64,000 nt of DNA from an uncultured virus (IMG/VR IMGVR_UViG_3300030376_002891) (IMGVR_UViG_3300030376_002891:1-64000); one strand, 5' to 3'. Shown: positions 1 through 64,000, numbered from the stretch's first letter. Translations and numbers: made by a program. Notes: generated by a model not told the origin, from the letters alone.

Positions 1-924
1 TATTATCCTGAAGAAACAGGTATGTTAGATGAAGGTCACTATGTAATATTTGATATTATTGAAAACAGAAAAACATCATTTGGTAGTAATATGAAGAGAA
101 TGATAGAAGTACCAGCTGATGATGACGCAGAAGCTAATCGGGATGCAATTGCAACAGCAGATTCAGCAGCTGCTCCGAAGTTAACGACAACTAGAAAGGC
201 AAGAGAAATGTCCTCTGGTATTGGTCAAGGTGGTTCACATACACATACAAGAATTAGTGATACGGTGTGTTTATATACACCTGCCGAAGCTGCAAAATTC
301 TCATACAAAGCAAACTATGAAAACTTAGCAACAGGTCTTGCTGGTCTTATGGCGTCTAGTATGGAAGCAGGTAAAGATATGTCTTTCAAAGAAGCAATGA
401 TTGATGGTGGTGGTGCTGTGATAGAAAGAGTATTAGGTGAGGCAGTAACCGGTATCGTAAGTGCATTGCCTGGTGTTGGTGATGTTAGAGGTGCAATAGA
501 TAAGTCAATGGGTAGAGCATTAAATCCATTTAACGAACAAGTTTTTAGAAGTGTACCATTTAGAGAATTCCAGTTTCCATTTACATTTGCACCAAAGAAT
601 AGAAAAGAAATGTTAAATGTAGAAAAGATTATCAAGTTATTTAAATTTCATATGTTACCTGAATTTAGTAATAAAACTAAATCAGCATTTTTGTCTCCAT
701 CTGAATTTCAAATAACTTATATGTATCGTGGTAAGACAAACGATTATATACCACAGATTTCTCGTTGTGTTATGACAGGTATGGATGTTGACTATGCAAC
801 AGAAGGAACATTCCATACATTTAGAGAAGACGATAGAGGAGCTGCACCTATAACAACAACAATGAATTGTACATTTGCAGAAACAGAAATTATGACTAAA
901 GAGACAATCGCTAAAGGATATTAA
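1..924 (+). CDS. gp48: Baseplate tail-tube cap/initiator, T4 gp48-like (5'-truncated by window)
   Basis: Frame open from base 1; NPFNEQVFRSVPFREFQFPFTFAPKN and C-terminal F.ETEIMTKE motifs of the gp48/gp54 family; precedes gp53. Confidence 0.8.
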   Translation, partial: YYPEETGMLDEGHYVIFDIIENRKTSFGSNMKRMIEVPADDDAEANRDAIATADSAAAPKLTTTRKAREMSSGIGQGGSHTHTRISDTVCLYTPAEAAKFSYKANYENLATGLAGLMASSMEAGKDMSFKEAMIDGGGAVIERVLGEAVTGIVSALPGVGDVRGAIDKSMGRALNPFNEQVFRSVPFREFQFPFTFAPKNRKEMLNVEKIIKLFKFHMLPEFSNKTKSAFLSPSEFQITYMYRGKTNDYIPQISRCVMTGMDVDYATEGTFHTFREDDRGAAPITTTMNCTFAETEIMTKETIAKGY

Positions 925-927
925 TAA

Positions 928-1437
928 ATGTATTTTTCAAGTTTCCCACTTATACTATATGATATGAAAGGTGACCAGAAAGCAAAACTGGCAACTAACA
1001 TAATCAAACGAGTAAAGGTAAGAGAAAAAGTATTAGACGCAGCTATGCTGTATCAGAAGTACTTTGTACAACCTGGCGAAAGACCAGAAGATGTAGCATT
1101 TAATCACTTCGGTAAATCAGAATATCACTGGATTATATTGTTGACAAATAATATAACAGACGCATACTATGGTTGGCCTATGTCATATGCAGAATTTGAA
1201 ACATTTTTAAAAGACAAGTATACAAATCCAGAAGGTATACATCATTACGAAAAGAAACAAACTAGTGGTGATACAGAAGTCCATATAGAATGTATGGAAT
1301 CAGACGCAGGTTCTGTATCTGTATCTAATAGAGAATACGAACAAAGAAAACAAAACGATATAAGCGAAATCAAATTGTTAGACCAAGGATATCTATCAAC
1401 ATTTTTAGATGAGTTTGACAAATTAATAGGTGAATAA
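928..1437 (+). CDS. gp53: Baseplate wedge protein gp53
   Basis: MYFSSFP start, LysM-like GERPEDVAFNHFG..YHWIILLTNNI..GWP, SNREYE motif; synteny. Confidence 0.88.
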   Translation: MYFSSFPLILYDMKGDQKAKLATNIIKRVKVREKVLDAAMLYQKYFVQPGERPEDVAFNHFGKSEYHWIILLTNNITDAYYGWPMSYAEFETFLKDKYTNPEGIHHYEKKQTSGDTEVHIECMESDAGSVSVSNREYEQRKQNDISEIKLLDQGYLSTFLDEFDKLIGE

Positions 1438-1439
1438 TA

Positions 1440-2897
1440 ATGTATAGCAAACTTAAAACCGATGACCTGAAAAAGGCAGGTGACTATACGCTATCTGAAA
1501 TAGTGGTACATAGTAGAGAGTCCTTTGACGGTTCAAGTAAAGCAAAGAAAACAGATATAACAAGTCTTGTTGCTGAAATCAATATTTACGAAGATATAAA
1601 CGAGAAGAACTTAACAGGTCAGTTAGTTATATCAGATAGTACAGGTTTGCCTAACAATATGCCATTGACTGGCAATGAACTATTATCATTTAAACTAGGT
1701 ACACCAGGTTCTAGTAGATATTATGATTTTGAAAAGTATCCTATGGTCATCTACAAGATAGGTGAGAAACAACCACATAATCCTAGGTCACAATTCTATA
1801 TTCTATACTTCTGTAGTAAAGAACAAATTACCAATCAAACTCTAAAAGTACAAAGACCATTTAGTGGTGCTGTATCTGATATGATTTCTAGTGTAGCATT
1901 ATCTGAATTAGGTACTAGTAAAGACATTTACATTGAAGGAACAAAAGGTAGTCGTAAGTTAGTCGTTCCTAGATTTAGACCATTTAAGGCAATTGATTTC
2001 TTATGCAGTATGGCAGAATCAAGTCAGTTTAATTCAACAGGATTTAAATGGTACGAGACAGCAGATGGATTTCATTGCCGTTCATATGAGAATATGATGG
2101 CAGTAGGATTAGATAGTACAAGACCTAACAATGGTTATTTTAAACCAACTATGGCAGGTACTACAAGAGATAAAGGTAACCGTGATGTTACCCAAGAAAT
2201 GCAGACAATGTTTAGTTATGAAGTTATAGACCAGTTTAATCTTATGAAAATGTTAGGTATGGGTGGTGTTGCAAGTCGTGTATTAAAGACAGATTTATTT
2301 AACAAGACATTTAGTAATGCAGATTTTAATTACGAAAAGAACTATGATACACAACATCATACAGAGCACGATGGTATGGGTATGAGACAAGGTGATAAGA
2401 AATTACTACCTAATTATCCATTTAGAAACAATCTAGCATTGACAGATTACGCAGATGGTACTTTCTTTCATAGTAGTGAGACAGAAAATCAATATGATGG
2501 TTATAATTCCGTATCGCCAGAAAACTCAATGCTGAATAGAATAGCACAAGAGGTAGCATTAGAATGCTTTAAAGTAAAATTTGATGTGCCTGGATACACA
2601 GGATTATCAGTTGGTGAAATGGTTGGATTAGAACTGCCTAGATACGAAAGTATTAGTGTTGGTGATATAGACCAAGACCACATAATGTCAGGTAGATGGT
2701 TAGTATCAAGTATAATACATAAAGTTATACCAGCAAAGAGTTACCACTCAATGACCGTTGAATGTCTGAAAGATAGTGTTAAATCGCCATACTATAATGA
2801 AACAATTAAAGTAGAAGAAGGAAAAGAAGATAAAGGTAAAGTCTATGAGCAAGAGAAGATAGATGAAGGTATCTTTGGAATCTTTGATGAATATTAA
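1440..2897 (+). CDS. Putative baseplate hub/tail protein (gp27-like position)
   Basis: 485 aa between gp53 and gp5; INIYEDI..LTG.L.ISD near the N-terminus and SGRWLVSSIIH near the C-terminus, typical of myophage hub proteins. Confidence 0.6.
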   Translation: MYSKLKTDDLKKAGDYTLSEIVVHSRESFDGSSKAKKTDITSLVAEINIYEDINEKNLTGQLVISDSTGLPNNMPLTGNELLSFKLGTPGSSRYYDFEKYPMVIYKIGEKQPHNPRSQFYILYFCSKEQITNQTLKVQRPFSGAVSDMISSVALSELGTSKDIYIEGTKGSRKLVVPRFRPFKAIDFLCSMAESSQFNSTGFKWYETADGFHCRSYENMMAVGLDSTRPNNGYFKPTMAGTTRDKGNRDVTQEMQTMFSYEVIDQFNLMKMLGMGGVASRVLKTDLFNKTFSNADFNYEKNYDTQHHTEHDGMGMRQGDKKLLPNYPFRNNLALTDYADGTFFHSSETENQYDGYNSVSPENSMLNRIAQEVALECFKVKFDVPGYTGLSVGEMVGLELPRYESISVGDIDQDHIMSGRWLVSSIIHKVIPAKSYHSMTVECLKDSVKSPYYNETIKVEEGKEDKGKVYEQEKIDEGIFGIFDEY

Positions 2898-3051
2898 GAG
2901 AATATTCGTAGTTTATTCATATGACAACAACTAGAGAGAACCATAGAGAATCGCCCTCCGAGACGCCCCTCCAGAGGTCTAAAGGGCATAGATTAGGGTC
3001 TCTCAGCACACACTCCACTCTATCTGCTGACATACAAACCAGAATAAATGA

Positions 3052-3066
3052 GAACAAAATGAGAAC
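3052..3066 (+). promoter_or_regulatory. Alphaproteobacterial LexA-like box GAAC-N7-GAAC
   Basis: GAACAAAATGAGAAC just upstream of ATG 3076. Confidence 0.4.
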
Positions 3067-3075
3067 AAAAACACA

Positions 3076-3339
3076 ATGATTAGAACAATGAAAGAATTAA
3101 ACAACCCTTTACGCAACACATTTAGAACCATACGCAAGACCTATGAGGATGCTCTGTATAAAGTAATCTTACAGAAGTTTTTTAAAGGTACATACGCAAT
3201 AGACGAACTCAATCATAAAGTCGGCGTACTTTCAGCAATCGCTATACGCACGGCAGTATTACGAATAATGCTCAAAGATATGACACTAGCGTGTCAGTTG
3301 CGTAGGTTTAGAATAAATAGTAAAAATAATAGTATCTGA
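3076..3339 (+). CDS. Hypothetical protein (doubtful; overlaps TACGCA repeat array)
   Basis: 87-aa ORF with atypical codon usage and no recognisable motif. Confidence 0.35.
   Translation: MIRTMKELNNPLRNTFRTIRKTYEDALYKVILQKFFKGTYAIDELNHKVGVLSAIAIRTAVLRIMLKDMTLACQLRRFRINSKNNSI
3110..3304. repeat. Dispersed TACGCA hexamer array (5 copies)
   Basis: TACGCA at 3110, 3131, 3193, 3245 and inverted (TGCGTA) at 3299. Confidence 0.6.
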
Positions 3340-3373
3340 TGTTATCTAAAAGGTACAAGTATCGGAAGAAAAT

Positions 3374-4423
3374 ATGGCCAAGTTTATACATTTTACAGGA
3401 ATAGTTGAAGACAGACAGGATCCTCACAAGGTAGGCCGAGTGCGTGTAAGGTGCTTGGGTTACCATTCAGACGACATTACCGTTTTACCTACAGCGGACT
3501 TGCCGTGGGCGCAATGTGCATTACCTACGACTGCCGGTGGTATAAGTGGCCTGGGTCAGTCGCCAACCTTTTTGGTAAATGGTACTTGGGTATATGGTTT
3601 CTTTAGAGATGGAGAGCAGGCGCAACAACCAGTTGTTCTTGGAGTACTCCCAGGTAAACCTACTGAATACTCTAGTCGTTATTATTCAAAGGCCTACTAT
3701 GATGGTTCAAATATCTATCCTAAATACATTAATGAGACAGACACTAACAGACTGGCCGCTGGAGACAATTCTCTAGTAAATGAAATAAGAACAGCGACAC
3801 GAATAACAGATGTTGCTACAGCAGACTTTGATAGTACATCGGCCGCAGATGGCAGTACTATATTAGGTTCTGATACAACAAAGTGGTCACAGCCTGCTAT
3901 ATCATACGCTGCTGTGTATCCATATAATAAGGTAACGGAAACGGAAAGTGGCCATATACAAGAGTTTGACGATACGCCGGCCGCTGAGCGTATTCATATA
4001 AGGCACAAGATAGGCACATCATTAGAATGGACACCAACTGGCGACCAAGTGAATATAATAAAAGGCCATAATTACAAGATGGCCGTTGGTTCAGATAAGA
4101 CTTATATAGAAGGCGATAGTGATATTAGTATAGACGGACGCCATAAGATATACATTAACAAGTCTGCTACATTAAACAATCACTATGATATACAAGTAGG
4201 TGCTAATGCAAACCTTAATATACAAGTAGATACTGGCGATGTCAATGTAGTCACCAGAGTAGGTAAAGTCAATGTCAATAGTGGTGGTGATTATAATTTA
4301 AAGGTAGGTGGTAATTACACATTAACCGTAGATGGCAGTCATAGTGAAACAATCGCAGGCACACGAACAGAAACGGTAACAGGCGATAACACCAAAACAG
4401 GTAAGACAATCAATCTCAACTAG
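3374..4423 (+). CDS. gp5: Baseplate hub/central spike gp5 (OB-fold plus beta-helix, no lysozyme domain)
   Basis: GIVEDRQDP..GRVRVRCLGYH..LPWA OB-fold, YPYNKVTETESGHIQEFDDTP, C-terminal VxG repeats ending INLN. Confidence 0.9.
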   Translation: MAKFIHFTGIVEDRQDPHKVGRVRVRCLGYHSDDITVLPTADLPWAQCALPTTAGGISGLGQSPTFLVNGTWVYGFFRDGEQAQQPVVLGVLPGKPTEYSSRYYSKAYYDGSNIYPKYINETDTNRLAAGDNSLVNEIRTATRITDVATADFDSTSAADGSTILGSDTTKWSQPAISYAAVYPYNKVTETESGHIQEFDDTPAAERIHIRHKIGTSLEWTPTGDQVNIIKGHNYKMAVGSDKTYIEGDSDISIDGRHKIYINKSATLNNHYDIQVGANANLNIQVDTGDVNVVTRVGKVNVNSGGDYNLKVGGNYTLTVDGSHSETIAGTRTETVTGDNTKTGKTINLN

Positions 4424-4560
4424 GGCCGGTTTGTTATCTAAAATCCTGATAGCAATTAGGGCAATTATAACTAGGACCTGCTGGGTAATCTATAAATGCA
4501 ATAGACTATACTAAATATAAATTATGAAGAAACTCTTTAAAATAGCAGGTCTATACTTCT

Positions 4561-4743
4561 TTACATTTCAACTAATAAAGGGTCTTCTGTGGATCCTATT
4601 GATATATCTCGGCTTTGAGTTTGGGAATTTTTTTCCGAGCTAATTTTCTCTACAAGCTTCGTTAACTTATCTATCTTATTGTGAAGCTCATCTACTTCTT
4701 TTGTTATATCATTGTAAATATCATCATTATTATAAAATGTCAT
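4561..4743 (-). CDS. Hypothetical small coiled-coil protein
   Basis: 60-aa ORF with AGGA RBS, downstream of 4757-5008 on the same strand. Confidence 0.55.
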   Translation of the reverse strand: MTFYNNDDIYNDITKEVDELHNKIDKLTKLVEKISSEKNSQTQSRDISIGSTEDPLLVEM

Positions 4744-4756
4744 TATTCAGTCCTTT

Positions 4757-5008
4757 CTAAAAAAAATATTCAACATCGCCCCAACTATCAGACTTTACTT
4801 GTATAATAGTCATAGGGTCATTTACTTCATTATTATTCAGACACTTCTCAGCGTCTTCTTTTGTATCAACTATCAAAGGCATTTCAGCATTTGCGTCATT
4901 AGGGTCAACAAACTTCGTACCTGTAGCGTCAAGTAATAGTTCAGTATTATCTTTTTTCAAAGCATAACCTTCTTGTTCATAGACCATTGTTGGTATTGGA
5001 TGACTCAT
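4757..5008 (-). CDS. Hypothetical early protein
   Basis: ATG at 5008 with AAGGAG RBS, below a sigma70-type promoter. Confidence 0.65.
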   Translation of the reverse strand: MSHPIPTMVYEQEGYALKKDNTELLLDATGTKFVDPNDANAEMPLIVDTKEDAEKCLNNNEVNDPMTIIQVKSDSWGDVEYFF

Positions 5009-5037
5009 AATATACTCCTTTTCTTTATCATACTTAC

Positions 5038-5066
5038 ATACTATCAAACTCTACACTCCTTGTCAA
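5038..5066 (-). promoter_or_regulatory. Sigma70-type (early) promoter
   Basis: TTGACA-17 bp-TAGTAT with TG extension on the minus strand. Confidence 0.7.
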
Positions 5067-5075
5067 GCACTTTTT

Positions 5076-5083
5076 TATAAATA
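5076..5083 (+). promoter_or_regulatory. T4-type late promoter
   Basis: TATAAATA, intergenic. Confidence 0.6.
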
Positions 5084-5118
5084 TTTTCAGTAATATTAAC
5101 ACTCAACTGGAGCGAGTA

Positions 5119-5181
5119 ATGGTTGAAATACTTACTATATTAGCGTTAGCAGTAAATCTGTTAACAAGTCTTTTACGCTAG
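5119..5181 (+). CDS. Putative 20-aa hydrophobic peptide MVEILTILALAVNLLTSLLR
   Basis: GGAG RBS and ATG downstream of late promoter 5076. Confidence 0.4.
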   Translation: MVEILTILALAVNLLTSLLR

Positions 5182-5253
5182 AATTTGTGAATCTTATACA
5201 TAAGTGTGTTAAGACTTCCAGAGAATAGCTAAGCTAAGGAACAGGACACACAA

Positions 5254-5508
5254 ATGACTTTCAAGGAACGACTACAGCGCATACGAGGCAAGGCGCAAAA
5301 ATCTATCACTACTGACAATCTCGTTGACATTTCTGTTGACATATTGATATTGGTCTTTGATGTATTAAGTTCGCCTATCTTAATTGTAATGAGAGTTGTA
5401 AGGTTCTTAATTAGAAAGTATGTTATTAAATATATAAAGGCCTTTCTTAAATGGTTTATCCATAAAGTGTTAAAGATAGATAATACGCCTTTAGATTGGA
5501 AAGATTAA
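5254..5508 (+). CDS. Hypothetical membrane protein
   Basis: 84 aa, central hydrophobic stretch, AGGA RBS. Confidence 0.6.
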   Translation: MTFKERLQRIRGKAQKSITTDNLVDISVDILILVFDVLSSPILIVMRVVRFLIRKYVIKYIKAFLKWFIHKVLKIDNTPLDWKD

Positions 5509-5509
5509 A

Positions 5510-5809
5510 ATGATTAATGGATTGTGGTTAGTTGATAGAATTGAATATTGGATAGGGAGAGGGCGACTCTTGTTCTCTATGTGTTTGCGATTGTTAACTT
5601 GGGCCGGACTAACGGTAATGGTTGCGTATGGTTTAGCGTTTCTTTATGTTGCGATTATAGGTACGATTACTGAAAGAAGCGAATTTAATGAGATAGTTGG
5701 TTCTTCTATGTTAGATGAATTTTATTACTTTATTCTACCAGCGTTATTAATAACTAGTCGTAAATATATAAATAGTTTTATTCGTTCAACCATTTTTGGT
5801 CGGAAGTAA
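5510..5809 (+). CDS. Hypothetical membrane protein
   Basis: 99 aa with two hydrophobic segments; 3' end overlaps a late promoter and the riboswitch. Confidence 0.45.
   Translation: MINGLWLVDRIEYWIGRGRLLFSMCLRLLTWAGLTVMVAYGLAFLYVAIIGTITERSEFNEIVGSSMLDEFYYFILPALLITSRKYINSFIRSTIFGRK
5767..5774 (+). promoter_or_regulatory. T4-type late promoter driving the riboswitch leader
   Basis: TATAAATA ending 6 nt before the riboswitch region at 5781. Confidence 0.7.
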
Positions 5810-5833
5810 GGCACTCGCCTGAAGGAACGCACC
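5781..5833 (+). ncRNA. Glutamine riboswitch (glnA RNA motif)
   Basis: P1 CGTTC(5783-87)/GAACG(5825-29); P2 ACCA/TGGT; conserved CGGAAGTA; P3 AGGC/GCCT; GAAGGAACGC 3' strand; matches the glnA three-way-junction consensus as I know it. Confidence 0.85.
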
Positions 5834-5857
5834 TAACTTGAAACATAGGAGGGTGTT

Positions 5858-6052
5858 ATGAATAGACATACTTATTTACTCTCCACTTATAGAAAGAAGA
5901 AACAAATAGAGCGTAAAGAAAAGGCTCTTGCGTCTTCTCGTACAGAAGTGGATATAAATGGTAATGGTACTTCTGGTTATACCTTAAAAGAAGGTAAAAA
6001 CAAAAACAAAGTACTTGGCCATAGAGTAGTCAAATCAACCGATAATTGGTAA
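5858..6052 (+). CDS. Small basic protein under glutamine-riboswitch control
   Basis: 64 aa, K/R-rich, strong AGGAGG RBS directly after the riboswitch. Confidence 0.75.
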   Translation: MNRHTYLLSTYRKKKQIERKEKALASSRTEVDINGNGTSGYTLKEGKNKNKVLGHRVVKSTDNW

Positions 6053-6055
6053 TAT

Positions 6056-6081
6056 TTTGGGGGAGTTAAATCTCCCCTAAA
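6056..6081 (+). terminator. Possible terminator hairpin
   Basis: GGGGAG-ttaaat-CTCCCC stem after the stop at 6052; U-tract weak. Confidence 0.35.
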
Positions 6082-6088
6082 TAGTTTT

Positions 6089-6415
6089 ATGAGTAATTTA
6101 ATAAACTTAACAGATAACGCAGTATCACATCTACAAACTTTAGCAAAAGAACATAACAAAAAATATGTTCGTTTAGAAGTTAAAGGTGGTGGTTGTGCTG
6201 GGTTTAAATACGACTGGAAGTTTGAAGATGAAGCAGATACTAATGATGAGGTTATTCTACACGATAACTTTACATTGTTGGTTGATAAGTCTAGCATATT
6301 AATGTTAGCAGGTATGACTATAGAATATCGTAAGGAGATATTTGGGTCATTTTTAGAATTAAAGAATCCCAACGCAACAAGTAGTTGTGGTTGTGGAGAA
6401 AGTTTTGGAGTATAA
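6089..6415 (+). CDS. iscA: A-type Fe-S cluster carrier (IscA/SufA/ErpA, HesB family)
   Basis: GGGCAGFKY and C-terminal NPNATSSCGCGESF signature. Confidence 0.95.
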   Translation: MSNLINLTDNAVSHLQTLAKEHNKKYVRLEVKGGGCAGFKYDWKFEDEADTNDEVILHDNFTLLVDKSSILMLAGMTIEYRKEIFGSFLELKNPNATSSCGCGESFGV

Positions 6416-6416
6416 A

Positions 6417-6674
6417 ATGAATTATGATAGAATAAAACAAGAAGAAGCGTTATATTCAGAATCTTGTGGGTCTTGTATACCTATAGAAAAAGACCACAAA
6501 TATCAAAGTGAGTTGTTAAAGAAACAATTACAAATGATATTAGATGATGAAAGAGGCGACAACGATTTAGATAAAAAGATAAAGATATTAGAAACACAAA
6601 ATAAGATATTACAAGCGGAAAAGAAGTTTCTTGCCGACACATTAAAAGAACACGGCATATTGACAATGAAGTAA
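6417..6674 (+). CDS. Hypothetical coiled-coil protein with CxxC
   Basis: ATG at 6417 right after the iscA stop; SCGSC followed by heptad-like region. Confidence 0.6.
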   Translation: MNYDRIKQEEALYSESCGSCIPIEKDHKYQSELLKKQLQMILDDERGDNDLDKKIKILETQNKILQAEKKFLADTLKEHGILTMK

Positions 6675-6688
6675 TTATGTTGTATAGT
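6660..6688 (+). promoter_or_regulatory. Sigma70-type promoter
   Basis: TTGACA-17 bp-TATAGT upstream of 6709. Confidence 0.65.
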
Positions 6689-6708
6689 AATTATTGGAGT
6701 GAATTAAA

Positions 6709-7494
6709 ATGACAAAATTTAGAGAACAAACCGTAATACCTCAAATAGTACATCCGAAGATAAACGGAGAAGTATTATATCCTTTTGGACCACCTGTCTA
6801 TCGTACAGAATTAGATACAAAGATTGTTGATATGCTGATAGCAGAAGGTCAACGAACAAGAGAACAAAAAGATTTAGACCATAGATTAAAACTAGCAGGT
6901 AATATGAAGTCTGGTACTTCTGTTCTATTTCCTGCAGGTCCTGATAAAGATGTTAGAAACAGAGCAGACCAAGCAATCGTTCAAAAAGTATTTGAGTTCT
7001 TTGAAATACTACAATCACAATATGGTAAAGATTGGCCTAATATAGAAAAGATGATGTTAGGTAATAGTGGTGGTATGGGTGCATTAAGATTACAACAATT
7101 ATGGATTAACTTTCAACAAGCAGGTGATTATAATCCTTTACACGACCACGGTGGTCTTTTTAGTTTTGTTATATTTGGTGATATAGATGAAAAGATATTT
7201 ACAGAAGATGTACCACCTACAAATACTAATATAGCAGGTAAACTAATATTTCATTATGGTGAACAGATTACAAAACTACAATCAAATAGTTTTTCAGTAG
7301 AACCATATAAAGGTTTAATGTATGTTTTTCCTGCGGCTTTACAACATACGGTACCACCTTATTTTAAAGAGTTTGAAAGAATTAGTATAAGTGGTAACTA
7401 TGTACTAGAACAAAATCAACCACAATCAAAACTTAATCCTGTTAAGTTAGATTTAGAAGATGATAAAGTAGCACAAATGATGATGAAGCAATGA
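6709..7494 (+). CDS. Putative 2OG-Fe(II) oxygenase
   Basis: WINFQQAGDYNPLHDH, FPAALQHTVPP and RISISGN motifs of phage 2OG-Fe(II) oxygenases. Confidence 0.85.
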   Translation: MTKFREQTVIPQIVHPKINGEVLYPFGPPVYRTELDTKIVDMLIAEGQRTREQKDLDHRLKLAGNMKSGTSVLFPAGPDKDVRNRADQAIVQKVFEFFEILQSQYGKDWPNIEKMMLGNSGGMGALRLQQLWINFQQAGDYNPLHDHGGLFSFVIFGDIDEKIFTEDVPPTNTNIAGKLIFHYGEQITKLQSNSFSVEPYKGLMYVFPAALQHTVPPYFKEFERISISGNYVLEQNQPQSKLNPVKLDLEDDKVAQMMMKQ

Positions 7495-7805
7495 TTACAT
7501 TAATTTTTATATTAGGTTATTTGACAATGGTCTTAAATGAAGGCTTTGTTATATTGCGTCATCTATCTAAAAAGATGGCAAAGAAAAGAGAAAAACTAAT
7601 TAAGAAATACGGCAAGAAGTGGCAGATATTTCATAGTGCAATGGATATAGTATGGGTATCGTTTGTTTCAATAGGTATTATATTTTCAGAATACAGATGG
7701 TTCTTTCTAGGATTAGTATTAGGTTTCTGGATTATAGTATTCGTTGTAGTATACTTACCTAAATTATTAAAGATGAGAGCGAAGTTTAGACCAGACGAGG
7801 AATAA
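7491..7805 (+). CDS. Hypothetical membrane protein
   Basis: Three hydrophobic segments; ATGA coupling to upstream gene. Confidence 0.6.
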   Translation: MITLIFILGYLTMVLNEGFVILRHLSKKMAKKREKLIKKYGKKWQIFHSAMDIVWVSFVSIGIIFSEYRWFFLGLVLGFWIIVFVVVYLPKLLKMRAKFRPDEE

Positions 7806-7993
7806 TGATAAAAGAATATTTAAAAATTATAGGTCTTGGTATACTTGCAATACTATTTCATTGGAAGACAATTGCATTTTATGGATTTATGGCGTTTGCT
7901 TTTGTACTAATGATGTTAGAACAAGGTTTCGTTGCGGCTCTTATTGTAATACCTATTCTATACTTCTTACGACTTATAGGTAAGTTTCTATGA
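7805..7993 (+). CDS. Hypothetical membrane protein
   Basis: 62 aa, highly hydrophobic, translationally coupled. Confidence 0.55.
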   Translation: MIKEYLKIIGLGILAILFHWKTIAFYGFMAFAFVLMMLEQGFVAALIVIPILYFLRLIGKFL

Positions 7994-8292
7994 CACCAGA
8001 AGAATTACAAGAAACAATTGAAAAGATTAAATTCATACTAGACGATAAAGTTGCACCTAGTGTAGCTGCACACAATGGTAAGATTAACTTTCTTTCTTTT
8101 TCACAAGAAGGAGTGTTAACATTACAAATGGCAGGAAGTTGTGCTGGGTGTGCTATGTCTCAACTTACTTTAAAACAAGGTGTTGAAAGTATGATGAAAC
8201 ATTATTGTCCAGAAGTCAAGCAAATCATTTCAGAAGATGATACACAAGCTGCTGAACAAGGTTACACACCTTACGCACCTACCTTAAAATAG
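7990..8292 (+). CDS. nfuA: NifU-C/NfuA-like Fe-S scaffold/carrier
   Basis: VAPSVAAHNGKI..LQMAGSCAGCAMSQLTLKQGVE (Nfu CxxC). Confidence 0.92.
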   Translation: MTPEELQETIEKIKFILDDKVAPSVAAHNGKINFLSFSQEGVLTLQMAGSCAGCAMSQLTLKQGVESMMKHYCPEVKQIISEDDTQAAEQGYTPYAPTLK

Positions 8293-8373
8293 TCCAGGTA
8301 TACAGACTAAAGTTTCTGACACGATACAGCCAGCAAAACTGACTAAACCATAAATCATCAAAAAAGTAATCAT
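8284..8373 (-). CDS. Putative 29-aa hydrophobic peptide
   Basis: MITFLMIYGLVSFAGCIVSETLVCIPGLF; ATGA overlap with upstream minus-strand ORF. Confidence 0.35.
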   Translation of the reverse strand: MITFLMIYGLVSFAGCIVSETLVCIPGLF

Positions 8374-8561
8374 TTATTGTACCTTTCATAATGGCTCTTA
8401 TCTACGCAATAAAAGGCTTTGTGTTGTGGATATTCTTTTTTAGCGAGGCGATGAGCAGATTGACAATTGGGAAAGTCCCCTAGCATCCGCATATCTTTTG
8501 ATTCAAAATCAAAATAACCGTAGCCTGATAACCAGACTACGGCAACAAAGGATTGTAATAT
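8370..8561 (-). CDS. Putative 63-aa protein with non-canonical ATA start
   Basis: GGAG RBS 7 nt before ATA; frame open to TGA, which overlaps the next ATG. Confidence 0.4.
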   Translation of the reverse strand: MLQSFVAVVWLSGYGYFDFESKDMRMLGDFPNCQSAHRLAKKEYPQHKAFYCVDKSHYERYNK

Positions 8562-8585
8562 GAATATTCTCCGTTAAGATTATTA

Positions 8586-8864
8586 TTATGAAGCTAACTT
8601 CATTAAAGAATAAGGCACGGTCCATTTACCACGACCTTCTTCCATAACTACAGCTTTCTTCGGGTTACATTTAACAATAACTCCGTGATGTTGTTTACCA
8701 CGAGGTCTGCCAAATATCACTTTTGCTCCGACAGCAAACTTGTTAATGTCTTCGGCTTTTGCTTTCGCAATACAAGCCTCAACAATATAAAGATGTTCTT
8801 TATGACTAGGTTCTCTAATCCAGTCTAACACTTTATTTAAATCATTAAATTTCACTTCTGACAT
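8586..8864 (-). CDS. Hypothetical early protein (SH3/KOW-like C-terminus)
   Basis: AAGGAG RBS; VGAKVIFG..GVIVKCNPKKAVV..WTVPYSL. Confidence 0.7.
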   Translation of the reverse strand: MSEVKFNDLNKVLDWIREPSHKEHLYIVEACIAKAKAEDINKFAVGAKVIFGRPRGKQHHGVIVKCNPKKAVVMEEGRGKWTVPYSLMKLAS

Positions 8865-8876
8865 AATATACTCCTT

Positions 8877-9239
8877 CTATTTAAGATATAAAGGTCCAGT
8901 CCACTGGATTGGATAGTTTCCAGTAAGAACATTTCCTCTAGGTTGATTTAAAGCAGGTGCATTAAAACCAGCAGGTTTCAATATATCGCCTTTTTTAAAA
9001 TGTTTAAAGTCTTCTTTTACGATAAATGCAAAGACACCGTTTTCTTGTACAATCTTAATGTACTTCTTACCAGGTCTTACAGATGTTTTACTATCCCATT
9101 TATCAACTTGTTCTTTACAATAACCTGATAATTCTTTACCACCAGTAGTAGACCATTTCAAATAGTCTTCTTTGGCACCAGCCATCAAGTTTTTTATTCC
9201 ATCATTTAAGTTATCAGCAGATTTATCAACTTTTATCAT
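8877..9239 (-). CDS. Conserved phage hypothetical early protein
   Basis: GKKYIKIV..FIVK..GDILKPAGFNAPA..RGNV..WTGPLYL, a motif familiar from marine T4-like phages. Confidence 0.75.
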   Translation of the reverse strand: MIKVDKSADNLNDGIKNLMAGAKEDYLKWSTTGGKELSGYCKEQVDKWDSKTSVRPGKKYIKIVQENGVFAFIVKEDFKHFKKGDILKPAGFNAPALNQPRGNVLTGNYPIQWTGPLYLK

Positions 9240-9240
9240 A

Positions 9241-9420
9241 TTATTGGTCCTCATTATTAAGTGTTAAGATAGTTCCAATAGTTGAACCTATCATTATTGC
9301 AACCATTATAAAGAACATTGTCCAGTTTTCTTGTCCTAAACAATGACCTCCACAATCTTCAATTGAACCAACTGCCAAAATGGCAGAAAGTATAGCAGTA
9401 ATACTAAAAAAAGTATTCAT
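9241..9420 (-). CDS. Small two-TM membrane protein
   Basis: ATG 9420 with AAGGA RBS; first gene below promoter 9459-9487. Confidence 0.65.
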   Translation of the reverse strand: MNTFFSITAILSAILAVGSIEDCGGHCLGQENWTMFFIMVAIMIGSTIGTILTLNNEDQ

Positions 9421-9458
9421 AGTGTTTTGTCCTTTCGTTTTATTCATAATATACATAC

Positions 9459-9487
9459 ATATTACCATAGTTTAATAACATTGTCAA
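9459..9487 (-). promoter_or_regulatory. Sigma70-type (early) promoter
   Basis: TTGACA-17 bp-TAATAT with TG extension; A-rich upstream element. Confidence 0.75.
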
Positions 9488-9504
9488 GCAAAAAATGCCC
9501 TAAA

Positions 9505-9696
9505 ATGAAAAAAAATCAACAAAAAATACTAGTGTTCTTGTTTTGTTCTCTATTTTTCTTAAATAGTTGCGGAATTCATTGGAAAAAATGCAAATTTACA
9601 CCCGATTACGGACGAATCAGCGAATCAATCTACAAGTCGGTAGAAAAAGACAAATTTATTGCGTTTAGAACGGGACAATTTTCGTGTCCTTTTTAA
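9505..9696 (+). CDS. Possible small lipoprotein
   Basis: MKKNQQKILVFLFCSLFFLNSC: basic N-terminus, hydrophobic core, lipobox-like LNSC; no clear RBS. Confidence 0.35.
   Translation: MKKNQQKILVFLFCSLFFLNSCGIHWKKCKFTPDYGRISESIYKSVEKDKFIAFRTGQFSCPF
9534..9548 (-). promoter_or_regulatory. Alphaproteobacterial LexA-like box GTTC-N7-GTTC
   Basis: GTTCTTGTTTTGTTC about 47 bp upstream of the -35 of the minus-strand early promoter. Confidence 0.4.
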
Positions 9697-9729
9697 TTTT
9701 CAACTAAATATACTTAACAAAAGGATTTT

Positions 9730-9879
9730 ATGGCATTACCAAAGTTTGGTGTGAGTTTGTATTCCCCAGGTAAGGGAAAAAAGACTTCACAAGGGGTCAG
9801 AAAAAGGATGATAAAAAAATCATCTATGAATAAGAGTAAAAAACGAAGTTGGAAAGCATATAAAGGACAAGGAAAATAG
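9730..9879 (+). CDS. Small very basic protein (49 aa, ends AYKGQGK), below the ORF-track cutoff
   Basis: AAGGA RBS; MALPKFGVSLYSPGKGKKTSQGVRKRMIKKSSMNKSKKRSWKAYKGQGK resembles the small Y(R/K)GQG proteins found before gp25 in marine T4-like phages. Confidence 0.7.
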   Translation: MALPKFGVSLYSPGKGKKTSQGVRKRMIKKSSMNKSKKRSWKAYKGQGK

Positions 9880-10088
9880 TGGAAGGCAAATTTGTTATTA
9901 AAATTGGCAATCAACTACACACTTATACTCAATATGATGAAATTCCTAGTGAGATAGGTGCGGTCATTTCGTTTGAGCCTAAATATCCTGAAGAACCACA
10001 TACAGAAGAAGAACATAATTTAATAGAAACCTTTAACGACAAATTAAAACAATTAATGGAGAGAGAATGCCTGCGGTTACGAGGATAG
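9879..10088 (+). CDS. Conserved hypothetical protein upstream of PAAR
   Basis: GTG start coupled to upstream stop; P..PHTEEEH motif. Confidence 0.65.
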   Translation: MEGKFVIKIGNQLHTYTQYDEIPSEIGAVISFEPKYPEEPHTEEEHNLIETFNDKLKQLMERECLRLRG

Positions 10089-10354
10089 GAGATAAAGATG
10101 TTACCCATTGTAGTACACCTGCTAGAGCAGTAGGTTCTCCAGATGTATTTTGCAACGGTATAGCAATCAGTAGACAAGGCGATAATAACACGGTACACTT
10201 ACTACCTGGTTTACCTTGCCCAGCACACGCTGCCCCTATTGCAACTGGTAGTACAACGGTCTTTATAAATGGCAAAGGTTGTGGTCGTGTAGGTGACGCA
10301 ATATCGGGTTGTACAAGTGTTGCTCAAGGTTCTCCTAATGTCTTTGCCGGTTAG
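10067..10354 (+). CDS. PAAR spike-tip protein (gp5.4-like)
   Basis: MPAVTRIGD..H, RQGD..H, GRVGD..C..GSPNVFAG. Confidence 0.92.
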   Translation: MPAVTRIGDKDVTHCSTPARAVGSPDVFCNGIAISRQGDNNTVHLLPGLPCPAHAAPIATGSTTVFINGKGCGRVGDAISGCTSVAQGSPNVFAG

Positions 10355-10356
10355 TG

Positions 10357-10364
10357 TATAAATA
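10357..10364 (+). promoter_or_regulatory. T4-type late promoter
   Basis: TATAAATA before gp25. Confidence 0.75.
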
Positions 10365-10372
10365 TTAGTGTT

Positions 10373-10798
10373 ATGGCATTCTACGATTCAAAAGCAAGCA
10401 CTAGTAAAAAAAGAGTAAATAGGATTTATTCTGATTTAGACCTAGATTTCACAAGAAATCCGGTTACAGGAGATGTGGTTAAACTTATTGATGTAGACGC
10501 TGTTAAAAGAAGTGTAAAGAATTTAATACAAACAAATCATTATGAGAGACCTTTTCATCCTGAAATAGGAAGTGATGTAAGAGCATTGTTATTTGAAAAT
10601 ATGACGCCGTTAACTGCTCTTAATTTAGAAAGAAAAGTTGCTGAGGTTTTAATTAACTTTGAACCAAGAGCAAGTATTGAAAGTATCGTTGCAAGTCCTG
10701 ATATAGACGCAAATAGATACCACTTACAAATTAGTTTCTATGTTGTAGGTATTCAATCACCAATCGTAGTAGAAACATTTTTACAAAGGTTAAGATAG
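10373..10798 (+). CDS. gp25: Baseplate wedge subunit gp25
   Basis: YSDLDLDF..AVKRSVKNLI.T..YERPFHPEIGS..FEPR. Confidence 0.93.
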   Translation: MAFYDSKASTSKKRVNRIYSDLDLDFTRNPVTGDVVKLIDVDAVKRSVKNLIQTNHYERPFHPEIGSDVRALLFENMTPLTALNLERKVAEVLINFEPRASIESIVASPDIDANRYHLQISFYVVGIQSPIVVETFLQRLR

Positions 10799-12652
10799 AT
10801 GGCAAGTACAAAACTAGATATTACAGAACTGGATTTTGACCAGATAAAACAAAATTTAAAAGTATTCTTACAAGCACAACCTGAATTTTCAGACTACAAC
10901 TTTGAAGGTAGTGGTTTCGCTGTTCTATTAGACTTACTTGCTTACAATACACACTATCTAGGTTTCAATGCTAATATGTTAGCAAACGAAATGTATTTGG
11001 ATTCTGCTGATGTTAGAGCAAATGTAGTTTCACTTGCTAAGATGTTAGGTTATACACCTGCAAGTGCAAAAGCACCTGTAGCAAATATTGATGTTGTTGT
11101 CAATGACGCAACAGGAACAACTTTAACAATGAATAAAGGTACGGTGTTTACTTCTTCTGTAGACGGAACAACTTATAACTTTATTACTAATACAGATACA
11201 ACAACTTCACCTGTTGATGGTGTATTTAAATTTTCTAGTATACCTGTTTACGAAGGTACACCAGTAACCTTTAGATATACGGTTGACACACAAGACCCAG
11301 ACCAAAAATATATAATACCTAGTGTAAACGCTGATACAACTACACTACAAATAAAAGTACAAAAGAGTTTAAATGACCAAACTTCTGAAACATATACAGG
11401 TGTTTCTGGATTATTAAAATTAAATAACGAAAGTCAAATATACTTCTTATCAGAAACAGATACAGGTAAATTTGAAGTTAAGTTTGGTGATGGTATTATC
11501 GGTAAGAAATTAGAACACGGTAATATCGTAATTATGGATTATATCGTAACCAATAGGTCAGAAGCGAATGGTGCTAAACTATTTAATCCTGCTGGTAATA
11601 TTGGTTCGTTTTCAAATATCACGGTTACTACCGTATCAGAAGCACAAGGTGGTTCAGCACCTGAAACAAAAGAGAGTATTCGTTTCAATGCGCCACTTCA
11701 ATATACTGCACAAGATAGAGCGGTAACAACTTCTGATTATGAAACAAAAGTAATATCAATTTATCCTAACACACAATCAGTTAGTGCTTGGGGAGGTGAA
11801 GATGACGAAACACCAGTTTACGGTGTTGTAAAAATCGCAATCAAACCTACTTCAGGTTCTACACTAACAACACAAACAAAAGCAGATATAGTTTCACAAT
11901 TAAAAGAATATAATGTTGCTTCGGTAACACCTCAAATTGTGGATCCTGAAATAACAAGTATTGTTTTAAATTCAACTGCAAAGTATAATGAAAGAGCAAC
12001 TACTAAAGACGCTGAAACAATTAAATCAGATATTATTAGTACATTAGGTAAATACAATGTATCAACTTTACAAAAATTTGATAGTATGTTTAGACACTCT
12101 AAAGTTATCAAAGAGATTGATGATACAGACCAAAGTATACTATCTAACATCACAACATTAAAAGTAAGAAAATCATTTGCCCCTACATTAAATTCATCTT
12201 TGAAGTATAACATTTACTTTAGAAATGCAATTTACAATCCACATATGGGACATAATTCATCAATGGGTGGTGTGGTTACATCTACTGGTTTTAAAGTAGC
12301 AGGTTCTACTTTTGAACAATTTTTAGATGATGATGGTAATGGAAATATAAGAGCATACTATCTATCAGGTGCAACTAGAGTTTATACTAACTCAACGCAA
12401 GGTACGGTTGATTATACAACTGGTGCAATTACAATTAATTCATTACAGATTACAGAAATTTCAAATATAAGAGGGAGTGCTTCAACGGTGATAGAAGTAA
12501 CCGTGCAACCTGCTTCAAACGATATTGTTCCTGTTAGAGACCAGATTTTAGAGTTAGATATTACTAACTCAACGATTAAGGTTGAGAAGGATTCCTTTGT
12601 CGGAGGAAGCTCGGATGCTGGTGTCGGTTATACTACCACTTCTGCATATTAA
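10799..12652 (+). CDS. gp6: Baseplate wedge subunit gp6
   Basis: LDFDQIK.NLK..DYNFEGS..LLDLLAYNTHY; QDRAVT..DYE. Confidence 0.95.
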   Translation: MASTKLDITELDFDQIKQNLKVFLQAQPEFSDYNFEGSGFAVLLDLLAYNTHYLGFNANMLANEMYLDSADVRANVVSLAKMLGYTPASAKAPVANIDVVVNDATGTTLTMNKGTVFTSSVDGTTYNFITNTDTTTSPVDGVFKFSSIPVYEGTPVTFRYTVDTQDPDQKYIIPSVNADTTTLQIKVQKSLNDQTSETYTGVSGLLKLNNESQIYFLSETDTGKFEVKFGDGIIGKKLEHGNIVIMDYIVTNRSEANGAKLFNPAGNIGSFSNITVTTVSEAQGGSAPETKESIRFNAPLQYTAQDRAVTTSDYETKVISIYPNTQSVSAWGGEDDETPVYGVVKIAIKPTSGSTLTTQTKADIVSQLKEYNVASVTPQIVDPEITSIVLNSTAKYNERATTKDAETIKSDIISTLGKYNVSTLQKFDSMFRHSKVIKEIDDTDQSILSNITTLKVRKSFAPTLNSSLKYNIYFRNAIYNPHMGHNSSMGGVVTSTGFKVAGSTFEQFLDDDGNGNIRAYYLSGATRVYTNSTQGTVDYTTGAITINSLQITEISNIRGSASTVIEVTVQPASNDIVPVRDQILELDITNSTIKVEKDSFVGGSSDAGVGYTTTSAY

Positions 12653-12656
12653 TTAG

Positions 12657-15221
12657 ATGAAGTTTAATAAGAAGATTACAAACCTTCTGCAAGGTCAGTT
12701 ACCTGAATTTGCATTAGAACAGCATCCTAAATTTTTAGAGTTTGTCAAAACTTATTTCCAGTTAATGGAATCTGCTGAACTGCAAATTACTTCTTCACAA
12801 TCTACAGATGGTATCTTACTAGAAACAGAAACAGGTCAATCTAATAATTTAATATTAGACGCAAGTAGACTTGGTTCAGAAGCAACTCAAATAGACGCCG
12901 GTTCTAAAGTCTTACAAGAGACTTCTTCTTTTGGTAAGTTTACAACTGGTGAAACAATTAAAGGCGAAACATCAAACGCAACTGCTGTTATATTAGCAGA
13001 AGATTTAGTTAACAATAGATTATTCATTACAGCAGAAGATAAATTTATAGAAGGTGAAACGGTTACTGGTATTTCTTCTCAAGCGTCTGGTGTATCAGGA
13101 AACTATAGACCTAATCCTGTAAAAACAATACAAGACTTATTATCATTTAGAGATCCAGACAAAGTTATCTCACACTTCTTATCTCAATTTAGAAATGAAG
13201 TATTAAATACAATACCTGAAAATTTAACAGACAATCTAAACAAAAGAGAATTAATTAAAAGAGTTAAATCTTTGTATCGTACTAAAGGTACTGCAAAAGG
13301 ACACGAATTATTTTTTAGATTATTATTTGGTATCTCTTCTGAAACATTTTATCCTAAAGAACAAATGCTTAGAGTATCAGATGGTGAGTTTACTTCAAAC
13401 ACAATATTAAGATGTATTAATTCAATCGGTGATACTGGTAAATTAATTGGAAGAAAAGTTGAAGGTATTACTTCTGGTGCAACTGCGATTATAGAAAACA
13501 TATCTCGTTTTCAAATTTCAAGTGAAGTTGTATCTGAATTTTTATTAAACCAAGAAAGTATTGTAGGTACATTCCAAGTAGGTGAAACTATTAGAGGTAC
13601 TGAAACTGATACAGACGACTTGTATATTAAAACAACTATCACAGGTATACCTGGACAATTTACAATTACAAATGATGGTTCTCTATTTGAAGAATCCGAC
13701 ATTGTAGATTTAGTAGGTGGTGGTGCTGGTGCAAATTGTCAAGTTGCTGAAATAGGTGCTGGTCAAATTACAGATTTTTATATTAATGCTTCTGGTACAC
13801 AATATCAAATAGGCGACAAACTAGTTTTCAATAATGCAAATACAAATGGTGCCGGTGCAATAGCAGAAGTTGCTGTTGTTAATGGTGCAATTGCAGGAGA
13901 AACTGGAAGTGGTTACGACCATATTGTATTTGAAGACGCAACAAGTAAGAATGATATTAACCCAGGTAGTAAAATGGTTTTAGAATCTGGTCTAGGTGAT
14001 ATTACAGACATAAGATTAATTAAAGGTGGTTCTGGTTATACTAAAATACCTACGGTTACAATTACTTCTGATAATGGTTTATCTGCTGAGATTTACGCAT
14101 ACGGAAGAGATATTGGAAAACTTCTAGGTATCAATACGGTTGAACCTGGTTTCAAACACGATTTAAGTCCATCTCCACCAACGGTTAAATTACCACAATC
14201 AATTCTTATATTACAATCTTCAGGTAATTATGCTGTAGGAGAAACGGTTACAGGTGGAACTTCAGGTAGTACAGGTGTTGTATTATCTTGGGACGCAACA
14301 AGAGGTCTATTAAGATTAAAAGATGTTAGTGGTGCATTTATAGGACACGAAGTTATGACTGGTAGTCTTTCTTCGGTAACTGGTCTAATGGCAAAAACAG
14401 ATTTAGCAACTGCAACGGTTGATGTTGTAGGTACTTCAACAAGTGAAGGTAAATATATTTCAGAAGATGGTCACTTATCAGAAACAACTATGAAGATACA
14501 AGATAGTTTATACTATCAGGACTTTTCTTATGTTATTAAAGTAGGTCGTACTATTGATGAATGGCGAGACGCATTTAAAAAGACAATGCACCCTGCTGGT
14601 TTCTACTTTACTGCACAAGTAAATATTGAAAGTAGACTTAATGCAAAAAATAGAATGCCTGTTATTGGTAGGGTTACTGGTATTGAGGCAAGTCCATTTA
14701 TTTCTGTATTGAATACATTGTTTGGTACAATCTTTGGAAGAAGACTAGGTACTATAGATGATGGTACTACATTAAGAGGTACTGGTTCTAACGATAGACA
14801 ATTAGGTTTACCTGCTGATGTTGTACAATCTGCTCTTTCACCTTTTGCAACTAACACAAGAGACTTAACTCTACATAGAACAAAAATAAGTTTTACATTT
14901 CAATTTAAACCGTTTTATAACTTTAGAACGGTCAATACTAATTTTGGGTCAGTATATGCAGGACCAAGATTAAGAAGTTTCAATAAATACTTTCAACAAT
15001 CAATGTCTGCTTCTGCAATGAATTGGGCAAGAGTATCAGAATTAAAGGCAATAGGTACAAATACTAATGCTGATGGCACAGACTTGCAATATGGTGATTT
15101 AACTACTATTGCAAAGACATATATTACATATCCTGCTACGGTTCTAGTGCCTCAAGGTAGATTTAGTAATACACAGAAAAAATTTAGTAGTGGAACAGCG
15201 AGATTTGACTCAACTGCTTAA
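12657..15221 (+). CDS. gp7: Baseplate wedge initiator (gp7-like)
   Basis: Follows gp6; LYRTKGT..FFRLLFG and IQDSLYYQDFSYVIK..HPAGF motifs. Confidence 0.75.
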   Translation: MKFNKKITNLLQGQLPEFALEQHPKFLEFVKTYFQLMESAELQITSSQSTDGILLETETGQSNNLILDASRLGSEATQIDAGSKVLQETSSFGKFTTGETIKGETSNATAVILAEDLVNNRLFITAEDKFIEGETVTGISSQASGVSGNYRPNPVKTIQDLLSFRDPDKVISHFLSQFRNEVLNTIPENLTDNLNKRELIKRVKSLYRTKGTAKGHELFFRLLFGISSETFYPKEQMLRVSDGEFTSNTILRCINSIGDTGKLIGRKVEGITSGATAIIENISRFQISSEVVSEFLLNQESIVGTFQVGETIRGTETDTDDLYIKTTITGIPGQFTITNDGSLFEESDIVDLVGGGAGANCQVAEIGAGQITDFYINASGTQYQIGDKLVFNNANTNGAGAIAEVAVVNGAIAGETGSGYDHIVFEDATSKNDINPGSKMVLESGLGDITDIRLIKGGSGYTKIPTVTITSDNGLSAEIYAYGRDIGKLLGINTVEPGFKHDLSPSPPTVKLPQSILILQSSGNYAVGETVTGGTSGSTGVVLSWDATRGLLRLKDVSGAFIGHEVMTGSLSSVTGLMAKTDLATATVDVVGTSTSEGKYISEDGHLSETTMKIQDSLYYQDFSYVIKVGRTIDEWRDAFKKTMHPAGFYFTAQVNIESRLNAKNRMPVIGRVTGIEASPFISVLNTLFGTIFGRRLGTIDDGTTLRGTGSNDRQLGLPADVVQSALSPFATNTRDLTLHRTKISFTFQFKPFYNFRTVNTNFGSVYAGPRLRSFNKYFQQSMSASAMNWARVSELKAIGTNTNADGTDLQYGDLTTIAKTYITYPATVLVPQGRFSNTQKKFSSGTARFDSTA

Positions 15222-15228
15222 AATCGGT

Positions 15229-15236
15229 TATAAATA
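15229..15236 (+). promoter_or_regulatory. T4-type late promoter
   Basis: TATAAATA. Confidence 0.75.
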
Positions 15237-15257
15237 TTAGGATAGGAAGATAAAAAT

Positions 15258-16880
15258 ATGGCAAAACAAAGTATAGGATTAGGAACCACAGCGAATGACG
15301 GCACAGGTGATAACCTGCGTGTAGGTGGTGATAAGGTCAACGATAATTTTGATGAAATTTACACGGCCTTAGGCGACGGTTCGTCATTACAGATAACAAC
15401 CACTGGTGCTTCTTCTAACCAAGTACTTCAATGGAATACTTCTAATAATAGATTTGAACCAACTGCTTCTGCGGCTGCAGGAGATATATCCGTAGACACA
15501 ACTCCACAACTTGGTGGTGATTTAGATGTTAACGGAAACAATATTATATCACAAGGAAATGCTGATATTAATATTATACCTAATGGTACTGGTAGAGTTA
15601 AATTTGGTTCTTTAAGATTTCCTACAGGTGCTGGTACTTCAACATATGTACTTGCAACTGACGGTGCTGCCGATATGTACTGGAAACAAGTAGGTTCTGT
15701 AATTAACTTATCTGCTGATAGTGGAACAAACGACCAATATACGGTAGGTGATGTTCTTAACTTTACTGGTGGTACAGGATTAACTTCAACGGTTTTAGAT
15801 GACACAATTAAATTTGATATAGATTCAAATGTCGTAACCTTAGCAGATAACCAAACTCTTTCAAACAAAACAATAGACAATCCTGTTTTTACAGGAACTT
15901 CTTCTGGTAATGTTCAAATTAGAGCTGCAACTCTTGGTTCTTATATTGCACAAGGTGGAACTGCTCTTGCAGGATTTGAAAATGCAACAACTTATGCTGG
16001 TGCGTTTGCTGTTGATACAACAACTTATAAATCTTACTATGCCGCTAACGGTGTATGGAACGAACTTTTATCTTCAACTTCATCTATAGATATATTATCA
16101 GATGTAGACACAACTACACAAGCACCTACAAGTGGTCAAGCATTAATATGGAATGCCGGTTCAAGTCAATGGAGACCTACGACATTATCTGTACCTGTAT
16201 CTTCTGATACTGCGCCAAGTTTAGGTGGTAATTTAGATACTGCCGGTTATACAATTCAAGGAACTGGTAATATAAGTTTAAGTGGTTCTGGTTCTATTGT
16301 TAAATCAGATTTCGTTAACACTGGAGCATTACCTAACGCAACAAGTAGTGTTGGTGCCTTTGCGGTAACAACAAATAACAATCTTGCTCTTTTTGCAACC
16401 TCTTCAGGTTGGATAGGATTACTATCTGAAAATGATGGTATTAGCTCGTTTACAGATGTAGACACAACAACTAATCCTCCGTCTTATGGACAAGTATTAG
16501 TATATGAAAATGTAGCAGGTCAAGGTCGTTGGAGACCTAATGATTATACTCCTGCTGTTAGAGTATCAGCACAATTTACGGTAACTGCAAATGGTTCAAG
16601 TGATTTTGTATTTAATGGTGATGGTTTTCCATCAGCACAAAATGACCCAGTTTTATACTTAAAGAAAGGATTAACATATCAATTCGTAATGAACCAAGGT
16701 GGTTCACATCCTTTTGAAATTAGAACTGCGTCAGGTGGTTCTGCATATTCTTTCGGAGTAACCAATAATGGTGCTTCTTCAGGAACACTAACATTTACGA
16801 TACCAATGAATGCTCCGTCAACATTGTATTATCAATGTACTTCACATAGTGGTATGGGAGCAGTAATTAATATAGATTAA
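15258..16880 (+). CDS. Baseplate/fibre protein with gp9/gp10-like N-terminus and C-terminal cupredoxin-like domain
   Basis: GTTANDGTGDNLRVGGDKVNDNFDEIY N-terminus; PQLGGDLD repeats; HPF..LYYQCTSHSGM C-terminus. Confidence 0.75.
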   Translation: MAKQSIGLGTTANDGTGDNLRVGGDKVNDNFDEIYTALGDGSSLQITTTGASSNQVLQWNTSNNRFEPTASAAAGDISVDTTPQLGGDLDVNGNNIISQGNADINIIPNGTGRVKFGSLRFPTGAGTSTYVLATDGAADMYWKQVGSVINLSADSGTNDQYTVGDVLNFTGGTGLTSTVLDDTIKFDIDSNVVTLADNQTLSNKTIDNPVFTGTSSGNVQIRAATLGSYIAQGGTALAGFENATTYAGAFAVDTTTYKSYYAANGVWNELLSSTSSIDILSDVDTTTQAPTSGQALIWNAGSSQWRPTTLSVPVSSDTAPSLGGNLDTAGYTIQGTGNISLSGSGSIVKSDFVNTGALPNATSSVGAFAVTTNNNLALFATSSGWIGLLSENDGISSFTDVDTTTNPPSYGQVLVYENVAGQGRWRPNDYTPAVRVSAQFTVTANGSSDFVFNGDGFPSAQNDPVLYLKKGLTYQFVMNQGGSHPFEIRTASGGSAYSFGVTNNGASSGTLTFTIPMNAPSTLYYQCTSHSGMGAVINID

Positions 16881-16899
16881 TAGAGTTAATGAGAAGATG

Positions 16900-16907
16900 T
16901 ATAAATA
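16900..16907 (+). promoter_or_regulatory. T4-type late promoter
   Basis: TATAAATA. Confidence 0.75.
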
Positions 16908-16932
16908 TATCAAAGAACATAGGAATTAAACA

Positions 16933-18393
16933 ATGCCAGCAATTATAACAAACAAATTTAGAAGAAATAACGCTCAGCAATTTGAAGAATCTTTTGGTGA
17001 AGCGTCTCCTAATATCTATTATCTAGGTATAGGAAAACCTTCTGCGTTTGGTACTAAAACTAGACCAGATGGTAGAACAGAAAATATTGGAACAGATAGT
17101 GCTCCAGTAACCCCAGCGGATTCAGTACAAGATGAGTATGATACTTTTGATGATTTACTTGCCGCTAAAAGAATTACAAGCTCAGATGTAAGTTTTGCTT
17201 GTCCTAGAATTAACTGGACAACAAATACAACTTATGATATTTACAGACACGACTATGGAAACAGAATTACTGGTTCTACTAATTTACAAAGTGCTCATAG
17301 TGGTGCAACTAATTTATATGATTCAAATTTCTATGTTTTAAATTCCAACTTCAATGTTTATAAGTGTTTAGATAACGATAATAACACACCTTCAACGGTT
17401 GAACCTACTGGCGAGTCAACTTTGATTTTAGAAACTGCTGATGGATACAAATGGAAATATATGTACACTATGTCTGCTGCTCAACAAGCAAACTTCTTGT
17501 CAACAGACTTTATGGGAGTTTCAACTAACTCAACGGTTACAAACAACGCAACAGACGGTGATGTTAATATCATCAAAATTAAAACTGCTGGTACAGGTGG
17601 TACTGCTGGAACTTATACAAACATTCCTTTAAGAGGAGATGGTTCTGGTGGAACTTGTACGGTTACGGTTTCAAGTGGTTCGGTTACTTCTGTTATCGCA
17701 ACAGGAACACCAACAGGATATACTTTTGCAAATGTAAGAGTGGCAGATATTAATGCTGCCGGTGGTGGTGCATTAACTGGTGCTGAACTAGATTGTATTA
17801 TTGAACCAAAAGGTGGTCACGGTTTTGACCCATTTGAAGAATTAGGTGCTTTCTTTGTAATACTTAATACTTCTTTTGAAGGTGCTGAAACTGCAAACTC
17901 TGGTGACTTTACAACTGCAAACGATTTTAGAAGAGTTGCATTGCTTAGGGATCCTAAATCTGCTGGTTCGGCTGCAACGACAGCAACATTAAGAGCAACT
18001 AAAGCTGTTAGATTAAATTCAGGTGCTGGTACTTTTCAATCAGACGAAGTAATTACTCAAACAAACACAGGTGCTGTTGGTAAAGTAGTAGAATTTGATA
18101 CTGCAAATAATATCTTATTTTACACACAAACAAGATATAATGATGAAGGTGTTGACGCAAGTGGAGACGGAACTTTATTTAGTGGTACAAATGTAATCAC
18201 AGGTTCAACTTCTAGTGCAACTGGAACACCTACAGGTAATACTGAAACGGTTAACAATGTTTCTTTAGTTTCTGGTTATTCAACTTCTGAAATTGACGCT
18301 GACTCTGGCGATGTAATGTACATTGAGAACAGAGCACCTGTTAATAGAAGTGCTGACCAAACGGAGAATGTTAAGTTAATCATAGAATTTTAA
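16933..18393 (+). CDS. gp8: Baseplate wedge subunit gp8
   Basis: MPAIITNKFR, VYKCLDN..PT..DGYKWKYMY, YIENRAP..R..DQTENVKLIIEF. Confidence 0.93.
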   Translation: MPAIITNKFRRNNAQQFEESFGEASPNIYYLGIGKPSAFGTKTRPDGRTENIGTDSAPVTPADSVQDEYDTFDDLLAAKRITSSDVSFACPRINWTTNTTYDIYRHDYGNRITGSTNLQSAHSGATNLYDSNFYVLNSNFNVYKCLDNDNNTPSTVEPTGESTLILETADGYKWKYMYTMSAAQQANFLSTDFMGVSTNSTVTNNATDGDVNIIKIKTAGTGGTAGTYTNIPLRGDGSGGTCTVTVSSGSVTSVIATGTPTGYTFANVRVADINAAGGGALTGAELDCIIEPKGGHGFDPFEELGAFFVILNTSFEGAETANSGDFTTANDFRRVALLRDPKSAGSAATTATLRATKAVRLNSGAGTFQSDEVITQTNTGAVGKVVEFDTANNILFYTQTRYNDEGVDASGDGTLFSGTNVITGSTSSATGTPTGNTETVNNVSLVSGYSTSEIDADSGDVMYIENRAPVNRSADQTENVKLIIEF

Positions 18394-18405
18394 AGAGGAA
18401 AATAA

Positions 18406-21400
18406 ATGCCAAGTCCAACTGACTTTAACCTCTCGCCGTACTTTGATGACTTCTCGGAAGATAAAAGCTTCCATAGAATTCTTTTTAGACCAGCATTTGC
18501 TGTACAGGCTAGAGAGTTAACTCAATCACAAACGATACTACAGAACCAATTTGAAAAAATGGGTAACCATATTTTTGAATCTGGTGCCCAAATGATTCCT
18601 GGTGAGATTACTTTTGACTTGGAATATTACGCAATCAAACTTACTTCTTTTGCTGGTACTACAGATTTATCACAATTTGTTGGACTAGAAATGACAGGAC
18701 AAACTTCTGGTGTAAAAGCAAAAGTTATCAATACAGATGTTGCAACTTCAACGGATCCTGCAACTCTATATGTTAAGTATACAAGAACTGGTACTAGTAC
18801 TCAAACACCAGACTTTGTAGCACCTGAAACGGTTTTAGGTGTACACCCAACACTAGGTAATTTAACTGGTGTTGTTCAGTCTGCTGAAACTGGTTCTGCG
18901 GCTGCGGTTGCAGCTGGTACTTATTACATTAATGGTTATGCTGTTAATGTTCCTGAACAAACAATTGTATTAGACAAATATACAAACACACCTTCTTATA
19001 GAGTAGGTTTAACAATTACAGAAAGTTTTATTACACCTAACCTAGATACTTCTCTAGTAGATAACGCTGCCGGTTCGTCAAACGCAAACGCACCTGGTGC
19101 TCACAGATTTAAAATTGCATTAACACTATCTAAACTATCAACTTCATCTATAGAAGACTCAAACTTTGTTGAGTTAATGAGATTACAAGATGGTAGATTA
19201 CAAAATAGAGTTAGAACTACAGAATATTCTATATTAGAAGATACACTTGCTAGAAGAACTGCTGACGAAAGTGGTGACTATACAATCAGACCTTTTGATT
19301 TAGATATTAGAGAACATTTAGATGATGGTAATAATAATAGAGGTATCTTTACTTCTGCAAATGGTGGTGACGCTACTAAACTTGCATTAGGATTATCTCC
19401 AGGTAAAGCATATGTTAAAGGATATGAAATTGATAAAGTAGGTACAACTTTTGTAGAAGTTGACAAACCAAGAAGTACAGGAACTGAAAATGGTTTCAAT
19501 ACTATCTTTGATGTTGGAAACTTTATGAATGTATCTAACGCATATAACGCTCCAGATGTTAACTTTGTAACCGGTAAGTCGGAAGCATTTAAATCATTAC
19601 AATTAAAACTTGCTAATTCAAGTTATGTTGCTGGTAATATCTCAACAAATGTAAACAACAAAGTATTAGACATAGGTAGAGCAAAATCTAAAGGTTATGA
19701 ATTTAACGCAACAACAGGTTCTGGTATAGGTAGTGCTTCAAACTTAGCACCATCTTCTCAAAATATATTTAAACATTATCTATTTGATATGGAAATGTTT
19801 AGTCATATTAAGATACCAACTAATCAAACATTTACAGATGGTGAATTAATAACTGGTAGTACTTCAGGTGCAACTGGTACAAAAGAAAGTGTATCAACAA
19901 ATACAACTTCTGCAATCACTTCATCTACAGCTGCAAATCCTGTTGTAATTACAATGACTGCTGATTTAGAAATAAATGATGGTGACGCAATTACGATAAC
20001 AGGTGTCGCAACTCAAACAGAATTAAATGACAATGTATATTATGTAAGACAACTTGTTGGTGGTGTTGCAAAAAGAGAATTTGAATTATATGACGCTGAC
20101 GGTGTTGGTGTTGATGGTTCTGCTCACGCAGGTGCTGGTGCTGGCGGAACTGCTTCTTGTTCAGTCGTAGTATTATCTGGTGTACAAGGAGAGTTTATTG
20201 TAGGAGAAACAATAACAGGTGGCACTTCATCAAATACTGCTGTTGTAAAAGCAAATGTATTTGGTAATCACGGTTTCACACATTACGGTTCAAGTGATGT
20301 AAAAGAATTAACAATGGCAGGAAGTCCAGTATATACTTCTCAAGCTGATTTAACTGCAACATATGGAGACAATACTCAATTATCTGGTAATATTTCTATT
20401 AGTGCTTCATCAGCAGATGTAACCGGTTTCAATACTCAATTCTTAACAGAATTAAAAATAGGAGATAGTGTTCAGTTTGCAACAACAGCTGGTACTATTT
20501 TAACTAGAACGGTTATCAACATTTTAACTTCATCTTCAATTAGACTTGATAGTGCAATCTCAACAACTGCTGTATCAAACTCATTGATTGTAAGAAGAAG
20601 AGCAAAATTACAAGACGCAAGTAAAAATATTTCATTATTCAGTTTACCATATGACACGGTTAAAACATTAAAGACAGAAGCAAACTCTGGTATTTCAGAT
20701 ACTTCATTTATCGTAAGAAAAACTTTTGTAGGTTCTTTATCTTCAACTGGTGATATTACGATTACTGCAAACACAGGTGAAACTTTTGTCGCTCAATCAG
20801 AATCAGATTATTCGGTAACAATTATGTCAGCAGGTGGTTCATCTTCTGCTGGTGCTGTCGGAGAAAAACTAACAACTACAGGTAATCAACACGAAGGCGA
20901 TACTTGTTTTACTTTAGGTGGTTCTCCAGTAGGTCGTTCACTAACTTTAGACTTTGGTGCTAATCATCAAGGACACGAAGTAAAAATTATTGCGACTATA
21001 TCTAAATCTGCACAAAACGAAAAATCAAAATCATTACAATCAAATGAAGCGGTTACAATTACAACACAAGGTGAAGCAACTGCAAATCATATCGCATTAG
21101 GTAAAGCAGATATTTACCAATTAGTATCTGTTAAGATGGCTGCTGACTTTAGTACAACACCAACTTCTTCTGATACTGATATTACAGATAGATTTACATT
21201 AGACAATGGTCAAAGAGATAACTTCTATGACATTGGTAGAATTGTAAGAAAACAAAATACTATTGCACCAACTGGACAATTATTAATTACATTTAACTAT
21301 TTCACACACGGTACTGGCGACTTCTTTAGTGTAGATAGTTATTCAGGTATTATTAATTACGAACAAATACCTAATTACACTTCTGATACTACAGGTCAAA

Positions 21401-24400
21401 CTTATGAGTTAAGAGATACACTAGATTTTAGACCACGAGTAGATGACGCAAGTACAATTAACTCTGGTGGCAACGATAGAAGTTTTGATGGCACAGGTGC
21501 TTCAACGGTTGATGTTGTTAAATTTAAAACAAATGTAACCACAGACCACGAATTTTATAAAGGAAGAGTAGACAAATTATTCTTAAACAAAGAAGGTACT
21601 TTTGAAGTACTTAAAGGTGCTGAAGATAGTATACCACAAGAACCTGGTTCTATTGATAACGCAATGCACCTTTACACTATTTCTTTACCACCATACACAT
21701 TATCTCCAGATAATGTATCGTATGAGACGGTAGAAAATAGAAGATACACAATGAGAGATATTGGTGCTATTGATAAGAAAATTGATAGAATAGAATATTA
21801 CACTCAATTGTCTCTATTAGAAAGTGCCGCTCAATCTTTACAAATACAAGACGCTGATGGTTTTGATAGATTTAAAAATGGTTTCGTAGTAGATAACTTT
21901 AACGGTCACGGTATCGGTGAAGTAACCAATGGTTCATACAGATGTTCTATTGACTATGCAAGAGGTGAGTTAAGACCTTTATTCAACCAAGACGCTGTAA
22001 AACTAGAAGAGATTGACGAAGATGGTACAACACTTGTTGATACTGATAGAGCAGCTGCAAACTATCAGAAGACTGGTGATTTATTAACATTACCATATAC
22101 AGAAAAAGATTTAATTAATCAACCTTTTGCTTCAAAAGCAATTAATGTTAACCCATTTGCAATTTTCAGTTGGATGGGTACAATTGACTTAACACCTTCA
22201 AGTGATGAATGGAGAGAAACACAAAGAACTCCTGATTTAGTTGTAAATTCTGATACAGGTGCTTGGGATCAATTACAAAGACAAACAGGTATTACAGACC
22301 AAGATGAGATTTCACTTGGTACGGTTTGGAACGAATGGCAAACTAACTGGACTGGTGCTCCGTTAACTTCAACGGTTACAGGTACTGGTGGAACATTTAG
22401 AAGTGGTCGTGCAATTGTAAGAAGAACTGAAATTACAAGTATTAACCAAGTTAACCAAAGTAGAACAGGTATTACAACTACTGCTGTTCCACAAACGGTT
22501 AGAACTTCTATGGGTGATAGAGTTGTATCAGTTGCTTTCGTACCATTTATCAGAAGCCGTGATGTTGAATTTGTTGCAACAAGATTAAAACCAAATACAA
22601 GAGTATTTCCATTCTTTGACAATGTAAGTATTGCTCAATACATTACACCAACAGGTGGTGCATTAGGTGGTAACTTAATTACAGATGACAATGGTTCTGT
22701 ATCAGGAACATTTACTATACCGGATCCAAAAATAGAAACTAATCCTAGATGGAGAACTGGAGAAAGAACATTTAGATTAACTTCTTCTTCAACAAACTCT
22801 TCGGACGCAGCTGCTGTTGCTACTGCGGCTAATGCTGAATATATCGCAAGAGGATTATTAAATACCGTTAGAGATACAATTGTTTCTACAAGAGAGTTTA
22901 GAGGTGTACAACAAACGGTTACAGATTCACAAACAATCTTACAAACAAGTACAAGACAAGGTACTCAAATTATAGGTTGGACAGACCCACTATCTCAAAC
23001 ATTTATGACAGATGAACAAGGTGGTGTTTTCTTATCTTCTGTAGATTTATATTTCTCAACAAAAGATTCTTCTATACCAATAACTATACAAGTTAGAAAT
23101 ACGGTCAATGGTTATCCTGGAAGTAAAATATTACCATTTGGTGAGGTTACAATAAATCCATCTGCTGTAAATACAAGTACTGATGGTTCAGTAAAAACAA
23201 CATTTACATTCCCATCGCCTGTTTACATACAAGATAAAGTTGAATACGCATTAACGGTGTTATCTAACTCAAACGAATATAATATGTATGTAGGTAGATT
23301 AGGAGAAACTAATTTAGGTTCTAATAGAACAATATCTAAACAACCATACGCTGGTGTATTATTTAAATCTCAAAACGGTTCTACTTGGACTGCTGAACAA
23401 AACGAAGATATGAAATTCGTTATGAAAAGATGTGAGTTTAATAATGTAGTAGGTACGGTTCATTTAGGTAGTAAAGAATTACCAGCACAAACATTAAAAC
23501 AAAATGGTTTAAGAACAACAAATGGTTCTGGTGTAATTAGAGTATTCTTTAAAAATCATAACTTACACGATACAAATTCTGTGGTTACAATTGCTGGTGT
23601 TCCTAATGGTACACACAATGGTATCGCACATACAGATATTAATGGAACATACACAACTATTTCTAATATAACTTTAGATAGTTTTGATATTACTGCTCAA
23701 AATTCTGCTACTGCAAATACTGATGGCGACATTGGTGGCACAGCAGTAACCTGCACAGGTAATAAACAATTTGATGTATTAAACTTAGCAGGTATTCAAA
23801 CTATGACGGTACCTGGTACAAGTTTAGCACCATTTATTAGAACAACAACTAGTAAATCAATTCACGGTACACAAACACCGTATCTATTAACTAGTGAAAG
23901 TAATAGACAATCGGTTACATTGGCAGATGACATTTACTTTACTGCACCTCAAGCAGTTATGTCAGGACCTAATGAAACAACTAGAATGTCAGGACAAAAA
24001 TCTTTCTATACTATTATAAGAATGGCAACAATTAATACTAAATTGTCTCCTGTAATTGATTTAGATAGAAGTAGTGTATTCTGTGTTTCAAACAGATTGA
24101 ATGACCCAACAAGTGGTAATACACCAAACTATGTTGCTGAAACTTCTGCAAATGGTTCATCAACTGCGTCTCAATATATTACTAAACCGATTACACTTGT
24201 AAACAACTCAACTGCTTTAGATATTAGATTGACACAAGTAGTTAGAGATACTTCTAAAGTTGAAGTTTATTTTAGAACTTCATCAGCAGACGAAGTAAGA
24301 GGTATCGGAGATATTGATTGGACACCTTTCAATGCAAATGGTGTTGAAGATGAATCTGTTGCAAAATCTAAAAATGATGATGACTTTAGAGAATACAAAT

Positions 24401-24519
24401 ATTCAAAAGATAACTTAAACGCATTTACAGCGTTTCAAATTAAGATTGTACTAAAAGGAACTAACTCTAGTTATCCACCAATCTTACGAGATATGAGAGG
24501 TATCGCATTAGCGATTTAA
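18406..24519 (+). CDS. Large virion structural protein (VrlC/DUF4815-like)
   Basis: SPYFDDF..ILFRP..VQARELTQSQTILQNQ, APGAHRFKI, RRYTMRDIG, DPLSQTF motifs. Confidence 0.85.
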   Translation: MPSPTDFNLSPYFDDFSEDKSFHRILFRPAFAVQARELTQSQTILQNQFEKMGNHIFESGAQMIPGEITFDLEYYAIKLTSFAGTTDLSQFVGLEMTGQTSGVKAKVINTDVATSTDPATLYVKYTRTGTSTQTPDFVAPETVLGVHPTLGNLTGVVQSAETGSAAAVAAGTYYINGYAVNVPEQTIVLDKYTNTPSYRVGLTITESFITPNLDTSLVDNAAGSSNANAPGAHRFKIALTLSKLSTSSIEDSNFVELMRLQDGRLQNRVRTTEYSILEDTLARRTADESGDYTIRPFDLDIREHLDDGNNNRGIFTSANGGDATKLALGLSPGKAYVKGYEIDKVGTTFVEVDKPRSTGTENGFNTIFDVGNFMNVSNAYNAPDVNFVTGKSEAFKSLQLKLANSSYVAGNISTNVNNKVLDIGRAKSKGYEFNATTGSGIGSASNLAPSSQNIFKHYLFDMEMFSHIKIPTNQTFTDGELITGSTSGATGTKESVSTNTTSAITSSTAANPVVITMTADLEINDGDAITITGVATQTELNDNVYYVRQLVGGVAKREFELYDADGVGVDGSAHAGAGAGGTASCSVVVLSGVQGEFIVGETITGGTSSNTAVVKANVFGNHGFTHYGSSDVKELTMAGSPVYTSQADLTATYGDNTQLSGNISISASSADVTGFNTQFLTELKIGDSVQFATTAGTILTRTVINILTSSSIRLDSAISTTAVSNSLIVRRRAKLQDASKNISLFSLPYDTVKTLKTEANSGISDTSFIVRKTFVGSLSSTGDITITANTGETFVAQSESDYSVTIMSAGGSSSAGAVGEKLTTTGNQHEGDTCFTLGGSPVGRSLTLDFGANHQGHEVKIIATISKSAQNEKSKSLQSNEAVTITTQGEATANHIALGKADIYQLVSVKMAADFSTTPTSSDTDITDRFTLDNGQRDNFYDIGRIVRKQNTIAPTGQLLITFNYFTHGTGDFFSVDSYSGIINYEQIPNYTSDTTGQTYELRDTLDFRPRVDDASTINSGGNDRSFDGTGASTVDVVKFKTNVTTDHEFYKGRVDKLFLNKEGTFEVLKGAEDSIPQEPGSIDNAMHLYTISLPPYTLSPDNVSYETVENRRYTMRDIGAIDKKIDRIEYYTQLSLLESAAQSLQIQDADGFDRFKNGFVVDNFNGHGIGEVTNGSYRCSIDYARGELRPLFNQDAVKLEEIDEDGTTLVDTDRAAANYQKTGDLLTLPYTEKDLINQPFASKAINVNPFAIFSWMGTIDLTPSSDEWRETQRTPDLVVNSDTGAWDQLQRQTGITDQDEISLGTVWNEWQTNWTGAPLTSTVTGTGGTFRSGRAIVRRTEITSINQVNQSRTGITTTAVPQTVRTSMGDRVVSVAFVPFIRSRDVEFVATRLKPNTRVFPFFDNVSIAQYITPTGGALGGNLITDDNGSVSGTFTIPDPKIETNPRWRTGERTFRLTSSSTNSSDAAAVATAANAEYIARGLLNTVRDTIVSTREFRGVQQTVTDSQTILQTSTRQGTQIIGWTDPLSQTFMTDEQGGVFLSSVDLYFSTKDSSIPITIQVRNTVNGYPGSKILPFGEVTINPSAVNTSTDGSVKTTFTFPSPVYIQDKVEYALTVLSNSNEYNMYVGRLGETNLGSNRTISKQPYAGVLFKSQNGSTWTAEQNEDMKFVMKRCEFNNVVGTVHLGSKELPAQTLKQNGLRTTNGSGVIRVFFKNHNLHDTNSVVTIAGVPNGTHNGIAHTDINGTYTTISNITLDSFDITAQNSATANTDGDIGGTAVTCTGNKQFDVLNLAGIQTMTVPGTSLAPFIRTTTSKSIHGTQTPYLLTSESNRQSVTLADDIYFTAPQAVMSGPNETTRMSGQKSFYTIIRMATINTKLSPVIDLDRSSVFCVSNRLNDPTSGNTPNYVAETSANGSSTASQYITKPITLVNNSTALDIRLTQVVRDTSKVEVYFRTSSADEVRGIGDIDWTPFNANGVEDESVAKSKNDDDFREYKYSKDNLNAFTAFQIKIVLKGTNSSYPPILRDMRGIALAI

Positions 24520-24522
24520 TAT

Positions 24523-24756
24523 ATGTCAAGTAGATATTTAAAAGTTGAAAGTGAAGTAAATTTAGTTAGAGATACACAATCAGGTGGTATTATTAATACT
24601 AATTCAAGTGAATTTGATTTGTATATGCAAAGAAGAAAATTAAGAGTATCAAGTGCTGACAAAATGAAAGATGTTTGTAGAGAGATAAATACTTTAAAGG
24701 CAGAAATGTTTGAGATAAAAGAATTATTAAAAAATATGTGTAAAGGTAAAGAATAA
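24523..24756 (+). CDS. Conserved small hypothetical protein
   Basis: LVRDTQSGGIINTN..EINTLKAEMFEIKELL; typical downstream neighbour of VrlC-like genes. Confidence 0.75.
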   Translation: MSSRYLKVESEVNLVRDTQSGGIINTNSSEFDLYMQRRKLRVSSADKMKDVCREINTLKAEMFEIKELLKNMCKGKE

Positions 24757-26057
24757 TGGCTGTAAGACAGGTAACAGAAACAGATAGTTTAGATAAATTA
24801 AGAATAGAGTTTAATGCTCTTGCGGCTAATGACTTTGGAGATATTGCAACTCTATCACCAACTTTATCTGCGACTTCTGTAATCGGTGCTGTTAACGAGA
24901 TTAATAGTATTGCGATTGCCGCTGCCGGTTTCATATTATCAGATGGTGTTAATACACAGGCGGTTGCTTCTGGTAACACTATGTTGGTTACTTCTGGTTT
25001 AGGTGTTAATGCAACGGTATCATCACCAGATACTTTAAATATTGCATTAAATAATAACTTATCAGGTTTAAATACAATTGATGTAGGTACTTCTGCTGAA
25101 ATATCAAACATTACAATTTCAACATCATCAATTATTTCTGCGAGTGGAACAATTGATTTTGGTAACGAACAATTAAATACAACAGGTGGTATAAGTGCTG
25201 GTGGTTCATTAGTTGGTTCTAGTTTAACACTTAACGGTGCTTCAATGAAATTTGAAGGTGCAACTGCAAACGCATTTGAAACTACTTTAAGAGTAGATGA
25301 TCCATCACAAGACAATATTATTACACTACCAGACATAAGTGGTACCGTTATTACTTCAGGTGATACAGGTACGGTAACTTCTACAATTTTAGCAAACAAT
25401 GCTGTAGGTACATCACAAATTGCTGACTCTTCGGTAACGATTGCAAAACTATCAGGATTTGCAAGTGCAACATTAACGGTTGACACTTTAGTTGCAAATA
25501 CTATTACAGGTACTGCTTCATTAGCAACACAAGTAGACATTACTGGTGAGTCCACTACTAACGCAACAAGATATTTAACTTTTGCTGATAATTCATCTGG
25601 TGCAAATACATTAAAAGCAGATACAAGTTTATACTATAACCCATCTACAAATATTTTAACAACGACTGCTACACAAGCAAGATATGCTGACTTGGCAGAA
25701 AAATACAAAGCAGATAAAGAATACGAAGTCGGTACGGTATTATGTATCGGTGGAACTGCTGAGGTAACTATATGTACACAAAATCATTGTTCAAAAGTAG
25801 TTGGTGTTGTATCAGAAAAACCTGCCTTTATTATGAACGGCAGTTTAGAAGGTGTAACCGCTACGGTTGCAATGACAGGAAGAGTACCAGTTAAAGTTTG
25901 TGGTCCTGTAAGAAAAGGCGATATGTTAGTATCTTGTGATAAAGCAGGATGTGCTAGAGCAGAAGCAGAACCAAGACCAGGAACATTAATTGGAAAATCA
26001 TTAGTCAATGACGATAATTCAGGAGAGAGAATTATAGAAGCAGTTGTTGGTAAATAG
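24756..26057 (+). CDS. Tail fibre-like protein with C-terminal intramolecular-chaperone (peptidase G2-like) domain
   Basis: S/T/G-rich shaft, FEGATANAFETTL; YADLAEKY..VVGVVS..GRVPVKV.G.V.KGDMLV. Confidence 0.7.
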   Translation: MAVRQVTETDSLDKLRIEFNALAANDFGDIATLSPTLSATSVIGAVNEINSIAIAAAGFILSDGVNTQAVASGNTMLVTSGLGVNATVSSPDTLNIALNNNLSGLNTIDVGTSAEISNITISTSSIISASGTIDFGNEQLNTTGGISAGGSLVGSSLTLNGASMKFEGATANAFETTLRVDDPSQDNIITLPDISGTVITSGDTGTVTSTILANNAVGTSQIADSSVTIAKLSGFASATLTVDTLVANTITGTASLATQVDITGESTTNATRYLTFADNSSGANTLKADTSLYYNPSTNILTTTATQARYADLAEKYKADKEYEVGTVLCIGGTAEVTICTQNHCSKVVGVVSEKPAFIMNGSLEGVTATVAMTGRVPVKVCGPVRKGDMLVSCDKAGCARAEAEPRPGTLIGKSLVNDDNSGERIIEAVVGK

Positions 26058-26066
26058 GAGTATATT

Positions 26067-26546
26067 ATGGACGAACAAACCCAATTGTGGATTTCCAGAT
26101 TAAAAGAGGAAATTCAATCACACGACAGATACGAAGCAAGACAATTATTCTACATAGATGACGAAGGACTTGACCGTGAGGTTAAAGAACATATGACTTA
26201 TGGAGAATGGTTAAGAGAATTTGAAAGATTCAAAACTATCAAGGTGGAAGGCTTAGAAGATGTGGCCTGGTTAAGAGAAGTTTTAGATGAAGTTGTATTG
26301 AATATCACAGGTAAGAAAAGACAAGATATTCATTTATTTGTAAATCAGAAACCAGGTGTTAGTTTTAGAGAACACAAAGATGATAAAGATGTTTACTTAT
26401 ATGTTGTAAAAGGCAAGAAGAAAGTATCATTGAACGGTGAAGTTAAACCAGTATATGATGACGAAGGTATATTGATAGAACAAGGCGTTAAACACTTTGT
26501 AGATAATGAAGCAGATACTTGGGGGTTAAGTATCGGAGTTGTATAA
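26067..26546 (+). CDS. JmjC/cupin-like Fe oxygenase
   Basis: IHLFVNQKPGVSFREHKDDKDVYLYVVKGKK..GVKHFV (HxD...H triad). Confidence 0.75.
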   Translation: MDEQTQLWISRLKEEIQSHDRYEARQLFYIDDEGLDREVKEHMTYGEWLREFERFKTIKVEGLEDVAWLREVLDEVVLNITGKKRQDIHLFVNQKPGVSFREHKDDKDVYLYVVKGKKKVSLNGEVKPVYDDEGILIEQGVKHFVDNEADTWGLSIGVV

Positions 26547-27577
26547 TGAATTGGATGTTTTATCTTAAAACAACCGAGACCTGCAATCTAAATTGTAAAC
26601 ATTGTTTTACTTCAGGTATCAATGGTCCTAAAGTCTACTGGAATCCAGATAAGATTATCAAGTGGCTTAAAAATTTCAGAAAATATAATTTTCAAAAACA
26701 CGATACAGCACATTTAGAACTACACGGTGGCGAACCGTTTTTAGTTCCTGTGTCTGAAATGCAATATGTCTATGACGCCACAAAGAATTTGTGGGAACAA
26801 CAATCAATGGGCATAACTTCCAATCTAGTTTTCAAACTTAAACAAGAACATATTGACTTTATCAAAGGTCCATTAGGTAATAGATGTGGAACAAGTTGGG
26901 ATCCTAATATAAGATTTGCAAATGAGAAACAAGCAAACTTATGGCGTAAGAATGTAGAGACATTAATCGCCGAAGGTGTCAATATTAAACTTTTTATTTC
27001 AGTAACCAAAGACACAATTAGAATTGAACCTATTGAATTACTAAAATGGGTAAGAGATTTGGGTGTAAAAGAAATGGCACTAGAAAGATTGACTGGAAAT
27101 GGTAATGCAAACTTACATCCAGAGATATTTCCTAGTAATATAGAACAAGACAAGTGGTTTTTGAAAATGCACGAACAATCTATTGAGTATAATACAAGAG
27201 ATTGGTTTGAAAATGAGTTTTTTGAGACAATTTATTCAAAATTTGAGTATGGTTCAACAAAAGATGGCACATTTTGCCGAGATTGTGAACAAAAACTATT
27301 TACACTTAACGCAACAGGCACAATAGGCGGTTGTCCTAACGCAGCTCCCGAGTTTAATTTTGGAACTTTAGATGACCCTCTAGTAGAACTTATAAATAGT
27401 CCTAAGAGATTAGAAAATGTTGCTTGTGAAGTGGCAAGGAACCCTAAATGCTTTGATTGTGAAGTATTTAAATATTGTGGAGGCGACTGCCATCAATTAG
27501 AATGGCAAGGTAATGTATGTGGTGCTCCTAAATCTCTTATGAAGCACTTAAAGAAACAAAGTGAGGCGAAATGGTAA
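26546..27577 (+). CDS. Radical SAM/SPASM protein 1
   Basis: CNLNCKHC; HGGEP; C-terminal C..GCP..CFDCEVFKYCGGDC..C. Confidence 0.93.
   Translation: MNWMFYLKTTETCNLNCKHCFTSGINGPKVYWNPDKIIKWLKNFRKYNFQKHDTAHLELHGGEPFLVPVSEMQYVYDATKNLWEQQSMGITSNLVFKLKQEHIDFIKGPLGNRCGTSWDPNIRFANEKQANLWRKNVETLIAEGVNIKLFISVTKDTIRIEPIELLKWVRDLGVKEMALERLTGNGNANLHPEIFPSNIEQDKWFLKMHEQSIEYNTRDWFENEFFETIYSKFEYGSTKDGTFCRDCEQKLFTLNATGTIGGCPNAAPEFNFGTLDDPLVELINSPKRLENVACEVARNPKCFDCEVFKYCGGDCHQLEWQGNVCGAPKSLMKHLKKQSEAKW
27391..27398 (+). promoter_or_regulatory. T4-type late promoter inside rSAM1, upstream of the CHxS-repeat protein
   Basis: TATAAATA about 170 nt before ATG 27571. Confidence 0.5.
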
Positions 27578-28344
27578 CTTTAAATAACCCGATAACGAGT
27601 CAAAACATAGTAGATAGATTTGAGGAACTGGTAACTGATATAGCAGACCACCATATTGTATGGGGTACTGATAATTTACCTGGTCACTCGGCATTTTCTG
27701 CTTCTGATTTTGGTGGAGTTGTTGATGGATTTAATCTTAACTTGATAAATGTATCAGGTTCTTATACTCAAAACGAAACCGTAACCGGTTCTATTACAGG
27801 TACAATAGGTACCGTAGTTAGTTGGTCTAACAATGTATTAAAAGTTAGAAACATAGTACCAGGTTCTGGTCAAACAGGATTTTTACAAAACGATATTATA
27901 TCTGGAACTAATTCTGGTGCTGTAGGTTCTGTAAATACTTTTAACGAAGTAAATGCTGTATCTATCGGTATCACAGGTTCATCTATTGGTAATGCAGGTT
28001 CATTAATTACTGCAAACCAAATTTATACTACACTTAAAAATGAAATGAACACCTATACTAATATTAAAAACACAAACGCTGTAGTTAATATGACAGGCGC
28101 AGGACAACAATATTCAGATACACAAATTGCACACTTACCAACATCAAATAGAACAACTTTAAATCCAAGTCAACCTAGTAATTTACAAGCAGGTCAAACT
28201 ATTGATGATAACAACTTGGAGAATTTCTTTTCAACACTTGCAAACTCTTATAATACTGAAAGAGGAAACACTTACACAATGACAAAAACTATTTGCCACA
28301 GCAGTTGCCACGGTAGTTGCCACGGAAGTAGAGGAAGAAGATAA
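27571..28344 (+). CDS. Virion-type protein with C-terminal (CHxS)3-RGRR tail; candidate radical-SAM substrate
   Basis: Baseplate-type repeat GSYTQNETVTGSITGTIGTVVSW; ends TICHSSCHGSCHGSRGRR. Confidence 0.8.
   Translation: MVTLNNPITSQNIVDRFEELVTDIADHHIVWGTDNLPGHSAFSASDFGGVVDGFNLNLINVSGSYTQNETVTGSITGTIGTVVSWSNNVLKVRNIVPGSGQTGFLQNDIISGTNSGAVGSVNTFNEVNAVSIGITGSSIGNAGSLITANQIYTTLKNEMNTYTNIKNTNAVVNMTGAGQQYSDTQIAHLPTSNRTTLNPSQPSNLQAGQTIDDNNLENFFSTLANSYNTERGNTYTMTKTICHSSCHGSCHGSRGRR
28294..28329 (+). repeat. 3 x 12-bp tandem repeat encoding CHxS
   Basis: TGCCACAGCAGT TGCCACGGTAGT TGCCACGGAAGT. Confidence 0.9.
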
Positions 28345-29036
28345 TGATTGAATCTATAGTACCAATTGAATTAAAAGACTTAAAAAAATACTTTGAAGAC
28401 AAAACAGAAACTTATCTATTAGACTATGAAAACAGCACATTGAAAGGTGCTCAGTTTTTAACATATTTAAGTAATTTAGATATACCTTGTGATATTAAGA
28501 ATATGGACGAAGAACTAATAAGTGAGTATCTTAAATCTCAAATGTTAGTTAGTATACCTAAATTAGAGAAAGAAATAATTGCTGTATTATTTGAACACAA
28601 AGGGTTGACAAAGACAGATAAATATAAGAGTGTTATAGAAGAGAACAAAGAGATACTTGACAAATGGGCAGGTAAATTAGAAAGTCTACCATTATATAAT
28701 ATGTCAATTGTCGGTGAAGGTGCTTTCAATGATTTTGTTGAGAGTTATCCTAAAGACGAAACAGAAGATGTAAGAGGTATCAACTTTGTTTCATTATTGA
28801 AACACAAAGAATTTTATAGTTATTATCAAATGCCAAAAGAAAACATTGTTAAGAATTATACAAAGTACTTTAAAGAATATATGTTTAAAGGTAAATCTTT
28901 ATTTGAATATTGGGCAAACGCAAGTAACCCATTATTCTTAATGACTTGGGCAGTTGCTGAAGGCAAATTTGATAGTAAAGAATATAACAAAAGGAAAATG
29001 GAAGGTGTACAAAATCTTCCACTAGAGAGTAAATAA
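28344..29036 (+). CDS. Hypothetical protein of the rSAM cluster
   Basis: 230 aa, coupled (TAATG) to the CHxS gene. Confidence 0.75.
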   Translation: MIESIVPIELKDLKKYFEDKTETYLLDYENSTLKGAQFLTYLSNLDIPCDIKNMDEELISEYLKSQMLVSIPKLEKEIIAVLFEHKGLTKTDKYKSVIEENKEILDKWAGKLESLPLYNMSIVGEGAFNDFVESYPKDETEDVRGINFVSLLKHKEFYSYYQMPKENIVKNYTKYFKEYMFKGKSLFEYWANASNPLFLMTWAVAEGKFDSKEYNKRKMEGVQNLPLESK

Positions 29037-29037
29037 T

Positions 29038-30153
29038 ATGCTACACTTATTTAATAAAGTTTATTTAGCGTTTGACGATTCAATAGATTGTCATACTAAC
29101 AGATATGTAATATCAGAAGAAGTTGGTAATGAAATGCACCAAGAACTTCAAAGTACATATAGAGGTAGTTTACTTAATTACGCAAAAAATAAAAACGAAA
29201 TGCAAGGTAAGTTTGGTGACTTAACTGGTTTCTTTGAAGATGTAAATACTAAACAGAAATCATTAGGAACTAAAGTTATCATTTACTGCGATAGTCAAGC
29301 ATACCTAGAAATATCTGTAACCTGGTTAAAAACTATGTTGCCGTATGCTGAAAGTGCTGAAATACAAAAGTTTTTAGATATTCATTTACACCACGAAAAA
29401 ATTATTGCAAATACACAACTACAACCTACTCATACTTTAGCACTAACTAAATTAAATTCAGGATTAGGAAATGTAAGTGGTTATTTCAATGTTTTACCAA
29501 CACTTGATATAGATAGAATAAAAGCTCTTAATTTAAATTTCTCAATTGAATTATTGTTAGGCGAATACTTTGCTGGTGCTGATACTCACCAAGCAAATTT
29601 ATTGTCTACTTGGCATATGTTCTTAAAAAGATTTTATAAAGAAGTGTTGACAGATAGTAGAGAAGGTGCTGCTCTTAATCTTTTAAATAGTAATCAACAA
29701 ACTGCGTTAGGTTATACTAGTGATGATGTTGATTTGAATGCTGATAATCCATTTACAGGAATTACACCATTAGCACCATTTGCTGACGAAGATGTATTCA
29801 CACAAAAACCTACTGCAACGGTCGGTGCTGTGAATATTGCAAACATAGATGGTCTTTCTACAGAAAAACAAACTGCATTGAAAACTTTAGTTAAAGACTT
29901 ATATGATTTCCAGAACTCTCCGGATCCTGATTACTTTATGAACCATTTAGATAAAGCTTGTGATTCAAGTTTATCTGCTGAAGATTTTGATACAATTATT
30001 ACTGAAACGGTGAATAGTCCATCTAGTCTATCTTATATCCCTAGATTTGATATTGGAAATATAAACTATACTTTCTTACAATATCTTTTCTCATTGAAGA
30101 AATCTAACGATACAGACACATTAGGAAAATACAGACTATTCGCAAACTCATAG
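29038..30153 (+). CDS. Hypothetical protein of the rSAM cluster
   Basis: 371-aa ORF in operon; no motif confidently recognised. Confidence 0.75.
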   Translation: MLHLFNKVYLAFDDSIDCHTNRYVISEEVGNEMHQELQSTYRGSLLNYAKNKNEMQGKFGDLTGFFEDVNTKQKSLGTKVIIYCDSQAYLEISVTWLKTMLPYAESAEIQKFLDIHLHHEKIIANTQLQPTHTLALTKLNSGLGNVSGYFNVLPTLDIDRIKALNLNFSIELLLGEYFAGADTHQANLLSTWHMFLKRFYKEVLTDSREGAALNLLNSNQQTALGYTSDDVDLNADNPFTGITPLAPFADEDVFTQKPTATVGAVNIANIDGLSTEKQTALKTLVKDLYDFQNSPDPDYFMNHLDKACDSSLSAEDFDTIITETVNSPSSLSYIPRFDIGNINYTFLQYLFSLKKSNDTDTLGKYRLFANS

Positions 30154-30161
30154 GAGTTTAA

Positions 30162-31214
30162 ATGCGAGAGTTTTTAATAGACCCAAAAAGAGACCCAGAG
30201 CAAGAGTACACAATTCACTTATTTGAATTTTGTAATCTGCGTTGTGCTTTCTGTTGGCAAAACCACGAAGATACAATCGGTATTGATAATGTGGTTGATA
30301 AACTTCCATCTATAGAAAAATTTGTTTCAAAAGAAATGTATATGAAAGTCACCTTTAATATTATGGGTGGCGAAGTCTTTGCACCTGCAATCTATAATAG
30401 AAATCTAAACGAAGGTTATAAACTTCTATCAAAAGGCATACAAAAGATATGTCAAAGGTACGATAAAGAATTTTCAATCAATTGGGTATCTAACTTGGTT
30501 ACATCACCTGATGGTAATGAACTCATTATGGACTTACTTAAATGGTCCAGAGAAGAAGATATACCTTGTAGACTTACAACAAGTTATGACCCACGAGGTA
30601 GATTTAATAAAAAAGACTTTGAGATATTTAAATCTAATGTAGAATATTGGGGTGATGAAGTTACCTGTTTCTCTTGTCTACTTACAAAACCTAATATAAA
30701 CTTTTATTTAAATGAAGGCGATGAATACTTTGATTATTTGTATAATCAAGGTAAGTACATATATTTTGATTATTATATGCCAGATGAACACGCAAAATAT
30801 AATATGCCTAGTGATGAACTATTATTAAAGTTTTTTAAACATTGTGTTGACAAATATCCAAATGTTCATCCTGTAAGAGACTGGATATTTAATAAAAAGA
30901 ATTATGCAAGTTGTAGAGTATCTAAACTTGTTTTAGCAGATGGTACATTATGTCAATGTGGTAACCTTGTACAAGATGAGAAATCATTAAGTCAATATAA
31001 GTCGCCCATTAAAAGAAAAGACAATAGTATTATAGAAAACTCTTTCCTAGAGAAATATAATTGTAGTAGTTGTGAATTTTTAGATAGATGTACACTTGGC
31101 TGTTTTATGAACCACGATTATAGATATAAGGAGGAGTTGGATGAATGTGTTTACAAACTTACGCACAGATATATTGAAGATGTACGACTACAGCGAAACT
31201 ATATCGCAAACTAA
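30162..31214 (+). CDS. Radical SAM/SPASM-like protein 2
   Basis: CNLRCAFC; MGGEV; C..CQC..CSSCEFLDRCTLGC..C. Confidence 0.92.
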   Translation: MREFLIDPKRDPEQEYTIHLFEFCNLRCAFCWQNHEDTIGIDNVVDKLPSIEKFVSKEMYMKVTFNIMGGEVFAPAIYNRNLNEGYKLLSKGIQKICQRYDKEFSINWVSNLVTSPDGNELIMDLLKWSREEDIPCRLTTSYDPRGRFNKKDFEIFKSNVEYWGDEVTCFSCLLTKPNINFYLNEGDEYFDYLYNQGKYIYFDYYMPDEHAKYNMPSDELLLKFFKHCVDKYPNVHPVRDWIFNKKNYASCRVSKLVLADGTLCQCGNLVQDEKSLSQYKSPIKRKDNSIIENSFLEKYNCSSCEFLDRCTLGCFMNHDYRYKEELDECVYKLTHRYIEDVRLQRNYIAN

Positions 31215-31770
31215 TTATTTCAATTTTCCTAAACATATAGAAGTACAACTAGATAACTTTCCTGTAGAGAAACCATATCTACCTAGAATAGATGGTAGAC
31301 AAGCACATATGTTTTTATGGTTAGGCAAGAAAGAAGAAGATGGTGAACTATATGAGATTGCAAAGAAAACTAAAGGCGAAAGACAATGGGTTCAAAACAA
31401 GACGCCAGGCACATTTATTAAGGGCGTAGGAATGTTTCATATCTATGACGAGTATGTTATAGTCGGTTCTTTGAAATATGCCGGTTATATGAAGAATAGA
31501 CCTGCAAAAGAAAATAGACATTTAATAAGAACTATGTGGTGTGAGACTATAAACATATTTAAAGATAAAGATATATTGTGTCCTTCAGGTACTTACTTTG
31601 ATTGGTTACATTTAACAATGAATCAAATGAGAGCACAAAAAGAACCATATCATAGAGAAATAATGTGGCAGTTTGGATTTGATAAAATTGTTGAAGGTAA
31701 ATTAAAAGATTATTGGATTAGAAGAAAAGAAAATAAAACTGGACTTGACTGGATAGGAAGATGGACTTAA
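31180..31770 (+). CDS. Hypothetical protein of the rSAM cluster
   Basis: In-operon ORF overlapping both neighbours; alternative start at 31141. Confidence 0.7.
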   Translation: MYDYSETISQTNYFNFPKHIEVQLDNFPVEKPYLPRIDGRQAHMFLWLGKKEEDGELYEIAKKTKGERQWVQNKTPGTFIKGVGMFHIYDEYVIVGSLKYAGYMKNRPAKENRHLIRTMWCETINIFKDKDILCPSGTYFDWLHLTMNQMRAQKEPYHREIMWQFGFDKIVEGKLKDYWIRRKENKTGLDWIGRWT

Positions 31771-32855
31771 TTATAAAACCTACTGAACTTTGTAATTTTA
31801 AGTGTACCTTTTGTTCAAGTACACAACTTACAAATGAGAAAAAGAACTGGTTGAAACACGACCAGATATTTCGTTTTTTAGAAAGATTTCCAGAAACTAA
31901 AACTATAATAGTAAATGGTGGTGACCCATTGATGATGGCACCTGATTACTACTGGAAGATTATTGAATGGTTAGATAATAAAGGTTATGATACTTCACTT
32001 GCATTAACAACTAACTTGTGGCCTTTCTATAAGAAACCTAAACTATGGGTTGACTTATTTAATAATGATAGAGTAGGTATTACAACTTCTTTTCAATATG
32101 GTGGTGGTAGATTAAAAGGAGACTATTCAGAATTTACAGAAGAAGACTTTTGGAAGTGTTCAGATACTATGTTAGAGTATTGTGGTTATAGACCAGATTT
32201 TATATCTGTTATCACAAGAGAAAATGAACACAACGCAATTAAGAATGTTGAACTTGCAAAAAGAATGTCAGAAGATAAAATGCCAGAAGGTACTTTACAT
32301 AACTTTTGGCGAGAAGAAAAGACAGGCGTAGAATGTAAGTTAAATTATGCAATGGCAAGTGGTGAACAAAAAGAGCCTTTTTTGTTATCAGATATATATG
32401 AGAAGTATGTAGAAATCTATAGGGCAGGTTTAGCACCTTGGGAGTTTAATACTAGACAGATGATGTTAGCAATCAACGATAGTGCTACAAGTTGTCCGTT
32501 AAGTAGAAAATGTGATGAAGGTATTAGATGTTTACAACCAGATGGCGATTACTATAGTTGTGGTGCTTTTGGTGATGATAAAGATAAGTCTATAGATTTT
32601 GAAGAAGAAATGAAAGGTAAGTTTTTTACACCTTTACAAGATAGTTTAGAGTTAACTACAATGAAAAAGAATTGTTATAGTTGCCCTATGTTTAATATAT
32701 GTAATGGTTGTAGAAAGACAATTAAAGATTATAAAGAAGCAGGAGTTGTAGAAAAACATTGTGAGAAAATGAAAAGAATAGGACACGATATTTTAATCGC
32801 AAATAATAAACCTCACATATCAATGACACCTTATGAGAGAGAATATGCAAGTTAA
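31761..32855 (+). CDS. Radical SAM/SPASM protein 3
   Basis: CNFKCTFC; NGGDP; CP...C..YSC..CYSCPMFNICNGC..C. Confidence 0.93.
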   Translation: MDLIIKPTELCNFKCTFCSSTQLTNEKKNWLKHDQIFRFLERFPETKTIIVNGGDPLMMAPDYYWKIIEWLDNKGYDTSLALTTNLWPFYKKPKLWVDLFNNDRVGITTSFQYGGGRLKGDYSEFTEEDFWKCSDTMLEYCGYRPDFISVITRENEHNAIKNVELAKRMSEDKMPEGTLHNFWREEKTGVECKLNYAMASGEQKEPFLLSDIYEKYVEIYRAGLAPWEFNTRQMMLAINDSATSCPLSRKCDEGIRCLQPDGDYYSCGAFGDDKDKSIDFEEEMKGKFFTPLQDSLELTTMKKNCYSCPMFNICNGCRKTIKDYKEAGVVEKHCEKMKRIGHDILIANNKPHISMTPYEREYAS

Positions 32856-33297
32856 ACATAATGTATTAACAAACTTGGAACTTAATCATATGATAAGTGA
32901 ACTAGGTAATCTAGGCAAAGATTATCCTATCTATGAAAAGAATGTACATAAGAAATTACCAGATGATTGGAAATGGGCAGATAGTATCTGTAAATTAAAT
33001 GTACCTAATGTAAAACATTGTATCGTTAGGTATGTTATCGCTGTAAATAGTAAAGATGAAGAAAAGAATATTATAGGGTTTCATACAGACAGCGATGTAA
33101 AAGGAGAAAAAACTATTATATTATATTTACAAGGTGATAGTAATAAAGGTGGTCAAATACAAGTTGAAGATAAGACTTATGACTTTAGACAAAACGCAAT
33201 GTTTATTATGGACTCTCATTTAGTACATAGGGCAATGCCTTATTGGGGAGAAAAAACAAGACTTGCAATTAAATGGAGATGGACTTGTGAGGGGTGA
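32845..33297 (+). CDS. 2OG-Fe(II) oxygenase
   Basis: FHTDSD..ILYL..GGQI..HRAMP..RLAI. Confidence 0.82.
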   Translation: MQVKHNVLTNLELNHMISELGNLGKDYPIYEKNVHKKLPDDWKWADSICKLNVPNVKHCIVRYVIAVNSKDEEKNIIGFHTDSDVKGEKTIILYLQGDSNKGGQIQVEDKTYDFRQNAMFIMDSHLVHRAMPYWGEKTRLAIKWRWTCEG

Positions 33298-33808
33298 ACA
33301 CGATTTATCAAACTTAATAATAAATGGAGTATGGCCACATAAAGACCTTGCACCTTTTAAATTCTTTGAAGGTGTACAGATACCTTTTGTAGAAACGAAA
33401 GGAGAGTATACGGTTGCTGTTCATACTGAAAAGGTTGCACACGCACTTACCACAACCCACAAATATTTGGGTGATAAATATATTAGTAAGTTGTCTAGTA
33501 GATATACATTACACGGACGACCTGAAATTGTCAATGGTGTAGATAAAGAAAGTACACTTTGGCACAATGACTTGAAAGAAGGAGCAAACATTGCTATATT
33601 AATGTACTTTACAAATGCTTGTAATAAAAAACAAGGTGGTTCTTTATCAGTTAGAAATAAAGAAACAAAAGAATTATCTTGTTGGTTATATCCAGGTAAG
33701 AACGATTTAATATTTTTAAATCATAGTAAAGTATGGGAACATAGAGTTGGTAAATTCAAACTAATTGATAGTGAAAGAATTGTAGGATGTTTTAATTATA
33801 ATATATGA
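33287..33808 (+). CDS. 2OG-Fe(II) oxygenase
   Basis: WHNDL..LMYF..GGSL..WEHRV..ERIV; GTG start after GGAG. Confidence 0.8.
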   Translation: MRGEHDLSNLIINGVWPHKDLAPFKFFEGVQIPFVETKGEYTVAVHTEKVAHALTTTHKYLGDKYISKLSSRYTLHGRPEIVNGVDKESTLWHNDLKEGANIAILMYFTNACNKKQGGSLSVRNKETKELSCWLYPGKNDLIFLNHSKVWEHRVGKFKLIDSERIVGCFNYNI

Positions 33809-34380
33809 AAAATAAGATATTTCCAAACGGCAGAATACACGCCTCAAAAGAACAAGATTTAGATTACTCAAATGGATACCTTGCGTTATCAGTAAGTCCA
33901 TTTGACAATAACTTTGACAATGAAGTTGAGAAAGGTGTATTACCTCATTGCCACGCACTTATTAGAAAAGGTTATCTTCCAATATCAAGTTGCGAAGGAC
34001 ACTTTACTAAAAAACACCATATGCCATTTTATGTAATGTTAGCAGTTGGTGGTAAAAACAAATTAGATAGAATATACGATATAATAAACAAGACAAAACA
34101 TATACCTGGTATATCATATAAAATTAAAGAACAACAAGCAAATGTAAGAGGTGAACTATTAGAAAGAGTAAACTATAGTTTAGATAAAGCAGAAGAGTAT
34201 GCTGAACTAAACAGATTGTTTATGAGAAATCATTTAGAGTATAATTATCTCTGGATAGGTTTATTTCAAAGTGATAAGAAATTATCAGAAAGAATTTTAA
34301 GAAGACTTATGTTTAGTAGATGTAAGAAAATGTTATTGAATAGTATTGAGGTGTTGAACTATGACGAAGCCGAAGATTAA
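33805..34380 (+). CDS. Hypothetical protein with KGY.PISSCEGH motif
   Basis: In-operon; E.GV..L..KGY..SSCEGH loosely resembles the Tyw3-like N-terminal motif. Confidence 0.65.
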   Translation: MKNKIFPNGRIHASKEQDLDYSNGYLALSVSPFDNNFDNEVEKGVLPHCHALIRKGYLPISSCEGHFTKKHHMPFYVMLAVGGKNKLDRIYDIINKTKHIPGISYKIKEQQANVRGELLERVNYSLDKAEEYAELNRLFMRNHLEYNYLWIGLFQSDKKLSERILRRLMFSRCKKMLLNSIEVLNYDEAED

Positions 34381-35308
34381 TCTGTCAATCAATCCATCTT
34401 ATTTTTGTAATTTTAGATGTCCTTGGTGTTATCTAAAACCTGAACAATTGGGTGACCAAAAATGTATTGACCATTTTAAATTAAGTGAACTATTAAATGA
34501 AGTACAAACTCATAGAGATATAGAACACATTGATTTATATGGTGGTGAGATAGGCGTATTAAAAGAAGGTGCATTAGAAAAAATCACAAATGCAATTAAG
34601 ATATACTATAAAGAAAAGATTAATATAAACACTAACTTATCTATGATGAGAGAAGAGTTTATGAATCCTGATTATTTTATTAGTGTTAGTTATGATATGG
34701 AGAGTAGAGAAGAACACGAAAAAGTATGGAACAATATGATGAAACTGCCTGTTCCTTTTTCTGTTTTGATACTTGCAAATGAAAAAGTATTAAAAACATC
34801 AACTCAACATATATGGTCTAAAATGATACACTTGACTAAAGACAATCAAAACTTTCAAGGATTTGAAATTAAACCTTATAGTACTAATCAGGCAAACCAA
34901 CATCCTATCACTCACGCACATTTTGAAGACTTTATATTAAGAATGGTAGAGACTAAACCTAACCAATGTCCTGTACATTTTATTAATGAAGACAATATTA
35001 AAGACTCTCTTAATAGTAGTTATAACGCATACAGCGATGACCATTTATATATTACACCTAATGGTAAGTTTGCTGTATTAGATTTTGATAAAGACGATAA
35101 TGAATATTTTTTAGAACTTGATAGTTTTGCTGATTACGAAGTATGGTGTCAGAAAGAAAAAGAACAAAACATTTCCGATATATGTCGTAAGTGTGAATAT
35201 CTAGGTAGATGTCTAACTGAACATTACAGATATGTTAAAAGTCTAAAAGATGGTTGCAATGGGTATAGGTATCTGTTGGATACTTATTCGTTTAAATATG
35301 GCAAATAG
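34361..35308 (+). CDS. Radical SAM protein 4 (reduced SPASM/twitch)
   Basis: CNFRCPWC; YGGE; CRKCEYLGRCLTEH..GC. Confidence 0.92.
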   Translation: MTKPKINLSINPSYFCNFRCPWCYLKPEQLGDQKCIDHFKLSELLNEVQTHRDIEHIDLYGGEIGVLKEGALEKITNAIKIYYKEKININTNLSMMREEFMNPDYFISVSYDMESREEHEKVWNNMMKLPVPFSVLILANEKVLKTSTQHIWSKMIHLTKDNQNFQGFEIKPYSTNQANQHPITHAHFEDFILRMVETKPNQCPVHFINEDNIKDSLNSSYNAYSDDHLYITPNGKFAVLDFDKDDNEYFLELDSFADYEVWCQKEKEQNISDICRKCEYLGRCLTEHYRYVKSLKDGCNGYRYLLDTYSFKYGK

Positions 35309-36086
35309 AGCATTTTGTATCGGTAACGGAACAAGTAGAAAAGGTTTTAAATTTTCTACTATCAAAGGACGAGGTGTTATATTAGGTTGTAATAATCTCT
35401 ATAAAGATTTTGCACCTGATATTCTAGTCGCAATGAAACATCCTGTTATGCACAAAATTTATCAATCAGGTTATGGTTATACTGCTAGATGTTATTTTAG
35501 AGATTGGGCACCTAACACACACGAAAGATATGAGACTATGTTAAATAGTTTCTTTCCTGGGTATAGACATTTACGAGCAATCAGACAATCAGGTCTACTT
35601 AAAGAAAATCAACGAGTAGGTTCTGATAGATTTTGTTTACACGGATATGATGATGAAGGACAAAGAAAAGTTAATGTAAGTTGGTTGACAGATGACCTAG
35701 TAAAAAATTTTACAGACATACAGAAAACACCTGAACAAACAGAATGGGCAACAGGTCCTGCAAGTGGTTATGTTGCTTGTAAAGAGATAGCAGAATTAAA
35801 AGAAGTGTATCTAATTGGACACGACATATATAGTATGTCAAATAAATTTAATAACATATATGCCGGACAAGAATTTTATAAACAAGATACACACCCTAGT
35901 CAATACTATTTACAAAACTGGATATTTCAATGGCGTCAACTCTTCAAGTGGTACCATTGGGTTAAGTTTTATAAAGTAAATAGAAAGGCTATGTTAAATG
36001 TCAATATTCCGGAGTGGAATGAATGTAGAAATTTGGAGTATATAAGTTATGAAAGAATGGAAGCTCAAACAAGAAGTATATCATAG
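35298..36086 (+). CDS. Hypothetical protein, possible Maf/sialyltransferase-like Rossmann fold
   Basis: AFCIGNGTSR..GCNNLY..PDILVA..TGP..EVYLIGHD. Confidence 0.6.
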   Translation: MANRAFCIGNGTSRKGFKFSTIKGRGVILGCNNLYKDFAPDILVAMKHPVMHKIYQSGYGYTARCYFRDWAPNTHERYETMLNSFFPGYRHLRAIRQSGLLKENQRVGSDRFCLHGYDDEGQRKVNVSWLTDDLVKNFTDIQKTPEQTEWATGPASGYVACKEIAELKEVYLIGHDIYSMSNKFNNIYAGQEFYKQDTHPSQYYLQNWIFQWRQLFKWYHWVKFYKVNRKAMLNVNIPEWNECRNLEYISYERMEAQTRSIS

Positions 36087-36459
36087 ATTAAATCCTACTC
36101 ATAAAGATACATTGAACGATAAGGAGATATATCTTATATGGGAAGATAATGATATAATTCTAAATGCAAAAAGACATTGGGTAGAACAGGTAGATAGATT
36201 TATCTATCCTGCAAAGAGTTATTGCGTAGCGATATGTTATGCAAAGTGGATAGAGAGAGATTATGGAGATAACTTTTACGACTTGTTAAACGATAAAGAC
36301 TTGTTGTATGGTAATGACCCTTACTTTGAAATATACAATGGGAAGAAACACATTTATGACCCAATCATAGAAGCGTTTCCTAAAGATGAACAATTGGGAA
36401 TGATACCAGATATTAGAGACTATTATGAAAAAGAAATACGATATGACGGTGGAATCTAA
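36049..36459 (+). CDS. Hypothetical protein closing the rSAM cluster
   Basis: YPAKSYCVAICYA..DLLYGNDPYF; overlaps upstream gene. Confidence 0.7.
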   Translation: MKEWKLKQEVYHRLNPTHKDTLNDKEIYLIWEDNDIILNAKRHWVEQVDRFIYPAKSYCVAICYAKWIERDYGDNFYDLLNDKDLLYGNDPYFEIYNGKKHIYDPIIEAFPKDEQLGMIPDIRDYYEKEIRYDGGI

Positions 36460-36471
36460 TATAAGAACTGG

Positions 36472-36479
36472 TATAAATA
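36472..36479 (+). promoter_or_regulatory. T4-type late promoter
   Basis: TATAAATA. Confidence 0.75.
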
Positions 36480-36498
36480 ATAGTACAAGGAGATAATT

Positions 36499-36729
36499 AT
36501 GGCTATAAAGATAAATGGTAAAGAGTATGATGAAGAGAAGTTTGACGATAGAACTAAAAATTATGTTATCGCTAGACAAGAGTTAGTACAAAACAAAGCT
36601 AGAGTAGAGATTGAACTTGAAAAAATTGATGTGCTTGTTAGGTATTACAATGCTAAGATTTGCGAATTTCTAGGTATTGACCCAACTGCTCCAAAAGAAA
36701 CTCAACCAGAAGAACCGAAAAAAGAATAG
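36499..36729 (+). CDS. Small hypothetical protein
   Basis: AAGGAG RBS; MAIKINGKEY. Confidence 0.75.
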   Translation: MAIKINGKEYDEEKFDDRTKNYVIARQELVQNKARVEIELEKIDVLVRYYNAKICEFLGIDPTAPKETQPEEPKKE

Positions 36730-36733
36730 ATAA

Positions 36734-37075
36734 ATGGCTGCGATAGCAAATTTAAGACTAGACCAAGGAACTACATTTTCCTCAAATATAACACTTGCAG
36801 GAAATGATGGAGCTGCTTGGGACTTGACTGGTCATACCGTTGCTGCTAAAATGGCAAAAGGATATGAGAGTACAAAGACTAGGATAACTATGACAACTGC
36901 TGTCGCTAACCCGACTACAGGCATTATTACACTATCATTGACTTCTGCTCAAACAAGCGCCCTGGATGCGCCTGCGAGATATGTCTATGATGTAGAGGTT
37001 ACTAATACTACTTCAGGAGTGGTTACGAGAGTAATTGAAGGTATTATAACCGTGCGTCCTAATGTGACCATTTAA
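36734..37075 (+). CDS. Virion structural protein (BppU-N-like)
   Basis: LDQGTTF..DLTG..ITLSLTSAQT..RYVYDVEV..RVIEGIITV.P. Confidence 0.75.
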   Translation: MAAIANLRLDQGTTFSSNITLAGNDGAAWDLTGHTVAAKMAKGYESTKTRITMTTAVANPTTGIITLSLTSAQTSALDAPARYVYDVEVTNTTSGVVTRVIEGIITVRPNVTI

Positions 37076-37113
37076 ATATTCTAAATACTATTAGTTTTTG
37101 AATACCCTTCGGT

Positions 37114-37121
37114 TATAAATA
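37114..37121 (+). promoter_or_regulatory. T4-type late promoter
   Basis: TATAAATA. Confidence 0.75.
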
Positions 37122-37144
37122 TTAACAATTAAGGGAGACTAAAA

Positions 37145-37402
37145 GTGTCGCAAATAAAAGCAAGAATAGATTCTACAATAAGCAGACCGCAACAAGTATC
37201 GGTCACTATGCCTGCTGGTGCAGCCTCACAAACTGCTGTTACCAATTCAACTTTGAAATTAAGACTTCTACAAGATGTTGACGCTAGTACCTTAGCAGAC
37301 GGTAGTATGATTCAGTATTCTGCAACAAGTGATAAATTTGTTGTAAGAGACGAGATAACAACTACAACTGGTTCAATAACACTAAATGGTGGTTCATTTT
37401 AA
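37145..37402 (+). CDS. Small fibre-associated protein
   Basis: GTG start, GGGAG RBS; LQDVDA..DGSMIQY; ends LNGGSF like the next gene. Confidence 0.7.
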   Translation: MSQIKARIDSTISRPQQVSVTMPAGAASQTAVTNSTLKLRLLQDVDASTLADGSMIQYSATSDKFVVRDEITTTTGSITLNGGSF

Positions 37403-37427
37403 GGAAGTAAAAAGAGAGAGTTAAGAT

Positions 37428-39164
37428 ATGGCAACAATAATTAGAATAAAACGAAGTGCTAACACTTCTGCTCCAAGTACTCTAAAACTCGGAGAATTAG
37501 CGTTAACCTACGGTACTGGTACTGCAGGAAATAACGGAGATAGATTATTCATAGGTACAGGTGGTGTAGATACAAATGGTGACGCAAACGATATTGATGT
37601 AATTGGTGGTAAGTATTTCACAAGTTTATTTCCATCTACAAACGGTGTTATTACCGCTGAAAAATTAATAACAACAGATTCAAACAAAAGAATTGACGAG
37701 ATTATAGTTGGTAACGAAACAACTAACTCTGGTCGTATAACTTTTAATGAAGCTACAAACAACGGTTCAAACAATGTTGTTTTAAAAGCTCCATTATCAT
37801 TAACAAATTCATCAACACTATTATTACCTGATGGTGCTGGTTCACAAGGACAATTTCTAAAAGTAATATCTGCTTCTGGTACTGAAGCTCAATTAGGATT
37901 TGACGCTGTTGATACCACACTAACAATTGAAGATAGTGCTGGTGCAACAACAGATTACTCAACTAACTCTACTCTATTACTTACAGGTGATGGAACGATT
38001 GATACTGCGGTTACTAATAATACGGTAACTATTAAAGTACAAGACGGTGGAGTTGGAACAACACAACTTGCTGCTAATGCGGTAACAAATGCTAAACTTG
38101 CAAATGACGGTGTAACCTTAGGTTCTACTGCACTAACTCTCGGTGGTACTACAACTGACCTTGCAGGATTAACAAATGTTGTTGTTGACCATTTAACAAT
38201 TGATGGACAAGATATTGCCACATCAGCTGCGAACAGAAATATTACTTTAACACCACACGGAACTGGAACGGTTACCGTACCTAGTGGATATAAAGATAGA
38301 GCTGGTTTCGCTTCTGACTCACTTGCAACAAAAGAATATGTTGATAGTGCTTCAAGTGGTTTAGATGTAAAAGATAGTTGTAGAGTTGCTACTACAGCAA
38401 ACTTATCTGCTACATATGACCAATCAAATGGTAGACTAGACAATTCAGGAACTCAAGCCGCACTAACTATTGACGGTATTGCATTATCACAAAACGATAG
38501 AGTACTTGTTAAAGACCAAACAGAAGCTAGACAAAACGGTATCTACATTGTAGAAATCGTTGGTACTAACTCTACTAATTGGAGATTAACAAGAAGTGAT
38601 GACGCAAATATCGGTACAGATATAACTGGTGGTACATTTACTTTCGTAGAAGAAGGTACTGCTAATAGTGATAACGGTTATGTGTTCACACACAATGGTA
38701 CACCTACAATAACAGATAGTACACTTTCTAACAATACTGAAATGCCAGTATCACAATTCTCTGGTGCAGGACAAGTAGTTGCTGGTGCAGCTATGGTAAA
38801 AGCAGGAAATACTTTAGATGTTAATGTAGACAATACTTCAATCGCTGTAATATCAGACGCTTTATCTATTAAAGCAGGTGGGGTTACAAATGCTATGTTA
38901 GCAGGAAGTATTGCAAATTCTAAACTTGCGGATCCAAATATCTCACTTGCTGGTGAGAGTGGAACCGGTTCAGTTGGATTAGGTGGTACATTAACTATTT
39001 CTGCAGGAGAAGGAATTGATACTTCTGCTTCAGGTACTGCAATCACAATCGCTGGTGAAGACGCAAGTACAACGAATAAAGGAGTTGCTTCTTTTAGTAC
39101 TGATAACTTTACGGTAACAAGTGGTGCCGTTGAGGTTACTACTATTGACGGTGGGTCGTTCTAA
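37428..39164 (+). CDS. Tail fibre protein
   Basis: IRIKRS..P..LKLGELA N-terminus; ATKEYVD..GLDVKDSCRVAT..DRVLVKDQT..QNGIY; ends IDGGSF. Confidence 0.8.
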   Translation: MATIIRIKRSANTSAPSTLKLGELALTYGTGTAGNNGDRLFIGTGGVDTNGDANDIDVIGGKYFTSLFPSTNGVITAEKLITTDSNKRIDEIIVGNETTNSGRITFNEATNNGSNNVVLKAPLSLTNSSTLLLPDGAGSQGQFLKVISASGTEAQLGFDAVDTTLTIEDSAGATTDYSTNSTLLLTGDGTIDTAVTNNTVTIKVQDGGVGTTQLAANAVTNAKLANDGVTLGSTALTLGGTTTDLAGLTNVVVDHLTIDGQDIATSAANRNITLTPHGTGTVTVPSGYKDRAGFASDSLATKEYVDSASSGLDVKDSCRVATTANLSATYDQSNGRLDNSGTQAALTIDGIALSQNDRVLVKDQTEARQNGIYIVEIVGTNSTNWRLTRSDDANIGTDITGGTFTFVEEGTANSDNGYVFTHNGTPTITDSTLSNNTEMPVSQFSGAGQVVAGAAMVKAGNTLDVNVDNTSIAVISDALSIKAGGVTNAMLAGSIANSKLADPNISLAGESGTGSVGLGGTLTISAGEGIDTSASGTAITIAGEDASTTNKGVASFSTDNFTVTSGAVEVTTIDGGSF

Positions 39165-39547
39165 TGGCTGATACCGTAATAAAACCAAAAAGAAGTTTCA
39201 CAGCTGCTGCTGTTCCTCAATTATCTGATTTAGAAATTGGTGAATTAGCAATGAACATTGCTGACGGTAAGTTTTACACGAAGCAAAATGCGAACACTAT
39301 TAGAGAAGTTGGTGGTGCAAGTGCTGTTAATATTCAATCAGTATTAAATGCTGGTGCTATTACAACAACTGACTTAACTTTTAATAACGCAAATATAGTA
39401 TTTGAAGGCGCTACACCAGACGCCTACGAAACAACATTAACGGTAGAAGACCCGACTGCTGATAGAACGGTTAAACTACCAAATTCTAGTGGAACATTAG
39501 CATTGACAGGAGATATTCTTGCCTTTGCTGTTGTATTTGGAGGATAA
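39164..39547 (+). CDS. Fibre-associated protein
   Basis: IKPKRS..P..LEIGELAMNIADGK; FEGATPDAYETTL motif shared with 24756. Confidence 0.7.
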   Translation: MADTVIKPKRSFTAAAVPQLSDLEIGELAMNIADGKFYTKQNANTIREVGGASAVNIQSVLNAGAITTTDLTFNNANIVFEGATPDAYETTLTVEDPTADRTVKLPNSSGTLALTGDILAFAVVFGG

Positions 39548-39550
39548 TAA

Positions 39551-39880
39551 ATGGCTAGTGCTTTTAAAAACGCAGGACAAACTAACTCACAAGTTGATGA
39601 TTCAACTGCAAATGTTTATACAGCGCCATCTAATGGTACTGCTGTATTACACGCTGTTTATATCTCAAACACTTCAACTGATACACAAGCAGAAGTAGAT
39701 GTAAAGGTTACGGTTGATGGTGGTACTACTTTCAAAACAATGATGAGTAATATTATTATTCCACAGAATAACACTTTTATATTAGATAAGCCTGTAAATT
39801 TAGAGGCAAATGACATTATAAGAGTGATTGCTTCTCACGGAAATACTGATACATTTATTTCGGTATTAGAGAATACATAA
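39551..39880 (+). CDS. Small virion structural protein
   Basis: MASAFKNAG..VYTAP..ISN..LEANDIIRV..SVLE pattern. Confidence 0.7.
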   Translation: MASAFKNAGQTNSQVDDSTANVYTAPSNGTAVLHAVYISNTSTDTQAEVDVKVTVDGGTTFKTMMSNIIIPQNNTFILDKPVNLEANDIIRVIASHGNTDTFISVLENT

Positions 39881-39892
39881 GATTAAAATAGT

Positions 39893-39900
39893 TATAAATA
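39893..39900 (+). promoter_or_regulatory. T4-type late promoter
   Basis: TATAAATA. Confidence 0.75.
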
Positions 39901-39925
39901 TAAGAAAACGAAGAGGAAGAATTAG

Positions 39926-40423
39926 ATGGCATTAGCATTACCAACAGGAGCTTCACAAGCAGTTGCCGTAGACGCAGCTGGTTTCCAAATCTCTAACGAA
40001 TATGCTATGCACGCCCTTAACCGTGATGTTAATGGTCTTTTGATATACACAAAGACCAAATTAGATAGTAATGAGGAAGTGATTGTTAACAGCGGAGAAG
40101 GTTTTGGATTTAATGGGTTTGAAGGACTTGCAATCGGTAAGGCAAGTGATGGAACAACCGTTCAGAATACACTACAAAGTGATTTTGACGAGAATACAGA
40201 CGCTCATTACCAAACTAACGCAAAGTTTAGAAAGTATCAACAGACAAGATTTGATCCGTTGAAACTTTTTTACTTTTTAAATGATGAAGGTAATCTTGTG
40301 GCAAGGTATCAACAAGATTATACTTACGCCGCTAGTGAGACAGCAACTTCTACAACTGGAAGCAACTGGATCCCAAGTGGTGGAAACTATTATACCGCTA
40401 GTAATGTTAACAGGTACTTGTAA
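39926..40423 (+). CDS. Hypothetical virion protein
   Basis: Late promoter and RBS; LFYFLNDEGNLVAR. Confidence 0.7.
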   Translation: MALALPTGASQAVAVDAAGFQISNEYAMHALNRDVNGLLIYTKTKLDSNEEVIVNSGEGFGFNGFEGLAIGKASDGTTVQNTLQSDFDENTDAHYQTNAKFRKYQQTRFDPLKLFYFLNDEGNLVARYQQDYTYAASETATSTTGSNWIPSGGNYYTASNVNRYL

Positions 40424-40446
40424 AAATTAAATAGAGAGAGATAAAA

Positions 40447-43400
40447 ATGGCAGATTTTATTTTAGGAAGACTTAAATTTCACTTTAAAGGAGATTGGGTT
40501 ACAGGAACGGCATATATTAAAGATGATGTCGTAAGATACGGAGGAAATAGCTTCGTAGCGATGGCGAACCATACAGGTTCAGCTGCGTTTGAAACAGATT
40601 TAACAGCAACCAAATGGAAAAAGATGGTTGCAGGACAAGAATGGAAAGGCGCTTGGTCAGCAACTACAGCTTATAAAGTTGATGATGTTGTACAATGGGG
40701 AGGTTCTACTTTCGTATGTAATGAAGCGCACACTTCACAATCAGATTTATATGACGACACTAGTAAATGGACTTCTTTTGTTCCAGGATTTAACTGGACA
40801 GGAACTTATACTGCTTCAACAGCATATAAAGTAAACGACTTAGCGAAATACGGTGCAAATGTTTATATTTGTTCAGTTGAACATACTGCCGCTTCAACAA
40901 TAGATACAACTAAATTTTCACTATTCGTTTCTGGATTAGAATTTGAAGATTCATACAACTCTGGTACTGCCTACCAAGCTGGTGATGTTGTAACCTACGG
41001 AGGTTATAACTATGTCGCAATTCAACAATCTACAGGTCAATCACCTTATAACAATGCAACATACTGGGAAGTACTTACAACTGGATTTAAAATGGTTGGT
41101 ACTTATGCCGGTGCAACTGCTTATAAAACTGGTGATGTAGTTAGATATGGTGGTCATACATATGTTGCAAAAACAGACGCAACTGGTATTGTACCAACAA
41201 CAACTGCAACTTGGGATTTATTAAACGAAGGATTTAACTGGAGAGATAGTTGGGCAGACGCAACTGCTTATGCTCCTGGTGACGCAATCGGTTATGGTTC
41301 ATCTTCTTACAGATGTAAACTTGCTCACACTTCTTCTGCTGTACAAGGTGACGCAAAAAGACCTGACTATGATACAGGCGGAGTTTACTGGGATTTAGTT
41401 GCTGAAGGTGATTCAAACTTTGTTACCACTAGTAGAGGTGACTTATTAACTAGAAACGCTACACAAAATATTAGACTACCAATTGGTACAGCTGGTTCAG
41501 TTGTACAATCAGACGGAACAGATGTTAGTTGGGGAATACCTGGGGTTACAACAAATGTATTCTTTGTTGCTAAACACGGTGCTGACAACGATCCATCTAC
41601 TGATACAGGTAGAGGTACTTCACTAGACAAACCTTGGTTAACACTTGCATACGCAATGGCTTGGATTAATTCAAATGTTGCTGCTAGTGCTTACAAAACG
41701 GTTTATGTAAAAACTGGAACTTACGAAGAGGCATTGCCTATCGTTCTTTCTGCTAATACACAATTAGTTGGAGACGGAGTAAGAAGTACAAGAATTACAC
41801 CTGCTTCTGGAAATTCAGTAGTTGCAGGATTAACAAACACACCAAACAATCGTGCTGATATGTTTAGAGTACATAACGGTACAACGGTTACTGGTTTCAC
41901 ATTTAGTGGAATGGTTGGAACTATGGGAAGTGCTGACTCATATGGAGTTGCAAGACCTAATACTTCTGACGGTGCAACACGAAGTGGTGTTGTATTTGCA
42001 TTAGACCCAGGAACTGGAGTTGGTGATACAACTACACACATTACAACTAAATCACCATTTATTCAGAATTGTACACACTTTGGTACAGGTTCTGTTGGTA
42101 TTAAAATTGACGGTGCATTACACAACTCTGGAAACAGAAGTATACTTGCAAACGACTTTACACAGGTAACTTCTGGAGGTGTTGGAGTATGGGCACTTGC
42201 AAATGCAAAATCAGAATTAGTATCTGTATTTACATATTACGCACATCACGGTTACTTATGTGATAGTGGTGCTGTTATGAGAAGTTTGAACTCAAACAAC
42301 TCTTACGGTGAATACGGTTCAACAGCTGCTGGTATTGACGCAAACGAAACGCCATATACTGGTAATGTAGATTTAAGAGATAACGAAGCTCAAGTAGGAA
42401 GAGTATTAGTATCTGGTTCAGGTATCGGAAGATTAGAATTACAATATGCAGGACAATCATATTCTTCTGCTTCAATTGCAATTGCCGGTTCTGGTGCTTC
42501 AGGAACTGCGTCTGCTTCTTTTAGTGATGGCGCTGTAAACTTTATTAAAGTTAACACAACAGGTTCTACACACTTTACTACAACAGGATTTGCACAATCA
42601 GGAACTGCAAGTACAATTAAACTTGCTGCTTCTGACTCACAACCTGATGACTTCTACAATGGTATGAGAATTACGGTTTACACAGGAACTGGTTATGGTA
42701 ACACAGGTGTTATCGCTGACTATGTTGCTTCTACAAAAACTTGTACGGTACAAAAAGAAAATGGTACTGCAGGATTTGATGTATTTGTAAACTCTGGATT
42801 ATCAGCTGCAACATCTTTTGATACAACAACAGGTTACGAAATTGAACCTAGAGTTGCTTTAAGTGGTGGTGGTTCTCCTAGTAGAAACGCACTCGCAAGA
42901 GCAGTTGTAGAAAATCAACAAGTTTCAAAAATTCTTATATTAGACGGTGGTGCTGGTTATTCTTCTGCACCAACGGTAACAATTACAGACCCTAACGCAA
43001 GTACGGTTGCTACTGCAACTTCACATATTGCTGACGGTGTAATATCACAAACAACAATAACAAGTGCTGGTTCTGGATACAAAACAGAAACTTCAACTGC
43101 TACTATCACTGGTAACGGTTTTGCTGAAATTCAAAGTGAAGGTACTGCCTTTGTAAGATTAACAGGATTATCTAAATCGCCAACAGGTGGTGACATTGTT
43201 GAATTTGCTGGAATAACAAACCAAGCATATTATGTTGTTGGTGTAACCGGTTATTCAAGTGGTGCTGGTTTAGTTAGAGTAAATCCTAAATTTACAACTT
43301 CTAATCAACCAACTCACGCTGAAACTGCAACTTTAAGAAGTAATTACTCAAACATTAGATTGACTGGACACGACTTCTTGGATGTAGGTACTGGTGATTT

Positions 43401-44163
43401 TACAACAACAAATTATCCTAACACACCAACTCAAGCGCCTGACGCAAATGATGAAATCTTTGAAGCAGATAGAGGAAGAGTATTCTACTCATCTACTGAC
43501 CAAGACGGTAACTTTAGAGTTGGTAACTTGTTTAGAATTGAACAGGCAACTGGTAAAGCAACATTGAATGCTGAAGCATTTGACCTTTCAGGATTACAAG
43601 AATTGAGTTTAGGCTCAAACGCACAAGGTAATTTCGGTGCTACAATTAATGAATTTAGTACTGACGGAACATTAGCAGATAATTCTGATAGTGCTCTAGT
43701 TACCGAAAGAGCGATTAAGACTTATGTAGATGGTCAACTTGGTGGAGGACAGAATGATTTATCAGTTAACTCATTAACTGCTGGTTCAATTACTGCTTCT
43801 GGCACAGCGATTTCTACAACAGGTGTTGCGGGAAGTGATGTAAACTTATCTATTGGAACACAAAACAATGGTATAATTTCATTTACTTCACAAACACAAA
43901 CAGCAATCACTCCGACTGCGAATAATGATATAGTTAATAAATCTTATGTTGACGCACAAGGAACACCAACTTTACAAACACTTTCAATTGATGATGACAC
44001 ATTAGACTTGAAGAGAAGAGTTATCACAAACGCTAATGAGTTAATACAGAAAGAAAGTGCTTACTTTGATGGTACGGATGCTACTGAAGGATTTGAATTT
44101 ATCAACGGAACAATGCAAATTAACATTGATAAATCTGGAGACTTGGTAATAGAAACAACATAA
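40447..44163 (+). CDS. Large tail fibre/receptor-binding protein with carbohydrate-binding-like repeats and beta-helix
   Basis: About six W/Y..TAY..D(V/L)V.YGG..Y repeats; FFVAKHG.D..G..LDKPW.T, YVKTGTYEE and SPFIQNCT pectin-lyase-like motifs. Confidence 0.8.
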   Translation: MADFILGRLKFHFKGDWVTGTAYIKDDVVRYGGNSFVAMANHTGSAAFETDLTATKWKKMVAGQEWKGAWSATTAYKVDDVVQWGGSTFVCNEAHTSQSDLYDDTSKWTSFVPGFNWTGTYTASTAYKVNDLAKYGANVYICSVEHTAASTIDTTKFSLFVSGLEFEDSYNSGTAYQAGDVVTYGGYNYVAIQQSTGQSPYNNATYWEVLTTGFKMVGTYAGATAYKTGDVVRYGGHTYVAKTDATGIVPTTTATWDLLNEGFNWRDSWADATAYAPGDAIGYGSSSYRCKLAHTSSAVQGDAKRPDYDTGGVYWDLVAEGDSNFVTTSRGDLLTRNATQNIRLPIGTAGSVVQSDGTDVSWGIPGVTTNVFFVAKHGADNDPSTDTGRGTSLDKPWLTLAYAMAWINSNVAASAYKTVYVKTGTYEEALPIVLSANTQLVGDGVRSTRITPASGNSVVAGLTNTPNNRADMFRVHNGTTVTGFTFSGMVGTMGSADSYGVARPNTSDGATRSGVVFALDPGTGVGDTTTHITTKSPFIQNCTHFGTGSVGIKIDGALHNSGNRSILANDFTQVTSGGVGVWALANAKSELVSVFTYYAHHGYLCDSGAVMRSLNSNNSYGEYGSTAAGIDANETPYTGNVDLRDNEAQVGRVLVSGSGIGRLELQYAGQSYSSASIAIAGSGASGTASASFSDGAVNFIKVNTTGSTHFTTTGFAQSGTASTIKLAASDSQPDDFYNGMRITVYTGTGYGNTGVIADYVASTKTCTVQKENGTAGFDVFVNSGLSAATSFDTTTGYEIEPRVALSGGGSPSRNALARAVVENQQVSKILILDGGAGYSSAPTVTITDPNASTVATATSHIADGVISQTTITSAGSGYKTETSTATITGNGFAEIQSEGTAFVRLTGLSKSPTGGDIVEFAGITNQAYYVVGVTGYSSGAGLVRVNPKFTTSNQPTHAETATLRSNYSNIRLTGHDFLDVGTGDFTTTNYPNTPTQAPDANDEIFEADRGRVFYSSTDQDGNFRVGNLFRIEQATGKATLNAEAFDLSGLQELSLGSNAQGNFGATINEFSTDGTLADNSDSALVTERAIKTYVDGQLGGGQNDLSVNSLTAGSITASGTAISTTGVAGSDVNLSIGTQNNGIISFTSQTQTAITPTANNDIVNKSYVDAQGTPTLQTLSIDDDTLDLKRRVITNANELIQKESAYFDGTDATEGFEFINGTMQINIDKSGDLVIETT

Positions 44164-44190
44164 ATAATAGTTAAATAGGAAGATATAAAA

Positions 44191-47100
44191 ATGGCAACAA
44201 CAAAAACTAGAATTGGTAATCTGTTCTTCAATTATCAAGGTGAATATTCTGCTACGAAGACTTATCATAAAGATGATGTTGTATTATACAACAATTCTGA
44301 TTTTATCTGCGTAAAAAATTCATCTACGACAGGACAAGCACCTGACACAGGAACAGAAGCTCAACAAAAAAGATATGTAAGGGTAACTATTGCTACATCA
44401 GCAAGTACTGGTGGCAATGCCTTTAAATGGGACGGCGAAGCAGCTTGGCCTGCTACAGAAGTACAATACAAAATTGGTGATACTTTAGTATTATACCAAG
44501 ACGGTAATGACTTTGATGATAACTCAATAGCATTTTCAACTTCGTCTACTTCAAAAGAAAACAATTTATACCACACAGATGTAACCTATATGTTAGACGG
44601 TAAATCTGTTGGTGGTGGAACTGCAAGTGGTGAATACTTTAACTCTGGTACATTTAACAATGCTGCTAAAAGAGAAATAAGAATAGAAATTACTGCTGAA
44701 ACACCAAAAGAATTATACATTTTTAATTATCAAAATCCTTCTGCTACTTGGGGACCTAAATTAGTTGTTGCCGAGAACCAAGTATGGAAAGAAATTAGAC
44801 AATCATTTAAATGGAGAGGTGACCACGACAATACAAACGCAAGTGGTTCATATTTAACTTATCAACCAAATGATGTTGTAAGAATAAATGTACCTGTTGA
44901 TAATGACTTTTCAACAAACAATCAGTATTCTGGAAACCAAATACAAAAAATCAGAGCAACTTACATATGTTTAAAAGCACATACTTGTGATGGTACTGAC
45001 AAATATTTACCTTGGGACCAAGATACAGATACAGACGAAAACAAATGGTGGGAAAGAATTTCAGAAGAACATCAATTTGATGAAGAAACAATAACAGATA
45101 GTGGTTCTGTTGTTTCTATCAATAACATTTCTGCTGCTTCTCCTGCAAGACAACAAGGATTTTATCCTTTCGTAAATACTAAAAACATAACTGCCGCTGC
45201 TGAAAACTCAAATGCTGGTAGAACTGGTGGATATAACCCACCTATGGTTAATGTAACCGTTGAAGGTTACCAATCTGTTAAATCAGTTGGAAACTTCTCT
45301 ACTGCACATTACAAAAGAAAACCTGGTGTTTACAGAAACTTAACTCAATCTTCAACTTCAGGTGCTGGTTCAAACGCAAACTTTGATATTGAAGTAGACA
45401 ACAATGGTAAAGTAATTAGAGTAGAGGTTACGAAAAAATCACTTGGTGGTCAAATGGGTGGTTTAGGATACGCACAAAACGAAACGATTACAATAGGTGA
45501 CTCACTTCTAGGAAGTGGTGGTGCACCTGACTTTACTTTTGATGTATTAACAATTGGTACTTGGGGTGCTCTTAATATAGAAATCGCTAGAGACCAAAAA
45601 AGAGGAATGCAAAACGCACAATGGGAAAACAATGACGAAGCTGAAATGCTTGGTGGTGAGAACAATGCTGCTTCTGACCAACTAGGTATTGACGGACAAG
45701 TATTCTATTCTTCTGCGAATGTAACCTTTGATGTTGTATCTACACAAAAGAAAGCAAGAGGTTATCAAAACTTCTATAGTGGAAACAGATTAGAATGTAT
45801 GGCATTATGTAATGAAAACGGACCTATCGGAGATGACCATCCGTTATACAGATTGCCTGGACAATTCCAACAAGCACAATGTGTTAACTGGCCGTGTTTT
45901 ATTAATGGTCGTGGTGGAATTACAAGTTGGGGTTCAAACTCTAACGGTCAAAACGGACAAGACCAAGGTTCAATTTTAACTGGAGTTGGAATGGTATTTC
46001 CATTCCTAGATTGGTACAGAAGTACAGACAATGGTGGTTCTGGAATTCACACTACTCCTGATGGAGAAGTACCAAAAGCAATTCAACTATTATCTGGATA
46101 CGAAGTTGGTATGGCACTATTTAATAATGGTGAAGTATACCATTGGGGTTACGGAGGTCACGGACAAAATGGTGACGCTAATACTTCAAACAGAGGATAT
46201 CCAGTAAGATGTGGTGGAACATACCAAGAAATTTATCTTGCTGCTAATACTTCTACACACACTTTTAAAGATACTAGAATTAAAAGAATTTACATTACTA
46301 ATTGGGGCGGAGACAATAACACAAATACACATAGTTGTTATGCGTTAGATACTGACGGCGAACTATGGGCTTGGGGTTACAATGGTTACGGTCAATTAGG
46401 ACAAAATAATACTTCTGATTTAAGTAGACCAACAAAAATTAATAAGACAGCTTACTTTAATGGTAATAAGATTGACGCTTTCTGGACTGCTGGTGCAGGA
46501 TACGCTTTCTGTTATGCTTTAGATGTAACCGGAAAACTTTATAGTTGGGGTTACAATGGATATGGTCAGTTAGGACAAACTAATACAACTAACTTATCAG
46601 TACCTACAGAAGTTCCAGGTATCACTTGGGACAACGGTGCAAGTAATCCTGGTAAGATTAAAAAACTATTAGTAGACTCGCAACAATCATATGGAAGAAC
46701 AGCAATCTTAACTGAAAAAGGTAAGATATACTGGTGTGGAAGAAATGAATACGGTTGGGCGATGATGGGTAATACTACAGATGTAAGCACATTTACAATT
46801 ATGTCTAATGGTCCAGGTTCTGGAACATATTCTGATTGTCAAAATATGTGGTTTACAGGAAACGGCAGATATGCAAGTTTCTGGACTAAAGATAGTATTG
46901 GTGACATCAAGTGCTGTGGTTACAATGGTAACTATGAACTTGGTATTGGTAACTCAACTAACCAAACTGCTGCTGTATCACCTAAATGGCAAATTAACGG
47001 AACAACAACTTCTGACTTACATAATATTAAAGACATAGGTTGTAATTCTGAATATGGTAACCAATGGATGTGTAATGTATGGGTATTAACATATGACGGA

Positions 47101-47424
47101 TTTATGTTTAATACAGGAAGAAACAACTACGGTTTAGGCGCTCAAGGTTGGTCTTCAAGTTATAATGATAGACAATCATCTAATGGTATTGAAGAAACAG
47201 ATGATTACTATTTCCAAATGCAAAGAATGCCTAATTACGCACACGGAAGAGTAGAAGATGTAAGAGGAAGAGGTTACTACTCTACAGACGGTAATAGATA
47301 CCACTTTAGAGAAATTAGAACTTTTGACAACAGATACCTAATGTGGGGTTACGGTGGAGACTATATGCAAGGTCAGAATGACTCAAACTATGTTTCTATG
47401 CCACAACCCGCTGTGTTAGGATAG
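44191..47424 (+). CDS. RCC1-repeat virion protein A
   Basis: Repeated WGYNGYGQLG units. Confidence 0.85.
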   Translation: MATTKTRIGNLFFNYQGEYSATKTYHKDDVVLYNNSDFICVKNSSTTGQAPDTGTEAQQKRYVRVTIATSASTGGNAFKWDGEAAWPATEVQYKIGDTLVLYQDGNDFDDNSIAFSTSSTSKENNLYHTDVTYMLDGKSVGGGTASGEYFNSGTFNNAAKREIRIEITAETPKELYIFNYQNPSATWGPKLVVAENQVWKEIRQSFKWRGDHDNTNASGSYLTYQPNDVVRINVPVDNDFSTNNQYSGNQIQKIRATYICLKAHTCDGTDKYLPWDQDTDTDENKWWERISEEHQFDEETITDSGSVVSINNISAASPARQQGFYPFVNTKNITAAAENSNAGRTGGYNPPMVNVTVEGYQSVKSVGNFSTAHYKRKPGVYRNLTQSSTSGAGSNANFDIEVDNNGKVIRVEVTKKSLGGQMGGLGYAQNETITIGDSLLGSGGAPDFTFDVLTIGTWGALNIEIARDQKRGMQNAQWENNDEAEMLGGENNAASDQLGIDGQVFYSSANVTFDVVSTQKKARGYQNFYSGNRLECMALCNENGPIGDDHPLYRLPGQFQQAQCVNWPCFINGRGGITSWGSNSNGQNGQDQGSILTGVGMVFPFLDWYRSTDNGGSGIHTTPDGEVPKAIQLLSGYEVGMALFNNGEVYHWGYGGHGQNGDANTSNRGYPVRCGGTYQEIYLAANTSTHTFKDTRIKRIYITNWGGDNNTNTHSCYALDTDGELWAWGYNGYGQLGQNNTSDLSRPTKINKTAYFNGNKIDAFWTAGAGYAFCYALDVTGKLYSWGYNGYGQLGQTNTTNLSVPTEVPGITWDNGASNPGKIKKLLVDSQQSYGRTAILTEKGKIYWCGRNEYGWAMMGNTTDVSTFTIMSNGPGSGTYSDCQNMWFTGNGRYASFWTKDSIGDIKCCGYNGNYELGIGNSTNQTAAVSPKWQINGTTTSDLHNIKDIGCNSEYGNQWMCNVWVLTYDGFMFNTGRNNYGLGAQGWSSSYNDRQSSNGIEETDDYYFQMQRMPNYAHGRVEDVRGRGYYSTDGNRYHFREIRTFDNRYLMWGYGGDYMQGQNDSNYVSMPQPAVLG

Positions 47425-47432
47425 TATAAATA
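47425..47432 (+). promoter_or_regulatory. T4-type late promoter
   Basis: TATAAATA. Confidence 0.75.
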
Positions 47433-47460
47433 TAAAGAACAATTAAGATAGGAAATAAAA

Positions 47461-50400
47461 ATGGCAAAAATTAATCTCGGAAGAATTAAATTACAATTCC
47501 AAGGAGAATATAATAAAGACCAACAATACAGACGAGACGATATTGTTTATCATAATAACGCTATGTGGATTATGAAACAAGAATACTTTGCTGATGGGTC
47601 TTCTGCGTATGCTCCTGGTACTAAAATCTTTGGATATAATCCAAAAGACTACACTGGTGACTTCTGGTCAAATGACCCGAACTACAATGGTGTAGATAGT
47701 GTTTTCAGATACACACAATATTGGACTGAAAACGAAAGAAGAGGCGAAACTCAAAGAACTGATAGAGACGGTAATCCTATCACTAAAAACTCTACATACG
47801 GTTCTAACGAGGACGGTGCAAACGAGATTAGACACGACTATATTGATTCATCTATGGGTACGGTTGTTCGCCATCAACAACACCTTATGAATGAATATGA
47901 CGCAATGTTTCAAGCTTGCGAAGATGACTATGACCAGTTAGACACATATAATCATTACGAACAAAACTACTTTAAATACCACTATATGCCAGTACACAAC
48001 TCTTTTGTTGTGGAAGTTAATGTATCAGGTGGTGTGCCAGATTTCAAAATTGATAACAGACTTGGTAACAATACTAAAGGTAGAGAGTTTGAAGGTTATA
48101 GAAACTGGGAAAACTTTAAAGAAGGTCATACATACAGATTTTCACAAGACAAACCTAATAACAAATACTACCCATTAGGTTTCTCTTATACTGCTGACGG
48201 TATTCACAATGCTGGCGATACAGGTAAGTCTTTAGGAATGGATCCTGATGGACCTTACTATGTAAAAGGTACTGCTTCAAATGGTGATAGTGGATTCTTT
48301 TCACCTATGTACAAAACTGAAGCGGCTGCAATTGCTGAAGATACAAGAAGAGGTGGTGCTGGTGCTGCTCACAAATTAACTTTTGACCAAGGTGATGTAC
48401 CTGGTTGGGAGACTGAAGCAAGTCCATCATTACAAGGACATTTACATACAGACGGAACTCAATTAAAAGATACCGTTGTATCACAATTAATAGACGATAG
48501 TGGAAATACATACTTACAAGTATCAAATGCTTGGGCAGGAACAACTGCTGGTGGTGTTTCTTCACACGCAAGAAAAACAATTTACATAAACACTGGTGAT
48601 TCAACAGAATTTCACGGACAAACAGGAAGCACATATTCATATGTTTATATTCAAGGTGCATTAAAAACTGGTTCTAATATTTCTGCTGTAATTACACAAC
48701 AAAGAGATAATACAACAACTGCAAACGATAGTGCTGGAAGAAAAATCTTATTAGTAAACGGAAAACCTGTTTATCAATTAGTTGCTGAAGCTTCTACTAC
48801 AACGGTTGGTGGTATCTCTGGTGCTTATCAAGCAATTGATAAAACAGGAGCAGGTTCAACTACTGCATTAGGACTAAATCCAGTATCTAATGAAAATAAA
48901 GTTGACTTGTATATGCCGAAACTTACAGACCCAACAGCAAATGTTGAAAGAACAATGCAAGTTTCAGTTGCTAATCCTGGTTCAGGAAACAAATATTACA
49001 TTGATGGTGTTTTACCAACGGTAAACACAATGAAATTAGAAGAAGGAAAAACTTACAAGTTTGACCAATCAGATAGTACAAATGCAGGACACTGGTTAAA
49101 ACTATCAACTACAAGTGATGGTACACACGGTGGTGGATCCGAGTATACTGCTGGGGTAACTTATGTAGGTACTCCTGGTAATCCTGGTGCTTATACAGAA
49201 ATTAAATTAAGAAGTGGTGTTGCAAAACTTTATATCTATTGTAATGCACACTCTGGTATGGGACAAGAAGCAGAAACTTATGATGTTTCTACTAATCTTG
49301 GAAAAACATACGCTCCTGGTAATATCAAAAAATGGCAAGGTTACAACAAAAACGGTTGGGTTAAATACTACTTAAACTCAATTCAAGTTGATGAAAACAC
49401 TTACATTGAAACATTTTTCAATGATAATAATACAAAAGATAGAAACTATCCTAGAACTATGCCTAATGGTAAAGTTAAAGGTGGAAACAAATTCACTTTT
49501 GAACATCAAGCAGGTAGATATGTTGAGATAACAATTCCTTATCAAACAACACAATCAGACGCTGAATCAACAATTATATATCCATTCTGTTTAGAACCTA
49601 CTACAACTGCAAGACAAACTTCTGGAATGTACAACGATTTCGGTTGGACAATTGAGAAGTCTTGGAGAGGTTATAGACATTGGGATAAAGTACAATCTTC
49701 AATGAGATTTAGAGGAGAATATTCTCCAAATACACAATACAACTACAATGATATTGTTTCATACAAACCAATTAAAAGAATATCAACTGGTGAGAAGTTT
49801 ATGAAACACGGTACTGGATTGTACAGATGTTTAAGAGACAATAGAGGAAGACCACCTCAACACGGATTCCAAGAACCTACAAGGTCACCATTGATGACTA
49901 AATCAACGGTTACTTCTGGAAGATTAACTGGAAGAGGTGAACACGAACAAAACAATGAGACAGGTAAGAATTATCCTGCACATATTCAATCGTACCACAA
50001 CTGCTGGGAATCTTGGGCTGGAATGAACAACCAAGAACAAGGTGCTGGTGTTTGGTTCCCGAACAAAGGACCAATCGGATGGCCATATAAACACGGTCAC
50101 TCTAGTGGTGCTAACATTTACAGATGTCATATGTACATTGATAAAAATGGTGCTGTATGGTCAATCGGACACGGTTCAGATAGTGCCAATATGGAACAAG
50201 GTCGTTCTTCTTCATACTTTAGAGAAGTAACCTTCAGATGGAGAGATTTCTACAATTCTGAAAACAGAAACGAAGGTGGTTACAATGAAAGAAGAAGTAG
50301 CAAATGGACTCGTTATGATAGAATGAGAACACCAAGAGCTATTCAAATAGAAATGGGATATAGTTTCACAATGATATTATTTGATAACGGACAAGTATTC

Positions 50401-51564
50401 CACGGTGGTTACGGTTCACACGGTCAACAAGGTACTGGTTATGACGGTGCTCCTGGTATGGCAATGACACCTGACGGACTAGAAGATGTACACTTTATCA
50501 AAATCGCAACGAAAACTATGAACGAAGATTCAACACATACTCCTTGCGGATTAACAGATGATGGAGATGTATATACTTGGGGTTACAATGGTTACGGTGA
50601 AGTCGGAGACGGTAGAACAGATAACGCATACGGTCCTAAGAGAATATCCAGAGAATTCTTTAATGACGAAAAAATTATTGATATTTTAGCAACTGGTGGA
50701 GATAGTACTTCATTCTATGCTAGAACATCACAAGACAACATTTACGGTTGGGGAAGAAACAACATCGGTCAATTAGGTGATACAACTACTACTGACAAAT
50801 ACAGACCTGTATTAATGTCTGGCTTTAATGCTTCAGACAATGGTGGTATCGCTGTATGGCAAGGTGACGCTCACTCATCTAATTCTGCTTTCTATGTACT
50901 AGACGGAAACGGATTTATTTGGGCGACTGGTTACAATGGATATGGTAACTTTGTAGATAACTCAACAACAAATAGAACACAATTAACTCAATCTACTGCT
51001 TCTCCTAATGGAGATATAGCAGACTTCTGGACAATGTTCTGGAATGGATATCATACAACATTTATGAGATTGAAAAATGGTGAAACTTGGACTGCTGGAC
51101 ATAGTGGTGGATACTACAACTCTGGTGATGGTGGAACTGGAACAAACCAGGCACCTGTACAAGTAGATAAGATAACTAACCTAAAAGAAGTTTGTATATG
51201 TAATACATATTCAGACCAAGGTAGAAGTTATTGGTTAACAGATAATGGTGAATTCTTTAGTCAAGGCCGTGATGTATACGGTTCTATGCCTAATCCTGTT
51301 GCTGGAGATAACTGGAATGGTGAAGATGGAACATACAAACCTTTCCACGCTTTCGTACCTGCAGGAACTAGAATTAGAACAATGTGTATTCAAGGTATTG
51401 ACCAATCAACTAACTATTACGGACTTCAACCAATGGTTGGAACAGAGGATGGCCAAGTATTACTTTGGGGCTATTCTAATAACAATAACCTAGGACACCA
51501 CGCAACTGCAACTTGGTCAAGTACAGGAAGAGCAATGATGTGGAATGCTGGTATTGGTAGATAA
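47461..51564 (+). CDS. RCC1-repeat virion protein B with cupredoxin-like domain
   Basis: WGYNGYGEVG and WGRNNIGQLG repeats; EGKTYKFDQSD..GH..YIYCNAHSGMG. Confidence 0.85.
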   Translation: MAKINLGRIKLQFQGEYNKDQQYRRDDIVYHNNAMWIMKQEYFADGSSAYAPGTKIFGYNPKDYTGDFWSNDPNYNGVDSVFRYTQYWTENERRGETQRTDRDGNPITKNSTYGSNEDGANEIRHDYIDSSMGTVVRHQQHLMNEYDAMFQACEDDYDQLDTYNHYEQNYFKYHYMPVHNSFVVEVNVSGGVPDFKIDNRLGNNTKGREFEGYRNWENFKEGHTYRFSQDKPNNKYYPLGFSYTADGIHNAGDTGKSLGMDPDGPYYVKGTASNGDSGFFSPMYKTEAAAIAEDTRRGGAGAAHKLTFDQGDVPGWETEASPSLQGHLHTDGTQLKDTVVSQLIDDSGNTYLQVSNAWAGTTAGGVSSHARKTIYINTGDSTEFHGQTGSTYSYVYIQGALKTGSNISAVITQQRDNTTTANDSAGRKILLVNGKPVYQLVAEASTTTVGGISGAYQAIDKTGAGSTTALGLNPVSNENKVDLYMPKLTDPTANVERTMQVSVANPGSGNKYYIDGVLPTVNTMKLEEGKTYKFDQSDSTNAGHWLKLSTTSDGTHGGGSEYTAGVTYVGTPGNPGAYTEIKLRSGVAKLYIYCNAHSGMGQEAETYDVSTNLGKTYAPGNIKKWQGYNKNGWVKYYLNSIQVDENTYIETFFNDNNTKDRNYPRTMPNGKVKGGNKFTFEHQAGRYVEITIPYQTTQSDAESTIIYPFCLEPTTTARQTSGMYNDFGWTIEKSWRGYRHWDKVQSSMRFRGEYSPNTQYNYNDIVSYKPIKRISTGEKFMKHGTGLYRCLRDNRGRPPQHGFQEPTRSPLMTKSTVTSGRLTGRGEHEQNNETGKNYPAHIQSYHNCWESWAGMNNQEQGAGVWFPNKGPIGWPYKHGHSSGANIYRCHMYIDKNGAVWSIGHGSDSANMEQGRSSSYFREVTFRWRDFYNSENRNEGGYNERRSSKWTRYDRMRTPRAIQIEMGYSFTMILFDNGQVFHGGYGSHGQQGTGYDGAPGMAMTPDGLEDVHFIKIATKTMNEDSTHTPCGLTDDGDVYTWGYNGYGEVGDGRTDNAYGPKRISREFFNDEKIIDILATGGDSTSFYARTSQDNIYGWGRNNIGQLGDTTTTDKYRPVLMSGFNASDNGGIAVWQGDAHSSNSAFYVLDGNGFIWATGYNGYGNFVDNSTTNRTQLTQSTASPNGDIADFWTMFWNGYHTTFMRLKNGETWTAGHSGGYYNSGDGGTGTNQAPVQVDKITNLKEVCICNTYSDQGRSYWLTDNGEFFSQGRDVYGSMPNPVAGDNWNGEDGTYKPFHAFVPAGTRIRTMCIQGIDQSTNYYGLQPMVGTEDGQVLLWGYSNNNNLGHHATATWSSTGRAMMWNAGIGR

Positions 51565-51572
51565 TATAAATA
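51565..51572 (+). promoter_or_regulatory. T4-type late promoter
   Basis: TATAAATA. Confidence 0.75.
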
Positions 51573-51608
51573 GAAGTATAACTTAAAAGGAAAACGGAGA
51601 AAAAACAA

Positions 51609-51998
51609 ATGGCAAAAGTAATTTATTCAATGACAGCTGGCGTACCTCACGGTGACGACTATGTTGCTCCTACAGGTGATACGCCAATCAGTTTAGGTGA
51701 AGTAAGTGGAAAAACTTACTTTTCAATTGATGATGGTAATACTACTATCACAACTGATGGTGCAAATGATTCTGTATACGGAGTAAGTATCGTAACCGAC
51801 GCTGACGAAAAAGCTGCGCTTAAGGCTTCTTCAAATTATGTTGAACAAGGTTTAAGTAATTTAGACAACGAATTTCTAACAGGAAAGTCAATGATAGACT
51901 TATTAGCAGATGTGGCAGATGACACTTCAGCTACTAAAACTTCAATCGCTGACCATAAGACTGCAAAAGCTGCTTTCTTATCTAACTTAGGATTCTAA
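51609..51998 (+). CDS. Hypothetical (possible fibre chaperone/accessory)
   Basis: GGAG RBS, late promoter, located between RCC1 genes. Confidence 0.7.
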   Translation: MAKVIYSMTAGVPHGDDYVAPTGDTPISLGEVSGKTYFSIDDGNTTITTDGANDSVYGVSIVTDADEKAALKASSNYVEQGLSNLDNEFLTGKSMIDLLADVADDTSATKTSIADHKTAKAAFLSNLGF

Positions 51999-52030
51999 AG
52001 AAAATTTAACAAAAAGAAGGTAATAGCGAT

Positions 52031-54226
52031 ATGGCACTAGATATACAAAACTTTAAAGTAACCTGGAAAGGTAACTGGAAAGATAAAGAGAAGTATTATA
52101 AAAATGATATAGTTTACTGGAGAGGAAAGTCTTACAGATGTATAGAAGAAACACCTGATAACTTTACTATCTCTTCTGAAGCTATGATTAATACGAACTC
52201 TTATGGCCAATATCAGCCTACGGTTGTTAGACGGTCATATAGACCTGACAACAATAGATACTGGACGCTATTGCTTGCAGGTAACGATAACATTGAGACT
52301 TGGCAGTTTTGGAGACAATACGAAAGAGGCGAAATGGTTAAAGTTGCTGACAAGATTTATCTTTGTTTGAGAAAAACAAGATATTGTAATACTTGGGTAG
52401 AAGAACACGATGGAACTCCATCAAAATATTGGGTACTTGTTTACATAAACGAAAACAAGTGGTGTACAAGAAACGAAGTTGTATCTTTTAACAACCGTGC
52501 TCCGTTAGGTTGGAAATACAATATGGGTTCAGATACAGCACACAGCTGGGACCAAAACTATAGAACTTGTACATTATGCTCAGATGGTTCTGATATGTGG
52601 GTTGGTTCTTCTGATGGTACAGGTTCATCTGGATTAGGTGATGGTACTGCTGGAAATGACGAACCAGGAAAACACTTTTCTACAGGTTTCACATTTACTG
52701 ATTGGATGGCTTCTACAGACAACCAATCTTGGAATATTAATGCTACAGGTAGAATGACTACACCTGATGGTAAAGCACCTAGAGTAATACAAGTTAGAAA
52801 AAATCAAAATAGAACTTTCTGGTTAATGAACAATGGTGAAGTTTACGCCGCTGGTGAAAATGGAAACTACGGTTTAGGAAATTCAGAAACTTCTGACAGA
52901 AATTATGCTGTAAGGGTTACTGCTAATGATACACAAGATTGGCAAGGTAACACTATAGGCAAAACATTCAATCAAACTAAAATGGTTAAAGTCGGTATGT
53001 CCGACGCCGGACACGATAGTGGAACATCATCTTGTTTCTCACTAGGCGATGATGGTTCAGTATGGGTTTGGGGTTACAATAACAACGGTCAATTAGGACT
53101 AGGTAATCCAGGAATAAACAATTCAACAGACGCTTCTGGTGGTCCAACAAGTACTGCTTTCTATAGTGCCAATGTGACCAGACCAGTTAGATTACCTCAA
53201 TCATATTTTGACGGAAGACAAATTGTTGATATGTGGGTATCAGGTTCAGAAGAAGCTTGGTTCCATTGTTTAGACGAACAAGGTCAATTATGGGGTTGGG
53301 GACATAACCAACACGGTGAATTAGGAGTAGGTAACAGAAATGGCACTTACTACTACACATTCCCAACAAGAATTGGTATTAACTGGAACAGATACGGCGG
53401 AATTAAAATGTATCAAACAACTCACTCAAATGGTGGACACTCTTGTACACACATTTTAGATGGTGAAGGATATATGTGGTTCACAGGTTATACAACTTCA
53501 GGCGCTTGGCCGATTGGTTCTCCTGGTTATACAGGAACACACCACATTGGTTCATTCAGAAGAGAAGGTCACTTCTTAAATGGTGATATTGATTACTTCT
53601 GGTGCGGTGGAGATGAAAACAAATGGTTATATATCAGACAAAAAACTACTGGTATGTTATGGGTCCACGATGGTAACTACGGAACAGATGGTGGTCGTGG
53701 TCAATCAGTTGAGTCCAATGGATATTGGTATCAATCAGGTGGTCACCCAGGAAGTTTCTTACATATGAAAGGTCCTAAATGGGCAGTCAATGTATGTGAT
53801 GTAGGTATGAGTAGAGCTGATGGTTCTTATATGTACTCTTTCCCAATGATACTTGATGACGAAGGTTTAATTTGGGGTGGTGCTCCATATTCAAACAATG
53901 AACACGGTTTAGGTGGAGATTCATCTAATAGTGACCAATGGACAAACGGTGGTAGAAACGATACACAAGGTGCAATGGAAGACAATGAAATGTTTAGAAC
54001 AAGAAAAAGAATTGTATTCCAACCTGCCGGTGGACATAGATGGACAGATTTATTCTATTCAGGAACTGGTTCTTCAAATATACCAAGAGCTCTTAACCAA
54101 AGAGGTCAAGTATACTGGACTGGTTATGACGGAAGTACTTCGGTAACTCAACACTACGATTATTATTCAGAAGGTGCTGATAGTAACCAGGCTCAATACT
54201 TCTTCCACTTGGGTCCTAGAGACTAA
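52031..54226 (+). CDS. RCC1-repeat virion protein C
   Basis: GENGNYGLG, WGYNNNGQLG, WGHNQHGELG. Confidence 0.85.
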   Translation: MALDIQNFKVTWKGNWKDKEKYYKNDIVYWRGKSYRCIEETPDNFTISSEAMINTNSYGQYQPTVVRRSYRPDNNRYWTLLLAGNDNIETWQFWRQYERGEMVKVADKIYLCLRKTRYCNTWVEEHDGTPSKYWVLVYINENKWCTRNEVVSFNNRAPLGWKYNMGSDTAHSWDQNYRTCTLCSDGSDMWVGSSDGTGSSGLGDGTAGNDEPGKHFSTGFTFTDWMASTDNQSWNINATGRMTTPDGKAPRVIQVRKNQNRTFWLMNNGEVYAAGENGNYGLGNSETSDRNYAVRVTANDTQDWQGNTIGKTFNQTKMVKVGMSDAGHDSGTSSCFSLGDDGSVWVWGYNNNGQLGLGNPGINNSTDASGGPTSTAFYSANVTRPVRLPQSYFDGRQIVDMWVSGSEEAWFHCLDEQGQLWGWGHNQHGELGVGNRNGTYYYTFPTRIGINWNRYGGIKMYQTTHSNGGHSCTHILDGEGYMWFTGYTTSGAWPIGSPGYTGTHHIGSFRREGHFLNGDIDYFWCGGDENKWLYIRQKTTGMLWVHDGNYGTDGGRGQSVESNGYWYQSGGHPGSFLHMKGPKWAVNVCDVGMSRADGSYMYSFPMILDDEGLIWGGAPYSNNEHGLGGDSSNSDQWTNGGRNDTQGAMEDNEMFRTRKRIVFQPAGGHRWTDLFYSGTGSSNIPRALNQRGQVYWTGYDGSTSVTQHYDYYSEGADSNQAQYFFHLGPRD

Positions 54227-54234
54227 TATAAATA
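54227..54234 (+). promoter_or_regulatory. T4-type late promoter in front of the heme/bilin cassette
   Basis: TATAAATA followed by hairpin AAGACTT-aat-AAGTCTT (54245-54261). Confidence 0.7.
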
Positions 54235-54285
54235 ATTATACAATAAGACTTAATAAGTCTTTTACATTAAACAATTGAGGTGAAA

Positions 54286-55065
54286 ATGCAGGAAGTAGAA
54301 AAGTTTGTAGAACTGGCTCGTAAGAAGTTTGATTCACAACCATTCATAGAAGACTATCTAAATAAAAAACTTAAATACAAAGAACTTGTTGGTACATACT
54401 TGTACAATCAATGGGTCTATACTTGTCAAATAGAAGGACTATGCAAAGACGCAGGTCTACTTGAAGACATAAAAGAAATTTGTATTAAAGAAAATCTAGC
54501 AGAAGCGTGGAAAGCAGAATGGCCTTATGACGCTGACGATATATCAAAACCTTGGGTAGAACCATCTGTAATGTACGCAACGCAAAGTTGGTGTGATGAG
54601 ATACACAAGATAAAAGAAAATAAAGATTTATTACTTGCACATTTATATGCTTCGCATAGTGAGATAATGGTTAATCAAGGCACTTCTGTCCTCAAAGAAA
54701 GACTTACAAAAAAATTTGAAGAAGCATATAAGAATAACGCTGACGCAATGTTAGAAGTTGTTAAGTTATCTTGGGACTTTAAAATTAATCTCGCACACGA
54801 TTTAGAAGCACACAAAGACCATATGGAAGAAGTCTTACCTAGAATTGCAATGTTTAAAATTGCAGCCAAAGAGATTAGTGAAGATAAAAGTGGTATCAAT
54901 GATTTATCTGCTGGCGCTAGAGACGAGGCAGAAGATAATAGAATAAGAGCAGAATTGATGGCAAACCAAGTGTGGGTTAAAGAAATGGATGTCAATGATG
55001 TACCTGAAGAATATAAAGCAGATGTACAAGCAGAATTGAAAAAACGAGAAGTTGCTAATAAATGA
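54286..55065 (+). CDS. Degenerate heme-oxygenase-fold protein
   Basis: YLYNQW.Y..IE and LLAHLYASH parallel YLFNQH.Y..LE and IAAHIYVRH of the downstream HO; lacks the GDLSGG motif. Confidence 0.6.
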   Translation: MQEVEKFVELARKKFDSQPFIEDYLNKKLKYKELVGTYLYNQWVYTCQIEGLCKDAGLLEDIKEICIKENLAEAWKAEWPYDADDISKPWVEPSVMYATQSWCDEIHKIKENKDLLLAHLYASHSEIMVNQGTSVLKERLTKKFEEAYKNNADAMLEVVKLSWDFKINLAHDLEAHKDHMEEVLPRIAMFKIAAKEISEDKSGINDLSAGARDEAEDNRIRAELMANQVWVKEMDVNDVPEEYKADVQAELKKREVANK

Positions 55066-55721
55066 AAACATTAAAAGAACTTACTTGGGAACATCACAAA
55101 GAAGCAGAAAGACAACACTTTGTTAAAGTATTAATGTCAGGTAAAATATTAGAAGAAGTCTACGCTGTTTATCTATTCAATCAACATCAAGCATATAACA
55201 TATTAGAAGCGATAGCAATGTCGGAAGGTTTCTTTGATGATATGCCACAATTAAGAAGAGCACCTGAAATAAAAAAAGACTTTGATGAATTGTGGACTTG
55301 GAATCATCAACCTTGGTTGTGTGAAAGTACAAAGAGATATGTTTATCATTGTCAAAATGAATTGATGGACTCTCCTGAAAAAATAGCTGCACACATATAT
55401 GTTAGACATATGGGAGACTTATCTGGTGGTCAAATGATTAAAAGAAAAACACCAGGTAGTAATAAATATTACGATTTCAATTTTAAAAAAATTGATGATG
55501 GAGTACAAAGATATAAAAGTGTACAAGAACTAAAAGACGCATTAAGATTAAAAGTGGATAGTTATCAAAAGTATTCAGACGCAAGTACACTAACAGAAAA
55601 TGTAAATAATGTTGTATACGAAGCAAGAGTTTGTTTTAGTTTTGCAACAGAATTATTTAAAGAAATGATGAGTTTTATTAAAAATAATGAAAAGAGGTTT
55701 GGCGATGGAACGAAGAAGTAG
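55062..55721 (+). CDS. hemO: Heme oxygenase
   Basis: LKELTWEHHKEAE (proximal His), AHIYVRHMGDLSGGQMI, EARVCF. Confidence 0.95.
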   Translation: MKTLKELTWEHHKEAERQHFVKVLMSGKILEEVYAVYLFNQHQAYNILEAIAMSEGFFDDMPQLRRAPEIKKDFDELWTWNHQPWLCESTKRYVYHCQNELMDSPEKIAAHIYVRHMGDLSGGQMIKRKTPGSNKYYDFNFKKIDDGVQRYKSVQELKDALRLKVDSYQKYSDASTLTENVNNVVYEARVCFSFATELFKEMMSFIKNNEKRFGDGTKK

Positions 55722-56406
55722 AATATGGGAAATGCTAGAGCAACACACTCATAGCATTATTGCAAATTTTGAAAGAGAAGGTGAAGAAATATTTGAACCT
55801 ACAATGAAGAAGTTTAATAGACCAGAACAAGGTTGGGTCAATAGAGTATGGGCAACACCAGAGGCAAGAAGATGTCATTTAGATGTTGTTGACGCTAGAG
55901 ACGAAAAAGGTTTATATATGTTTCATTGTTGTGTATTTCCTAAACTTACAAGTACTGCGCCAATATATGGATTAGATGTAATCGCTGGTGCAAAAAAGGT
56001 TACAGGTTTCTTCCACGACTTTTCGCCACTTGCAAAGAAAGACCACTCAATGGTAGATTGGTTTGTAAAAGAAGCAAGTCTTTATACACCATCAAAACCT
56101 AGACCATTACCTGATTGGGCAATGAAAATTTTTAGTCCAGGTATGATTGCAGCTGGTAATATTAATACAGAAAAAGAATTGACACAAGCATTAAGTATGG
56201 CACAATCTAACTTAGGAGTTTATTTCACTTTATTAAGAAGAGAAAAAGAACAAGGAGATATACAGGAAATAAAAGACGCACAAAATAGATACGCAAAACA
56301 TCAACGAGAAAATCCTCATACTCCTAGAGTTATGTTAAGTTTAGGATTGCCAGAAGATGATGTTAAAGAGTTTTGTTCAGACGCCTTATTCCCATATGTA
56401 GAATAA
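55705..56406 (+). CDS. pcyX: Ferredoxin-dependent bilin reductase, PcyX/PcyA-type
   Basis: RRCHLDVVD, MFHCCVFP, PIYGLDVIAG, FHDFSP, LPDWA..IFS, Q..NPHT; lies between hemO and hemA. Confidence 0.82.
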   Translation: MERRSRIWEMLEQHTHSIIANFEREGEEIFEPTMKKFNRPEQGWVNRVWATPEARRCHLDVVDARDEKGLYMFHCCVFPKLTSTAPIYGLDVIAGAKKVTGFFHDFSPLAKKDHSMVDWFVKEASLYTPSKPRPLPDWAMKIFSPGMIAAGNINTEKELTQALSMAQSNLGVYFTLLRREKEQGDIQEIKDAQNRYAKHQRENPHTPRVMLSLGLPEDDVKEFCSDALFPYVE

Positions 56407-57599
56407 TGGAACATTTAGACAAATTTAAGGCAGTAATAAAAGATTTAAAAGATGACGGTAGATACCGTGTCTTCAATGATATTCTACGAACTAGAGGCGA
56501 TTATCCTAACGCAATCTGGTATTCAAAATACTCAATCAAAAAAATAGTTAACTGGTGTTCAAATGATTATCTAGGTATGGGACAACACTCTTATGTGCTA
56601 GATAGTATGAAAACAGCACTGGAGACGAGCGGAGCGGGCGCTGGAGGGACGAGAAACATATCCGGCACTACTCACTATCACATTGCTTTAGAACACGAAT
56701 TAACTCAATTACACAAGAAAGAAAGTGCGTTATTATTCACTTCAGCATACAATGCTAATCAAACAACTTTAGAAACAATGGGCAAGATTATGCCTGACTT
56801 GTTGTTTATATCAGACGCACAAAATCACTCTTCAATCATACAAGGTTTAAGGCATAGTAAATGTAGAAAAGAAATATTTAAACATAATGATGTACAAGAT
56901 TTAGAAAGTATATTAATGTCTAACCCAGGACCTAAATGTGTTGTATTTGAAAGTGTATATTCTATGGACGGTGATATTGCACCTGTAAAAGAAATTGTTG
57001 AAGTATGTAAAAAATATAATGCAATAACTTTTATAGATGAAGTACACGCTGTTGGTCTTTACGGTCCTACAGGTGCTGGTATTTGTGAGAGAGACGGTAT
57101 TGAAGTAGATATTATTAACGGAACATTAGCCAAGGCCTACGGTGTACAAGGTGGATACATTGCAGGAAAGAGAGAGTTTATAGACGCAATAAGAAGTATG
57201 GCAAGTGCGTTTATATTTACAACTAGTTTATCTCCAGTATTATGCGCTGGTGCATTGACTAGTATAAAATATGTCAAAGACCATCCTGAATTAAGAATGA
57301 AATTACAGGAGAGAGCATTAAAAACAAAAGAAGAACTTGAAAGAATAGGTATAGAAGTGATGAAAAACGATAGTCATATTGTACCTGTAATTATAGGTGA
57401 CGCTAAAAAATGTAAAGCAGTTTCAGATGAATTACTTTACAAAAATGGTATCTATGTTCAACCAATTAATTATCCTACGGTTGCTGTTGGTACTGAAAGA
57501 TTAAGATTTACTCCAACACCATTTCATACAGACGCAATGATATTTGATATGGTAGTTAAAGTAAAATCTGCTATGAGAAGATGTGGCAATAAGAAATGA
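56406..57599 (+). CDS. hemA: 5-aminolevulinate synthase (C4/Shemin pathway)
   Basis: WCSNDYLGMG, GAGAGGTRNISG, DEVHAVGLYG, PLP lysine GTLAKAYG, INYPTV..GTERLR.TPTP.H. Confidence 0.96.
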   Translation: MEHLDKFKAVIKDLKDDGRYRVFNDILRTRGDYPNAIWYSKYSIKKIVNWCSNDYLGMGQHSYVLDSMKTALETSGAGAGGTRNISGTTHYHIALEHELTQLHKKESALLFTSAYNANQTTLETMGKIMPDLLFISDAQNHSSIIQGLRHSKCRKEIFKHNDVQDLESILMSNPGPKCVVFESVYSMDGDIAPVKEIVEVCKKYNAITFIDEVHAVGLYGPTGAGICERDGIEVDIINGTLAKAYGVQGGYIAGKREFIDAIRSMASAFIFTTSLSPVLCAGALTSIKYVKDHPELRMKLQERALKTKEELERIGIEVMKNDSHIVPVIIGDAKKCKAVSDELLYKNGIYVQPINYPTVAVGTERLRFTPTPFHTDAMIFDMVVKVKSAMRRCGNKK

Positions 57600-57790
57600 A
57601 TATAACAGAAGAGATTGATTGGTTAATTGTTGATGGTGCAAACGGATTAGAAATCTTATGGTTTATGTTAAAACACGAACCATTTTTACAAGGACTCATA
57701 GTTTTCGGCATATTGTTAGTGATATTGTGTTGGTATTTAGATAAAAAAGACGATAAAGACACGAAATGGGATTGCGACCCTCACGGATAA
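57596..57790 (+). CDS. Small membrane protein
   Basis: One TM segment, ATGA-coupled to hemA. Confidence 0.55.
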   Translation: MNITEEIDWLIVDGANGLEILWFMLKHEPFLQGLIVFGILLVILCWYLDKKDDKDTKWDCDPHG

Positions 57791-57791
57791 T

Positions 57792-57799
57792 TATAAATA
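57792..57799 (+). promoter_or_regulatory. T4-type late promoter
   Basis: TATAAATA. Confidence 0.75.
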
Positions 57800-57824
57800 T
57801 TGCTAAAAGATAAAGGAAATAACT

Positions 57825-58631
57825 ATGGCTCAACCTAATACAAGACAGACACTTATCGCATATGCTAAACGAGCATTAGGGCATCCTGTTATTGAGATTA
57901 ATGTAGATGATGACCAAATAGATGATAGAGTTGACGAAGCACTACAATACTATCAACAATATCACTATGACGGTATCAAAAGAGTATACTTAAAATACGA
58001 ATACACTCAAACAGACAAAACTAGAATACTAGCAGATAGCTCAGAAGGTGCAACAAAAAATTCTGTAACCACAACTTGGAAATCAGGCAACAACTATATC
58101 GTTGTACCTGAAAGTGTAATATCGGTTACAAATATATTTCCTTTTTCTAATAAAGGAAACTTAAACTTATTTGATGTAAGATACCAATTAAGATTAAATG
58201 ACCTTTATGATTTTTCATCTACAAGTGTTATTAACTATGACATTGTGATGAGACAATTAGATTTCCTAGACCATATATTAGTTGGTGAAAAACCATTAAG
58301 ATTTAATCAACACGACAATAGATTATACATTGATATGGACTGGGCAAACGATTTACAAGTCGGTGAGTATCTAGTAATTGACGCATATAGAAAATTAGAC
58401 CCAGACACTTATACAGATGTATATGATGATATATGGTTGAAGAGATACACAACTGCATTAGTAAAAAAACAATGGGGTGCCAACCTATCAAAATTTAATG
58501 GAGTAGCAATGATTGGTGGAGTTACCTTGAACGGACAACAAATTTATTCTGAAGCATTACAAGATGTTGAAAAACTTGAAACTGAAATCAGAAATTCGTT
58601 TGAGTTAAACCCAGCAATGTTAATAGGATAA
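57825..58631 (+). CDS. gp13: Neck protein gp13
   Basis: RALGHPVIEINVDDDQ..; WLKRY.TAL.K.QWG.NL.KF..GGVTLNG. Confidence 0.95.
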   Translation: MAQPNTRQTLIAYAKRALGHPVIEINVDDDQIDDRVDEALQYYQQYHYDGIKRVYLKYEYTQTDKTRILADSSEGATKNSVTTTWKSGNNYIVVPESVISVTNIFPFSNKGNLNLFDVRYQLRLNDLYDFSSTSVINYDIVMRQLDFLDHILVGEKPLRFNQHDNRLYIDMDWANDLQVGEYLVIDAYRKLDPDTYTDVYDDIWLKRYTTALVKKQWGANLSKFNGVAMIGGVTLNGQQIYSEALQDVEKLETEIRNSFELNPAMLIG

Positions 58632-58638
58632 AAATACA

Positions 58639-59478
58639 ATGGCCGTTAATCATTACTTTCAAGGCGGCGATGGCATAGGTAGTCAAAATGAGAAAAGATT
58701 AATAGAAGATTTAATCGTTGAAAATTTAAAAATCTATGGTCACGCTGTTTACTATTTACCTAGGACTCTAGTCAATAGAGATTTAATTTTAGGCGAAGAT
58801 TCTGCGTCTAGGTTTGATGAGTCATATCTAGTTGAAATGTACTTTGAAACGGTTGAAGGATTCCAAGGCGAACAAGAAATAATTAGTAAGTTTGGTTTAG
58901 AAGTTAGAGACGATACAACTTTTGTAATTGCGAAGAGAAGATTCCAAGAACAAGTTGATGACCCAGCAAACTTAATGGTAGATGGTAGACCTAACGAAGG
59001 TGATGTAATTTACTATCCTTTAATGAATAAGTTTTTTGAAGTTGCGTTTGTAGAAGACCAGGAACCTTTCTTTCAATTAGGAAACTTACCTGTCTACAAA
59101 TTAAGATGTAAAACTTTTGAATACTCTAGTGAAGAATTTAATACTGGTGTTTCTGATATTGATACTGCTGATGATAGAAAATCACTTGATACAAGTTTAC
59201 AACATCAATTCAGACTTGAAGATGGTACATTAAATCAATCTTCATACAATGGTTTCTTATTATTAGAAACAGGAGACAAACACGGTAATCCACAATACTT
59301 AATTAATGAAGACTATGATGATATTACTACAGACGGAGACGCCGCTACAAGTATACAAACTAAATCTGTATATGCTGATAATTTGGATTTAGATACTGAA
59401 GCAGGTTTTGATACTGCAACGGTTTCAGATGACATATTAGACTTTACAGAAAGCAACCCATTTGGAGATGTTAAATAA
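58639..59478 (+). CDS. gp14: Neck protein gp14
   Basis: YYLPR..SKFGLEVRD..RPNEGD.IY.P..PFFQLG..FEYSSE..NPFG. Confidence 0.95.
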   Translation: MAVNHYFQGGDGIGSQNEKRLIEDLIVENLKIYGHAVYYLPRTLVNRDLILGEDSASRFDESYLVEMYFETVEGFQGEQEIISKFGLEVRDDTTFVIAKRRFQEQVDDPANLMVDGRPNEGDVIYYPLMNKFFEVAFVEDQEPFFQLGNLPVYKLRCKTFEYSSEEFNTGVSDIDTADDRKSLDTSLQHQFRLEDGTLNQSSYNGFLLLETGDKHGNPQYLINEDYDDITTDGDAATSIQTKSVYADNLDLDTEAGFDTATVSDDILDFTESNPFGDVK

Positions 59479-60290
59479 TGTTCGGTACACATTTTTATAA
59501 CGAAGGATTAAGAAAGTTAACTATTGCGTTTGGTCAAATCTTTAATAAGATTGTAGTACAAACTAAAGACGCAAATGATAGTGTTGTAAAAAGATTTACG
59601 GTGCCTCTTGCATATGCACCAAAAGAAAAGTTTATTACAAGATTAACTCAACAACCAGATTTACAAGACCAACAATTTTCAACTATATTACCTCGTATGG
59701 GTTTTGAAATATCAGGTATACAATATGACCCTAGTAGAAAATTAAATAAACTACAAAAGACAAGAACACAAACAGATGAAGGTAATACATCTAATCAACA
59801 AAACAAGATGAAGTTTAATTATACTCCTGTACCATATAATATAACTTACTCTTTGTTTATTTTTACTGCTACTGCTGAAAATGGTTTACAAATTTTAGAA
59901 CAAATAGTTCCGTACTTTCAACCTGATTATACGGTTACTATAAATATGATACCAGACTTAAATATCAAGCGTGATGTACCTATTGTTATAGGTGATATTA
60001 ATTACGAAGATAATTATGATGGTGACTTTAATACAAGAAGAGCAGTAATTTATACAATTAATTTTACTGCAAAAACTTATCTATATGGTCCGTCAACACA
60101 TCAAGGTGTTGTAAGAAAAGTACAATCAGATTTAGGTTCGGATCCTGTAAATAAAGCAAGAGAAGAAAGAATTGTAATTACACCAAATCCATCTTCTGCA
60201 AAACCAGGTGATGACTTTGGATTTACGACAACTATATCATTCTTTAATGATGGTAAGAAATATGACCCATCAACAGGAAGTGATACATAA
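59478..60290 (+). CDS. gp15: Tail sheath stabiliser/terminator gp15
   Basis: VPLAYAPKEKF..LPRMGFE..PVPYN..QILEQIVPYFQP. Confidence 0.95.
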   Translation: MFGTHFYNEGLRKLTIAFGQIFNKIVVQTKDANDSVVKRFTVPLAYAPKEKFITRLTQQPDLQDQQFSTILPRMGFEISGIQYDPSRKLNKLQKTRTQTDEGNTSNQQNKMKFNYTPVPYNITYSLFIFTATAENGLQILEQIVPYFQPDYTVTINMIPDLNIKRDVPIVIGDINYEDNYDGDFNTRRAVIYTINFTAKTYLYGPSTHQGVVRKVQSDLGSDPVNKAREERIVITPNPSSAKPGDDFGFTTTISFFNDGKKYDPSTGSDT

Positions 60291-60302
60291 TGAGAGGCGA
60301 AA

Positions 60303-60935
60303 ATGAAACGAGAAGATGTATTAGTAATAGACAATGTTTTACCAGAAGTTGTAAATAATAGTTTCTGTCAAAACATTTATAGATTAGGTTATATTATATC
60401 AATGGATATATTGCCTAGTCAAACAGACAATAAAGGTATTATGAAAGACGATAATACTTTTTCATCAATGCAAATGGTTCATAGAGTATACTTGCATAAC
60501 GAACCAGCAAATATGCCAAAAAATCCTGCAATGGAACCAGTAAAACATTCTTTATCTGAAATGGTTGGTAAAGCAGGTCTGTTAACTAAAGACTTTGATA
60601 AAGTAGAATTGTTAAGAGCAAAATTTAATTTAATGTTTCCACATCCTGACTTTAAAGATGGTCAGTATAATATGGCACATATTGATGATGAACAAGAAGA
60701 GCATTTAGTTTGTATTTACTATCCTGAAGATACAGATGGTGATACAATATTGTTCAATGAGTTTTTTAATAAAGATAAGAAACCAGAAAAACTAACTATT
60801 CATAAGAGGGTTACACCAAAAGCAAATCGTTGTGTAATATTTAATGGTTGGAGATTTCACGCAAGTAGTAATCCAGTTGCATATAATAAACGAATAGTTT
60901 TAAATACAAATTTTAGGATAACAAACAATGGGTAA
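60303..60935 (+). CDS. 2OG-Fe(II) oxygenase
   Basis: AHIDD..IYY..DGDT..FNG..FHASS.P..RIVLN. Confidence 0.82.
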   Translation: MKREDVLVIDNVLPEVVNNSFCQNIYRLGYIISMDILPSQTDNKGIMKDDNTFSSMQMVHRVYLHNEPANMPKNPAMEPVKHSLSEMVGKAGLLTKDFDKVELLRAKFNLMFPHPDFKDGQYNMAHIDDEQEEHLVCIYYPEDTDGDTILFNEFFNKDKKPEKLTIHKRVTPKANRCVIFNGWRFHASSNPVAYNKRIVLNTNFRITNNG

Positions 60936-61416
60936 ACTAGAAGACAAAGTAAATGATATTTTAGGTATCAAAGAAGAGAGTACTCCTGTATCAGATTTAA
61001 TGATACAAGAGAAACAAGTACCTGTGCCTAGAAATGAAGACCCAAAGAAAGACGATATAGATAACGATTACAAATATAGTAGAGAGAACTATTATAATTT
61101 AATTGAAAGAGGACAAGACGCAATACAAGGCATTTTAGATGTTGCAAAAGAAGGGCAACACCCTAGAGCATACGAAGTCGCTGGTGCATTAATTAAAAAT
61201 GTAGCCGACACCGTTGATAAATTACAAGACTTACAAAGTAAATTATCTAAACTAAAAGATGTACCAAATAAGACAACTAACAATATTAAAAATGCTTTGT
61301 TTGTAGGTTCTACAGCAGAATTACAAAAACATTTAAAAGATAAAAAGTTTGACGAAAACAATAGAGATACTAAAGACGACCCTTTCAAAGGTACTACTAT
61401 TGAAGGCAAAGATTAA
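60928..61416 (+). CDS. gp16: Terminase small subunit gp16
   Basis: DYKYSRENYY..HPRAYEV..NALFVGSTAELQK. Confidence 0.93.
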   Translation: MGKLEDKVNDILGIKEESTPVSDLMIQEKQVPVPRNEDPKKDDIDNDYKYSRENYYNLIERGQDAIQGILDVAKEGQHPRAYEVAGALIKNVADTVDKLQDLQSKLSKLKDVPNKTTNNIKNALFVGSTAELQKHLKDKKFDENNRDTKDDPFKGTTIEGKD

Positions 61417-61418
61417 TT

Positions 61419-63050
61419 ATGAGTACAGACGCATATTTAGGCAACCCTAATCTAAAGAAAGTAAACACACCACAAGAGTTTACTGCTGAAGAGATTAGCG
61501 AATTTAAAAAATGTGAAAAGGATCCGTTATACTTTATGATGAAGTATGTACAGATTGTTTCACTTGACGAAGGTTTAGTGCCTTTTAATATGTACGACTT
61601 TCAAAAGAAGATTGTAGAAACTATACATAATAATAGATTTACAATTTGCAAACTACCTAGACAATCAGGTAAATCAACAACAACGATTTCGTATCTATTA
61701 CATTATGCGTTATTTAATCCTAATTGTAATATTGCAATTCTTGCCAACAAATCTTCAACTGCAAGAGATATATTAGGTAGACTACAACTTGCATATGAGA
61801 ACTTACCAAAGTGGTTACAACAAGGCGTATTAAACTGGAACAAAGGTAATATAGAATTAGAGAATGGAAGTAAAGTAGTAGCAGCCGCAACATCTTCAAG
61901 TGCTGTCCGAGGAGGTTCATATAACATTATCTTCCTTGACGAGTTTGCTTTCGTACCTACAACTATTGCCGAACAATTTTTTAGTTCCGTTTATCCTACA
62001 ATTACTTCTGGTAAATCAACTAAAGTAATTATTGTATCAACTCCACACGGAATGAATCAATTCTATAAATTGTGGGTTGACGCTGAAAACGGACAAAATG
62101 ATTATGTACCGATTGAAGTACACTGGTCAGAAGTACCAGGTAGAGACGCAAAGTGGAAAGAAGAGACAATAAGAAACACTAGTGAAAGTCAATTTGCTAG
62201 TGAGTTTGAGTGTGAATTTTTAGGTAGTATTGATACACTAATCAGTCCTGCTAAAATCAAAGCGACACCGTATAAAACACCACTTAAAACAAATGGACGA
62301 TTGAGTATCTTTGAAGAACCTGTAAAAGGCCATACTTACTTATGTACGGTTGATGTTGCCAGAGGTACACTAAAAGATTTCTCAGCATTTATTATATTTG
62401 ATGTAACCGAATTACCATATAGAGTTGTTGCAACATTTAGAGACAATGAGATTAAACCTATATTGTTTCCTGAAATGATTGCGAAAGTCTGTACACAATA
62501 TAACAAAGCACACATACTTGTTGAAGTTAACGATATTGGTGCTCAGATTTCAGATGGTTTACATTTTGAAATAGAGTATGACAATATATTAATGACTACA
62601 CAAAAAGGTAGAGCAGGTCAAATACTAGGTGCTATGTTTAGTCAAAGAGGTTCACAATTAGGTGTTCGTATGACTAAACAAATTAAGAAGATGGGAACTG
62701 CAAACATTAAAGCGATTATAGAGAGTGATAAACTCGTTATCAATGACTTTAATATTGTAGGTGAAATGTCTACTTACACAAGAAAAAATCAATCTTGGCA
62801 AGCAGAAGAAGGCTGTAATGACGACTATATGACTTGTTTAGTTATATTAGGTTGGGTTGCAAACCAAAGATATTTCAAAGAAATGACTGATAGAAATATC
62901 AGAGCAGAAATGTACAAAGAGCAAGAGAAGTTAATTGAGCAAGATATGGCACCATTTGGGTTCGTAGATGATGGTACTCCTGAAGAAGAAAAACCGTTTT
63001 CAGACGAATATGGTCAGGTCTGGCATCCCGTGGTACGCAAAGGAAGTTAA
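61419..63050 (+). CDS. gp17: Terminase large subunit gp17
   Basis: Walker A PRQSGKST, Walker B IFLDEFAF, STPHG, nuclease DVARG..DDY. Confidence 0.97.
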   Translation: MSTDAYLGNPNLKKVNTPQEFTAEEISEFKKCEKDPLYFMMKYVQIVSLDEGLVPFNMYDFQKKIVETIHNNRFTICKLPRQSGKSTTTISYLLHYALFNPNCNIAILANKSSTARDILGRLQLAYENLPKWLQQGVLNWNKGNIELENGSKVVAAATSSSAVRGGSYNIIFLDEFAFVPTTIAEQFFSSVYPTITSGKSTKVIIVSTPHGMNQFYKLWVDAENGQNDYVPIEVHWSEVPGRDAKWKEETIRNTSESQFASEFECEFLGSIDTLISPAKIKATPYKTPLKTNGRLSIFEEPVKGHTYLCTVDVARGTLKDFSAFIIFDVTELPYRVVATFRDNEIKPILFPEMIAKVCTQYNKAHILVEVNDIGAQISDGLHFEIEYDNILMTTQKGRAGQILGAMFSQRGSQLGVRMTKQIKKMGTANIKAIIESDKLVINDFNIVGEMSTYTRKNQSWQAEEGCNDDYMTCLVILGWVANQRYFKEMTDRNIRAEMYKEQEKLIEQDMAPFGFVDDGTPEEEKPFSDEYGQVWHPVVRKGS

Positions 63051-63066
63051 TGAAGATCCCCTATTT

Positions 63067-63074
63067 CATAAATA
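63067..63074 (+). promoter_or_regulatory. Late promoter variant before gp18
   Basis: CATAAATA (1 mismatch). Confidence 0.55.
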
Positions 63075-63186
63075 TAAACGATTGAGAAATTTGAATATGG
63101 GCGTATGAATAATACGAATTTTGAACAAAGGTAAACATTATGTATTTTTATAAAAATACAAACAATAAAATAGAGGAGAAAACCTA

Positions 63187-64000
63187 ATGGCATTTCAAGT
63201 ATCACCAGGTGTTCTCGTACAAGAAAAGGATTTAACTAACATAATTCCTGCTGTTTCTACTAGTATCGGAGCATATGCTTTCAATTCTAGCAGAGGTCCA
63301 GTTGGAGAGGTAACGCTTATCTCTTCTGAACAAGAACTTGTTAGTATCTTTGGAAAACCAACTGCAAGCAACTTTGAAGAGTATTTTACTGCTTCATCTT
63401 TCCTTCAGTATTCCAATGCTCTGAAAGTTGTACGAACAGAAAACTCTGGAATTTTAAACGCTGTAACCAACGGTGGTTCAGCAGTATTGGTCAAAAATAC
63501 TGACCAGTATAACTCAACATACTTAGCAGATGGTTCATACACTGGTTTATCCGGTAGAGAGTTTGTCGCTAGATTTGCAGGTGCATATGGAAACGGTTTA
63601 GAAGTTTCTGTTTGTCCTTCATTACAAGCCTATGAAGAAGCGGTGGTAACAACCGTTAATGATAGTGCTGTATCTATCGGCGATACAACTATAACAATGA
63701 CAAGTGGAACTAACATTAATGTTGGTGACATTTTAAGCTTTTCAACAACAGCAGCAACTTCAGATTATGATGACGGAATAGAGTACGAGGTAACAGCCGT
63801 ATCTACTAATGATGTTACCATAAAGAAAAAAGTTGGTACTGGAGGTTTAACTAGAGTTATCGTAGATGGCGCTAATGTTAGACGAAGATGGAAATATTAC
63901 GACCAAGTAAGTGGTGCACCTGGAACATCTCCAGATGTAGCAGCTGCTGGTGGTAGTGATGACGAATTGCACATTGTAGTAGTAGATTCTGACGGAACAA
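63187..64000 (+). CDS. gp18: Tail sheath protein gp18 (3'-truncated by window)
   Basis: GAGGAG RBS; MAFQVSPGVLVQEKDLT..GP..FGKP..FLQY.N.L.VVR; follows gp17. Confidence 0.95.
   Translation, partial: MAFQVSPGVLVQEKDLTNIIPAVSTSIGAYAFNSSRGPVGEVTLISSEQELVSIFGKPTASNFEEYFTASSFLQYSNALKVVRTENSGILNAVTNGGSAVLVKNTDQYNSTYLADGSYTGLSGREFVARFAGAYGNGLEVSVCPSLQAYEEAVVTTVNDSAVSIGDTTITMTSGTNINVGDILSFSTTAATSDYDDGIEYEVTAVSTNDVTIKKKVGTGGLTRVIVDGANVRRRWKYYDQVSGAPGTSPDVAAAGGSDDELHIVVVDSDGT

Follow-up and report, generated by a model that had tools for sequence, protein, structure and literature searches.

In the DNA of an uncultured marine phage we find a 257-residue protein that ends in a short, nearly invariant Cys/His tail, encoded within a conserved cassette of radical-SAM and other enzymes. 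We consider it quite likely that the tail is the target of these enzymes, and probable that the protein is a true virion component; that both statements hold together is, in our view, moderately likely. Maturation of phage particles is usually ascribed to proteolysis, autocatalytic cross-linking and simple metal binding; here a 10-kb cassette of oxygen-sensitive iron-sulfur enzymes would be retained to finish 16 residues of one protein. The window (the whole 64,000-nt stretch analysed, which is part of a 72,856-base record that is ~48% complete) covers the part of a T4-like phage genome that encodes baseplate, fibre and neck, and the gene lies within it. Table 1 gives the positions of the features discussed below.

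Table 1. The candidate substrate gene, its tail and the surrounding cassette, in window positions.
Feature	Position	Strand	Remarks
Fibre-like protein directly before cassette	24756..26057	+	relative in 66/83 loci
Cupin/JmjC-like protein	26067..26546	+	invariant H-x-D...H; weak MINA histidyl hydroxylase profile match, E 0.007
Radical SAM/SPASM enzyme 1	26546..27577	+	phrog_1802; SPASM model 32 bits vs cut-off 27
Predicted T4-type late promoter TATAAATA	27391..27398	+	inside enzyme 1 gene, 180 nt before substrate start
GAGG ribosome-binding site of substrate gene	27563..27566	+	from sequence
Candidate substrate, 257 aa	27571..28344	+	alpha/beta family core + inserted beta-barrel + C-terminal (C-H-x-S)3-R-x-R-R tail
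Six-stranded beta-barrel insert, residues 52-128	27724..27954	+	clade-specific; also in gp7-like protein
Cys/His tail, residues 242-257	28294..28341	+	pLDDT 65, 55 (low); adjoins core's last beta-strand
Conserved cassette protein, 230 aa	28344..29036	+	phrog_20767; start overlaps substrate stop
Conserved cassette protein, 371 aa	29038..30153	+	
Radical SAM enzyme 2	30162..31214	+	phrog_1802
Variable cassette protein, 209 aa	31141..31770	+	in 37/83 loci
Radical SAM enzyme 3	31761..32855	+	phrog_1802; best conserved of the enzymes
Two 2OG-Fe(II) oxygenase-like genes	32833-33297, 33263-33808	+	
Radical SAM enzyme 4	34361..35308	+	phrog_1802
Conserved cassette protein, 136 aa	36049..36459	+	phrog_20737

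As an earlier note on this DNA had it, the open reading frame translates on the + strand to 257 residues; its C-terminal end reads ...TICHSSCHGSCHGSRGRR, and its codon usage is like that of the neighbouring cassette genes. A word-based search gave 92 homologues out of 530 candidates, and a profile search put the family at no fewer than 812 clusters at 50% identity, of which 150 representatives were listed. Homologues are typically 175-220 aa long (175-300 aa for the folded family proteins) and fold as a body plus tail, which agrees with the earlier view that this is unlike a small RiPP precursor. Outside the tail the protein is divergent, with a mean column identity of 20% across 134 family members. 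NCBIfam, Pfam and PADLOC hold no name for the family, which corresponds to two unnamed PHROGs only, and an NCBIfam scan of the 134 members returned nothing but weak, scattered matches. The cultured carriers described below were not found by tblastn with a 190-aa family member and were found instead via the enzymes.

The three Cys of the protein, at 242, 246 and 250, all lie within its last 16 residues, and three 12-bp units are present at 28294-28329, so the earlier description of a Cys-bearing tail encoded by a 3x12-bp tandem repeat is accurate. Its expectation of conservation is also borne out: three C-H pairs occur near the end of 145 of the 150 listed representatives (two pairs in the other 5), and the exact end CH-x-x-CH-x-x-CH-x-x-R-x-R-R is found in 217 of 227 homologues that passed a filter on length and one CH-x-x-CH, 19 of 246 sequences having been dropped. 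Among the filtered homologues the fourth place of each unit is Ser (or Asn/Ala), and three Cys plus three His at period 4 are able to bind metal. Repeat-number variation among homologues, which the earlier note had proposed as a check, proved rare (e.g. P0092, L098), the count being nearly fixed at three. Across 61 distinct loci, synonymous codons differ at every tail position, which argues that selection acts on the peptide and rules out DNA slippage as the source of the repeat; judged by these codons, the 12-bp DNA repeat is a by-product of the protein repeat. In the L098 case (L098:3-362), from a gut Firmicutes contig, the C-H repeat tail is greatly expanded, and the genes that normally make up the cassette come after it. 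In P0126, P0166 and P0184 one tail Cys or the entire third unit is replaced, and these sequences are natural tests of residue importance.

The tail travels with a fixed set of genes. The recurring order is cupin, enzyme 1, substrate, 230-aa protein, 371-aa protein, enzyme 2, enzyme 3, enzyme 4 and 136-aa protein, with the 2OG oxygenases as variable members. In a set of 83 loci (79 from IMG/VR, 3 cultured phages and the window; duplicates were kept and many loci are cut by contig ends), the substrate is present in 82, enzyme 1 in 80, the 230-aa protein in 77, the cupin in 75, enzyme 2 in 74, the 371-aa protein in 71, enzyme 3 in 69 and enzyme 4 in 65. A search that started from enzyme 3, on loci that are partly the same contigs, found the tail in 61 of 80 loci and in 58 of the 64 that reach enzyme 1; the six without it in the stretch examined are rearranged and cut. 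All four radical-SAM enzymes have the CxxxCxxC motif and C-terminal Cys clusters, and enzyme 1 alone passes the SPASM cut-off of 27, enzymes 2 and 3 scoring 21 and 22.7. Among named families the enzymes come closest to the RiPP maturases DynA and PapB, with scores that fall far short of the cut-offs, which makes any assignment of the chemistry a guess. No clear solved-fold or sequence match was obtained for the 230-, 371- and 136-aa proteins, and no peptidase or exporter/transporter was found among the conserved members, three of which carry no functional assignment. Some cassettes add a radical-SAM gene of 550-650 aa (L088, L092, L086, L191, L192), which in L088 and L092 looks B12-dependent and suggests extra methylation; that of Pseudomonas phage DT01 (L082:11025-19811) has six annotated radical-SAM genes.

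The carriers are T4-like phages, phiKZ-like phages and Bdellovibrionota chromosomes. Enzyme 1 occurs in 15 cultured-phage records (Atu_ph07, Phosso, RSL2/RSF1 relatives and DT01), and in all three of the phages opened (Atu_ph07, RSL2 and DT01) the gene after enzyme 1 carries the tail. Two carrier-phage papers (PMC11898562, PMC8066314) list only the radical-SAM enzymes, and PMC7824862 holds no "radical SAM" passage. On the bacterial side, five Bdellovibrio-type MAG loci carry the cassette, and enzyme 3 was matched in 18 of 401 Bdellovibrionota genomes. The tailed protein is present at 8 of 13 further Bdellovibrionota enzyme-3 loci; the other five genomes include three with the tail pattern and two with no pattern match. 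On these chromosomes cassette and substrate occur together without phage genes, and the fibre genes are not included; the bacterial copies show that the substrate need not be part of a virion. Two tandem tailed paralogues share one locus in L095 (6062-6879), L123 and L126. Prepilin-like genes lie beside some Bdellovibrionota cassettes (L092:17708-18751; L094:4406-8148), possibly by chance; a link to type IV pilins was not counted as evidence, a loose pattern having appeared at 6 of 18 loci and an HMM (TIGR02532) having confirmed 1 of 4 candidates.

In T4 the sequence TATAAATA serves as the late promoter, and cyanophages have a version that is nearly the same (PMC2984593). The earlier note had taken the copy inside the enzyme 1 gene to be the substrate gene's own late promoter, and comparison among loci supports this. 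Judged by number alone, copies of the motif show no enrichment in the window (14 vs 11.1 expected); all 14 copies are on the + strand, 11 of them outside ATG-initiated ORFs of 70 aa or more. Its placement is specific: 54 of 61 distinct loci have it within the final 300 nt of the enzyme 1 gene, whereas it lies within the body of that gene in 0 of 58, at the other core cassette genes in 0-2 of 48-65 loci each, and at the last cassette gene, ahead of the next late gene, in 14 of 45. Codons for x-I-N-y spell TATAAATA in 45 of 51 cases at the usual site vs 22 of 427 elsewhere, and in loci that lack it at that site the motif turns up at other offsets. The promoter loci are related to each other, so these counts are not independent; the codon control and the positional shifts argue for selection despite this kinship, and the copy at 27391 is, as a prediction from sequence, the conserved late promoter of the substrate gene. 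Seven of the 61 loci are without the motif, including the cultured phages Atu_ph07, RSL2 and DT01. Scans for sigma-70 promoters gave chance-level results.

The claim that this promoter would express the substrate in excess of its enzymes fares worse. Of the cassette genes, only the cupin and enzyme 1 lie upstream of it; the following 230-aa gene overlaps the substrate stop in 41 of 61 loci, and no conserved terminator was found after the substrate gene in 59 loci. Given the overlap and this negative result, transcription from the promoter would be expected to continue into three of the four radical-SAM genes. A hairpin at 28434-28451 was rejected as a terminator, since -5 kcal/mol is reached in 8 of 59 loci, fewer than after other genes. 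Four metatranscriptome runs, available as contigs only, gave short pieces scattered across the whole cassette and neither a start site nor a gene ranking. Elsewhere in the window, a second TATAAATA at 59939-59946, within the tail sheath stabiliser gene (59478-60290) and 364 nt before a phrog_274 gene, may be a further late promoter of the internal kind. The stretch 44191-54226 holds three long late genes whose products have RCC1-like repeats, each gene lying behind its own TATAAATA or close to one. After a late promoter at 54227, four genes at 54280-57599 lie between the fibre and neck genes, one matching a ferredoxin-oxidoreductase-like PHROG and two without a family.

In the structure model, residues 52-128 form a six-stranded barrel that is absent from most homologues. 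Foldseek finds this barrel in many cyanophage structural, neck, wedge and fibre proteins, and it aligns with residues 769-846 of the KP1 baseplate chain 9f4a_AY (Z 7.2, rmsd 2.3, 69 aligned), EF-Tu-type barrels aligning nearly as well (Z 5-6). The earlier note had seen parallels to this segment in three proteins of the window. A profile of residues 52-128, judged against a best score of 8.1 in 20 shuffles, clearly matches the gp7-like protein (12657-15221; 24.3 bits) and marginally gp8 (10.5), and the parallel with the VrlC-like protein (5.9-6.2) falls within chance. Two half-barrel matches in the latter protein (18406-24519), at its residues 474-500 and 588-614 and each within chance, are perhaps one barrel split by an insertion. 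No baseplate PHROG matched the substrate, whose gp7/gp8-type likeness is confined to residues 52-128.

The distribution of the barrel argues against a central role. Of 237 family proteins compared, 32 have it, all of them closely related, and among the 150 listed representatives it occurs in 1. In a 68-sequence FastTree tree the nine sampled carriers form one clade (support 0.999) nested among barrel-less relatives; the deep nodes are poorly supported, so we leave the direction of transfer unclaimed. Other lineages of the family have unrelated inserts at several core loops. The barrel is an optional, recent accessory gain of 77 residues in one marine clade, and the protein is not, as had been proposed, a baseplate-type domain fused to a core peptide: the actual carrier of the tail is a separate core domain of ~180-190 aa. 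With the barrel removed, this core models confidently as one domain (pLDDT 90). Against 48,161 solved chains its best Z was 3.9, and neither solved structures nor sequence comparison gave a clear match, while Foldseek matched the core model to viral models that include Atu_ph07 gp170 (E 1.2e-6). Three BFVD models of Myoviridae sp. ctijX18 (A0A8S5USJ7, A0A8S5USJ8 and A0A8S5USV2; 504-660 aa) match the core fold with E 6e-5 to 5e-3, and on these models proteins larger than the substrate family may also carry the domain. A homotrimer prediction for the substrate scored 0.01, a value that counts neither for nor against a trimer.

Particle association was found for one homologue, in the proteome of a single phage, Atu_ph07, whose table comes without a peptide list. 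The syntenic, barrel-less homologue gp170 appears in Table S5 of that particle proteome at 31.89 kDa, with 8 peptides and 35% coverage (Attai et al. 2018, PMC6102473), and the mass that we compute for tailed gp170 equals the table's. Also present is gp176, the counterpart of the upstream fibre-like protein; gp165-169, 171 and 172 are absent from the table (PMC6102473). The earlier suggestion of a virion-attached protein thus finds support in PEG-purified particle preparations in which gp170 is detected and the enzymes are not listed. The protein was found in gel bands 1-9 with its peak in the top band, band 1 (PMC6102473). Among 33 proteins of 25-37 kDa with two or more peptides in the same table (four single-peptide rows were left out), 2 peak in band 1 vs 18 in bands 7-8; gp321 is also a protein that peaks in band 1. 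That gp170 runs far above its own size probably means that its tail is chemically finished. The printed loading buffer names no reductant (PMC6102473), so disulfides among the tail or other Cys could also explain band 1. Moreover, the preparation was PEG-purified only and the list includes RecA-like, SSB and terminase proteins (PMC6102473), so an abundant aggregate could co-pellet.

We propose that the substrate would be made late from the conserved promoter, have its tail covalently matured by the cassette and then join the virion. The radical-SAM enzymes would abstract hydrogens in the tail and form covalent cross-links, most likely as Cys thioethers, His-Ser bonds or both inside each unit, and possibly also from one subunit to another. 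Hydroxylation of His or Arg may fall to the cupin and the 2OG enzymes, and recognition may involve R-x-R-R and the unassigned proteins of the cassette. The product would be a rigid element, resistant to proteases and oxidation and probably able to bind metal. It would stabilise or arm a structure on the surface that acts against Gram-negative cells, a role that would explain its presence in predatory Bdellovibrionota. In the window's clade, a surface loop would have received a virion-type barrel as an accessory. We entertain only tentatively a stronger version, in which the four radical-SAM enzymes join tails from adjacent subunits into a metal-loaded polymer held together by covalent cross-links. 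As a whisker, fibre coat or tip, this polymer would help to find or breach Gram-negative cells, and Bdellovibrio-like predators would have taken up the kit. If true, virions would have a class of component made through dedicated radical chemistry, and the phrog_1802 enzymes would gain a substrate.

Several other explanations have to be weighed against a matured tail on a virion protein. Unlikely, in our estimate, is a matured protein whose site of action is the envelope or periplasm of the host and not a surface structure, and which arrives inside the virion or is made late; it could serve counter-defence or superinfection control, HxsA-like through H-x-S repeats and basic residues that bind DNA. 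The tail does have three H-x-S motifs with Cys before each and basic residues after, HxsA works in the periplasm with radical-SAM-modified H-x-S repeats (PMC13128918), and phages and Bdellovibrionota both cross the Gram-negative envelope; however, a structural role better explains why the homologue migrates at the top of the gel, why the gene has baseplate and fibre genes around it and why a virion-type barrel was taken up, and no HXS family model matched. A classical RiPP, with the folded body as a large leader and the modified 16-mer released as a free peptide, metallophore or cofactor, strikes us as rather improbable. It would account for the extreme conservation restricted to the tail, and is in keeping with closest enzyme models that are RiPP maturases, though weak, and with an Atlas neighbour cluster in which 25% of members have the CXXX-repeat target family. 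Yet the conserved cassette has no peptidase or transporter, the last strand of a confident fold runs directly into the tail with no conserved cleavage motif, and the body of gp170 is itself in particle preparations.

We also think it distinctly improbable that the tail is left unmodified to bind Zn, Cu, Fe or an Fe-S cluster or to form disulfides, with the enzymes acting elsewhere, on the upstream fibre, a nucleotide or a cofactor, and the substrate serving as scaffold or metal donor. Its Cys and His could bind metal, a non-reducing gel could yield band 1 through disulfides, and the fibre-like gene precedes the cassette in most loci (Table 1); against this, bacterial chromosomes keep the substrate with the enzymes but not the fibre, and neither the invariant fourth-position Ser/Asn nor R-x-R-R is needed for plain metal binding. 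The strict version of the earlier note, in which the baseplate-type barrel acts as carrier and attaches the tail to the baseplate, we find very hard to credit: the matches to the gp7-like repeat and the KP1 chain speak for it, but the barrel is confined to one clade inside barrel-less relatives, gp170 is in particles without one, and the same barrel occurs in neck, fibre and other structural proteins, with similar Z from EF-Tu-type barrels.

On the preferred reading, of a tail matured by the cassette on a virion protein, this is radical-SAM protein maturation in a virion context, which we regard as real and conserved. It is undescribed in the literature searched, which held no account of the cassette's substrate; subscription papers and bioRxiv supplements were outside its reach, and a prior description or a contrary proteome may exist. 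That the cassette is kept across T4-like phages, phiKZ-like phages and predatory bacteria implies a strong benefit and probably new Cys/His chemistry. The cassette also offers a reason for the many radical-SAM genes of marine T4-like phages, which are noted without a substrate in PMC5332604. The reading is directly testable: a cultured phage carries the cassette, the substrate is named and the reading predicts a shift in mass for one tryptic peptide.

Among known systems, the tail is most readily compared with HXS (HxsA/B/C/D; TIGR03976-03979), an antiphage system in which a whole protein, HxsA, is matured by radical-SAM enzymes (Li et al. 2026, PMC13128918); a +8 Da modification and periplasmic export also mark that system. 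Shared are H-x-S repeats with basic residues in a whole protein (here three H-x-S units, then R-x-R-R) and, as a prediction in our case, maturation by several radical-SAM enzymes together with a small accessory protein. Unlike in HXS, each H-x-S here has a Cys before it, and the repeats sit at the C terminus in a fixed number of three. The cassette has four enzymes as well as oxygenases, the protein lacks a peptidoglycan-binding domain, and it is phages and predatory bacteria that carry the system. The HXS models agree: neither the effector HxsA (TIGR03979) nor HxsD (TIGR03976) had a match at E<=10 in the phage's own incomplete record, the substrate had no NCBIfam match, and enzyme 1 scored 32 bits against HxsB (cut-off 370) and enzyme 3 30.9 against HxsC (cut-off 267.9). 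The CXXX-repeat system (TIGR04114/TIGR04115, PF27846) shares Cys at period 4, as do the SCIFF ranthipeptides; the His after each Cys and the terminal R-x-R-R are specific to the substrate family. TIGR04114 gave no match and TIGR04115 12.5 bits against 350, and the nearest named Atlas cluster (score 0.80, 67% viral) has PF27846 in 25% of members. Traits of released-peptide RiPPs were not found, there being no small precursor and, among conserved cassette members, no peptidase or exporter. With the T4-like baseplate, neck and fibre barrels (gp7-like; cyanophage gp14 and gp53; KP1), residues 52-128 share fold and sequence motif, but here as a single optional insert in an unrelated core. In the Crp system of Methanococcus voltae, CrpC places ranthionine cross-links on the 28.8-kDa CrpA (PMC13692751); a SPASM radical-SAM enzyme, Cys cross-links on a ~29-kDa protein and suspected metal binding are shared, as predictions in our case. 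Crp has one enzyme with an RRE, Cys-rich repeats along the protein and an archaeal host, whereas here there are three tail Cys, four enzymes and a virion context. By analogy with these systems, our best reading is that the tail would be covalently matured like HxsA or CrpA, but on a protein that belongs to neither family.
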